Below are positions 1 to 64,000 of a DNA stretch of 64,000 bases, in pieces. This DNA comes from Lingula anatina (Eukaryota > Animalia > Brachiopoda), in NCBI GenBank assembly GCA_051362555.1, contig JBPQGU010000016.1, positions 3,100,001 to 3,164,000 on the forward strand, written 5' to 3'. The notes under the pieces were generated by a model that had not been told where the DNA came from, searched no databases, and saw only the letters and a program-made list of their open reading frames with translations. The position numbers and the translations under genes are program-made. The number at the start of each line of letters is the position of its first letter. Position 1 is the stretch's first letter.

Positions 1-1
1 A

Positions 2-685
2 ATAATTCTTACTAATGATGTAGCATTTACAAGTAAACATTTTGATACATTTTTTACATTTTCAAGTTATGAAAGTTTTATGTATCAAAAAGTTACTAAT
101 TATTTTCAATTATTTTTACCAATTTTGTTATTATTTTTTATCATTCCATTTGTTTGATTTTTTATTGCAAAAACAACAACAGGATTAAGAATAAAATCAG
201 TTGGTATTGATCCAAAAGTTTTGAAAACATTAGGTATTTCACCCGAAAGATATAAATATATTGCTGTTTTATTAGGTTCATTTTTAATGACTATAGCATC
301 TTGATTTTTTGTAGAATTTAGCGGAAAATTTTCCGGATCTGTTTCTGGCTTTGGATATTTAGGGTTATCAATGATGTTGTTGGGAAGAAGCAAAGTTTTA
401 TTTATTTCAATATTTACTTTATTAATTGCAATGTTATCAAATTTTACATCAAAAATAATTTCTATTGAACCAGATCCAGAAATTTATATAACACAATTAC
501 AAAAAGATGAATTTAGAAGTTATTATTCATCATTAGAAAATTTATTTAATGCTTTAGTTTATGTAATACCAATTTTAATTATTGTTTTTTATGAAATTGT
601 TAAAAAAATAAATAATAATAAATCAAAATTAAAAATTAAATATAAAGAATTAAAAACAAAAAAAACAAATAAAAATCAAATTTAA
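2..685 (+). CDS. Nucleoside/sugar ABC transporter permease (5'-truncated by window edge)
   Basis: Open frame from nt 2 with TGA=Trp; GLRIKSVGIDPKVLKTLGIS (EAA-like loop) and SGFGYLGLSMMLLGR typical of BPD_transp_2 nucleoside permeases. Confidence 0.75.
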
Positions 686-918
686 ACAAATTTTAATATG
701 TATTTATATAAAATATGATTTAAATAAAATTAAAAAATTTCTATTAATAATTTTTTAAAATAAAAATAATATAAATTATAATTTTAATTAATATTTATAT
801 TGAAAATTATTGATAAAAAAATGATATTTTAGAATTATTAAGTAATATAAAATATAAAAATATTATTGTTATTTTTTAGTAATAAATAATTTTTTTAATA
901 AAAGATAAAATTAAATAA

Positions 919-1545
919 ATGAAAATTAAAAAAATATTTTTTTATGAATCAGAATTTATTATTTATCAAAAAGTTTTAATGCCAAGACCAGAGACAGAAC
1001 AATTGGTTGATTTAACTTTTGAAAATTTTATTAAATTATTTCCATATAAAAATAAAGTTTTAGAAATTGGTTGTGGTTCTGGAGTTATTTCTATTTCTCT
1101 TTTTAAAAAAAATAAAAATTTAGAAATTGATTCTGTTGATATTTCTGATTTAGCTATTAAAAATACAAAAGAAAATGCAAAAAAATTAAATGCTAAATTA
1201 AATATTTATAAAAGTAATATGTTTGAAAATGTAAATGGTAAATTTGATTTAATTATTGCAAATTTACCATATGTTGAAGATGATTTTATATTTTCTAATG
1301 AAATTTTAAATTGAGATCCAAAAGAAGCACTATTTGGTGGTAAAGATGGATTGTATTTTTTTAAAATATTTTTTAAAAATGTAACAAAATATTTAAAAAA
1401 AAATTTTTTAATAGCATTAGAAATTGGATATAAACAAAAAAAAGACATTAAAGAATTAATTAAAAATAACTTAAATAATGTTAATTTTGAATTTAAAAAT
1501 GACTATTCAGGTTTAAATCGTTTTGTTTTTATATATAATTTTTAA
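919..1545 (+). CDS. prmC: Release factor glutamine methyltransferase (HemK/PrmC), short N-terminus
   Basis: VLMPRPETE, LEIGCGSG, IANLPY, ALFGGKDGL, LEIGYKQ; ORFs 919 and 1351 join through TGA. Confidence 0.92.
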
Positions 1546-1548
1546 ATA

Positions 1549-2049
1549 ATGACTAAAGAAGAAATAATTTTAAAATTAAATAATAATGAAATTGGAATTA
1601 TTCCAACTGATACAATTTATGGAATTGTTACAAAAATTGGGAATTTAAAAACAGAGAAAAAAATTTTTAAAATTAAAAAAAGATCTAAAAATAAAAAGCT
1701 ACCAATTTTAGTTTCTTCTTTTGAACAATTAAAAGAATTTATTGAAATTGATGATAATATTAAAAATTTTTTTGAAGAATTAATTGAACCAATAACCGTT
1801 ATTTTTGAATCAAAGAATAAAAAAAAAGAAACAATTGCAATTAGAATGGTTAAATGAGAATGATTAAAAGATATTATTGATAAAACAGGCCCACTTTTTG
1901 CAACAAGTTGTAATATTAGTGGCAAATATGAATTTAATAATTTATATTTTTGATTAAAAAAAGTTGATTTTATTGAATTAAATGAAAAAACATGTTCAGT
2001 AAATTCTTCAAAAATCATTGAATATAAAACAAAAAAATATATTAGATAA
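1549..2049 (+). CDS. tsaC: L-threonylcarbamoyladenylate synthase (Sua5/YrdC)
   Basis: IPTDTIYG, KKR..KKLP, TIAIR, ATSCNISG. Confidence 0.92.
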
Positions 2050-2072
2050 ATTAATTAATAATATTTAAAATT

Positions 2073-3074
2073 TTATTTTTTTTGTATCATTTTTATTTTT
2101 AATTTAATTTCTTTTAAAACATCTTTAACTTGTTTTCAATTTTTTAATTTGATACCACTTGCCAAAAAGTGACCACCACCACCAAATTTATTTGCTATTT
2201 CTCTAACATTAAAATTTAAACTTCCACGCATTGAACATTTAATTTCATCATTTTCATTTAATTGTATAAAAAATACTCTTACTAAACTATTATTTGTAAA
2301 ATTAAAGTTACTAATAAATCTTCTTATTTGTGAGTGATGTTTTAAAAATGGCAGTTTTTCTTTATCTTGTGGTTTAAAAATAAGTGATATTAATTTATTT
2401 TTGTTATATATATTTTTATAAATATAATTTAATACTTTAATATCATTATTAGTAACTTTATTTATATTTTCATGAATTAATTTTAAATTAGCGTTTTTTT
2501 TAATTAAAAAACTTGCATTTTCAAATGTTTCATAATTTACAGAATTATATTTAAAATTACCAGTATCAGTTATTGTTCCAGTTAATAATGATGTTGCAGT
2601 TTTTTCATTAAATTTTCAATTAAAATTTCTACCTAAATCAACAATCATTTGTGTTGCAGCTGAATATTTTTCATTTATTCAACTAACTAAACAATTGTGT
2701 TTTTTAGTTTCTTTATGATGATCAATTATTATTAAATTTTTAAATTTAAAATTTGAATATTCAGTTCTTTCAATATCTTGTACATCTACTAAAAAAACTA
2801 ATGATTCATCAAAATCTTTTTGTTTTAATTTTTTATTAGATACTTTATAGTCTAAAAAATCTAAATTTGAAATATTTGAATAATCACCACTTATTAAAAT
2901 TTGTTTATTTTCAAAATTTTCTTTTAATAAATTTTTAAAACCAACTTGTGAACCTAATGAATCACCATCTGGATTTATATGACCTAAAATTATTATTTTA
3001 TTAAATTTAATAATTTCATTTTTAATTAAATTAAATATTTTTTTTTCTTCTTTTGAAAATATTTTTTTACACAT
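2073..3074 (-). CDS. nrnA: DHH/DHHA1 phosphoesterase (NrnA/Pde2-like nanoRNase or c-di-AMP/pApA phosphodiesterase)
   Basis: GHINPDGDSLGS, IIDHH, ITDTGNF, GGGGHFLASG. Confidence 0.88.
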
Positions 3075-3077
3075 TTT

Positions 3078-4427
3078 TTAATAGTTTAATGTTTCATAAC
3101 CTACATAAAATGGAATTACATCACGTATATTTTTTGTATTAGTTACAAACATTAATAATCTATCAAATCCTAGTCCAAAACCTGTTGATGGGGCAAAACC
3201 ATTTTTTCTTAAATTTACATATCATTCCAAACCTTTGATAGGTATGTTTTTATCATTCATTTTTTTTACAAGAAATTCATAGTTATCTTCCCGTTGACTT
3301 CCACCAATCATTTCACCAATTCCATTAACTAGTAAATCATATGATGCTACTGTTTTATTGTCATCATTTAATTTCATATAAAAAGATTTAATTTCTTTTG
3401 GAAAGTTTTTTACAAAAACTGGTTTATTTAAATGTTCACATATAAACATTTCATGTTCTTTTTCTAAGTCCATACCTCATTTTATGTCTTGGTTTTCAAA
3501 TTTGTCTTTATTTTTTAATAAAATATCAATAATTTCTTTATATTCTAATCTTCCTCATTCTTTAGAAACAAAAGATTCTAATTTTTTTATTATATTTTGA
3601 TTTGTTTTATTTGATAGGTATTCTAATTCATTTTTATTTTTTTCTAAAACAAATTTTATTACATTTTTTAAGAAATCTTCAGCCATGTCTATACAATCAT
3701 TTATTTTATAAAATGCTACTTCAGGTTCAATCATTCAAAATTCTGATGCATGATATCTTGTTTTTGATTTATCTGCTCTAAATGTTGGACCAAAAGTATA
3801 AACATATTTAAAACATTGAGCAAAAGCTTCAGCATGTAATTGACCACTTACTGTTAACTTTGCAATTTTTTTGAAAAATAAACTTTCATTATCTAATGAA
3901 TTATTTACAAAAAAACTTTCTCCAGCACCTTCACAATCATTATCTGTTATTAATGGTGCAGTTAAAAAATGGTAGTTTTTTTCTTGAAAATATTTATGTA
4001 CTGCAAAAAAAAGTGAATTTCTTATAGTAAATATTGCTTGAAATAATTTACTTCTAGATCTTAAATCACTGTTTTTTCTTAAAAATTCTAAACTATGTTT
4101 TTTGTTTTGTAAAAAATAACTTTCATCAGTTTTTGATAATAATTTTGCAGAAATTAAATTTAATTCAACAATTTCTATTTCATTTTTTGCTTTTGTAATT
4201 AAACCAGTAACTTCAATTGCAGAACCAATAAATCATTTATTTATATTTTTATATTCATTATTATTTTTTTTATAAATTACTTGAATATCTTTTAATGTTG
4301 AACCATCTGTTAAAACTATAAAAGATGTATCTTTACCAATTCTATGTTTTCTTATTCAACCTTTTAAGGTTATTTTTTTATCTAAAAAATTTTTATAATT
4401 TTTTTTTATTTCTTTAATCATCATCAT
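3078..4427 (-). CDS. asnS: Asparagine--tRNA ligase
   Basis: [44 protein letters not shown]; start may be any of three tandem ATGs (4421-4427). Confidence 0.95.
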
Positions 4428-5460
4428 TTGCCTTTATCTCAAAATTCCCACTTATATCCACCAATGTATTTGATGTTAAAAATACATTTGGATCTATTTT
4501 TTTTATTTTTTTTTCAAGTTTAATTTTTTCCAAATATGTAAGTGTTGTTAATATTATTTTTTTATTTTTTTTTTCATATAAACCTTTAACATTAATTATA
4601 TTACCACTACGTTTAAAATTGTTGATTATTTCATTTCTTATTTCTTCATATTTTTCTGTAATTATTATTAGATTTACTAATTTAAATTTTGGATATAAAT
4701 AATTTAACATTCAAGAATATGAATAACCAAATAATAGTGCTGCAATTAATAATAATACAAAAACATCTAAACTTTCAATTGCATCTTCAGTTTTAAGAAA
4801 GTATTCATTTAATAAAATTGAAAATGAAACAGTTACAAAATTAATTAATGTTGAAATTTTATGTATTTCTTTCTTTTTTTTTGTTGCAAAATATGTATAA
4901 ATAAAATCTAATCCACCACCTGATATTTGTTTTTTTCAAATAATACTTGATCCTAATCCAACACAAATACCAGAAAAAATAGCAACTATGTAATATCCAA
5001 CTACTTCTACTTTTTCTTTATTTGTTTTATGATCATGTAATACATCAAATCTAAATATATCTTGTAATCATTTATCAACTGCATTAATTGATAAAATTAA
5101 ACCAATAATAAATCAAATTAAAACTGAAATCATTGATTTATATGTAAATCTTTTTCCTAATTTATAGTATGAAAAAATAAATAATGGAATATTTAATATA
5201 AATGCTGATATATAAAAAATTATAAGTGGAATGTTAAAACCAAACATTACTTTATTTTCTATTTTATTTATTGCAATGTTATAAAAAGTTTGTGAAAAAA
5301 AATAGTATGATGGTATATAAATTTTATTTGATAAAACAATTTTGCTATAAATTAAAACAAGAATTAAATTTGCACAAATTAAAGAACTTATAAATTTTAT
5401 TCAATATATTTTTTTGTTTTTATTTAAAAAAGAATGTGATATTAAAAAATTTTTTTTCAT
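4414..5460 (-). CDS. YitT family membrane protein (DUF161/DUF2179)
   Basis: LNIPLFIFSYYKLGKRFT, SGGGLDFI, C-terminal GLYEK...IDPNVF domain. Confidence 0.8.
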
Positions 5461-5533
5461 TTTATTATATTAATTTATATAAATTATTATAGAATTTTTA
5501 TTTTTTATTATATATACAAATGTTATTATTATT

Positions 5534-5875
5534 TTATATATTAAAAAGACAATAAAAAAATAATAAAAAAATATTAATTATTATTGGTATTCAATTAAAT
5601 AAAAAATGTATTTTTAATATATTTATAAAAATTCAAGATAAAAAAACTATCAATAAATAAATAAAATATTTTAATATTAAAGAAAATCATATATATTTTT
5701 TATTTATTTTTATTTTTTTATTAATTAATATTAAAAAAAAACTAAAAGAAAAAACAAACCAAAAATTAAAAATTCAATTTATTTTTTCTTTTAAAAAAAT
5801 ATCTAATAAAAAAAATATAGAAATAATTAAAATTAAAAATATTTTTTTTATATTTTTTTTAAAAAAATAATTTAT
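5534..5875 (-). CDS. Possible small hydrophobic membrane protein (MG406/AtpI-like), no ATG start
   Basis: ~110 stop-free codons (TGA=Trp) directly after upp with several hydrophobic segments; only ATA/ATT-type start available. Confidence 0.35.
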
Positions 5876-5876
5876 T

Positions 5877-6509
5877 TTATTCAGTTCCAAAAAAACGATC
5901 ACCAGCATCTCCTATACCAGGGACAATATATTTTTTATTATTTAGTTTTGGATCTATTTTTACAGTATAAATTTTAATTTCAGGAAATGATTTTAATATA
6001 TTTTCAATACCTTCATTACAACTATTAATTGAAACAACTGTTATTTTTGCATCAGTTTCTTTTTTTATTTCTTCAATTGCTTTTAAAATTGTATTTCCAG
6101 TTGCAATCATTGTATCTAAAATAATAATTTGATCATTTTTTTCATGTTTTGGGATTTGAAAATAATATTTATGTATTTTATAATTTTTTTTATCTCTAAA
6201 AAAACCAATATGTCCAATTAATGAAAATGGAATCATATTTTTAAAACCATCTAACATAATTAAACCAGCTCTTAAAATTGGTAATAAAACAATTTTATTT
6301 TTTATTTTTTTACAAATGGTTTTTTCTAATGGTGTTTCAATTTCAATATTTTCAGTTTGAAAATCTTTTGAAATTTCATTAACAATTAATTCATTTATTT
6401 TTTTAAATGCAAATCTAAAATCTTTTAAATTAGAGTTTTTGTTTCTAACAATTGAAAAATAATGTTCAATTAAAGGACTGTTTATTATTTTTACTTTTTT
6501 ATTTATCAT
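5877..6509 (-). CDS. upp: Uracil phosphoribosyltransferase
   Basis: PILRAG, LDTMIATG, YIVPGIGDAGDRFFG. Confidence 0.97.
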   Translation of the reverse strand: MINKKVKIINSPLIEHYFSIVRNKNSNLKDFRFAFKKINELIVNEISKDFQTENIEIETPLEKTICKKIKNKIVLLPILRAGLIMLDGFKNMIPFSLIGHIGFFRDKKNYKIHKYYFQIPKHEKNDQIIILDTMIATGNTILKAIEEIKKETDAKITVVSINSCNEGIENILKSFPEIKIYTVKIDPKLNNKKYIVPGIGDAGDRFFGTE

Positions 6510-6564
6510 TTATAAAAATTATAATATAAAAGTAATATTTTTCTTATAATAACTTTAAAAGCAT

Positions 6565-7314
6565 ATGGAAAAAAATAAAACTGATACATGAGACAAACTT
6601 ATAAAAAATTATAAGTTTTGAGAAAAAGAATATTGAGATATATTTTGAGACAAAGAATTGTGAGAAATTAAAAATGAAATTCTAATGTGAATAAGTTTAT
6701 GTTTAATTTTAATAATAGGTATTGTTTTTTCACTTTTTATTTATTTTAAAGTGAAGAATAAAAAAGAAAATGAAGTATCAAGTGGTTTTTTATTATTAAC
6801 AGAAATAATTTTATTTCAAATACAAAAAATGGTTGTACAAATTTTAGGTAAAAAGTATAAAAAAGTTTCTTCATATATTTTATTTTTACTTTTTTATATG
6901 AATCTTGCAAATGTATTATCTGTTATTGGTTTTGTATCTCCATTAACTAATATTTCATCTGTTTTAACTTTAGGTTTTATTATGTTAATTGGTTGTTTTG
7001 TATTTGGTATTTTATTTAAAAAAATAAAATTCTTTTTAATATTATTAAATCCTTTAGATTTAATGTCATTAATTACATCATTTATTTCAATTTCATTCCG
7101 TTTTTTTGGAAATTTAGTTGCCGGAACAATAATTTTAATGTTAGTGTATAATGCTATACCTACTTATGGTAACTATAGTCCAATAATTTTAATTTGAGTT
7201 TCACCATTACATTTATATTTTGATTTTTTTAGTGGTGTTTTACATTCATTTATTTTTGTAATTTTAACACTTACATATTGGTCTTTACAAATGCCTGAAA
7301 TTAAAACAAAATAA
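6565..7314 (+). CDS. atpB: F0F1 ATP synthase subunit a
   Basis: SISFRFFGNLVAG (conserved Arg), LHLYFDFFSG; first gene of atp operon. Confidence 0.92.
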
Positions 7315-7351
7315 AAATAAATTAAAATTAAAAAAGTTATATAATTTTTAA

Positions 7352-7594
<243 letters not shown>

Positions 7595-7639
7595 TAATAT
7601 TAATTTTTAAAATTAAGAAAGAAAAACTAAAATTTTAAT

Positions 7640-8152
7640 ATGGAAGTTAAAGGTATTGATCAATTTTTTAAAATGGATTTTCCATTAATAGTTGCACAAA
7701 TAATTGTTGCAGTAATATTAATTATATTTTTTACAGTTTTTTTATACAATCCATTTAGTAAATGATTGGATAGAAGATCAAAATATTTATTAGATATTAA
7801 AGATAAAACTGAAGAAAATTTAAAACAAGCAGATTTTTTAAAAAGAAAACAAGAAAAAGCAATTTCTATTTCTAAAGAAAAAATCAAAAAGTTTGAAGAA
7901 AAATCAATTTTAGAAATAAATGAAAAATTAAAAAAAGAAATATTAAAATCTGAAAATTTCAGAAAAGAAATTATTCAAAATGCAAAAATTGATGCAAATA
8001 AAATTATAAAAGATTCTTATTATAAATCAAAAGAATCAATTGTTAAAAATTCAATTCTTTTATCAAAAAAAATATTAGAAGAAGAAATGAATGAAACAAA
8101 ACATAAAAAAATGATTGATGATTTTATTAAAGAATTAGATAATAGTATTTAG
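7640..8152 (+). CDS. atpF: F0F1 ATP synthase subunit b
   Basis: N-terminal TM, YNPFSKWLDRR, charged coiled coil; operon position. Confidence 0.9.
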
Positions 8153-8704
8153 ATGAAAAATAGAGAAAATTTTTTTGTAATTGTTTATTCAAAATCTTTT
8201 TATTTATGTTTTGAAAAAGAAACAAAAAAAGTTAAACAAGAAAATTATAAATCTGCATTAATTTTAATAGAAATATTTATTAAAAATAAAAATGAATTAT
8301 TTTTTCAAGTTTTAAAAAATGAAAAAAAAATAGAATCTAAAAAAATAATAAATGATTTATTTAAAGATTTTTTAGATAAAAGATGAATTAATTTATTTTC
8401 AATTATGATTGATGACGAAAAAATTTATTTATTTATTTTAGTATTGAAAAAAATAATTTTATATTTTGAATATGTTTTAAATATTAAACATGGTGAAATT
8501 TTTTCTGTTATTAAATTGGAAGAAAAATATATTTTAAATATTGAAAAAAAAATTAGTAAATTTTTAAATAAGGATGTAAAACTTTCAAATTATTTAGATA
8601 ATAAACTTATAGGCGGAATATTAGTTAAAGTTGGTGAATATAAATGAGATAATTCAATTAAAAATAAATTAGATAATTTAGAAAAAGAATTATTAAAAAA
8701 TTAA
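8153..8704 (+). CDS. atpH: F0F1 ATP synthase subunit delta
   Basis: [22 protein letters not shown]; two ORF fragments join through TGA. Confidence 0.88.
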
Positions 8705-8708
8705 AATT

Positions 8709-10235
8709 ATGAAAAATACAAAAATTACAGAAATAACAAAAATAATACAAAAGAAAATTGAAAACTATGATTTAAAAATAAACATTTCAAAAAAAGGTAA
8801 GGTTATTTCTGTTGGTGATGGAATTGTTATTGCACAAGGATTAAAAGATGTATCATATTTAGAAACTGTTATTTTTGATAGTGGAGCAACAGGTATTGTT
8901 TTTTCATTAGAATCAAATTCTGTAGGTATTTTTTTACTTGATAAAGTTGAAACAATTAAAGAAAATGATGGTATTACATCTACAAATAAATTAATTTCTG
9001 TACCAGTAAGTGAAAAGTTCCTTGGTAGAATCATAAATCCAATTGGTATAACATTAGATTCAGGTTTACAATTTCAAACTAATAAATTTGAAGTAATTGA
9101 AAAAGTTGCACCAGGTGTTATTACACGTAAATCTGTTGACCAACCTTTAGAAACAGGAATTTTAGCAATTGATGCATTAATTCCAATTGGTAAGGGACAA
9201 CGTGAATTAATTATAGGTGATCGTCAAACTGGTAAGTCAGCAATTGCAATTGATACAATAATTAATCAAAAAGGTAAAGATGTAATTTGCATTTATGTAG
9301 CTATTGGACAAAAAACTTCTACCATTTTAGAAGTTGAACAAAAACTAAAAGAACATAATGCAATGGATTATACAATAATTGTTTCAGCATCTGCTTCTGT
9401 TTCAGAAGGTATGAAATATATTGCACCATTTTCAGGTATTACTTTAGCAGAGTATTTTATGAATAATGGTAAAGATGTTTTAATTGTTTTTGATGATTTA
9501 ACAAAACATGCAATTGCATATAGAAGTCTTTCATTACTTTTATCTAGAAGTCCAGGACGTGAAGCATATCCTGGTGATATTTTTTATTTACATTCTAGAT
9601 TGTTAGAAAGAGCTGTTAAATTAGATGATAAATATGGAGGTGGATCTATTACTGCACTTCCTATTATTGAGACACAATTAGAAGATATTTCAGCATATAT
9701 TCCAACAAATATAATTTCTATTACAGATGGACAAATATTTTTATTAAATGATTTATTTAATTTAGGAATTAAACCAGCAATTGATTTAGGATTGTCTGTT
9801 TCACGTGTAGGTTCAAGTGCACAAATAAAATCAATTAAACAAATGATTGGTTCATTAAAACTTGATATTGCACAATATCGTGAATTAGAATCATTTTCAA
9901 GATTTGGTGGTTCATTGGATAAGGTTACACAGGAAATTTTAAAAAATGGACAAAAAATAGTTGAAATTTTAAAACAAAAAGAAGCATGTGGAATAGAACA
10001 ATGAATTATGGCAATTATTTTGTTTGTAATTAAGAAAAATTTAATTAAAAATATTGAAATTGAAAAAATAACTAAATTTATTGATGAATTAAAATTGTAT
10101 TTTGAACAACTTTCAAAAACAAAATTAGATTGAATTCAAAAAATTATTAAAAATAAAGAAATAACTGAACATCAAGAATTAAAGTTGTTACAAGAAATAA
10201 ATAAATTTATTTTTGAATTCAAAAAAACATTTTAA
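8709..10235 (+). CDS. atpA: F0F1 ATP synthase subunit alpha
   Basis: [29 protein letters not shown]. Confidence 0.98.
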
Positions 10236-10238
10236 ATA

Positions 10239-12600
<2,362 letters not shown>

Positions 12601-12735
12601 TAAATTTTGTATTTTTTTAAATTTTTTATTTAAAATTAGATAAAAATCTATTTTTTAAAAATAATATAATATACTTAATAACAATATTAAATATTATTGA
12701 AAATAATTTTTATTAATAATAAATTTAACAATATA

Positions 12736-12993
12736 ATGAAAAATAAAATAAATTTAGAAATTTTTACAAAAGATAAAAAAGTATTTAATGGTTTAGTTGA
12801 TTCAATAACTATTTCAATAAATAATGAAGATGAAATAACAATTTTACCAAATCATATTCCAATTATTACTTTTATTGATGATACCAATATTATTTTTAGA
12901 ATTAATCAAATAAAAAAAGTTTTTAAATTAGGTAAAGGTATTTTTAGATTTTGTGAAAATTTTTCAATAGTAATTGTTGATGAAATTAAATAA
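12736..12993 (+). CDS. atpC: F0F1 ATP synthase subunit epsilon (N-terminal beta-sandwich only)
   Basis: LEIFT..., ITILPNHIP; position after atpD. Confidence 0.85.
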   Translation: MKNKINLEIFTKDKKVFNGLVDSITISINNEDEITILPNHIPIITFIDDTNIIFRINQIKKVFKLGKGIFRFCENFSIVIVDEIK

Positions 12994-12997
12994 AATT

Positions 12998-15361
12998 ATG
13001 AATTTTTTAAAATTTTTTAAATCAGAATATTGAGTTTTAAAACAATGTAAAAAAACAACAAATTTAATTCTTAAAAAATGAGAACAAATTGAAAAATTAA
13101 ATGATGAAGAATTAAAGAATAAAACTTTAGAATTTAAAAATAGATTAAATAAAAAAGAGAGTCTTGATGATATTCTTCCAGATGCATTTGCAGTTATTTG
13201 TGAAGCAATTAGACGTAAAAAAGGTTTTAGATTACATAAAGTACAAATAATTGGAGGTATTATTTTACATAATGGAAATGTTGCAGAAATGAAAACTGGT
13301 GAAGGTAAAACATTAACTGCATTATTACCAATTTATTTAAATGCATTAACAGGCAATCCAGTTTATATTGTAACTGTAAATGAATATCTTGTTAAACGTG
13401 ATAAAGAAGATAATGAACAAATTTTAGGTTCTCTTGGTATTACAGTTGGAAATGTTTTATCACAAATGGATGAATCAGTAAAAAAAGTAAATTATGAAAA
13501 AAATGTTATTTATGCAACTAATTCAGAACTTGGTTTTGATTATTTACGTGATAATATGAAACAATCAATTGAAGAAAAAATACAAAAAAAACTTTCTTAT
13601 GTTATTGTTGATGAAGTAGATTCAGTTCTAATTGATGAAGCACAAACACCACTTATTATTTCTGGAAAACCAAAAAATAGAAGTAATTTATATAAAGATG
13701 TTGATAATTTTGTAAAAAAATTACAATATCATGATTATGTAATTGATAGAGAAACACAAAGAATTTTTTTAAATAAAAAAGGTGTAAAAAAAGTAGAAGT
13801 AAATTTTAAAATTGAAAATCTTTATAGTTTTGTAAATTCAGAATTAAATCATTTTATAAATAATGCATTACATGCAAATTTTTTATTAAAAAAAAATATA
13901 GATTATGTTGTAAGAGATAATAAGATTTTTTTAATTGATAAATTTACTGGTCGTATTATGGAAGATAGATCATTATCTGAAGGTTTACATCAATCATTAG
14001 AAGCAAAAGAAGGTTGTGAAATTAAGGATGAAACTGCTATTTTAGCTACTGTTACATATCAAAATTTTTTTAGATTATTTTCAAAAATATCTGGTATGAC
14101 AGGAACAGCTATGGAAGAAAAAGATGAATTTATGGAAATTTATAATATGCATGTAATTTCTGTTCCTACAAATTTACCAATTCAAAGAAAAGATTTAGAT
14201 GATTTAATTTTTTATGATAAAAAACATAAATATTTAGCAGTTGCAAAGTCTCTTAAAAAATATTATGAAAAAGGACAACCAGTTTTATTGGGTACAAATT
14301 CTGTTGAAATTTCAGAAGAAATTTCTTTTATTTTAAAAAAAATGAGAATTCCACATAATATTTTAAATGCAAAAAGACATGAATATGAAGCATCTATTAT
14401 TAAAGATGCTGGAAAATACAAATCAATTACAATTGCAACAAACATGGCTGGACGTGGAACTGACATTAAATTAGATAAAAAATCAGAAGAATTAGGTGGA
14501 TTGGTTCTTATTTCTTTAAGTAGAAATGATTCAAGAAGAATTGATTTACAATTAATTGGAAGATCTGGAAGACAAGGACAACCAGGTTTAACACAATTTT
14601 ATTTATCTTTAGATGATGTTTTGTTTTTACGTTTTGGCTCTAAAAATTTAAAATCTATGTTTTTAAGTTCAAAAGATAGTGTTATTTCTTCTAAATTTTT
14701 AACAAAAATTATAAAAAAAGCACAAAATAAATTACAAAATATGTCTTTTGAACAAAGAAAATCTTTACTTGAATTTGATAATATAATTGCACAACAAAGA
14801 AGAGTTATTTATAAACAAAGAGATTTTTTAATGTCAGTTAAAGATTTTTCTAAATTTATTTATAGATTATTTAATTATTATTTAAATAATGAATTAAAAA
14901 AAATTATTGATAAAAATAAATTTTATATTTCATTTAAAGAAATGAATGAAATATATAATTTATTAAAAGAAAAAAAAGTTTTTTTAGAAACACAAGAATT
15001 TGATTTAAAAAAACAAACATATCAAATTTATGAAGTTAAAGAATTATTTTTAAAATATTTTCAAAATAATTGAAAATGATTTACAGATGTAGAAAATGAA
15101 AAAATAAAAAAAATAGTTACAGATTTAGTTGTAAAAAAAATATTAGTTTCTTTAGATAAACATTGAACAGATCATTTAGATGAAATTTTAAAAATAAAAT
15201 CAGCTTCATTTTTACATGCATATGCACAAAAAAGACCGCTTCAACAATTTATTGAAGAATTAGAACAAATGTTTTTAAAACTTAAAAATGATGTTGCAAA
15301 AGAAAGTATGGAAAAAATTTTTTTCTTTTTAAACAATTTATATTTAAAAGTAACTAATTAA
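12998..15361 (+). CDS. secA: Preprotein translocase ATPase SecA
   Basis: AEMKTGEGKT, GFDYLRDN, DEVDSVLIDEA, ATNMAGRGTDI, GRSGRQG. Confidence 0.98.
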
Positions 15362-15366
15362 AAAAA

Positions 15367-16470
15367 ATGAATATACAACTTTCAAATAATTATTATGGAT
15401 TGATTTTATCAATTGCGTTCTTTTTTTCTTTTTTATATTTATTTTTAAGTTCATATAAAAAGAATTTTCCATTAATTTTTCAATTAATGATCGGAACTTT
15501 GTTTTCTATTCCTTTTTTAATATTAGGTTTTAGAATTTGAAGTTTAAATGATAATAAATTTTTAGATAAATTAAATGATTTTGATTCTTTAAATGATAAA
15601 ATTAAATTTTTCTTTGGAATTAATAATGGATTTAAAGGTTTATCTTTTCATGGTGGTTTTTTATTTGGTTTTATTTATTTTTTGTTTTTTTTTAATTGAT
15701 ATTCAAGAAAAACAAAAATTTCAAGATTATATTTATTTGATTGATTAATTCCATCAATTTTAATTATGCAAATTATTGGAAGGTTTGGTAATTATTTAAA
15801 TGATGAAATTTGAGGTAAAAATAATGAACCATTATTTTTATATGAAAGTATTGGTAATTTTATTATTTTAATAATTATTTTATTAATTGCACCTAATTTT
15901 TATAAATTTTTTTCTAAAAAACCATGAATTGATAATAAGTTTTTAGAAAGTAAATTATTAGATATTTTAAATAATGTTAAAAAAGAAAAAAATATTTTAA
16001 TAAAAATAAAACTATATTTAAAATATTTAAATCAAAAAAATATTTATTGAAATAATTCATTTAAAAGTTCTTTAAAATCTAGTGATTTTAAAGCTATAAA
16101 AATTTGAAATACACAAAATTTTTTTTATATAGAATTAAATAAAATTTTAAATGAAAAAAAAATTTGAAAAAGAAATATAAAAAAGATAAAATTATATTTT
16201 TTAAGGGATTCAAGAGAATTATTAAGAATTAATAATCCATTAAATTTTAAATTTATTAAAGTTGGAGTAATTTCTTGTTTATATGTAATATTGAGTTTCT
16301 CATTACGTTTGGGATTACAATTTTTAAGAAAAACAGAAGACACAATGGAAATAACTATTTATTTTTTAATTATTTGTATTTTAATTGCAATTATTTTTTT
16401 ATTTTTATTTCAATTTGTTTTTCCTAAAAAATTTAGATCAGTTAATTGATTTTATGAAAGTAGATATTAA
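15367..16470 (+). CDS. lgt: Prolipoprotein diacylglyceryl transferase
   Basis: Absent from ORF track (many TGA); GLSFHGG, QIIGRFGNYLNDEIWG, PLFLYES. Confidence 0.9.
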
Positions 16471-16475
16471 ATTAT

Positions 16476-17528
16476 ATGGATATATTGTTTAAAGAAGATT
16501 ATTTTAAGAACTTAAATATTAATTTGGTTTGAATACTTTTTTTAATAGGAGTTTTTTTTATGTTAGTTTCTTCAATAACAATTCCACGTTTATTGGTAAA
16601 TATATTAAAAAAAAGAAATGTTAGTCCAATTTTTATAGGTGTATTTTTTTTATCAATTATTACTTCTATACCTGAAATTATTTCAATATATTCTTTTTCA
16701 ACACAAGGTAAAGAAGGTGTAAAAGAAGCTTTAAGTAATATTTGAGGTGCTAATTTTTTAAGTATTACTGTAATTTGTATATTAGATTGTTTTTATATAA
16801 GAAATTTATTTTTTATTTCTACATCAAAATCATTAAAAAGAATTTCTATACTTGTAATTTTTTTTAATTTTATTTTTTTTCTTGTTACATTATTACCAGA
16901 AAATTTTAAATATTTTACAATTTCACATGTTAATATTTTGACAATTTTTATAATTTTAATTTATTTATTTTTTTTGATTTATCTTGAAATAAATTTTAGA
17001 AGAAAAAAAACTAAAAAAGATTCATTTAAAACAGAAACAATATATTATTTTAAATATAAAAAAAACAATGTTTTATTATTTTCATTAATTTTAATTTTAA
17101 TTTTTATTTTAGTTATTTCAATGTTATTTATTGTTTCTATAAGTGAAAAGATAAAAAAATATTATAATTTAAGTTCTGAAACAGTAGGTGGTTTGATATT
17201 TGGTTCATTAACATCTAGTCCAGAAATTTGAAGTTCACTTTCATTTTTTCAAATAGGTTTAGGATTAGCAGCAGTTGGTACTGTTTTAGGTAGTCATTTA
17301 TTTAATGTTGTTGCTTTTGTAAGTGTTGATTTTGTTTTAAAAGAAGGTTTAGTTGAAATTATTTCAGGTGAACAAAAAATGTTTATGTTTTTTGTTTTAT
17401 TAAATTCAACATTATTATTTATAAACATAATTCGTCCAATTAGTCATAAAAAACAAGATTATTTATTATTTCCTTTTTTAATAGTAACAACATTTATTTT
17501 AGGTTGAACATTAATTTTAAAATCATAA
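16476..17528 (+). CDS. Sodium/calcium exchanger (CaCA superfamily) membrane protein
   Basis: Two alpha-repeats: ITSIPE...SNIWGANF and LTSSPE...GTVLGSHLFN. Confidence 0.82.
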
Positions 17529-17566
17529 ATGTTTTCATAAAAATAATAAAGTAAAATAAAAATATA

Positions 17567-17836
17567 ATGATTCACACTGAAATATTAACTATATTAAAAA
17601 TTTTAGAAATTACAACATTAGTTTTTGCATGTTTATTAATTTTTATTAATTTTTTAAGACCATCACAAAATCAAGAATCAATTGGTTCAATTACTGGTGG
17701 TAGTACAGAGTTATTTGATGTAAAAAAAATAAATTTATCAAAATCAATTATATGAATTTTTTTATTATTTTTAATTTTAATTTTAGTAGTTTTAATAATA
17801 ACTATAAGAATTGTTATTTATTTTTTAGTAATATAA
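17567..17836 (+). CDS. secG: Preprotein translocase subunit SecG
   Basis: Two TM helices around SIGSITGGSTELF; upstream of smpB. Confidence 0.8.
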
Positions 17837-17851
17837 AAAAATAAAATTAAG

Positions 17852-18283
17852 ATGAAAAAAAAACGTTTTTTATCATATTTAAATAAAAAAGCTAGTTTTA
17901 AATATGAATTAATTAATAAATTAGAAGTTGGATTAGTTCTTAAAGGAATTGAAGTTAAACAAATAATTAATGGAGATTTTGATATGACAAATTCTTTTTG
18001 TTTGATTTCAAAAAATAAAGAATTATTTTTAGAAAATTTTTTAATTAATAAAAATATAAGATCAATAAAATTGTTAGCAAATAAAAAAGAAATATTAAAT
18101 TTAGATTTTAAAAAAAATAAATTAAAAGCAACAATTGTACCTTTAAAAATATATTTTAAAAAAAATAAAATAAAATTAGAAATTTCTATTGGTAAAGGTA
18201 AAAAAAAATATGATAAAAAGAAACAATTAATTGAAAAAGAAAAAAAGAAAGAAATAGATAAACAAGTTAAAAAAATATATTAA
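17852..18283 (+). CDS. smpB: SsrA-binding protein
   Basis: NKKASFKY, GLVLKGIEVK, KLL, GKGKKKYDKK. Confidence 0.95.
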   Translation: MKKKRFLSYLNKKASFKYELINKLEVGLVLKGIEVKQIINGDFDMTNSFCLISKNKELFLENFLINKNIRSIKLLANKKEILNLDFKKNKLKATIVPLKIYFKKNKIKLEISIGKGKKKYDKKKQLIEKEKKKEIDKQVKKIY

Positions 18284-18314
18284 AAATAATATAATAATTT
18301 TAAGTAAAAGATTT

Positions 18315-18695
18315 GGGGATGTATTAGTTTCGACAAGGATATTTATTTTTTTGCAAGCAGTGGTTAGGAACCTAATTTCTAAAAAAATTTTTGGGTTAAT
18401 AAATGCAAATTATTTATATCAACCAGTAGAACAAACACAACAAATGTTTGTTTAATTTAGTAATAAATTTTTTACTAAAATGAATCAAGTAGATTTTTTT
18501 GTTAGTCTTTTGATTTATTAAGAATATAACAAAATCGAATAATAAATTTATCAATTATTATTTTAAAAAAAAGATAAAAATTTTTATAAAATTTTACTTA
18601 TTTATTTTATAAAGTTAATTTTTTAAATAAGTAAACTGTAGAAAACAAAAAAGTATTTTTTTTGGAAACGGGTGCAAATCCCGTCATCTCCACCA
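18315..18695 (+). ncRNA. ssrA: tmRNA
   Basis: 5' GGGGATGTA..TTCGAC, 3' CGGGTGCAAATCCCGTCATCTCCACCA; follows smpB; internal tag ORF at 18405-18455. Confidence 0.93.
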
Positions 18696-18705
18696 TTTTT
18701 AAATT

Positions 18706-19290
18706 ATGAGTAATAAAATAAATTTTTGAATATCTCTTGTTATTTTAATAATTATATTTTTGTATGTATTTATTAATTTTTTGTTTTTTTTAAAAAAGAA
18801 ACATATTAAATTTAATGTTATGTCATTTAAAAATGAAAAAAATAAATATATTATTCAAGAAATTGTTAGAGCATTAGAAAATTTATCTAAAAATAAAATT
18901 GGTGCAACAATTATTTTTGAAAAAAATAATATTATTGATTCTTTATTAACTGCTGAGGGTACAAGATTAAATTCTGAAATTTCTTCTGATTTAATTTTTA
19001 CAATTTTTGCATTTAAAAACAATCAATTACATGATGGTGCAATGATTATAGATATGGATTTAAAAATTAAATCAGTGGGTTGTTTTTTACCAATTAAAAA
19101 AATAAAAAAAGTTAGTAAAAATTTAGGTGCAAGACATAGAGCTGCACAAACAATTACTTCTATGATAAATGTTGTTGCAGTTGTTGTTTCAGAAAGAGAT
19201 GGAAGTATTAGTTGTTTTTATAAAAATAAAAATGAATTAAAATCAAAAGATGTTTCAAAAATTTTAGAATGATTAAAAAAGGAAGTTTAA
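18706..19290 (+). CDS. cdaA: Diadenylate cyclase (DAC domain, single N-terminal TM; CdaA/CdaM type)
   Basis: KIGATIIFE, LHDGAMII, LGARHRAA, VVSERDG. Confidence 0.92.
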
Positions 19291-19293
19291 ATA

Positions 19294-20742
19294 ATGGCTA
19301 ATTTAAAAGAAATTGTAAATAAAGATCTTTTTTTAAAAAAAGACTTATTTGATGCAATTAATTCAAAATCAGTACTTAAAATACGAAATATTGTAGAAAA
19401 ATTAGATGAAAAAGACATTGCACTTTTTTTAAATGAACTTCCAACAAATCAACAATTTTTTTTTATTCGTTCTTTACCAACTGTTGTAGCAGCAGAAATT
19501 ATTAATGCATTAGATGATGAAATTTTAGAAAAAATAATTAATTCATTAACAAAAGTTGAAACACAAAAAATTATTAGTTTTTTATATTCAGATGATATTG
19601 TTGATTTAATTGAAGATCTTCCACCAAAACTTGTAAACAAAATTCTTAAATCTTGTTCATCAAAACAAAGAAAAAATATTAATCATATTCTTAATTACAC
19701 AGAAGGAACCGTTGGTTATGAAATGAATGTTGATTTTATTAAGTTAAAAGAAACTTCAAAAATTTCTGAAGTTATTGAAGAAGTTAAATTAAATATTGTA
19801 AATAAAATTCCTGAAGAACAAAAGTATTTTTATGTTGTTGATAATTCAGATAGATTAGTAGGATATGTAAGTACTTTGGATTTATTTATTAATTCTGATT
19901 TAAAGAATAAAACAATTAAATTTTTAGTTAAAAAAGATGTTGTTTCTATAAGTGTTTTTGAAAGTAAAGATAAACTTAGTGAAATACTTCAAAAATATGA
20001 AATATCACATTTACCAGTTGTTGATATGAATGAAAGATTGATTGGTGTTATTGATACTGAACAATCTCTTGAAATAATGCAAGATGTTGAAATAGAAGAT
20101 GTAAACAGACAAGTTGGTATTACTAAGTCAGGTTTTAAAAAATATTTTGAATTAGATATTCTTGAAATGTTTAAGAGTCGTATTTTTTGATTAGGAATAA
20201 CATTTTTAATATCAACTATTTCACAGTTAATTTTAAAGTTATTTTTAGATAGTGATAATTCTATTCCAAATACATCTTTTATAAAAGTTATAATACCTTA
20301 TTTACCATTTATATTAACTTTGGTTGGAAATGTTGCTTTACAATCTACAGCTATGATTATAAAAAATATTACTTTAAATGAAGTTACTAAAGGTAATTAT
20401 TTTAAAGCTTTTGTTAAAGAATTTAAAGTTTCTATGTTAATATTATTTTCAATTATTATTTTAAATGTTCCAAGAGTTTTAATAATTGATTTAATTATTG
20501 ATTTTAAAGATTTTAAAATTGAAATTTTTCAAAATGAATATTGAAAAAATTTAGGTATAGCAACACTTGTAATTATTATTTCATTATCATTATCAGTATT
20601 TTTATCTGCAGGACTTCCAATTCTTGCAACAAATTTTAATAAAGATCCATCTTTAATGTCATCTCCTTTACTTACAACACTTATAGATTTATCAACAACA
20701 TTAATAGCTTTATTATTAGGTTTTTTAATTTTAGGTTCATAA
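19294..20742 (+). CDS. mgtE: Magnesium transporter MgtE
   Basis: MgtE N-domain (SDDIVDLIEDLP), CBS pair, GNVALQS, DPSLMSSPLLTTLID. Confidence 0.95.
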
Positions 20743-20770
20743 AAGATATAATAGATTTTAATAATATATT

Positions 20771-20847
20771 GGTGTATGTGGCGAAGTGGTTAACGCATCG
20801 GGTTGTGGTTCCGACATTCGTGGGTTCGAATCCCATCATTCACCCCA
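20771..20847 (+). tRNA. tRNA-His(GTG)
   Basis: Cloverleaf, anticodon arm TCGGG-TTGTGGT-TCCGA, TTCGAAT T-loop, encoded G-1 and CCA. Confidence 0.95.
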
Positions 20848-20865
20848 TTTAAGAAAAAATAATTA

Positions 20866-21411
20866 ATGGATAATAAAAAAACAAAATTAATAATTGGCCC
20901 AATGTTTGCTGGTAAAACCACAAAATTAATAAAAATTATTAAATATTTTTCTAATAAAAACAAAAAAATTTTAGTTTTTAAACCTATTGTTGATAATAGA
21001 AAAAAGAAAGATTATATTGTTTGTCATAATCACTTAATTTATCCTGTAATACCAATTAAAGATTCAAATGAAATTTTAAAAATAATAAATTTAAATAAAA
21101 AAGTAGATTTAATTTTTTTTAGTGAAGTACAATTTTTTGATGAAAATTTTATTGAAAATATTAAAAAAATACAAGATAAAAAAATATCAATGTTTTTTTC
21201 TGGTTTATCTTATGATTATAAAAAAGAAGTTTTTAAAATTATTGAAGAATTAAAAACAATTGTAAATAAAATTGAATACCGTTTTGCAGGTTGTAATATT
21301 TGTTTTGAAAAAGCACCATTTTCAAAAAGAATTTCAAAAGAAAAAAATGTTATTTTAATTGGTGGTAAAGAATTTTATATACCAGTTTGTAAAAAATGTT
21401 ATGAAAAATAA
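20866..21411 (+). CDS. tdk: Thymidine kinase
   Basis: GPMFAGKT, FKPIVDNR, SEVQFF, CNIC, IGGKEFYIPVCKKC. Confidence 0.95.
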   Translation: MDNKKTKLIIGPMFAGKTTKLIKIIKYFSNKNKKILVFKPIVDNRKKKDYIVCHNHLIYPVIPIKDSNEILKIINLNKKVDLIFFSEVQFFDENFIENIKKIQDKKISMFFSGLSYDYKKEVFKIIEELKTIVNKIEYRFAGCNICFEKAPFSKRISKEKNVILIGGKEFYIPVCKKCYEK

Positions 21412-21967
21412 CAAAAAATTAAGTATTTGTATTGTTGGTTGCGAATGTGTAGGAAAAACAACTTTAATTAAAAAACTTTCTATTTTTTTAAATGAACCAT
21501 TTGCAATTGAGTATGGTAAATTTTATTGTAAAAATAAAATAAAAAATGGTTATATTAAAAATAATAAAATTAATACAACTAAAAAAGATTTTGAAAATAT
21601 TGTTTATATGCAAAAAAAGATAAATAAAAAAATAAAAGAAAAATCTAAAAAAATTTTTTTAAGAGATACAGATTTTATTTTTACAAGATATTTTTATTCA
21701 AAACAATTTAATGATTTTTTATGATTAGATAAAGAAATTAAAAAACAAGAAATAGATATATTTTTTTATATTCAAAATAAAAATATATATCCTAGAGAAA
21801 ATACAATTATAAATTTAAAAAATTTTGAAAAAGAAAATAACAAACTTTTAAATTTATATAAATTTTTTTTTAAAAAAAAATTATTTGTAATAGAAAGTAT
21901 TGATCAAGAATATATTTTTAATAAAATAGTTGATTTTTTAACAAAATATGGAATTTTTAAAAATTAA
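21401..21967 (+). CDS. NadR-type P-loop kinase (ribosylnicotinamide kinase/AAA_28-like)
   Basis: ICIVGCECVGKTTL, EYGK, FLRDTD pattern matches the NadR C-terminal kinase domain. Confidence 0.65.
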
Positions 21968-22394
21968 AATTAAATCATTAAAAGAATTACAAAAATTTAT
22001 TAAGAAATTATTTAAATGTATACCTAAAGATACAATAATTCTTTTATATGGTGAATTAGGAGTTGGTAAAACACAATTTACAAAATTTTTTGCAAATGAA
22101 TTGTTAATTAAAGAAACAGTAATATCGCCAACATTTATTAAAATGAATTTATACAAGGGAAAAAATGGTGATTTATTACATATAGATGGATATTATTTAA
22201 ATAAAAATATAAATTTATATGAGTTTATAGAATATTTTGATAATAGATATGTAATTATTGAATGACCAGATGCATTTATAAATTATTTAAAAGATTATTT
22301 TGTTGTTAATATAAATATAAAATATTTAAAAGAAAAAGAAGAAAGAGAATTAGAAATTAAAACAAGTAAAGAGATTTTAAATTTTTTAAAATAA
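21948..22394 (+). CDS. tsaE: tRNA threonylcarbamoyladenosine biosynthesis ATPase TsaE
   Basis: GELGVGKT, SPTF, HIDGY, IIEWPD. Confidence 0.93.
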
Positions 22395-22401
22395 ATATAA
22401 T

Positions 22402-22962
22402 ATGAAAAATAAATTATTTTTTTTTGTTGTAAGTACATATGCAGTTATGGGTCTTTTAAAAGATTATAAATTTATTGATTTTAAAAAAATTGAAATTAAT
22501 AATAATTTATCTGAAAAAATAATTACTTCAATAAGTCAATTTATTAATAAAAATTTAATTCATTGAAATGAAATAGATTTAGTTTATTCAAATATTGAAC
22601 CCGGAAGACATACAAATACAAGAATAACAACTGTTTTTTTAAGAATGATTAAAGTTTTAAATACAAATATTGAAATTAAAATAATAAATACACTTAGATT
22701 TTTAGCATTTAATGAAGAAGCTATTGTATGTACATTTGTAACAAAAAAATTATTAGATGCAGCATATTTTAAAGGTGGAAAACAAATAGAATTTTTTAAT
22801 AAAATTTCAAAAGAAGAAATTAAAAATATAATAAATAATAAATTTAATAATTTAAAAATAATTTCTGATTATTCTGATTTAGATTTTAAAGAAAGATTTT
22901 TAAAATTAGAAAATTATTTTAAAGTTATAGAATTTAAAGATATAAAAAATACAAAAAATTAA
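22402..22962 (+). CDS. tsaB: TsaB (YeaZ)-like protein, divergent
   Basis: Follows tsaE; LSEKI...IDLVYSNIEPGRHTNTRI aligns to the GPGSFTGLRI motif; INTL. Confidence 0.65.
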
Positions 22963-22977
22963 TATAAATAAAAAATT

Positions 22978-25320
22978 ATGATGCAATATTCACACAGTAA
23001 AATTGAAAAAAAATGACAAAAATTTTGAGAAGAAAATAAAACTTTTTCAACAAATTTAGATGATAATTCTAAAAAAAAATTTTATGTTTTAGATATGTTT
23101 CCATATCCATCTGGTAATGGATTACATGTTGGACATATAAGGGGTTATTTAGCAACTGATATTATTACTAAAATAAAGAAAATGCAAGGATTTAATGTTT
23201 TTCATCCTATGGGTTTTGATAGTTTTGGTTTACCAACAGAGCAATATGCTATTAGAAAAGGTATGGATCCTTACAAATTTACAGATGATAATATTAATAA
23301 TTTTTTATATCAATTAAAAACTGTTGGTTTTGGTTATGATACAGAAAAAATAATAAAAACATCTGATCCTGAATTTTATAAGTGAACACAATGAACTTTT
23401 ATACAAATGTTTAAAAAAGGTTTGGTTGAATATAAAGATGTAAATGTTAATTTTTCTCCAGAATTAAATACAGTTCTTGCAAATGAAGAGATTGAAAAAA
23501 AAGATGGAAAAATGGTTTCTGAAAGAGGTGGGTATCCTGTTTTTAGAATTAAAAAGAAACAATGATTGATAGATATTACAAAATATGGTAGAGAATTATT
23601 AGATGGTTTAAAAGATATTGATTGACCAGAATCTATAAAAAAAATTCAAAAAAATTGAATTGGTTTGATAAATGGTTTTGAAATATATTTAAATTTTTTT
23701 AATAATAAAAATAAAATTTCAGTTTTTATAAGTGATTTATTAGATTTAAAAGATGTAAAATTTGTTGTTTTTGCAATACAAAATGATTCTTTAGATAGTT
23801 TATTAGATTTAAATATTTTAAAACAAATAAAAAAATTAAGAATAGATTTAAAATCAAAACCATTAATTGATATTGAACAAGTTGATAAAAAACCATTAGG
23901 ATTAAATTCAAATTTAAAATTAATAAATCCATTAACAAATGAAATTTTACCAATATATTTTGCAGAATATATTGATCCTGATTTTGCAAATGGTATTCAT
24001 TTTGGTATCCCAAATAAAGAATATAAAGATAGAGTTTTTTTAAAATTTCATAAAATTTCAGAATTTCAAAAAAATAAAGAAATTTTAAATGAAGAAATAA
24101 AAAAAGAAATTAGAGATAATATTTTTAATAAATTAAAAAATTCAATAAAAAAAACATATTATTTTAAAATTAAAAAATGAGTTTTTTCAAGACAACGTTA
24201 TTGAGGTGAACCATTTCCAATTAAATTTGATAAAAATGGTGTTCCTAAAACTATTGAAGAAAAACTATTACCATTAATATTACCAAAAATAGAAAGTTCT
24301 AAATTAAAAAATTTATCAAAATCTGAACCACTTTCTTCTATTAAAGAATGAGTTGAAAATAAATATGATACAAATGTTATGCCTCAATGAGCAGGTAGTT
24401 GTTGATATTTTTTGGCTTATTTAATGAAAGATAAAAATAAATATTTACCATTAAATAGTAAAAAAGCAAAAAAAAGATTTAATAATTGAATGCCAGTTGA
24501 TCTTTATATTGGTGGTCAAGAACATGCTTCATCACATTTAATATATTCACGTTTTTGAAATTATTTTTTAAATAAAATTAATATTTTAAATATTAAAGAA
24601 CCATTTAAAAAATTAAGAAATCAAGGAATGATTTTAGCTGAAAATGGTAAAAAGATGTCAAAATCTAAAGGTAATGTTGTAAATCCATTAGAATTTATTG
24701 ATTCTCATGGTGCAGATGCATTAAGATTACATGAAAAATTTTTAGGACCAATTACAGATCATATTGAATGAAATGAAAAAACAATAGATTCAATGAGAAA
24801 ATGATTATCAAGAATTTATGTTTTATTTATAAAAGAAAATTTTTGAGTTGATAAAACTTGTCAAAAAACAAATTTATTTTTTGCTAAAACAGTAAAAAAT
24901 ATTACTGAAAATTATGAAAAATTAAATTTTAATGTTGCAATTTCACAATTAATGAGTTTTATAAATTATTGTTATAAAAATAAAAAAATTCAAAAAAAAC
25001 ATGGTGAGGTTTTTTTAAAATTATTAGCTCCTATTGCACCACATTTATCAGAAGAAATTTGAAGTTTATTAGGAAATAAAAAATCAATTTTTGAATATAA
25101 ATGACCAACAATTGATGAAAAAGATTTAATACAAAATAATATAAAAATAATTGTTCAGTTAAATGGTAAAGTTAAAAATGTTTTTGAAATAAAAAAAGAT
25201 TCATTAAAAGATGAAATTATATCAATTGCTAAATTAGAAATATCTGATTTTTTAATTAATAAAAAAATAAAAAAAATTATATTTGTTAAAAATAAAATAG
25301 TTAATTTTGTTGTTATTTAA
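22978..25320 (+). CDS. leuS: Leucine--tRNA ligase
   Basis: [42 protein letters not shown]. Confidence 0.97.
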
Positions 25321-25351
25321 ATCAATTATAAAAAATGATAAAATAATAATA

Positions 25352-25993
25352 ATGAGTTTACCAAATATTGGAATTTCTTTAGTAAACGAGAATAAGACAG
25401 AAGTTTTACAAGTTTTACAAGGTGTAACTAGGTATATTAATATAATTTATGTCCAAAAAAAATTATTGGATAATGAAGGTATTGATTTTTTATTTTTTTT
25501 AATTAAAAGATATCCAAAAAAAAATATTATTTTAGATTTAGATGGAATAAAAAAAGTTCCAGATAATTTTGAAAAAATTATTAAAAAATCTAAAATAAAT
25601 GAATTTATTGTACCTTTTGAAATGCCAGAACAAGAATTATTAAAATTATTAAAAATAATTAAAACAAATGATAAAAAAGTAATTTTAAAAGGATTAGAGT
25701 TTGATATTAAATTTTTAATAAAAAATAATATTAGAAAAGTTTTTTTTTATAAAAATTTTAAAGAATTTGAAAAAAATCTTTGAACAAAAGAAGAATTAAA
25801 AAAAATAAATGAAATTATAAGAAGTAATTTTTATGTTATTGTTGGTGATCTTTTAGAAAATGTTATTAATCAATTCAACGAAACACCAATTCATGAAATA
25901 ACTATTGGAAGAGAAGTTTGTTATTCTTTTAATCCTATAAAAACTTGTAAAAGTATTTATCTTTTGTTAAAAGAAATTTTTTCTGATTTATAG
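25352..25993 (+). CDS. Degenerate 3-keto-L-gulonate-6-phosphate decarboxylase / HPS-KGPDC (UlaD/SgbH) family protein
   Basis: MSLP start, NEG..RYPKKNIILD, WTKEEL, PIHEITIGREV...NP align along E. coli UlaD as recalled; most catalytic residues substituted. Confidence 0.6.
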
Positions 25994-26034
25994 TAAAATA
26001 TTTTTTATTAAAGGGAATTTAAATTTATAAAAAA

Positions 26035-27072
26035 ATGTTTGGTTTTAAGAGTATTTTTGTAAGACAATATCCATTTTTTATTTTTTTAAATTTAGAAAGA
26101 GATAAAGAACATTTTGAATTAATAAAAAAAGAAATAAGTAATTTTATTTCTTTTTTGATAATTTTATCTATTTTTTCTCTTGAAGTTTTAAGGTTAGTTC
26201 CAAATAATTTTTTTTTAAATGAATATTGAATTTTTTGATCAAAAATTTTAGTTTTAAGTTTATTATTTATTTTTTATCTTTTTTTTTCTATAAAGTATAA
26301 TGAAAAAAAATTATGAATAAAATATTTTCCATTATTTATTTATTTTTTATTTAAAACATCTTGTATTTTAATAGAAGAAATTTTTTTACAACCTTTTATA
26401 ATTAATAAAGTTCAAAATAATATTAAAAATAAAGATTTTTTTATAAATTTACCTAATATTTTAGGATTTTTTATATTTTTTTTTGGTACAATTATTTTTT
26501 GAACTTTTAACAATGAATATAGAGAAAAAACAATAAAAAGAATAAAAGAAAATCCAAAATCTTTTCTTTTTTTTTCTTTTTTTATTATTATGCTTTTATT
26601 ATTTTTATATAGAAATTTTTTTTTTAATTATACTGAAAATGAAAATAATATTGAAATTAAGAGTTCACAAAATGAAGAAAATTTAAAAATTTCATTACAA
26701 AGTAAAGATATTTTTGTTAAATTAATTACTTTATTTTCTATATTTTTAATTGCGCCACTTTGAGAAGAAATTTTTTATAGATATTTTATTTATGTTTTGG
26801 TTGGAAGAAATAGTGTTTTTTTATTTTTATTAATTAGTTGTTTCTTATTTTCTATTACACATATGCAAGTAGAAGAGTTTGAAAATGTAGAAAATTTTTT
26901 AGATGTTATAAAAATTTTATTTAGTAAAAATTTCTTGTCTTATTGAAGAGATTCGGTATTTTTAGGTTTATTCTTTTTAATTACTTCTGGTGATTTAATT
27001 TACAATCATATTTTGCATTTTTCAATGAATTTTTTAACATTTTTAAATTTAGGATATTTAATATATTTATAA
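26035..27072 (+). CDS. CPBP (Abi/CAAX) family intramembrane metalloprotease
   Basis: IAPLWEEIFYR, FSITH, HILHFSMN motifs; multi-TM. Confidence 0.85.
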
Positions 27073-27091
27073 TTTTTAATAAAAAATAAAA

Positions 27092-29386
<2,295 letters not shown>

Positions 29387-29399
29387 AATATAAATAATT

Positions 29400-29708
29400 A
29401 TGTACATTTCAAGAAATGAAATTCAAAAATTAGCATTAAAATCAAAAATTAAATTAAATAAAAAACAAATTGATTTATTAAAAATAGAATTTGAAAATAT
29501 TATTTTTAAACGTTTAAAAATAATTGATGAATTTAATTTAAAAAAATTGAAACCACTAAGATATCCAAACTTAAAAAATACTACTGGATTACGTGATGAT
29601 AGTCTAGTAAATAAAGATATAGTAAAAAAAAACGAGAATTTATTAAATAATAATAGAATTAAAAAAAATAAATTAAATTTATATTTAATTTCAGGTAAAA
29701 AAAAATAA
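29400..29708 (+). CDS. gatC: Glu-tRNA(Gln) amidotransferase subunit C
   Basis: IQKLALKSKI, GLRDD; upstream of gatA. Confidence 0.8.
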   Translation: MYISRNEIQKLALKSKIKLNKKQIDLLKIEFENIIFKRLKIIDEFNLKKLKPLRYPNLKNTTGLRDDSLVNKDIVKKNENLLNNNRIKKNKLNLYLISGKKK

Positions 29709-29709
29709 A

Positions 29710-31179
29710 ATGAAAATTAAAGAATTTATTAAAAAATATAAAAATAATATTAAAGGATTAATTAATTATTATAAAAAATTAGAAAAATTATTAAATGATA
29801 ATAAAAATTTAAATTTTTATACTAATTTAAGATTTGCAAAAATTTATAAATTATTAAATGATAAAGAATTTATAAAAAAATATAAAGATAAAGAATTATT
29901 TGGTATTCCATTTTTTATAAAAGATAATTTTTGGATTAGTGATATTGGATATAAAACAGAAGCAGGTTCAAAAATTTTAAAAGATTTTGAACCAAGAACA
30001 AATTCTTATGTTGTTCAAATTTTAAAAGATAATGGTGCATTATTTGCTGGAACAACTAGGATGGATGAATTAGCATTGGGCGGAACAGGTATAGAAAATG
30101 AAAAACCTGTAATTAATCCAATTGATCCAAAAAGAATGGTTGGTGGTTCTTCATCTGGTGCAGCAGTTTTACAATATTTAACATATATTAATAATTTTTG
30201 TTCTTTTTCATTAGGTAGTGATACTGGTGATTCTGTTAGAGTTCCAGCTGCATATTTAGGTTTGATTGGTTTTAAACCAACATATGGTTTAATTTCAAGA
30301 CGAGGTTTGATACCATATGCTCCATCTTTAGATACAGTTGGAATTTTAGGTATTAATGTAGAAGATTTATTTTTAATATCTAAAATAATTTTTAAAGAAG
30401 ATAAATTTGATTTAACATCACAAATACCACCAAAATTTGAATCATTAGATTTAAAATTGAAAAATAATTTAAAAATTGGTTTTTTTAATTCAAAAGAATT
30501 AGTTGATGAAAATATGTATAAATATTTTAATGAATTTATTAATTTTTTTAAAAAAACTAAAAATTATAATATTGAAGAAATTTCAATAGAAAACAAGATA
30601 ATAAAATCTTTATCTTTAATTTATCAAATGGTAAGTTATCCAGAAGCAATTAGTAGTCAAGCAAATTTAACTGGTATTCATTTTGGTTCTATATCAAATG
30701 ATAAATTAAATTTTAAAAAATCATTTGATGAACAAGTTATTGAAAATAGAACAAATTGTTTTAAAGATGAAATAAAAAGAAGATATACTTTAGGTTCTTT
30801 TTATTTAAAGTTTGATAAAAATAATGAAAATTATTATTTAAAAGCACAAAAAATTAGAAGATATATAAATGATTTTTTTGAAAAAAAATTTAAAGAATAT
30901 GATTTTATAATTACACCTGCAACATTTGGAATATCACCAAAAATTGAAGATATTAAAAAATTTAAAAATAATCCAAATAAATTTAAAATAACAATTAATG
31001 ATTTGTTACTTATATCTAATTTTTTAGGAAGTCCATCAATAGTAATTCCATTTTTTGAAAATAAAAAAGAAAAATATTCTTTAAATATTATGTCAAAAGT
31101 AAGAAATGATTATAAACTTTTAAAATTTGCAACAATTATTGAAAAAATGAAGAAAGTGTTAAATAAAAATGAAACTTAA
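29710..31179 (+). CDS. gatA: Glu-tRNA(Gln) amidotransferase subunit A
   Basis: IKDN, GGSSSG, LGSDTGDSVRVPA, GFKPTYG. Confidence 0.96.
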   Translation: MKIKEFIKKYKNNIKGLINYYKKLEKLLNDNKNLNFYTNLRFAKIYKLLNDKEFIKKYKDKELFGIPFFIKDNFWISDIGYKTEAGSKILKDFEPRTNSYVVQILKDNGALFAGTTRMDELALGGTGIENEKPVINPIDPKRMVGGSSSGAAVLQYLTYINNFCSFSLGSDTGDSVRVPAAYLGLIGFKPTYGLISRRGLIPYAPSLDTVGILGINVEDLFLISKIIFKEDKFDLTSQIPPKFESLDLKLKNNLKIGFFNSKELVDENMYKYFNEFINFFKKTKNYNIEEISIENKIIKSLSLIYQMVSYPEAISSQANLTGIHFGSISNDKLNFKKSFDEQVIENRTNCFKDEIKRRYTLGSFYLKFDKNNENYYLKAQKIRRYINDFFEKKFKEYDFIITPATFGISPKIEDIKKFKNNPNKFKITINDLLLISNFLGSPSIVIPFFENKKEKYSLNIMSKVRNDYKLLKFATIIEKMKKVLNKNET

Positions 31180-32572
31180 AATTGGTTTAGAATTACATAT
31201 ACAACTTGATGTTAAAACAAAATTATTTTCAATTACAAAAAATAATATTTTTGATGATTTTAATAAAAATATAAATTCTGTTGATATTGGAACACCAGGT
31301 TCAATGCCAACATTAAATAAAAAAGCTGTTGAATTAGCAGTAAGATTAGGATTTTTATTAAATTCAAAAATTAGTAAAAAATTATATTTTGATAGAAAAA
31401 ATTATTTTTATCATGATTTGCCAAAAGGTTTTCAAATTACACAACATTATCAACCAATTGGAATCGGTGGTAGTTTTGAATTTTTAAAAAATGACAATAA
31501 TTTTAAAACTATAAATATTGATTCAATAATTTTAGAAGAAGACACTGCAAATTCTAAATTTGATAATAATAATTTATATGTTGATTATAATAGATCAGGT
31601 ATTGCATTAATAGAACTTGTTACAAAACCAGATTTTAATTCTGCTTTAGAAGTAAAGCTTTTTTTAGAATCTATTATTAATATGTTAAAAAAATCTAAAA
31701 TTAGTAAAGCAAAATTTGCAGATGGTAATATTAGAGTAGATGTTAATGTTTCAGTTTTTGAAAATGATTTAAAAAAAACAAATAGAGTTGAAATTAAAAA
31801 TTTAAATAAATTAGAAAATATTGTTGAATCTATAAAATTAGAATATGAAATTCAAAAAGAATATTTAAGAAAAAAAATTTTTAATATTTCAATTACAAAA
31901 AAATATGATGAAAATTTAAAAAATATAATTAAAACAAGAAAAAAAATGACTGAAGAAGATTATTCATTTATTCCTGAAACAAATATTTTACCAATTGAAA
32001 TTTCTAAAAAAATAATTGAAGATACACAAAATTTTATTAAAAAAAATAAATTTATTTTAGAAAAAAATTTTATAAAAGAATTTAATTTAAATTTTGAAAC
32101 AAATAAATTTTTATTTAAAAATGAATGTTTATTCAATTTATTTATAGACATTTTTCCAAAAAAATATAAAGATAAAGAAAAAATTATTAATTTGTTTAAA
32201 AATATTTCATTTTTATTAGACAAAAATAAATGTTTAAGTTCTGAAAAAGTTTTAGATATTTTAAATAATGATTTAAATAATAAAGAAACTATTGAAATAG
32301 TAAAAAAAATTATTTTAAATAAAAATTTTAATATTAAAAATTATATAGAAGAAAAGAAAGAATTTGAAAATTTATATTCTGAAAAACAAATTGAAAATTT
32401 TTGTAAATATTTATTAGAAATAGATGATAATTTGATTTTAAAATATAAAAATAATCCAAAAAGTACTAAAAAATATATTATTGGAAAAATAATGAAATGA
32501 AGTAACAGAAAAATAAATCCAATTAATACTTTAAAAATTATTGAAAATTATTTTGAAAAATTAATTAAATAA
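31169..32572 (+). CDS. gatB: Glu-tRNA(Gln) amidotransferase subunit B
   Basis: IGLELH, FDRKNYFYHDLPKGFQITQ, LEED, RVDVNVS, VEIKNLN. Confidence 0.97.
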
Positions 32573-33211
32573 TTTTCTTGCTTTTTCTATATTTTCATTG
32601 TGTATTAAAAAAGTTATAGTATCATTTTGTTTAAGAATATGATTTTTATTTGGAATGATTATTTTTCCATTTCTTTCAATGAATAAAATATTTAATTTAT
32701 ATGTTTTTCTTAAATCATATTTTTCTAATGTTTTTGTTCAATCATTTTTATTTTTTAATTTTAAGATAGTATAATTTTTATTTGTTGTAATTTCTTGATA
32801 TTCATCAATTAATTCTGTATATAGAATTCTACTTAATATTTTATATGGTCTAATTATGTTTTTGACACCCATTGAATTTAAAATTTTTTCATGTGCATCA
32901 TCAATAGTTTGAACATATAAATTTTTATATCCCATTTCTAATAAATTTTGACATGTTAAAATTGAAGATTTAAAATGTTGTCCAAGTGAAATAAAAATAA
33001 TATCATTTTCTTCAATATTTAATTCACTAATTTGAGATTTATCTTCTGTATTTGAAACATAAAGAGCACATTCTGTATTTTTAAATATTTTTAATTTTTC
33101 TTCTTCTTTGTCAACAATAAATGGATTATATTCATTTTCAATTAGTTTTTTTACTAATTCTAAACCAAATAAACCTAAACCAATAATTCAAATTTTTTTG
33201 TTTGTTTTCAT
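32561..33211 (-). CDS. ktrA: Ktr/Trk potassium uptake regulatory RCK subunit
   Basis: IIGLGLFG Rossmann motif, HEKILNSMGV..IIRP, C-terminal RCK_C (ILFIERNGKIIIP). Confidence 0.85.
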
Positions 33212-33254
33212 AATTATATTTATAATATTAACATTATAATTTAAAAAAATACAA

Positions 33255-34802
33255 ATGAATAAAAATTTAAAATACAAAAATATTATTTTAGAAAAGACAA
33301 AAAAAATTTGAAATGATATTTATAAAAACTTACCATTTACAAATAGAAAAACAATTTTAAGAGTTTTATTTTCATATTTTATTTTAATTTTTGTATTTAC
33401 AATTTTAATAATGTCTCCAATTTCTTGGAATAAATATGAACATTCATGAAATTTTTTAGATTCTCTTTTTATTACAACATCAGCTTTTACAACAACTGGT
33501 TTAAGTGTTAGAAACATTGGTGTTGATATGACTATTTTTGGTCAAGTTTTTGTTTTTTTATTAATTATTTTTGGTGGTTTGGGTCTTTTATTTTTTAAAC
33601 TTATGTTGTATAAAATTTTATTTTTTTTATTTAAAATGAATACTAATACAAAAGTTTATGATGAACAATTATTTGAAAGAGGATATTTTTATTTTACAAA
33701 AACAAAACGAATGATGATTGTTTCATTTGGTGTTTTATTTTTAATTCAAATAATTGGATTTTTTTTATTCTTTTTTTATTTTTATTTAGTTCCTATTAAA
33801 ACTTTTGATAGTTTTAATGGTAAATCATATACTGAATTTAAAATGTATAATAATTTTGGAAAAAGTGTTTGAAATGCTGCATTTTATTCAATATCTTCAA
33901 CAAATAATGCTGGTTTTGATTTATTACCATGTGATGGTTCATTACAAATGTTTGCAAATGAACATTATATACAAATTGTTTTTATATTTTTATTTATATT
34001 TGGAGGTATTGGATTTCCTGTATTTCTTGAGATGTGAGAATCAATTATTAGATTTAAAAAAAAATATATTAATAAAGAAAAAGTAATAAATCCAAATACA
34101 TTTTTAGTTAAATTTTTATTGTTTTCATATTTTATAGTTTTAATAATTAGTTTTTTTTCAATTTTTCTTTCAGAATCTTTTAATCCAAATTCAAAAAAAA
34201 CTGGTGGTGGTTTTTTTATGACTATTTTATTTAATACATTATCTACAAGATCAGCTGGTTTTTCTACTGTTGATATAGGTTTAGAGTTTAATTTTGTATC
34301 TAAATTTTTATTTTCTTTATTTATGTGAATAGGTTGTAGCCCATTATCTACTGGTGGTGGTATTAAAACAACTGCATTTATAATTTTAATTTTTTCAATT
34401 TTTTCAACAAGAGATCAAAAAAACAATTTGATTATTAAAAGAAGATCAATTTCTTCAATTGTTGTAAACAATTCATTTAAAATATTTTTTCTTTCTTCAT
34501 TTTTTATTTTTGCTTCAATGATTATTATTTCTGTTTCTTTAAGCAATGATTTAATTCATCCAATAAATAATAAAGATGGAACAATTTATTTTTCTGATAT
34601 CTTTTTTTATACAACATCTGCATTTGGAAATGTTGGATTAAATACATTTAATATAATAGATAAAAAGAATTGAATAGGTTTTAAATTAATTAGTGTATTT
34701 TTAATGATTATTGGACAAATTGGATTGATTAATTTTGTTCAGTATAAAGTTAAAAGAATAAGTAAAAATATTGTTTATTTTCCTGTTGACATACCATTAT
34801 AA
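33255..34802 (+). CDS. ktrB: Ktr/TrkH potassium uptake membrane subunit
   Basis: Four pore loops SAFTTTGL, NNAGF, TRSAGF, SAFGNVGL; STGGGIK. Confidence 0.92.
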
Positions 34803-34851
34803 AAATGATTTAATAAAAATCATATAAACAAATAAAAAAAGGATCAATTTT

Positions 34852-35670
34852 TTGCAAAAATTAAATAATATAAAAATACTAGTATTAGATTTGGATGGTA
34901 CTGTTGTAAATAGTGTATTTGAAACTATTTCAAAAAAAGTACAAAAATCAATAATTGAAGTTCAAAAAAGAAATATTAAAGTAATACTTAATACTGGAAG
35001 AGCTATAAAAGATACATTATGAATTGTAAAATATTTAGAACTTGAAAAATATAATGGTTTAGTTATTGGTTTGAATGGATCTGTTTTATTTGATACAAAA
35101 ACTAAAAAAATTGAAATTATAAAAGAATTATCAAGAAAACAAAAAGAAGCTTTATTATCTGCAAGTAAAATAAATAGAATATCTCTTGTTTTTTTTGCAA
35201 ATAATTTAGAATGTAAAGGTTTTTTTTATAAAAGAACATTTTTAATATTTTTATTTTCATTATTTAGAAAATCATTTAGATTTAATAAAATTTCAGAGAT
35301 AGAAATTTTAAATAAAAAATTTAGTAGTGGTCTTATTATAGGAACAAATGAAGTTTTAAAAGATTTTGTAGAATTTACAGCAAAAAAATCTGAATCAATA
35401 TTTTTTTCAAGCGGAATGAAAAATACAATACAATTTTCATTAACTGATAAAAAAGAAGGATTAAATTTAATTTTAAAAAAAATGAAAATAGAAAAAAATG
35501 ACACTATGATTATTGGTGATAATTTAAATGATTTACCATTATTTATTGATTTTAAATATACAATTGCTATGGGAAATGCAGTTGATGAAATAAAAAATAA
35601 ATCTTTTTATATTACAAAAACAAATATAAAAGATGGTGTTGCATTTGCAATTGAAAAATTCTTATTATAA
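34852..35670 (+). CDS. Cof-type HAD-IIB hydrolase
   Basis: DLDGT, NTGR, NGS, GDNLND, AMGNA; TTG start after AAGGA. Confidence 0.9.
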
Positions 35671-35674
35671 AAAT

Positions 35675-36400
35675 TTATTTTTTACTTATTTTTAATAATG
35701 TTTCTAAACCAAGTAATCAACAATTTTTTGTATTTTTAATTCTTTCTTGAAATGTTGTTTCTTTTATTTCATTGTTTTTTGGAAATAAATTATCACTTAC
35801 CATTAATATACTTGCTGCTTTTTTATTAAATTTTTTTGCAATTAATCATATAATAAATGATTCCATATCAACAGAACTTAAGTTTTCTTCTTTTGCTATT
35901 TTTTTCATTATGTCAAAATTTTGATAAAAAACATCTGTTGTATGTATATTTGTATTTTTAATTTTAATATTTAACTCTTTAGATGTTTTATTAATTAAAT
36001 CAAATAATTCTTTATTTGGTTCTATTTTATTGTTTTTATAATTCATTTCTTTTCCTATATTACTTTCAGTAAATGTTTTTATTGGATTTAAAATATCAAA
36101 AATATGAATTTTATTATTATATGAACCAGCAGTTCCAATTCTTATTATTACTTCAACATCATAATCTTTAATTAATTCTGTTGTATATATTGCAGCAGAT
36201 GGCATTCCCATTCCATGAGTTGCAAAACTAACAAACATATTTTTATAGTAACCTGAATAAATTAATGCATAACGATTATTTGAAACAATTTCAATATTAT
36301 TTAAAAAATATTGAGCTGCTCATTTAATTCTTTCTGGATTACCAGCAATTAATAAATATTTTGAAATTTTATTTTTTTTTGCATTTAAATGTCTTGACAT
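35675..36400 (-). CDS. deoD: Purine nucleoside phosphorylase
   Basis: HLNA, AGNPER, HGMGMPS, IRIGTAG, TDVFY, VDMES. Confidence 0.93.
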
Positions 36401-36503
36401 ATTTTATATTATTTTAAACTATAATAAAATTATAATAATAAAAAAAGTATTAATAAATTATTTTTTTTAATTTTAAAAATAAAGAGGGAGTAAATAAAAT
36501 AAT

Positions 36504-36692
36504 ATGATGACATTTAATGAAATTTTAGGAAAATTTGTAGATTGACACACAATGGATAATTTATTTCAATTAATTACAATTTATTCATTAATTTTTATAA
36601 TAATTTTAACTTTTATTACTACAGTTGTTGTTATTGTTACAATTGGTAAGATAAAAATTCAAAATAAAAATAAAATTATAGATAAAGAATAA
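36504..36692 (+). CDS. Small single-TM hypothetical protein (62 aa)
   Basis: GAGGGAG upstream; MMTFNEILGKFVDWHTMDNLF + hydrophobic helix + basic tail. Confidence 0.55.
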
Positions 36693-36865
36693 TAAATTAT
36701 TTAATATTTATAGACTATAATTTTTATATTTTTAAAAATAAAATTATTATTAAATGATTTTTGATTTATAATTATATATACACGATTTAGAAAAGTGTAA
36801 ATTTGATTTCTTTTTTAATTTTTAAGAAATTTTAATAAGAAATTAAGAGTATGTTAAAATTTGAT

Positions 36866-38490
36866 TTTTGAAAACTAAACATAACAAAAACATATAATAC
36901 GGTGTTTTTAGTTTAATTTTTTTTGAGAGTTTAATCCTGGCTCAGGATTAACGCTGGCGGCATGCCTAATACATGCAAGTCGAACGAAACAGTTTACTGT
37001 TTAGTGGCGAACGGGTGAGTAATACATATTTAATCTACCCTTAAGTTGGGGATAATTACTGGAAACGGTGACTAATACCGAATATGTTATTAGAACATAA
37101 GTTTTAATAATGAAAGGAACGTTTGTTTCGCTTTTGGATGAGAATGTGTTGTATTAGATAGTTGGTAGGATAAAAGCCTACCAAGTCATTGATACATAGT
37201 CGGACTGAGAGGTTGATCGACCACACTGGGATTGAGATACGGCCCAGACTCCTACGGGAGGCAGCAGTAAGGAATTTTTCACAATGGGGGAAACCCTGAT
37301 GAAGCAATGCCGCGTGATTGAAGAAGGTTTTAGGATTGTAAAGATCTGTGGTAAAGGAAAAAAGTTTAAGTAGAGAAAAATACTTAAATTTGATGTTACT
37401 TTACTAGAAAGTCATGACTAACTACGTGCCAGCAGTCGCGGTAATACGTAGGTGGCAAGCGTTATCCGGATTCATTGGGTGTATAGTATGCGTAGACGGA
37501 ATTATAAGTCAAAAATTTAATAATAAGGCTCAACCTTATACCATTTTTGATACTATTTTTCTTGAGGATAGAAGATGTTGATAGAATTTCATGTGTAGCG
37601 GTGAAATGCGTGGAGATATGAAAGAATACCAAAGGCGAAGGCAATTAACATGTCTATTCCTGACGTTGAGGCATGAGAGCATGGGTAGCAAATAGGATTA
37701 GATACCCTAGTAGTCCATAGCTGTAAACGATGAGTGCTAGATGTTTCATTAGAAGTATCGAAGTTAACACGTTAAGCACTCCACCTGGGGAGTACGTACG
37801 CAAGTATAAAACTCAAAGGAATTGACGGGAACCCGCACAAGCAGTGGAACATGTGGTTTAATTCGAAGAAACGCGAAGAACCTTACCAAGACTTGAAATT
37901 TTTCGCAATGTTATAGAAATATAACGGAGGTTAACGATCAACAGATGGTGCATGGCTGTCGTCAGTTCGTGTTGTGAAATGTAAGGTTAAGTCCTCTAAC
38001 GAACGCAACCCTTGTCGTTAGTTGCTAACATTAAGTTGAGTACTTTAACGAGACTGCCGGTGTAAACCGGAGGAAGGTGAGGATGACGTCAAGTCCTTAT
38101 GCCTCTTACGTCTTGGGCTACACACGTGTTACAATGGCTGATACAAAGAGTCGCAAATGTGCAAATATGAGCAAATCTTCAAAGTCAGTCTCAGTTCGGA
38201 TCGAAGTCTGCAACTCGACTTCGTGAAGTCGGAATTGCTAGTAATCGCAAATCAGCAACGTTGCGGTGAATACGTTCTCGGGTTTTGTACACACCGCCCG
38301 TCAAACCACGAAAGTTGGTAGTACTGGAAGGTGATATCCTAACCGAAAGGGAGGAATCAACCAAGGTAAGATCGATGATTGGGGTTAAGTCGTAACATGG
38401 TATCCTTACGGGAATGTGAGGATGGACAACTCCTTTCTTATTTAAAAGAAAGTTTTTTAATATAATATTTAGTTATGTTTAGTTTTGAAA
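36866..38490 (+). other. Complementary rRNA processing stems flanking 16S (and 38555-38577/41530-41549 flanking 23S)
   Basis: AAAACTAAACATAAC (leader) pairs with GTTATGTTTAGTTTT (spacer); AAATTTAAGTAGATAACA pairs with TGTTATCTATTTAAATTT. Confidence 0.75.
36919..38438 (+). rRNA. rrs: 16S rRNA
   Basis: AGAGTTTAATCCTGGCTCAG, CCTACGGGAGGCAGCAG, ATTAGATACCC, GTACACACCGCCCGTCA, 3' CTCCTTTCT. Confidence 0.99.
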
Positions 38491-38608
38491 GAACAATTTT
38501 TAATTTTTTTACATTAGCCAGTAAAAAAATGTTTTTTCTATAGTAAAAATTGATTTTTGAAATTTAAGTAGATAACAAATTTCTTTTTAAGTTGCATAAA
38601 AACATCGT

Positions 38609-39104
38609 AAAAAAGTTACGAAGTGCATATAATGGATGCCTTGGCATTGAAAGACGAAGAAAGACGTGAATACCTGCGATAAGCTTCGGTTAGGTGGTAA
38701 AAAACCTTTGATCCGGAGATGTCTGAATGAGGAAACTCACCACCATTAGAGTGGTATCCTATATCTTTTTTAGATAAGGAAGTTAAACCTGGTGAACTGA
38801 AACATCTTATTAACCAGAGGAAAAGAAAACAAAGTTGATTCCCTAAGTAGCGGCGAGCGAAACGGGAACAGGCCAAACCAATTTTTTAAATTGGGGTTGA
38901 AGGAGTAGTAATAAAAAACAGTTATAAATTTATTTGATAGAAAAAGTTTTTGGAAAGAAACACCCTAGAAAGTGATAGTCTTGTATTCGAAATTAAATAA
39001 ACTGAAAGCTACCACCTGAGTACGACGAGGCACGTGTAATCTTGTCGGAATCTGCGGAAAAGACTCCGTAAGCCTAAATACTATTCAATGACCGATAGTG
39101 AACC

Positions 39105-39135
<31 letters not shown>

Positions 39136-40544
39136 GAGAGGGGAGTGAAATAGTCTCTTGAAATTATATGCATACAAGAAGTCAGAGCACCAATATGGTG
39201 TGATGGCGTGCCTTTTGCAGCATGATCCTGCGAGTTATTTTCTTAAGCAAAGTTAAACTGAAGAAGTGGAGCTGTAGCGAAAGCGAGTGTTAATAGCGCG
39301 TTTAGTTTAAGGAATTAGACCCGAAACCGTGTGAGCTTACCATGGTCAGGTCGAAGTAACAGTAACATGTTATGGAGGACCGAACCAGTGTCCGTTTTAA
39401 AGGGCTTGGATGAACTGTGGTAAGTGGTGAAATGCTAATCGAACACGGAAATAGCTGGTTCTCTTCGAAATATTTTTAGGAATAGCGTCGAGTGTACTTT
39501 GATGGCGGTAGAGCGCTGAATATGTTGGAGGGCCCTCCCAAGGTTTACTTCACGTAATTAAACTTCGAATTCCATCAAATAAATTACTCGGCAGTCAGTC
39601 AGTGGGTGATAAGTCCATTGGCAAGAGGGAAACAACCCTGATCATCAGTTAAGGTCCCAAAATCAATACTAAGTGGAAAAAGTTGTGGAGATACTCAGAC
39701 AACTGGGATGTTGGCTTAGAAGCAGCCACTCATTTAAAGAGTGCGTAATAGCTCACCAGTCAAGTGTATCTGCGTTGAAGATATAACGGGGCTAAGTATT
39801 GTACCGAAACTATGAACTTGTTTTATAACAAGTGGTAGAAGAGCGTTCTAACAACATTGAAGATTAATTGTAAAATTGGTTGGAGTGGTTAGAAGTGAGA
39901 ATGCAGGAGTAAGTAACGATTGAAGGTGAGAATCCTTCACACCGAATGATTAAGGTTTCTTAGGCCAGGTTCGTCCTCCTAAGGTTAGTCGGGTCCTAAC
40001 ACGAGGTCTAAAGACGTAGTGGATGGATAATCGGTTGATATTCCGATACTTTTAGTATCAGTGATGGAGTGACGAAAGAGGTTAGGATATGCCAGCTGTT
40101 GGTTATGCTGGTCTAAGCATGTAAGGTATGGAATAGGTAAATCCGTTCCAATAATACCCAAATGTTAAAGATAGTGAAATGCTTTTGCAAATTAACGAAG
40201 TATCTGACACCATATTTCCAAGAAAAGCTTCTAATGTTAATGATATTAAAACCCGTACCGACAACGAACACACGTGATCAAAAAGAGAATTTTAAGGTGA
40301 GCGAGACAACTACATTTAAGGAACTCGGCAAAATTACCCTGTAAGTTCGCAAGATAGGGTACTCCATTTTTGGAGTCGCAGAGAATCAATCCAGGCAACT
40401 GTTTAACAAAAACACAAATCCCTGCAAAGCAGAAATGCAAAGTATAGGGGTTGATACCTGCCCAGTGTTAGAAGGTTAAGGAAGATTGTGATTTTATTTA
40501 TAAAATTGCGGTTGACCGAAGCCCTAATGAACGGCGGCTGTAAA

Positions 40545-40577
<33 letters not shown>

Positions 40578-40863
40578 AGATAAGTCCTGACCTGCACGAA
40601 AGGTACAATGATCTGGATGCTGTCTCAAATGTAGACTCGGTGAAATCTTATTACTCGTGACGATGCGAGTTTTCCGCAGCTAGACGAAAAGACCCCGTGG
40701 AGCTTTACTATAACTTGATATTGAGTTTTAGTTTAATTTGTACAGAATAAGTAGGAGTCTATGATCTGATGATGCCAGTTGTCAGTGAGACGATAGTGAA
40801 ATACTACTCTTGTTAAATTGAAACTCTAACCTTTAGATAACAATCAAAGGGACAGTGTCAGGT

Positions 40864-40895
<32 letters not shown>

Positions 40896-41049
40896 ATGTA
40901 ACGGAGGTGCTCAATGGTACTTTCAATATGGTCAGAAATCATATGTAGAGTGTAAAGATACAAAAGTGCTTGACTGTAAGACTAACAAGTTGAACAGGTA
41001 CGAAAGTAGGACTTAGTGATCCGGCAATGCATTGTCTTTTGCTTGTCGC

Positions 41050-41082
<33 letters not shown>

Positions 41083-41512
41083 TTCATCTTCTCCAAGAGT
41101 TCACATCGACGAGAAGGTTTGATACCTCGATGTCGGCTTGCCGTATCCTGGAGCTGAAGCAGGTTCCAAGGGTTGGGCTGTTCGCCCATTAAAACGGGAC
41201 GTTAGCTGGGTTCAAGACGTCGTGAGACAGTCTGGTCCCTATCTGCTGTGGACGTGGGAAATTTGATAGGAGGTCTTTCTAGTACGAGAGGAGCGAAGGG
41301 CTTATACCTCTGGTGTTCCAGTTGTTCTGCCAAGAGCATCGCTGGGTAGCTATGTATAAATCGGATAAGTGCTGAAAGCATCTAAGCACGAAGTCGGCCT
41401 AAAGATTAGATTTCCATATGAGACAACTTATAGACTATGAGTTTGATAGGCTAGAGGTGTAAGTACAGTGATGTATTTAGCTGACTAGTACTAATTGTCC
41501 ACAATTTTTTTA
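38609..41512 (+). rRNA. rrl: 23S rRNA
   Basis: GGATGCCTTGGC, GAACTGAAACATCT, PTC GGATAACAGG/GAGCTG, sarcin-ricin AGTACGAGAGGA; ends approximate. Confidence 0.99.
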
Positions 41513-41592
41513 TTATTTTTTATGTAATGTTATCTATTTAAATTTGAACATTGATTTTTACAGAATTAAAACTTAATTTAATTTTATAATTC

Positions 41593-41700
41593 ACTGGTGT
41601 TGATAGCAAGTTGGTTCCACCTCTTTCCATTCCGAACAGAGAAGTTAAACAATTTAACGGTGAAGATACTGATTTATCGGGAAAATAACAAGATGCCAGT
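41593..41700 (+). rRNA. rrf: 5S rRNA
   Basis: CCATTCCGAAC..GAAGTTAA core; terminal ACTGG/CCAGT helix. Confidence 0.95.
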
Positions 41701-41978
41701 GAATTTTAAGATTGAATTAAGTTTTTTTGTTTAAATAAAAAATTTAATAATAATTTAAAAAAATAATTATTTAAATTTTTAATAGAATATTTAATTTTTT
41801 AAATTATTATTTTTAAAAAAATAATAAAAAATAATAATTTTTAAAAAAATAAATTTAATGTTAATTATATTAATTAATATATAAAATAATTAAAAAAAAT
41901 ATTTTTTAATTTGTGATTTTATTGTTAATTAAAAAAAATATTTTTATATTCTAAAAAAAATCTTTAAAATTTTTTTAT

Positions 41979-42944
41979 ATGACATTAAATATATTATTTC
42001 AAAATAACAATAAATTGATAAAAAAATATTATTTTATAGATTTATCAATACTTTTAACACAATTAGAAGAACAAATATTAACATTTGTTTATCAACCAAT
42101 TTTAGGTTTAAATACAATATCTTTATACAGATTTTTTATTATTCAAAAAAATTTTTCTAAAAAAAATAAAAAAATGTTAAAAACTGATATTTTTAAGTTT
42201 TGTAAATTAAATCAATTAGAATTTGAAGAAAGTTTAGAATGTTTAATAAAATATGATTTATTGATAATTCAAAATTTTGATTTTGAAACTTCAGAAATAA
42301 TATTGAAAAAACCTAAATTTATTAATGAATTATTTAAAGATAATGAATTTTATAAAAAATTAATGAAAAATATTTCTAAAAAATCTTTTGAAAACATATA
42401 TATTAAATTATCAAAAAATTATAATCAAAAAGATGAAAATTTAAATAATGAACAAAAAACAAATTTTAAATTAAAAATTAAAGAAATTAAAAATATAGAA
42501 ATACAAAATAATAAAGAAATTGAAATTAATACAGATTTTTTAAAAGAATTGAATTACAATTTTAAAATAAAGGAATTAAATTTATATAAAAAATTAATTT
42601 TAAATTACAATATACCTAAAAATTGTTTAGAAATTATAATTGATTATGTATTATTTAGAAATTGTGGAAAAAGAATAGAAGTAAATTATATAATTAAATT
42701 AGTTGAAGATCTTAATAATAGATGCATTTTATTTAATAAAGAAAAAATAATAAATCATTTTGTTGAAATATATGAAAATTTATCAGTAAATCATTATTTA
42801 ATTCAAAATCACAAAACACCAAATTGATTAAAAGAAAATTCATTTAATAAAAAAATTTCAATTAATTTATCAAAAAGTGAAAAAAATGATAATAATATTA
42901 ATAATAAAATAAAAAACTTAGTGAAAGAGATATTATATGTTTAA
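41979..42944 (+). CDS. dnaB: Firmicutes-type replication initiation/helicase loader DnaB
   Basis: VYQPILG..ISLY winged-helix motif, IIIDYV...NYI DnaB_2 domain, TPNWL; overlaps dnaI start. Confidence 0.75.
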
Positions 42945-43821
42945 TAAAAAGTTTTTTGAAGCAATTAAAGATAATAAAGAAAAAGAAATATTAAAAAATA
43001 GTTACATTAACAATTTAGAATTTAAAAATTATATAAATAAATTAAATAAATTTAATTATGATTTTTCAAAAATAAATGAATTAAAAAGTTTATTATTAGA
43101 GTATCTTTATTCTTTTAATTTATGTAAAAATGTTGATTCTGAATGTAAACAAACATATAAATTTTTTAGAAAAAAATTAAAATTTTCTAAATATGGAGTA
43201 ACAACAATAGAATTAAAAAGATGTATACATCCAATTTATAATGAAAATTTTATTTTATCTAGTTTTATTGAAAGATCTTTTCCTAAGAATTGAATAATAA
43301 ATAAAGAATTAGATTTTAATATAAATTTAAGTAACACCAAACAAAAAACAATTTCATTTAATGATAATTTTAAAACAAATTCAAAAGATTTTTTAGTTGA
43401 AAATATTTATTTTTACAGTCAAAATAAAGAAGTTTATAGTAAAAAAGCAGCAGTAATAACTTGTATTCATTTAATAAAGAAGAAAAAAATTAAAGTTGCA
43501 TTTATTGATGAAAGAACTTTAATAATGAATATTAAAAATACATGAAAGACAAATTCTAATGATTTGTTTAAAAAATATTTTGAAATTGATTTATTAGTTA
43601 TTGATAATTTTGGGATGGGGAATTGTTCATCAAGTATTAGAGATGATTTTCTTTTTCCATTATTTTCTAAACGTTTTAATGAAAATAAAATAACTTTTAT
43701 TATTTCACCATATACAATGGATGAACTTGAAAATGTATTTCGTTTTTCAAATACAAAATTAGAAGTTTTAAGATCTTCATCATTTGTTGAAGTTATTAAA
43801 GATAATATGAAAAACAAATAA
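42937..43821 (+). CDS. dnaI: Primosomal protein DnaI-like helicase loader
   Basis: Cys/His Zn ligands, LLVIDNFG..SSIRDDFLFPLFSKR, TFIIS; follows dnaB. Confidence 0.72.
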
Positions 43822-43826
43822 TTAAT

Positions 43827-43860
43827 AAAAAAAGACTATAAATTTTTATAGTCTTTTTTT
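43827..43860. terminator. Bidirectional intrinsic terminator between dnaI and rpsD
   Basis: AAAAAAAGACTATAAA-T-TTTTATAGTCTTTTTTT hairpin with A/T tails between convergent genes. Confidence 0.85.
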
Positions 43861-43882
43861 AAAAAAATATATTTATTAAATA

Positions 43883-44482
43883 TTAAATAAATCTGTTGTA
43901 ATATTCATTAACTAAAGCTAAGTTAATATCATTTTTAATATCTTCTTTTTTTGGTTCTTTTATTAATTTAGCAGAAAAATTATTTTTATCTAATTCAATA
44001 AAATTAAAGTTTCCAGCTTTTTTAAATGATTCTTTTATTACTTCTAATTTTTTAATTTTATCTTTTTTAATAGTTACAATATCATTTACTTTTAAAATAA
44101 TTGAAGGAATAGAAGCTTTTTTATTATTTACAAGTATATGATTATGATTTACAAGTTGTCTTGCTGCTTTTCTTGTTGAAACTATACCCATTCTAAAAAC
44201 AATATTGTCTAATCTTTTTTCTAATGTTGCTAAAAGATTATCCATTTTATTACCTTTCATTTTAATAATCTTTTTAAAAAGATTTCTTAAAGGTTTTTCT
44301 GATAAATTATATCTATATTGTAATTTTTGTTTTTCTGATAATTGTAAACCAAAACCTGATTTTCTTGGTTGTCTTACAGGTCTTTTAGTTTTTTTTACTC
44401 TTACAAATTCTTTATGATTTTCTAAAATTGAAAAATTTAATTTTTTTGATTTTTTATAAATTGGTCCTAAGTATCTAGACAT
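43883..44482 (-). CDS. rpsD: 30S ribosomal protein S4
   Basis: MSRYLGP, QLSEKQK, LEKRLDNIVFR, ARQLVNH. Confidence 0.98.
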   Translation of the reverse strand: MSRYLGPIYKKSKKLNFSILENHKEFVRVKKTKRPVRQPRKSGFGLQLSEKQKLQYRYNLSEKPLRNLFKKIIKMKGNKMDNLLATLEKRLDNIVFRMGIVSTRKAARQLVNHNHILVNNKKASIPSIILKVNDIVTIKKDKIKKLEVIKESFKKAGNFNFIELDKNNFSAKLIKEPKKEDIKNDINLALVNEYYNRFI

Positions 44483-44551
44483 AATAATTTTTAATATTTT
44501 ATAATAATATTATAACTTGTTTATATTTAAATATAAATAATTTTTTTAAAT

Positions 44552-46222
44552 ATGTCTGCATTAACTATAACTATTATTTTTTTATTTATTTTTGTTTCAT
44601 TATTAAATTTTTTGTTTTTAATGAAATTAATTTTTGAAATAAATAAATTTAAAAAAATAAATAAATTTATAAATGAATTAGAAATTTTTAAATCTCCATT
44701 TTTTTTAAATAAATTGTTAGAAATTAAAAAATTTTCATTAAAAAATAAAGAATATTTAAAGATTTATAATTATTTATTTTATAAATATATAGATCTTATT
44801 GTTAAAAAAAATACATTAATTATAAAAAGATTTATTGAAGTTTTAAATATTGAAACAAAAAAAGAATCTTTAAATTTAAATATTATTGAAAATTCAAATA
44901 TATTTAATATTTATAATGATTTTGAAAAAAACAATGAATTAATTAATAAATATAGTGAAGAATTAAATATAACTTTTGCAATTGAAAATATTGTTTTTGA
45001 AAGAATAGATTTATTAAATTTAATTTTAGATAAATTATTTGAAGAATTATATAAATTAAATTTAAATTTTGAAATTAATATTGATTTTTTAAAAATTAAA
45101 ATAAAATTAATTTTAGAAAATTTAAGAATTTTTGAATCTGAAATTTATAAACTAAATTATTTTGAAATAAAAAAAAGATTATATGAAATGAATTATGAAG
45201 TAATTCATTTTTCTGAAAAATTAATTATTTGAATAAAAACTATTTCATTATTTGAATTATTAAAAGAAAAACAAAATGAATTATTAAATTTAATTGATTT
45301 AAATAAAAAACAAAATTATATTTCATTAATTCAAAAATTAAATAGAGAATTTCAAAAAACAAATATACAAATTTTTAATAAAATTTGTAATTTTGTCCCA
45401 TTTGAAACAAAAGATATATTATTAAATTTAATTTTTGATTTAGAAAATAAAATATATCAAGTAAAAAATATTGATAATTTAAATAAATTATTTGTTGATT
45501 CATTTGAATTTATAATTGATAAATTTAATATATTACAAACAGAATTTTTAAAATTTAATGATTTAATTCAAAATTTTGAATATAGTAATTTTTTTACTAG
45601 ATTTCAAAAAAATGAATTTAAAAATTTTAAAAAATTATTATTAGAAACTAAAAAAGAAATTGATTTTTTAATTATTGATAAAGAAGAAATAAATTTTAAA
45701 AACTTTTTAAATGAAGATTTATTAAAAATTGAACATTTATCTGATAATTTAATTATTTTGTTTAAAAATTTACCTAGAATGATTAATTTTTTTAATACTG
45801 AAAAAGAAAAAAACAATGAAATGTTTTTAACTTTATTAAATATTGAATCATTATTTTTAAAACCACAATATATTTATATTAAAAATATATTTTTTAATAG
45901 ATTTAATAAAATAATGAAAGATTTTTTGCTTTTTAAAAAAGAACAATTATCATCAAATGATCAACAAATAAATTTAATTTTTAAATACAATAATATTCTT
46001 TCAGAAATTAGAAATTTAAAAAAAGATATAAAAGAATCTATTTTTTTAAAAAGTATTATTGATGAATTATTTGTAAGAGTAAATAAATTTAGATTTAATA
46101 ATGATTTTAGTAGAAATAAAATTTTAAATGCTGAAATTATGTTTATTAAACATGATTTTAAAAATGTTATTTATAAATTAATAGATATTTATGAAAGTGA
46201 AACATTGATTTGAAATAATTAA
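44552..46222 (+). CDS. ezrA: EzrA-like septation ring regulator (556 aa, N-terminal TM + long helical repeats)
   Basis: Length, single N-terminal TM, coiled-coil body, VRVNKFR in place of the QYGNRYR patch, divergent from rpsD as in Firmicutes. Confidence 0.6.
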
Positions 46223-46327
46223 CATTTTATTTTTTAAATTAATAGTAGAACATTATAATGATAATAAGAAATGTAAAATTTATAATAAAAATATATAATT
46301 ATTAATAAATTATTAATAAATTTTTCT

Positions 46328-46401
46328 AGGAGTATAGTTTAATGGTAGAACAATGGTCTTCAAAACCATATGTGCGGGTTCAATTCCTGCTACTCCTGCC
46401 A
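46328..46401 (+). tRNA. tRNA-Trp(TCA), UGA-decoding
   Basis: AGGAGTA/TACTCCT acceptor, ATGGT-CTTCAAA-ACCAT anticodon arm, short variable loop, G73-CCA. Confidence 0.95.
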
Positions 46402-46419
46402 TTTCAAGGTTAAAAATAT

Positions 46420-49113
46420 TTATTTTAATTTAAATCCAAAAACTTCTTCTTCTTTTAAGAATAAATTTTCATCTTTTTCTTTTTCATTATAAATTTGTAA
46501 TTTAGGTTTTTCAATAATTGAAAAATCTACTTGATTTGTTTTTTTTATATTTATTGTATTAAAATAAAGTTTTAGTTTTTCATAATTTTTTATCAAATCT
46601 AAACGTTTTATATTAAAAGAATCTAATGATCCTGAATAAACTAAATTAAAATAAATATTTTTTGTTAAATTATATTTACTCATTCTTACAAAAAAATCAA
46701 ATATATCTTTAAAATTTTTATTTTTTTCTCTTTCTTTTTTTAAATTATTGTAAAAATTAATATTAATTTTTTTAATAATTATTAATGGTAAAAATATTTC
46801 GTTTTTTTTATTAATAAATTTAAAAATATTTCTATTTATACATGGTAGATTTATTAAAATATTATTTTTTTTTAATATTTTTAAATAACAATATGTTTTT
46901 TTATCATCACCAATAACACTGTTTAATAATTGAGTGAAAAATAAATTAAAATTTTTTGTTTTTAAATAAGCCATTCAGTATGAAATAAAAGAATAACCCA
47001 TTGCATGTGAACGATTAAAGCCATATTTAGCAAATTGTATTATTATTTTTCAAATTTTATTTATTAGTTCTTCTGAACGATTATTTTCTTTTGATTTTTT
47101 ATAAAAAATATTTTTAAAAGTGTCAAAAAGAATTTGGTTTTTTTTTGATATTGCTCTTCTTAATATGTCTGATTTTTCTGCAGATAAACCAGAAAAAATT
47201 TGAACCATTTTAATTATTTGTTCTTGAAAAATAGGAATTCCTTGTGTTTGAATTAATATTTCATAAAATTCAGGAATTAAATTTTTATATTTAATATTTT
47301 TATTTTTTCTTTCTAAAAAATCATCAATATATTTTATTGAGCCAGGTCTAAATAAAGAAATTGTTAATGCAATATCTTCTATTTCTTTAGGTTTTATTTT
47401 TTTTATCAATTCAGTCATTCCACTTGATTCTAATTGAAAAATACCTTTAGTTTTTCCTTCTTTAAGTAGTTGAAATGTATTATTATCATTTAATTTGATA
47501 TTTTCTAAATATTTATTTTTTTCATTATTAACATTTAATTTATTTAAAATATTTGAAATTAGTGTTAAATTTCTTAAACCTAAAATATCCATTTTAATTA
47601 AACCAAAATCTTTAATTAATTTCATATCCATTTGAATTATTGTATTTAAACCATCATTTCAAGTACCAGTTAAATAATTTAAATTTATATCTGAAATAAC
47701 TATACCTGCTGCATGAATTCCTTGTTGTCTTGGAAATCCAATAATTTTTTTTACATATTTAAATAGATTTGGAAATTTTTCTTTTTTGTATCTTAATTCT
47801 ATTGAATTTTCTAAATTTTTCTCTAAATTATCAGCATAAAATAAAGATATTTTTTTTGTTATTTCAGATATTTCATTTAAATTTATACCCAAAGCTCTAC
47901 CAACATCTCTTATAGCTAATTTAATTCCTATTTTTTGAAAAGTACTTATTAATCCAACATTATTATTTTGATATTTATTAAATATATATTTAATTACTTC
48001 ATTTCTTTTATTATCTTGAAAATCAGTATCAATATCTGGAAGTTCTATTCTTTCTTTGTTTAAAAAACGTTCAAATAAAAGATTATATTTTATTGGATCT
48101 ATTTTTGTAATATTTAAAAGATAACAAATTAAACTACCAGGTGCAGATCCTCTTCCTGGTCCTACAATAATTTCATTTTTAATTGCAAAATCAATATAAT
48201 TTTTTACTATTAAAAAATAATTAGAAAAGTTTTTATCTTTTATTAATTTTAATTCTTTGATTAATCTTTTTTTATAACTTTTATTAAGTTTTAATTCTTT
48301 TAATTTTTTAAAACAAATATTTTCTAATGTTTTATAAGGATCTAAATTTAAATTATTGTTTAAATTATTTAATCGTAATTTTTTTTCTATTGGTATTTCT
48401 AAATTTATTTTTGATATTAATTCATTTTGATTTTTTATTAGAATTTTTTTTATATTTTCATTGTATTCATTGAATGTTTCAAAAAAAGAAAAAATATTTA
48501 AATTATTTTTTAATATTTTTTCTGGATTTTTTATTTTTTGTAAAATTTTAAAAAATTCTTTTTCTGAATTTTTTAAAACTGTTACAGATTTAAAATCAAT
48601 TAATTTTATTTCTTTATCTTTTAAAATATTTTTAAATAAATTATTTTCTGTTTTTTCATTTTTTCCTCAATATAAATCTTTTAAAAAAATAAGTTCTTTT
48701 TTTATTTCAAAAAAATTATTTAGATTTATATTTTTATTTAATGAAACAATTACAATGATATCTTTGTAATTTTGTTTTAAATATTCTATTTTTATTTCTT
48801 TATTATTTATATTCATTGAAATAGATGATAAATAATTCATATTTTTATATCCATCTATTTTTTTTGGTAATATTGTTATTTCTATATTTCTATTTTTTAT
48901 TTTTATATTTGAAAATGTTGTTCCTATTATTGGTTTTAATGAATTTTGTTTACATAATTTAAAGAATTTATATATACCAAAAACTGATTCTTTAGATAAT
49001 AGTGGTGCAATTTCTATTTTATTTTCTTTTAAAAATTCAATATATTTTTTAAACGATATAGTTGAATTTAAAAAATTATAATATGAATAAACTTTTAATG
49101 GTATTTGTTTCAT
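46420..49113 (-). CDS. dnaE: DNA polymerase III alpha subunit (DnaE type)
   Basis: GPGRGSAPGS, LLFERFLN, PDIDTDF, HAAGIVI, KMDILGL, GIFQLES, YGFNRSHA. Confidence 0.96.
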
Positions 49114-49761
49114 AATAATATTTTAATAAATATTAAATAAATTTATAGATATGTTTTTTATTATTTTCAATAAAAGTAAACATTTAAAAATATAAAATCT
49201 TAAGATTTAAAAATTAAATTTTAAAAATTTATAATGATTATTAAAAAATATTTTTATATATCTAAATTTATAATCAAATAATTTTTATTAAAATATTTTA
49301 TTAATTTAAAGTAACAATTTTTATTATTTATAAATTTTTCCATAAATATTATTATTCATTTTTTTATTCATTTTAAAAATTACTATTTATATTATTTAAT
49401 TTATGGATTATAAAATTAATAAAACAATAAATTAAAATAATAACAATTTTTTAATATATTTTTTTAAATATTTATAAATTTATTTATTTTATAATTATAT
49501 TTTTTTTAATTTTTATATATCTATTATTTTTTTAATTTTTATTTTTTTTTGTTATTATATAAGTAATTAATTTATTTTTTATAATAAATATTTATAAAAT
49601 TTATAATAATAAAAATTTAACTAAAAAATATATTTTATAAACATTATAAAAAACAATAAAAAAAAATTTGTATATTAAAATAAATTAATTATATAATTAT
49701 TTTAAATATTTAAAAAAACTATAAAGTTTTTTAAAATTAAATAAGAGGAGATATAAAAAAA
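49114..49761. promoter_or_regulatory. ~650-bp extremely AT-rich divergent intergenic region; ends in a hairpin (49711-49733) and strong RBS AAGAGGAG
   Basis: Almost no G/C; AAAAAACT-ATAA-AGTTTTTT inverted repeat; RBS at 49743-49750. Confidence 0.5.
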
Positions 49762-51702
49762 ATGAATAGTAAAAATAAAATTAGAGATATTTCTTTAGCT
49801 ATATCTTTATTAGGTATTGTTGGTTTAACAGTTGGACTTATTGTTGTTTCAAATCAAAAAACTCAATCAAGTGAAGACAAATTAACAACTTCATCAAATA
49901 AATTTATGGATTTATTTACTAAAGAAGTATTAAATAGTGATGAAGTTTTATCTAAAATTTCTGATGTTAAATTAATAGATAAAGCAGGTTATGAAAGCAC
50001 AGCAGATGATAATAAAATTAAAGTATTAAAAGAAGAAATTATTGAAGTTGCAAAAACTAAATTAAATGATTTACTTGATTCAAATGTAATTGATAATAAA
50101 GATGAATATACATCAGCTTTAAAATTAATTAAAGATAAATTTACATTAGATATAGTAAAAAATATAATTGGTTATAAAAAAACTGGTACTGATGATGAAA
50201 CTGGTATTTTTAAATCTGAAAAAGAATTTGTTACAAAATATAAAAAATTATTAGAAGATTGATTAAAAGGATTTTCAAATAATCAAAAATTAATGTGATT
50301 AGCAGATGATACAAAAAAAGCATTTAAAAATGATTTAAATACATTAAAAAATAGTTTTCAAGCTTTTGTAGATCGTGCATCATTTGAATATTATGAACTT
50401 GATACTTCAAATGACATTAAAAAAGGTGATGAAGGAATTAAATTAGATGGTACAAAATCTACTAAAGCAGAAAGTGATGATGATTTTGCATCAAGACAAG
50501 CATCATTTGATATATTGAAATTTTTTAAATTAAACAAAATAAAAAATGAAGACAAAAAATACATTAATAAAATTATTCAAGATAATTCATTTAATATTGA
50601 TTTAATTAAAAAATTATATGATGTTAAAACTGCAGATACAAAAGATGATGGTTCAGATTTTACAGTAAAAACAGAATTAACTGGTGATGATAAATGAGAC
50701 AAATTATTTGAAAAAGTTATTAAAAAAGTTTATTTTGAAAATAAAGAAACATTATTTTCTGGAACAGTTGATGCTGGAACATTAGATGCTGCTAATACAA
50801 GTGATGGTAATGCATATAAAATTTCATTTAAAAAAAGTGATTTAGAAAGTGTAAAAACATTAATTAATTCATTTAATGCAACTACAGCATCAATTTCTGG
50901 TACAGATGATGAATTGAGAAAAGATGCTATTAAAAAAGTTTGAGCAAAAGTAAAATTGATTGGTAGTTTTCAAGTTAATACAAATCATGCTAAATATACA
51001 AAATTATTAGGATATTTAACTTCAAAAATAGCTTTAACTAATACAATGGCAGGTACAATTTCAGCAGGTACAATTTCAGCAGAAAAAGTTAAATTATTAT
51101 TAAACTTTGTAATTGGTAAAGAATTATTAGGTTCAATTAAAATACCTACTTTAACAAAACCAGTAGATACAGAAATTGATGCAAATCCTAATGTTGTTGC
51201 AGTAAGAGCAATTTCAGATCAATATGTAACAACAGAAGGTATTGATTTTTCTGATTTTGTTGAAGCTAAAACAAAAATAGATAGTTTAGATGTGTCAGAT
51301 GCTAATGCTGCAAAAACAGTTGCAACAGCTGATAATGCTTCACAAGCAAAAATAAAAGGTGCAGTTTTATTAAAACTTACTTCAATTCCTGGTGGTGTTA
51401 ATAACAAAATTAGAATGATTTTTGCAAATGCTGTTAAAAATCATGCTGATTTTACAGTTGGATCATCAGATAAAAAAGTTCAATTCAATGATGCTATTAA
51501 AACTTCATTAAAATCAGAAATTGATAAATTAATTGAAAACAAAGATATTTCAGATGAATTAAAAGGTTCTATTAATATGAAAATAATTCAAGAAAAATTA
51601 ATGGAAGAATTTAAAAAAATTGATATTGTTTCTACATTAAAATCAGCTGATCTTGAAGGAGAAACTGGTCAATTAGTTGATGAATTAAAAAAAGTTAAAT
51701 AA
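49762..51702 (+). CDS. Membrane-anchored surface protein of unknown function (646 aa)
   Basis: Three ORF fragments join through TGA; N-terminal TM (ISLAISLLGIVGLTVGLIVV) without lipobox Cys; D/T/A/K-rich; strong RBS and terminator. Confidence 0.85.
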
Positions 51703-51723
51703 TTATTTTTTAATTTAATTTTT

Positions 51724-51755
51724 AAAGAACCCTATAATTATAGGGTTCTTTTTTT
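51724..51755 (+). terminator. Intrinsic terminator
   Basis: AAAGAACCCTATA-AT-TATAGGGTTCTTT followed by T-run. Confidence 0.9.
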
Positions 51756-51879
51756 ATTTTTTTAATTTTTATTTTTTTTAAATTTTGTTTTTATTTTTTA
51801 TTAAAATATAAAAAATTTAAATAATTTATTTTAAATTATTTAAAAAAATTTATAAAAAGTAAATTTATGAATTTATTTA

Positions 51880-52945
51880 TGAAATAATTATTTTTTTAAA
51901 TTAAAGTTTTATATAAAATTAATGAATTTAAATAAATAAAATTGATATAAAAATAAATAAGATTATTTTAATAAAATTAAATGTAAATTATTAAATTTGT
52001 AAAAGATAAATGCAATAATTTAATTTATGATTCAGTATTTAAATTAAAAATATAATTAAATTTTGATTAAAAATAAGCCAAATTATTTTAAAAAGTTTTT
52101 GAAAAAGTTTATTTTGAAATTAAAGATATAATTTTTGTTTGAAAAGTTAAAGAAACAATATTATCTAATTTTAACACTTTGGATGGTAAAGAATATATAA
52201 CTTGATTTATATAAAAAGTGATTTAAATGATTTAAAATATTTTTTTAAACTATAAACAACAATCATTTAAAAATTAATATTATGAAAACTATTTAAAATG
52301 TAACTAATGAAAAATTTAAAAAAGATTTATTTAAACAAGTTTGAATAAAAATAAAAATAATTTTAAATTTTAATTTTAATGTTATATTTATATTTAAAAA
52401 TATATTAAATCTAAAAATTATTAGGATATTTAAATTTAAAAGTTAATTTAAAAAATTTAAGTTATTATTTGATATTTTAATAGATTAGAAATTAAAGTTT
52501 TATTAGAAATTTTCATTGATAAAGAATTATATAAAATCAAAAAATAAATTTAAAAAAATTTCAAATAGTTATATAACATTAAAATAGTTATTGAATTATT
52601 TATTTTTATTAGATTTAAATCAATTGATTTAAAAAGTAAATTGTAGATGATTTTTAAAATTATTTATAAAATAAAAATTAATGAGATAATAAATTGTGTT
52701 TTAAAAACAAAAATAAATTGTGTATTTTGAAATAAAAAGAATTTCAATTTTAATTAGTATTGTTTAAAAAAATATAATTATTGCAAATAATATTAAAAAT
52801 CATATTTATTTTACAGTTGTAATTGATAAAAAAATTCAATTCAATACTGATAAATTTATTTAAAAAATTTTTTGATAAATTAATTTAAAAAGATATTAAA
52901 GACAGATTAAAATATTTTATTAATATGAAAATGATTCAAAAATTT
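51880..52945 (+). pseudogene. Decayed tandem paralog of the 3' part (~50510-51600) of the surface protein gene
   Basis: Collinear shared blocks: AAAAAGTTTATTTTGAAA (50723/52102), AAAATTATTAGGATATTTAA (51000/52414), TTAAAAATCAT..ATTTTACAGTTG (51434/52793), TATTAATATGAAAAT (51570/52918); stops and frameshifts throughout. Confidence 0.85.
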
Positions 52946-55900
52946 TTTATGAATGACAGGTGTGGTAGATTGATTTTCATCACATTTCGGAAAAATTGGT
53001 GACGGGTCGTTTTTGGGTGATTTTGAGTGATTTTCATCAGGTCCGCGTACAGCAGATTTCTTCAATTTTGGCCAAAAAGGGAAGAAATTTTTTTTTCTTC
53101 ATTTTAGTGACCGGTAGGTGTGTTGGGTCATTTGTAGTAAGTATAAAGTACTGGAAGAGTGGTTGTGTCAATATTAAGGAAGAAAAAGAGCAAAAACTCT
53201 GGCCACCCCCCCCCCCCCTCCAGATCCTGTTTTCAGCTGTGTTTTTGGCTATCTTTAAAGCTGGAATTGGGGGCTTTAATGAAGTGATCCGGGCGTGTTT
53301 CCACATTTTTTATGAATGACAGGTGTGGTAGATTGATTTTCATCACATTTCGGAAAAATTGGTGACGGGTCGTTTTTGGGTGATTTTGAGTGATTTTCAT
53401 CAGGTCCGCGTACAGCAGATTTCTTCAATTTTGGCCAAAAAGGGAAGAAATTTTTTTTTCTTCATTTTAGTGACCGGTAGGTGTGTTGGGTCATTTGTAG
53501 TAAGTATAAAGTACTGGAAGAGTGGTTGTGTCAATATTAAGGAAGAAAAAGAGCAAAAACTCTGGCCACCCCCCCCCCCCTCCAGATCCTGTTTTCAGCT
53601 GTGTTTTTGGCTATCTTTAAAGCTGGAATTGGGGGCTTTAATGAAGTGATCCGGGCGTGTTTCCACATTTTTTATGAATGACAGGTGTGGTAGATTGATT
53701 TTCATCACATTTCGGAAAAATTGGTGACGGGTCGTTTTTGGGTGATTTTGAGTGATTTTCATCAGGTCCACGTACAGCAGATTTCTTCAATTTTGGCCAA
53801 AAAGGGAAGAAATTTTTTTTTCTTCATTTTAGTGACCGGTAGGTGTGTTGGGTCATTTGTAGTAAGTATAAAGTACTGGAAGAGTGGTTGTGTCAATATT
53901 AAGGAAGAAAAAGAGCAAAAACTCTGGCCACCCCCCCCCCCCTCCAGATCCTGTTTTCAGCTGTGTTTTTGGCTATCTTTAAAGCTGGAATTGGGGGCTT
54001 TAATGAAGTGATCCGGGCGTGTTTCCACATTTTTTATGAATGACAGGTGTGGTAGATTGATTTTCATCACATTTCGGAAAAATTGGTGACGGGTCGTTTT
54101 TGGGTGATTTTGAGTGATTTTCATCAGGTCCGCGTACAGCAGATTTCTTCAATTTTGGCCAAAAAGGGAAGAAATTTTTTTTTCTTCATTTTAGTGACCG
54201 GTAGGTGTGTTGGGTCATTTGTAGTAAGTATAAAGTACTGGAAGAGTGGTTGTGTCAATATTAAGGAAGAAAAAGAGCAAAAACTCTGGCCACCCCCCCC
54301 CCCCCTCCAGATCCTGTTTTCAGCTGTGTTTTTGGCTATCTTTAAAGCTGGAATTGGGGGCTTTAATGAAGTGATCCGGGCGTGTTTCCACATTTTTTAT
54401 GAATGACAGGTGTGGTAGATTGATTTTCATCACATTTCGGAAAAATTGGTGACGGGTCGTTTTTGGGTGATTTTGAGTGATTTTCATCAGGTCCGCGTAC
54501 AGCAGATTTCTTCAATTTTGGCCAAAAAGGGAAGAAATTTTTTTTTCTTCATTTTAGTGACCGGTAGGTGTGTTGGGTCATTTGTAGTAAGTATAAAGTA
54601 CTGGAAGAGTGGTTGTGTCAATATTAAGGAAGAAAAAGAGCAAAAACTCTGGCCACCCCCCCCCCCTCCAGATCCTGTTTTCAGCTGTGTTTTTGGCTAT
54701 CTTTAAAGCTGGAATTGGGGGCTTTAATGAAGTGATCCGGGCGTGTTTCCACATTTTTTATGAATGACAGGTGTGGTAGATTGATTTTCATCACATTTCG
54801 GAAAAATTGGTGACGGGTCGTTTTTGGGTGATTTTGAGTGATTTTCATCAGGTCCGCGTACAGCAGATTTCTTCAATTTTGGCCAAAAAGGGAAGAAATT
54901 TTTTTTTCTTCATTTTAGTGACCGGTAGGTGTGTTGGGTCATTTGTAGTAAGTATAAAGTACTGGAAGAGTGGTTGTGTCAATATTAAGGAAGAAAAAGA
55001 GCAAAAACTCTGGCCACCCCCCCCCCCCTCCAGATCCTGTTTTCAGCTGTGTTTTTGGCTATCTTTAAAGCTGGAATTGGGGGCTTTAATGAAGTGATCC
55101 GGGCGTGTTTCCACATTTTTTATGAATGACAGGTGTGGTAGATTGATTTTCATCACATTTCGGAAAAATTGGTGACGGGTCGTTTTTGGGTGATTTTGAG
55201 TGATTTTCATCAGGTCCGCGTACAGCAGATTTCTTCAATTTTGGCCAAAAAGGGAAGAAATTTTTTTTTCTTCATTTTAGTGACCGGTAGGTGTGTTGGG
55301 TCATTTGTAGTAAGTATAAAGTACTGGAAGAGTGGTTGTGTCAATATTAAGGAAGAAAAAGAGCAAAAACTCTGGCCCCCCCCCCCCCCCTCCAGATCCT
55401 GTTTTCAGCTGTGTTTTTGGCTATCTTTAAAGCTGGAATTGGGGGCTTTAATGAAGTGATCCGGGCGTGTTTCCACATTTTTTATGAATGACAGGTGTGG
55501 TAGATTGATTTTCATCACATTTCGGAAAAATTGGTGACGGGTCGTTTTTGGGTGATTTTGAGTGATTTTCATCAGGTCCGCGTACAGCAGATTTCTTCAA
55601 TTTTGGCCAAAAAGGGAAGAAATTTTTTTTTCTTCATTTTAGTGACCGGTAGGTGTGTTGGGTCATTTGTAGTAAGTATAAAGTACTGGAAGAGTGGTTG
55701 TGTCAATATTAAGGAAGAAAAAGAGCAAAAACTCTGGCCACCCCCCCCCCCTCCAGATCCTGTTTTCAGCTGTGTTTTTGGCTATCTTTAAAGCTGGAAT
55801 TGGGGGCTTTAATGAAGTGATCCGGGCGTGTTTCCACATTTTTTATGAATGACAGGTGTGGTAGATTGATTTTCATCACATTTCGGAAAAATTGGTGACG

Positions 55901-58900
55901 GGTCGTTTTTGGGTGATTTTGAGTGATTTTCATCAGGTCCGCGTACAGCAGATTTCTTCAATTTTGGCCAAAAAGGGAAGAAATTTTTTTTTCTTCATTT
56001 TAGTGACCGGTAGGTGTGTTGGGTCATTTGTAGTAAGTATAAAGTACTGGAAGAGTGGTTGTGTCAATATTAAGGAAGAAAAAGAGCAAAAACTCTGGCC
56101 ACCCCCCCCCCCCTCCAGATCCTGTTTTCAGCTGTGTTTTTGGCTATCTTTAAAGCTGGAATTGGGGGCTTTAATGAAGTGATCCGGGCGTGTTTCCACA
56201 TTTTTTATGAATGACAGGTGTGGTAGATTGATTTTCATCACATTTCGGAAAAATTGGTGACGGGTCGTTTTTGGGTGATTTTGAGTGATTTTCATCAGGT
56301 CCGCGTACAGCAGATTTCTTCAATTTTGGCCAAAAAGGGAAGAAATTTTTTTTTCTTCATTTTAGTGACCGGTAGGTGTGTTGGGTCATTTGTAGTAAGT
56401 ATAAAGTACTGGAAGAGTGGTTGTGTCAATATTAAGGAAGAAAAAGAGCAAAAACTCTGGCCACCCCCCCCCCCCTCCAGATCCTGTTTTCAGCTGTGTT
56501 TTTGGCTATCTTTAAAGCTGGAATTGGGGGCTTTAATGAAGTGATCCGGGCGTGTTTCCACATTTTTTATGAATGACAGGTGTGGTAGATTGATTTTCAT
56601 CACATTTCGGAAAAATTGGTGACGGGTCGTTTTTGGGTGATTTTGAGTGATTTTCATCAGGTCCGCGTACAGCAGATTTCTTCAATTTTGGCCAAAAAGG
56701 GAAGAAATTTTTTTTTCTTCATTTTAGTGACCGGTAGGTGTGTTGGGTCATTTGTAGTAAGTATAAAGTACTGGAAGAGTGGTTGTGTCAATATTAAGGA
56801 AGAAAAAGAGCAAAAACTCTGGCCACCCCCCCCCCCCCTCCAGATCCTGTTTTCAGCTGTGTTTTTGGCTATCTTTAAAGCTGGAATTGGGGGCTTTAAT
56901 GAAGTGATCCGGGCGTGTTTCCACATTTTTTATGAATGACAGGTGTGGTAGATTGATTTTCATCACATTTCGGAAAAATTGGTGACGGGTCGTTTTTGGG
57001 TGATTTTGAGTGATTTTCATCAGGTCCGCGTACAGCAGATTTCTTCAATTTTGGCCAAAAAGGGAAGAAATTTTTTTTTCTTCATTTTAGTGACTGGTAG
57101 GTGTGTTGGGTCATTTGTAGTAAGTATAAAGTACTGGAAGAGTGGTTGTGTCAATATTAAGGAAGAAAAAGAGCAAAAACTCTGGCCACCCCCCCCCCCC
57201 CTCCAGATCCTGTTTTCAGCTGTGTTTTTGGCTATCTTTAAAGCTGGAATTGGGGGCTTTAATGAAGTGATCCGGGCGTGTTTCCACATTTTTTATGAAT
57301 GACAGGTGTGGTAGATTGATTTTCATCACATTTCGGAAAAATTGGTGACGGGTCGTTTTTGGGTGATTTTGAGTGATTTTCATCAGGTCCGCGTACAGCA
57401 GATTTCTTCAATTTTGGCCAAAAAGGGAAGAAATTTTTTTTTCTTCATTTTAGTGACCGGTAGGTGTGTTGGGTCATTTGTAGTAAGTATAAAGTACTGG
57501 AAGAGTGGTTGTGTCAATATTAAGGAAGAAAAAGAGCAAAAACTCTGGCCACCCCCCCCCCCCTCCAGATCCTGTTTTCAGCTGTGTTTTTGGCTATCTT
57601 TAAAGCTGGAATTGGGGGCTTTAATGAAGTGATCCGGGCGTGTTTCCACATTTTTTATGAATGACAGGTGTGGTAGATTGATTTTCATCACATTTCGGAA
57701 AAATTGGTGACGGGTCGTTTTTGGGTGATTTTGAGTGATTTTCATCAGGTCCGCGTACAGCAGATTTCTTCAATTTTGGCCAAAAAGGGAAGAAATTTTT
57801 TTTTCTTCATTTTAGTGACCGGTAGGTGTGTTGGGTCATTTGTAGTAAGTATAAAGTACTGGAAGAGTGGTTGTGTCAATATTAAGGAAGAAAAAGAGCA
57901 AAAACTCTGGCCACCCCCCCCCCCCTCCAGATCCTGTTTTCAGCTGTGTTTTTGGCTATCTTTAAAGCTGGAATTGGGGGCTTTAATGAAGTGATCCGGG
58001 CGTGTTTCCACATTTTTTATGAATGACAGGTGTGGTAGATTGATTTTCATCACATTTCGGAAAAATTGGTGACGGGTCGTTTTTGGGTGATTTTGAGTGA
58101 TTTTCATCAGGTCCGCGTACAGCAGATTTCTTCAATTTTGGCCAAAAAGGGAAGAAATTTTTTTTTCTTCATTTTAGTGACCGGTAGGTGTGTTGGGTCA
58201 TTTGTAGTAAGTATAAAGTACTGGAAGAGTGGTTGTGTCAATATTAAGGAAGAAAAAGAGCAAAAACTCTGGCCACCCCCCCCCCCCCTCCAGATCCTGT
58301 TTTCAGCTGTGTTTTTGGCTATCTTTAAAGCTGGAATTGGGGGCTTTAATGAAGTGATCCGGGCGTGTTTCCACATTTTTTATGAATGACAGGTGTGGTA
58401 GATTGATTTTCATCACATTTCGGAAAAATTGGTGACGGGTCGTTTTTGGGTGATTTTGAGTGATTTTCATCAGGTCCGCGTACAGCAGATTTCTTCAATT
58501 TTGGCCAAAAAGGGAAGAAATTTTTTTTTCTTCATTTTAGTGACCGGTAGGTGTGTTGGGTCATTTGTAGTAAGTATAAAGTACTGGAAGAGTGGTTGTG
58601 TCAATATTAAGGAAGAAAAAGAGCAAAAACTCTGGCCACCCCCCCCCCCCTCCAGATCCTGTTTTCAGCTGTGTTTTTGGCTATCTTTAAAGCTGGAATT
58701 GGGGGCTTTAATGAAGTGATCCGGGCGTGTTTCCACATTTTTTATGAATGACAGGTGTGGTAGATTGATTTTCATCACATTTCGGAAAAATTGGTGACGG
58801 GTCGTTTTTGGGTGATTTTGAGTGATTTTCATCAGGTCCGCGTACAGCAGATTTCTTCAATTTTGGCCAAAAAGGGAAGAAATTTTTTTTTCTTCATTTT

Positions 58901-61900
58901 AGTGACCGGTAGGTGTGTTGGGTCATTTGTAGTAAGTATAAAGTACTGGAAGAGTGGTTGTGTCAATATTAAGGAAGAAAAAGAGCAAAAACTCTGGCCA
59001 CCCCCCCCCCCCTCCAGATCCTGTTTTCAGCTGTGTTTTTGGCTATCTTTAAAGCTGGAATTGGGGGCTTTAATGAAGTGATCCGGGCGTGTTTCCACAT
59101 TTTTTATGAATGACAGGTGTGGTAGATTGATTTTCATCACATTTCGGAAAAATTGGTGACGGGTCGTTTTTGGGTGATTTTGAGTGATTTTCATCAGGTC
59201 CGCGTACAGCAGATTTCTTCAATTTTGGCCAAAAAGGGAAGAAATTTTTTTTTCTTCATTTTAGTGACCGGTAGGTGTGTTGGGTCATTTGTAGTAAGTA
59301 TAAAGTACTGGAAGAGTGGTTGTGTCAATATTAAGGAAGAAAAAGAGCAAAAACTCTGGCCCCCCCCCCCCCCCTCCAGATCCTGTTTTCAGCTGTGTTT
59401 TTGGCTATCTTTAAAGCTGGAATTGGGGGCTTTAATGAAGTGATCCGGGCGTGTTTCCACATTTTTTATGAATGACAGGTGTGGTAGATTGATTTTCATC
59501 ACATTTCGGAAAAATTGGTGACGGGTCGTTTTTGGGTGATTTTGAGTGATTTTCATCAGGTCCGCGTACAGCAGATTTCTTCAATTTTGGCCAAAAAGGG
59601 AAGAAATTTTTTTTTCTTCATTTTAGTGACCGGTAGGTGTGTTGGGTCATTTGTAGTAAGTATAAAGTACTGGAAGAGTGGTTGTGTCAATATTAAGGAA
59701 GAAAAAGAGCAAAAACTCTGGCCACCCCCCCCCCCCTCCAGATCCTGTTTTCAGCTGTGTTTTTGGCTATCTTTAAAGCTGGAATTGGGGGCTTTAATGA
59801 AGTGATCCGGGCGTGTTTCCACATTTTTTATGAATGACAGGTGTGGTAGATTGATTTTCATCACATTTCGGAAAAATTGGTGACGGGTCGTTTTTGGGTG
59901 ATTTTGAGTGATTTTCATCAGGTCCGCGTACAGCAGATTTCTTCAATTTTGGCCAAAAAGGGAAGAAATTTTTTTTTCTTCATTTTAGTGACCGGTTAGG
60001 TGTGTTGGGTCATTTGTAGTAAGTATAAAGTACTGGAAGAGTGGTTGTGTCAATATTAAGGAAGAAAAAGAGCAAAAACTCTGGCCACCCCCCCCCCCCT
60101 CCAGATCCTGTTTTCAGCTGTGTTTTTGGCTATCTTTAAAGCTGGAATTGGGGGCTTTAATGAAGTGATCCGGGCGTGTTTCCACATTTTTTATGAATGA
60201 CAGGTGTGGTAGATTGATTTTCATCACATTTCGGAAAAATTGGTGACGGGTCGTTTTTGGGTGATTTTGAGTGATTTTCATCAGGTCCGCGTACAGCAGA
60301 TTTCTTCAATTTTGGCCAAAAAGGGAAGAAATTTTTTTTTCTTCATTTTAGTGACTGGTAGGTGTGTTGGGTCATTTGTAGTAAGTATAAAGTACTGGAA
60401 GAGTGGTTGTGTCAATATTAAGGAAGAAAAAGAGCAAAAACTCTGGCCACCCCCCCCCCCTCCAGATCCTGTTTTCAGCTGTGTTTTTGGCTATCTTTAA
60501 AGCTGGAATTGGGGGCTTTAATGAAGTGATCCGGGCGTGTTTCCACATTTTTTATGAATGACAGGTGTGGTAGATTGATTTTCATCACATTTCGGAAAAA
60601 TTGGTGACGGGTCGTTTTTGGGTGATTTTGAGTGATTTTCATCAGGTCCGCGTACAGCAGATTTCTTCAATTTTGGCCAAAAAGGGAAGAAATTTTTTTT
60701 TCTTCATTTTAGTGACCGGTAGGTGTGTTGGGTCATTTGTAGTAAGTATAAAGTACTGGAAGAGTGGTTGTGTCAATATTAAGGAAGAAAAAGAGCAAAA
60801 ACTCTGGCCACCCCCCACCCCCCCTCCAGATCCTGTTTTCAGCTGTGTTTTTGGCTATCTTTAAAGCTGGAATTGGGGGCTTTAATGAAGTGATCCGGGC
60901 GTGTTTCCACATTTTTTATGAATGACAGGTGTGGTAGATTGATTTTCATCACATTTCGGAAAAATTGGTGACGGGTCGTTTTTGGGTGATTTTGAGTGAT
61001 TTTCATCAGGTCCGCGTACAGCAGATTTCTTCAATTTTGGCCAAAAAGGGAAGAAATTTTTTTTTCTTCATTTTAGTGACCGGTAGGTGTGTTGGGTCAT
61101 TTGTAGTAAGTATAAAGTACTGGAAGAGTGGTTGTGTCAATATTAAGGAAGAAAAAGAGCAAAAACTCTGGCCCCCCCCCCCCCTCCAGATCCTGTTTTC
61201 AGCTGTGTTTTTGGCTATCTTTAAAGCTGGAATTGGGGGCTTTAATGAAGTGATCCGGGCGTGTTTCCACATTTTTTATGAATGACAGGTGTGGTAGATT
61301 GATTTTCATCACATTTCGGAAAAATTGGTGACGGGTCGTTTTTGGGTGATTTTGAGTGATTTTCATCAGGTCCGCGTACAGCAGATTTCTTCAATTTTGG
61401 CCAAAAAGGGAAGAAATTTTTTTTTCTTCATTTTAGTGACCGGTAGGTGTGTTGGGTCATTTGTAGTAAGTATAAAGTACTGGAAGAGTGGTTGTGTCAA
61501 TATTAAGGAAGAAAAAGAGCAAAAACTCTGGCCACCCCCCCCCCCCTCCAGATCCTGTTTTCAGCTGTGTTTTTGGCTATCTTTAAAGCTGGAATTGGGG
61601 GCTTTAATGAAGTGATCCGGGCGTGTTTCCACATTTTTTATGAATGACAGGTGTGGTAGATTGATTTTCATCACATTTCGGAAAAATTGGTGACGGGTCG
61701 TTTTTGGGTGATTTTGAGTGATTTTCATCAGGTCCGCGTACAGCAGATTTCTTCAATTTTGGCCAAAAAGGGAAGAAATTTTTTTTTCTTCATTTTAGTG
61801 ACCGGTAGGTGTGTTGGGTCATTTGTAGTAAGTATAAAGTACTGGAAGAGTGGTTGTGTCAATATTAAGGAAGAAAAAGAGCAAAAACTCTGGCCACCCC

Positions 61901-64000
61901 CCCCCCCCTCCAGATCCTGTTTTCAGCTGTGTTTTTGGCTATCTTTAAAGCTGGAATTGGGGGCTTTAATGAAGTGATCCGGGCGTGTTTCCACATTTTT
62001 TATGAATGACAGGTGTGGTAGATTGATTTTCATCACATTTCGGAAAAATTGGTGACGGGTCGTTTTTGGGTGATTTTGAGTGATTTTCATCAGGTCCGCG
62101 TACAGCAGATTTCTTCAATTTTGGCCAAAAAGGGAAGAAATTTTTTTTTCTTCATTTTAGTGACCGGTAGGTGTGTTGGGTCATTTGTAGTAAGTATAAA
62201 GTACTGGAAGAGTGGTTGTGTCAATATTAAGGAAGAAAAAGAGCAAAAACTCTGGCCACCCCCCCCCCCCTCCAGATCCTGTTTTCAGCTGTGTTTTTGG
62301 CTATCTTTAAAGCTGGAATTGGGGGCTTTAATGAAGTGATCCGGGCGTGTTTCCACATTTTTTATGAATGACAGGTGTGGTAGATTGATTTTCATCACAT
62401 TTCGGAAAAATTGGTGACGGGTCGTTTTTGGGTGATTTTGAGTGATTTTCATCAGGTCCGCGTACAGCAGATTTCTTCAATTTTGGCCAAAAAGGGAAGA
62501 AATTTTTTTTTCTTCATTTTAGTGACCGGTAGGTGTGTTGGGTCATTTGTAGTAAGTATAAAGTACTGGAAGAGTGGTTGTGTCAATATTAAGGAAGAAA
62601 AAGAGCAAAAACTCTGGCCACCCCACCCCCCCCTCCAGATCCTGTTTTCAGCTGTGTTTTTGGCTATCTTTAAAGCTGGAATTGGGGGCTTTAATGAAGT
62701 GATCCGGGCGTGTTTCCACATTTTTTATGAATGACAGGTGTGGTAGATTGATTTTCATCACATTTCGGAAAAATTGGTGACGGGTCGTTTTTGGGTGATT
62801 TTGAGTGATTTTCATCAGGTCCGCGTACAGCAGATTTCTTCAATTTTGGCCAAAAAGGGAAGAAATTTTTTTTTCTTCATTTTAGTGACCGGTAGGTGTG
62901 TTGGGTCATTTGTAGTAAGTATAAAGTACTGGAAGAGTGGTTGTGTCAATATTAAGGAAGAAAAAGAGCAAAAACTCTGGCCACCCCCCCCCCCTCCAGA
63001 TCCTGTTTTCAGCTGTGTTTTTGGCTATCTTTAAAGCTGGAATTGGGGGCTTTAATGAAGTGATCCGGGCGTGTTTCCACATTTTTTATGAATGACAGGT
63101 GTGGTAGATTGATTTTCATCACATTTCGGAAAAATTGGTGACGGGTCGTTTTTGGGTGATTTTGAGTGATTTTCATCAGGTCCGCGTACAGCAGATTTCT
63201 TCAATTTTGGCCAAAAAGGGAAGAAATTTTTTTTTCTTCATTTTAGTGACCGGTAGGTGTGTTGGGTCATTTGTAGTAAGTATAAAGTACTGGAAGAGTG
63301 GTTGTGTCAATATTAAGGAAGAAAAAGAGCAAAAACTCTGGCCACCCCACCCCCCCCTCCAGATCCTGTTTTCAGCTGTGTTTTTGGCTATCTTTAAAGC
63401 TGGAATTGGGGGCTTTAATGAAGTGATCCGGGCGTGTTTCCACATTTTTTATGAATGACAGGTGTGGTAGATTGATTTTCATCACATTTCGGAAAAATTG
63501 GTGACGGGTCGTTTTTGGGTGATTTTGAGTGATTTTCATCAGGTCCGCGTACAGCAGATTTCTTCAATTTTGGCCAAAAAGGGAAGAAATTTTTTTTTCT
63601 TCATTTTAGTGACCGGTAGGTGTGTTGGGTCATTTGTAGTAAGTATAAAGTACTGGAAGAGTGGTTGTGTCAATATTAAGGAAGAAAAAGAGCAAAAACT
63701 CTGGCCACCCCCCCCCCCCTCCAGATCCTGTTTTCAGCTGTGTTTTTGGCTATCTTTAAAGCTGGAATTGGGGGCTTTAATGAAGTGATCCGGGCGTGTT
63801 TCCACATTTTTTATGAATGACAGGTGTGGTAGATTGATTTTCATCACATTTCGGAAAAATTGGTGACGGGTCGTTTTTGGGTGATTTTGAGTGATTTTCA
63901 TCAGGTCCGCGTACAGCAGATTTCTTCAATTTTGGCCAAAAAGGGAAGAAATTTTTTTTTCTTCATTTTAGTGACCGGTAGGTGTGTTGGGTCATTTGTA
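52942..64000. repeat. Tandem satellite-like array, ~362-bp unit (360-364), 30 full copies plus a partial, running off the window
   Basis: Same unit recurs at 52996, 53359, 53721 ... 63498, 63860; length differences almost all in a poly-C tract; no spacers. Confidence 0.98.

What the first reader, a model, noticed from the sequence alone, without database searches (positions are those of the whole stretch)
52880..53050. Abrupt fusion of an intact Mollicute chromosome to a satellite-like array
Seen: composition jumps from very AT-rich to about 40% GC within a few bases, with no gap, IS end or target duplication. The join lies in a T-run (..ATGATTCAAAA/TTTTTTATGAATGACAGG) that the repeat unit also has (CCACATTTTTTATGAATG). 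It cuts the pseudogene about 100 bp before the point where its paralog ends. Known: multi-kb arrays of this unit size are typical of eukaryotes and not of reduced bacteria, and endosymbiont-to-host insertions (e.g. Wolbachia) often lie in repetitive DNA. Inference: either a symbiont/host assembly chimera, which I think more likely because the bacterial genes look intact, or a very recent large Mollicute-to-host integration, which would be notable.
Basis: partly seen in the sequence, partly recalled or inferred. Interest (0 to 1): 0.85.

Follow-up and report, generated by a model that had tools for sequence, protein, structure and literature searches.

The report
Symbiont chromosome misjoined to host satellite
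A 53-kb piece of an AT-rich, wall-less bacterium's chromosome runs straight into a tandem DNA repeat that is extremely abundant in sequencing runs of its presumed host, and the join is most likely a sequencing or assembly artefact, not a real insertion of bacterial DNA into the host genome.

Summary
The junction is in the window as described. Bases 1-52,941 are an intact table-4 Mollicute-like chromosome stretch (19.7% GC). From 52,942 a 362-bp array (41% GC, 30.5 copies, 99% alike) runs to the window end. The join cuts a decayed gene copy 108 bases before its paralog's end. In 4 of 4 public runs laid (3 studies, all labelled organism A) the repeat is a heterogeneous family at summed depth 4.5e4-6e6, so it is host satellite DNA. 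The bacterial DNA behaves like a separate low-titre genome. Its one visible contig has depth 4.3, against 34 and 116 for chance-matching contigs of the same run, and four runs of one sample hold 0.53, 0.33, 0.23 and 0.12 of the query words. No listed contig bridges the join, but filtering and truncated tables leave that test open, and the source long reads were not seen. Best reading: a chimeric read or misjoin (about 0.85). A private recent integration is not excluded (about 0.08). The real by-product is an apparently undescribed Mollicute lineage that recurs with this host in three studies.

The parts
1..52941 (.). Stretch of a Mollicute-like bacterial chromosome, table 4, 19.7% GC, intact housekeeping genes (atp operon, secA, leuS, asnS, ligA, gatAB, dnaE, rpsD and others)
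   Evidence: 34 of 41 ORFs scanned have Pfam hits; listed genes and RNAs cover 48,252 of the first 51,702 bases
36919..41701 (+). 16S-23S-5S rRNA operon; 16S and 23S and 5S each match their model end to end
49762..51702 (+). 646-aa ORF with an N-terminal hydrophobic segment; likely a lineage-specific membrane-anchored surface protein (inferred)
   Evidence: no Pfam hit; none of 7,989 scored candidates at E<=0.001
51892..52941 (+). Decayed copy (pseudogene) of the 3' part of the 646-aa ORF, 10.5% GC against 24.5% for the paralogous stretch, cut by the join
52942..52953 (.). Junction; the breakpoint lies at or within about 12 bases to the right of 52,942
52942..64000 (.). Tandem array of a 362-bp unit, 30.5 copies to the window end; a homogeneous minor subfamily of a very abundant satellite family in runs labelled organism A

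Best explanation
The join is most likely an artefact: a piece of a bacterial associate's chromosome was probably fused to its host's satellite DNA in one chimeric molecule or by the assembler. Shown: the left side is an intact bacterial chromosome stretch, and the right side belongs to a repeat family at very high depth in every run laid. Inferred: (1) organism A is a eukaryotic host, from 285-795 million letters of contigs per large run and the satellite load; (2) the bacterium is a separate genome at low and variable titre; (3) in the library behind this window a bacterial fragment was joined to a satellite fragment, by ligation, by template switching over 1-12 shared bases, or as two molecules read as one; (4) because bacterial coverage was thin, that molecule was not outvoted and the contig went on into the array. 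A very abundant satellite is a likely partner for a random join.
For: Repeat side: summed depth 4.5e4 to 6.1e6 in the bins wholly inside the unit in 4 of 4 runs, with 415 to 19,808 contigs laid per run at 88-100% likeness. Bacterial side: one exact contig, X2 record 9, 156 letters long, laid on 52,640-52,748 with 0 differences, at depth 4.3. That is 8 and 27 times below two chance-matching contigs of the same run (34 and 116) and 2e5 to 1.4e6 times below the repeat. Runs X3, X5, X6 and X9 of one sample hold 0.53, 0.33, 0.23 and 0.12 of the words, although each assembled 285-332 million letters. The repeat accounts for about 0.12 of the query, so the bacterial share runs from at least 0.46 down to 0. 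A strain difference would give equal shares within one sample; low depth gives unequal ones. Loose ends before 52,942 are the unit's own preceding letters in all 4 runs (14, 144, 17 and 101 contigs), and none of the 32 listed pieces bridges the join. Genes up to 51,702 are intact. A single-copy nuclear insertion is expected at host single-copy depth (PMC5429809, passages). Ligation, template-switch and follow-on chimeras are documented sources of false junctions (10.64898/2026.06.24.734375, passages).
Against: The reads behind the window were not seen, and no bacterial continuation past 52,941 was found (0 matches; one search shows none). X1 holds 0.95 of the words but shows no bacterial contig, where the tool warns that a filter leaves records out, so its depth and any junction contig are unknown. 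164 loose-end rows and 25,377 pieces were not shown. X4 has unexplained depth of 21.9 and 82.1 in the two bins at 52,887-52,924, just left of the join. I read it as a chance AT-rich match, since X4 holds only 0.37 of the words and has no cover at 52,716-52,829, but the piece is not listed. Contig depth is a coarse measure (tool's caveat), the contigs that I take as host-level are unidentified, and very AT-rich DNA can drop out of amplified short-read libraries (own knowledge). None of the other runs can exclude an insertion private to the assembled individual.
Confidence: 0.85

Rival explanations
1. A real, very recent integration of at least 53 kb of the Mollicute chromosome into or beside a host satellite array, private to the assembled individual or lineage, made by end joining over a few shared bases.
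For: Sharp join with 1 to about 12 possibly shared bases. The bacterium recurs with organism A in three studies, so donor and host are in lasting contact. Mollicute-to-insect transfers exist: Spiroplasma/Mycoplasma donors for 37 of 497 loci in ants (PMC13320244, passages). X1 holds 0.95 of the words and its depth could not be seen. A very young insertion would still have intact genes.
Against: Bacterial depth of 4.3 in X2, a sample of the same study as X1. No bridging contig listed in 4 runs. No decay or host insertions in 51.7 kb of genes. A free low-titre bacterium already accounts for the bacterial sequence.
Confidence: 0.08
2. An older insertion fixed in the host species, with patchy recovery caused by loss of very AT-rich DNA from short-read libraries.
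For: Bacterial words are found in samples from 2015, 2018 and 2025. The pseudogene is only 10.5% GC.
Against: About half of the bacterial part of the query is gene body at about 24% GC, yet X9 and X6 hold a minimum of 0 and 0.11 of the bacterial words while assembling 285-323 million letters. X11, also organism A, holds 0.03 (the tool notes this is no proof of absence). The genes are intact under table 4 with a full rRNA operon.
Confidence: 0.03
3. The array lies in the bacterial chromosome, either as a captured host satellite or as a bacterial repeat of its own.
For: It interrupts a dispensable pseudogene, where an insertion would be tolerated. The array is homogeneous: 13 of 30 whole units are identical.
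Against: The repeat is 2e5 to 1.4e6 times deeper than the bacterial contig in X2, so it cannot originate from the bacterium. The longest word shared by the unit and the bacterial side is 14 AT-rich bases. No match in JGI metagenomes, IMG/VR, plasmids or phages. An array of 11 kb or more at 41% GC would be out of place in a 20% GC reduced genome (inference).
Confidence: 0.04

Closest known systems
Chimeric junction artefacts of sequencing libraries (intermolecular ligation, PCR template switching, nanopore follow-on reads; 10.64898/2026.06.24.734375, passages)
   Same: One sharp join of two unrelated DNAs from the same sample, with no support seen in other runs.
   Different: The read-level evidence (read count, platform, quality dip at the join) could not be examined, so the class of artefact is not known.
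Nuclear Wolbachia transfers (nuwts; PMC5429809, passages). Near-whole-genome cases in Drosophila ananassae and the Armadillidium f element are recalled, not read.
   Same: Symbiont DNA adjacent to host DNA in an assembly; tested by depth and junction PCR.
   Different: Nuwts sit at host single-copy depth or multiples of it and accumulate mutations. Here the visible bacterial contig is 8-27 times below presumed host contigs and the genes are intact.
Mollicute-derived horizontal transfers in ants (37 of 497 loci from Spiroplasma/Mycoplasma, e.g. murQ in Camponotini; PMC13320244, passages)
   Same: Shows that Mollicute DNA can enter animal genomes.
   Different: The examples read are single genes, with synteny, expression or PCR support. 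This would be at least 53 kb with an rRNA operon and has no such support.
Candidatus Mariplasma lunae and Ca. Spiroplasma holothuricola (about 0.4 Mb Mollicutes of marine invertebrates, sister to Entomoplasmatales; PMC11025843, passages)
   Same: A reduced Mollicute recovered from host sequencing data. The window's SecA groups 100/100 with eight unnamed proteins, several of whose clusters lie on 0.40-0.46 Mb contigs. Its AsnS falls in a 10-row set with Spiroplasma, Mesoplasma and M. mycoides (99).
   Different: No named member was in either tree, so this is a lead only. Identity is 69-72% to the nearest unnamed protein and 47-53% to the rest of the SecA clade.
Eukaryotic satellite DNA with units of about 350-370 bp (class recalled, e.g. 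the Drosophila 359-bp family)
   Same: Head-to-tail array, homogeneous locally and heterogeneous across the genome.
   Different: The unit was not compared with any named satellite; three short motifs of it were found in 0 papers.

Membership tests
Mollicutes (UGA = Trp lineages) | UGA read as Trp, with a tRNA bearing anticodon UCA | tested here: met
   Long conserved ORFs need table 4, e.g. LeuS with 19 recoded steps; tRNA with anticodon TCA at 46,328-46,401 (ARAGORN calls it SeC, Trp is my inference)
Mollicutes (UGA = Trp lineages) | Low GC, dense genome of Bacillota descent | tested here: met
   19.7% GC; 93% covered by listed genes; best named hits Mesoplasma, M. mycoides, Spiroplasma for AsnS and Erysipelothrix for SecA
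Mollicutes (UGA = Trp lineages) | No cell-wall synthesis genes in the genome | not testable with these tools
   Only 53 kb is held; none among the 41 ORFs scanned
Mariplasma / S. holothuricola clade | Groups with named members in a marker tree | tested here: inconclusive
   No named member among the hits; trees show an unnamed clade, with a composition-bias warning
Eukaryotic satellite DNA | Long head-to-tail array of one unit | tested here: met
Eukaryotic satellite DNA | Very high abundance and many variants in host DNA | tested here: met
   4 of 4 runs; the window's allele makes up 1-46% of depth at two diagnostic places
Eukaryotic satellite DNA | Located on host chromosomes | not testable with these tools
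   No host assembly held; needs FISH or a chromosome-level assembly
Nuclear symbiont insertion (nuwt-like) | Junction spanned by independent molecules | tested here: inconclusive
   None of 32 listed pieces bridges it, but records are filtered and tables cut
Nuclear symbiont insertion (nuwt-like) | Depth at host single-copy level | tested here: not met
   X2: 4.3 against 34 and 116; patchy shares within sample S3; not seen for X1 or for the source individual
Nuclear symbiont insertion (nuwt-like) | Decay of transferred genes | tested here: not met
   Genes intact; uninformative for a very young insertion

The most novel reading that the evidence does not exclude
A real, very recent integration of at least 53 kb of a Mollicute chromosome, rRNA operon included, into a host satellite array, carried by the assembled individual and caught while the free bacterium is still present. 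It would be a Mollicute counterpart of the large Wolbachia insertions.
Probability: 0.08. Interest if true: 0.75.

Novelty: not a real feature. Interest (0 to 1): 0.15.

Why it matters
As an artefact it matters for curation: the contig should be broken at 52,942, or the host assembly carries bacterial genes and a false gene transfer may be reported. The bacterial half is real and appears undescribed (no named SecA above 45% among the best 120 hits), and it recurs with one host label in three studies, so it is a candidate persistent symbiont worth assembling. If the join were real, it would be a chromosome-scale Mollicute-to-host transfer, of which my searches (listings only) showed no description.

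Tried and rejected
No whole genome is held. 16S against 401 genomes of the class of G001 (399 scored): best about 72-75% over long stretches, uninformative, and the class may not hold Mollicutes. Unit motif: 0 matches in JGI metagenomes and IMG/VR; unit against plasmids and phages: no match; Rfam: nothing at gathering score in the array, only E 0.78 chance hits. Bacterial 28-mer just left of the join: 0 matches in JGI metagenomes, so the unjoined allele was not found. ORFs of 80-157 aa in the array are short, vary with the C-run length and were not pursued. No clear internal subunit in the unit (best self-shift 121 of 362 against a mean of 95). Unit variants (C-run length in most cases, T9 run fixed in 30 of 30) do not tell single-read error from real variation. 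RIP-like mutation was rejected for the pseudogene: G and C go to both A and T and only one copy is decayed. The 646-aa protein has no relatives found; no structure or language-model search of it was obtained. Cluster look-up gave no names for 8 relatives. Supplements of PMC11025843 were not read; they may hold GC content and sequences that would test the Mariplasma lead. Earlier-findings look-ups returned nothing that bears on this.

Full report
Observation. The window has two parts. Bases 1-52,941 are 19.7% GC, with the rRNA operon as the only high-GC block. From 52,942 to the end lies a tandem array of period 362, 30.5 copies, 99% matches. The 30 whole units are 360-364 bases long, 13 of 30 are identical, and most differences lie in one C-run. 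GC in 50-base bins steps from 0.14 to 0.32 to 0.40. The window agrees with the unit exactly back to 52,942 and at 6 of the next 30 bases further left.

The left side. Under table 4 it is a dense bacterial chromosome: 34 of 41 ORFs scanned have Pfam hits, listed genes and RNAs cover 48,252 of the first 51,702 bases, 16S, 23S and 5S match their models end to end, and a tRNA with anticodon TCA is present. The best named AsnS hits are Mesoplasma, Mycoplasma mycoides and Spiroplasma at 48-51%. The best named SecA hits are Erysipelothrix and other Bacilli at 44-45%. One unnamed Logan protein is closer in each search (72% and 69%). A SecA tree of the window and 23 of the 120 hits groups the window 100/100 with eight unnamed proteins, with a composition warning and no named Mollicute among the rows. 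Several of those clusters lie on contigs of 0.40-0.46 Mb. An AsnS tree of the window and 26 of the 120 hits puts it in a 10-row set with Entomoplasmatales (99). This recalls the 0.4-Mb Ca. Mariplasma lunae, described as sister to Entomoplasmatales (PMC11025843, passages), but membership was not tested.

The cut gene. The 646-aa ORF at 49,762-51,702 has no Pfam hit or homolog. It is followed by a decayed copy of its 3' part (about 70% identical, stops and frameshifts, 10.5% against 24.5% GC). The join falls 108 bases before the paralog's end. In register with the paralog, 21 of 23 bases match left of the join and 7 of 12 match over 52,942-52,953, including an ATG. The true breakpoint may therefore lie up to about 12 bases to the right, but a shared T-run is not shown; the T-run is the repeat's own.

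Public runs. A search with 50,500-53,310 listed 11 runs: 10 hold some of the stretch, from 3 studies; 10 of the 11 are labelled organism A and one organism B. Of the query's 31-mers 86.7% are bacterial, 1.1% cross the join and 12.2% are repeat. Shares were X1 0.95, X2 0.75, X3 0.53, X4 0.37, X5 0.33, X6 0.23, X7 0.16, X8 0.15, X9 0.12, X10 0.08, X11 0.03. X3, X5, X6 and X9 are one sample, each with 285-332 million letters of contigs, yet their minimum bacterial shares are 0.46, 0.23, 0.11 and 0. A nuclear insertion carried by that sample should be recovered along with the rest of the genome (expectation as in PMC5429809, passages). Unequal recovery within one sample is what DNA near the depth threshold gives.

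I laid 4 of the 11 runs (X1-X4) on 561 bases across the join; depth over the bacterial genes further left was not seen. On the repeat, summed depth is 4.5e4 to 6.1e6 in all four runs, from 415 to 19,808 contigs, with many shared variants. The window's allele makes up 1-38% of depth at 52,984 and 3-46% at 53,104, so the array is a minor, homogeneous subfamily of a large family. On the bacterial side one exact contig is shown: X2 record 9, laid on 52,640-52,748 with no difference, depth 4.3. Short patches of 33-36 letters resolve to depths of 102 and 39 in X1, 116 and 34 in X2, 48 in X3 and 98 in X4; I read them as chance matches to AT-rich host DNA. The bacterial contig in X2 is thus 8-27 times below them and over 2e5 times below the repeat. 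Loose ends before 52,942 are the unit's own preceding letters in all four runs, and none of the 32 listed pieces bridges the join.

Against my reading. The tool filters records, so the absence of a bacterial contig in X1, which holds 0.95 of the words, proves nothing, and X1's depth is unknown. 164 loose-end rows and 25,377 pieces were not shown. X4 has depth 21.9 and 82.1 in the two bins just left of the join; since X4 holds only 0.37 of the words and has no cover at 52,716-52,829, a host-depth junction contig is unlikely, but I could not see the piece. Contig depth is no copy number, and AT-rich DNA can drop out of amplified libraries (own knowledge). The unjoined bacterial allele was not found. 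Other samples cannot exclude an insertion private to the assembled individual.

Mechanism. Shown: an intact bacterial stretch, a satellite at very high abundance, low and uneven bacterial recovery in the runs where it can be judged. Inferred: a low-titre bacterial associate was sequenced with its host; one molecule joined a bacterial fragment to a satellite fragment (ligation, template switch or follow-on read, classes described in 10.64898/2026.06.24.734375, passages), or the assembler did so; with thin bacterial coverage it was not outvoted. I put this at 0.85, a private recent integration at 0.08, an array inside the bacterial chromosome at 0.04 and an old fixed insertion at 0.03.

Comparison and novelty. 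Mollicute genes do enter animal genomes (37 of 497 loci in ants, PMC13320244, passages), and large Wolbachia insertions are known (recalled). Listings showed no chromosome-scale Mollicute insertion; these searches cover open-licence papers only. Three motifs of the unit were found in 0 papers. The feature fails the depth test for a nuclear insertion where it could be tested and is inconclusive on spanning molecules. Verdict: probably not a real feature, interest 0.15; the undescribed bacterium is the part worth keeping.

Noticed in passing
window 1-52,941: Apparently undescribed Mollicute-like lineage, 19.7% GC. Nearest proteins are unnamed (69-72%), the next clade 47-53% with several contigs of 0.40-0.46 Mb. 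Its words occur in runs labelled organism A from 2015, 2018 and 2025, which suggests a persistent associate.
   Followed up: partly
window 49,762-51,702: 646-aa orphan ORF with an N-terminal hydrophobic segment and a short internal 15-bp tandem repeat; a hairpin followed by a T-run is visible at about 51,724-51,755; a decayed copy follows in tandem, as in variable surface-protein loci (inference).
   Followed up: partly
window 46,328-46,401: tRNA called SeC by ARAGORN with anticodon TCA; most likely the tRNA-Trp that reads UGA.
   Followed up: no
window 27,092-29,386: NAD-dependent DNA ligase of 764 aa whose adenylation domain matches Pfam in two stretches, with what looks like an in-frame insert of roughly 100 residues between them.
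   Followed up: no
window 15,367-16,470: Lgt of 367 aa matches only positions 9-181 of the 240-position model in its best stretch and seems to carry a long Lys/Asn-rich insert in the C-terminal half.
   Followed up: no
window 49,114-49,761: 648-base intergenic stretch of only 5.2% GC between dnaE and the orphan ORF.
   Followed up: no
window 18,706-19,290 and 32,561-34,802: The reduced genome keeps a diadenylate cyclase (DAC domain) and a TrkA/TrkH potassium uptake pair, the two trk genes lying divergently.
   Followed up: no
window 52,942-53,200 (tables 3 and 7): The satellite family has a majority variant that differs from the window's array at many places; the window's subfamily is about 1-3% of depth in X3 and 13-46% in X1, X2 and X4 at two places, so subfamily amounts differ between samples.
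   Followed up: partly
window 7,315-7,639: 73-aa ORF below the 80-aa listing limit that reads like ATP synthase subunit c, completing the atp operon (name by eye, not scanned).
   Followed up: no
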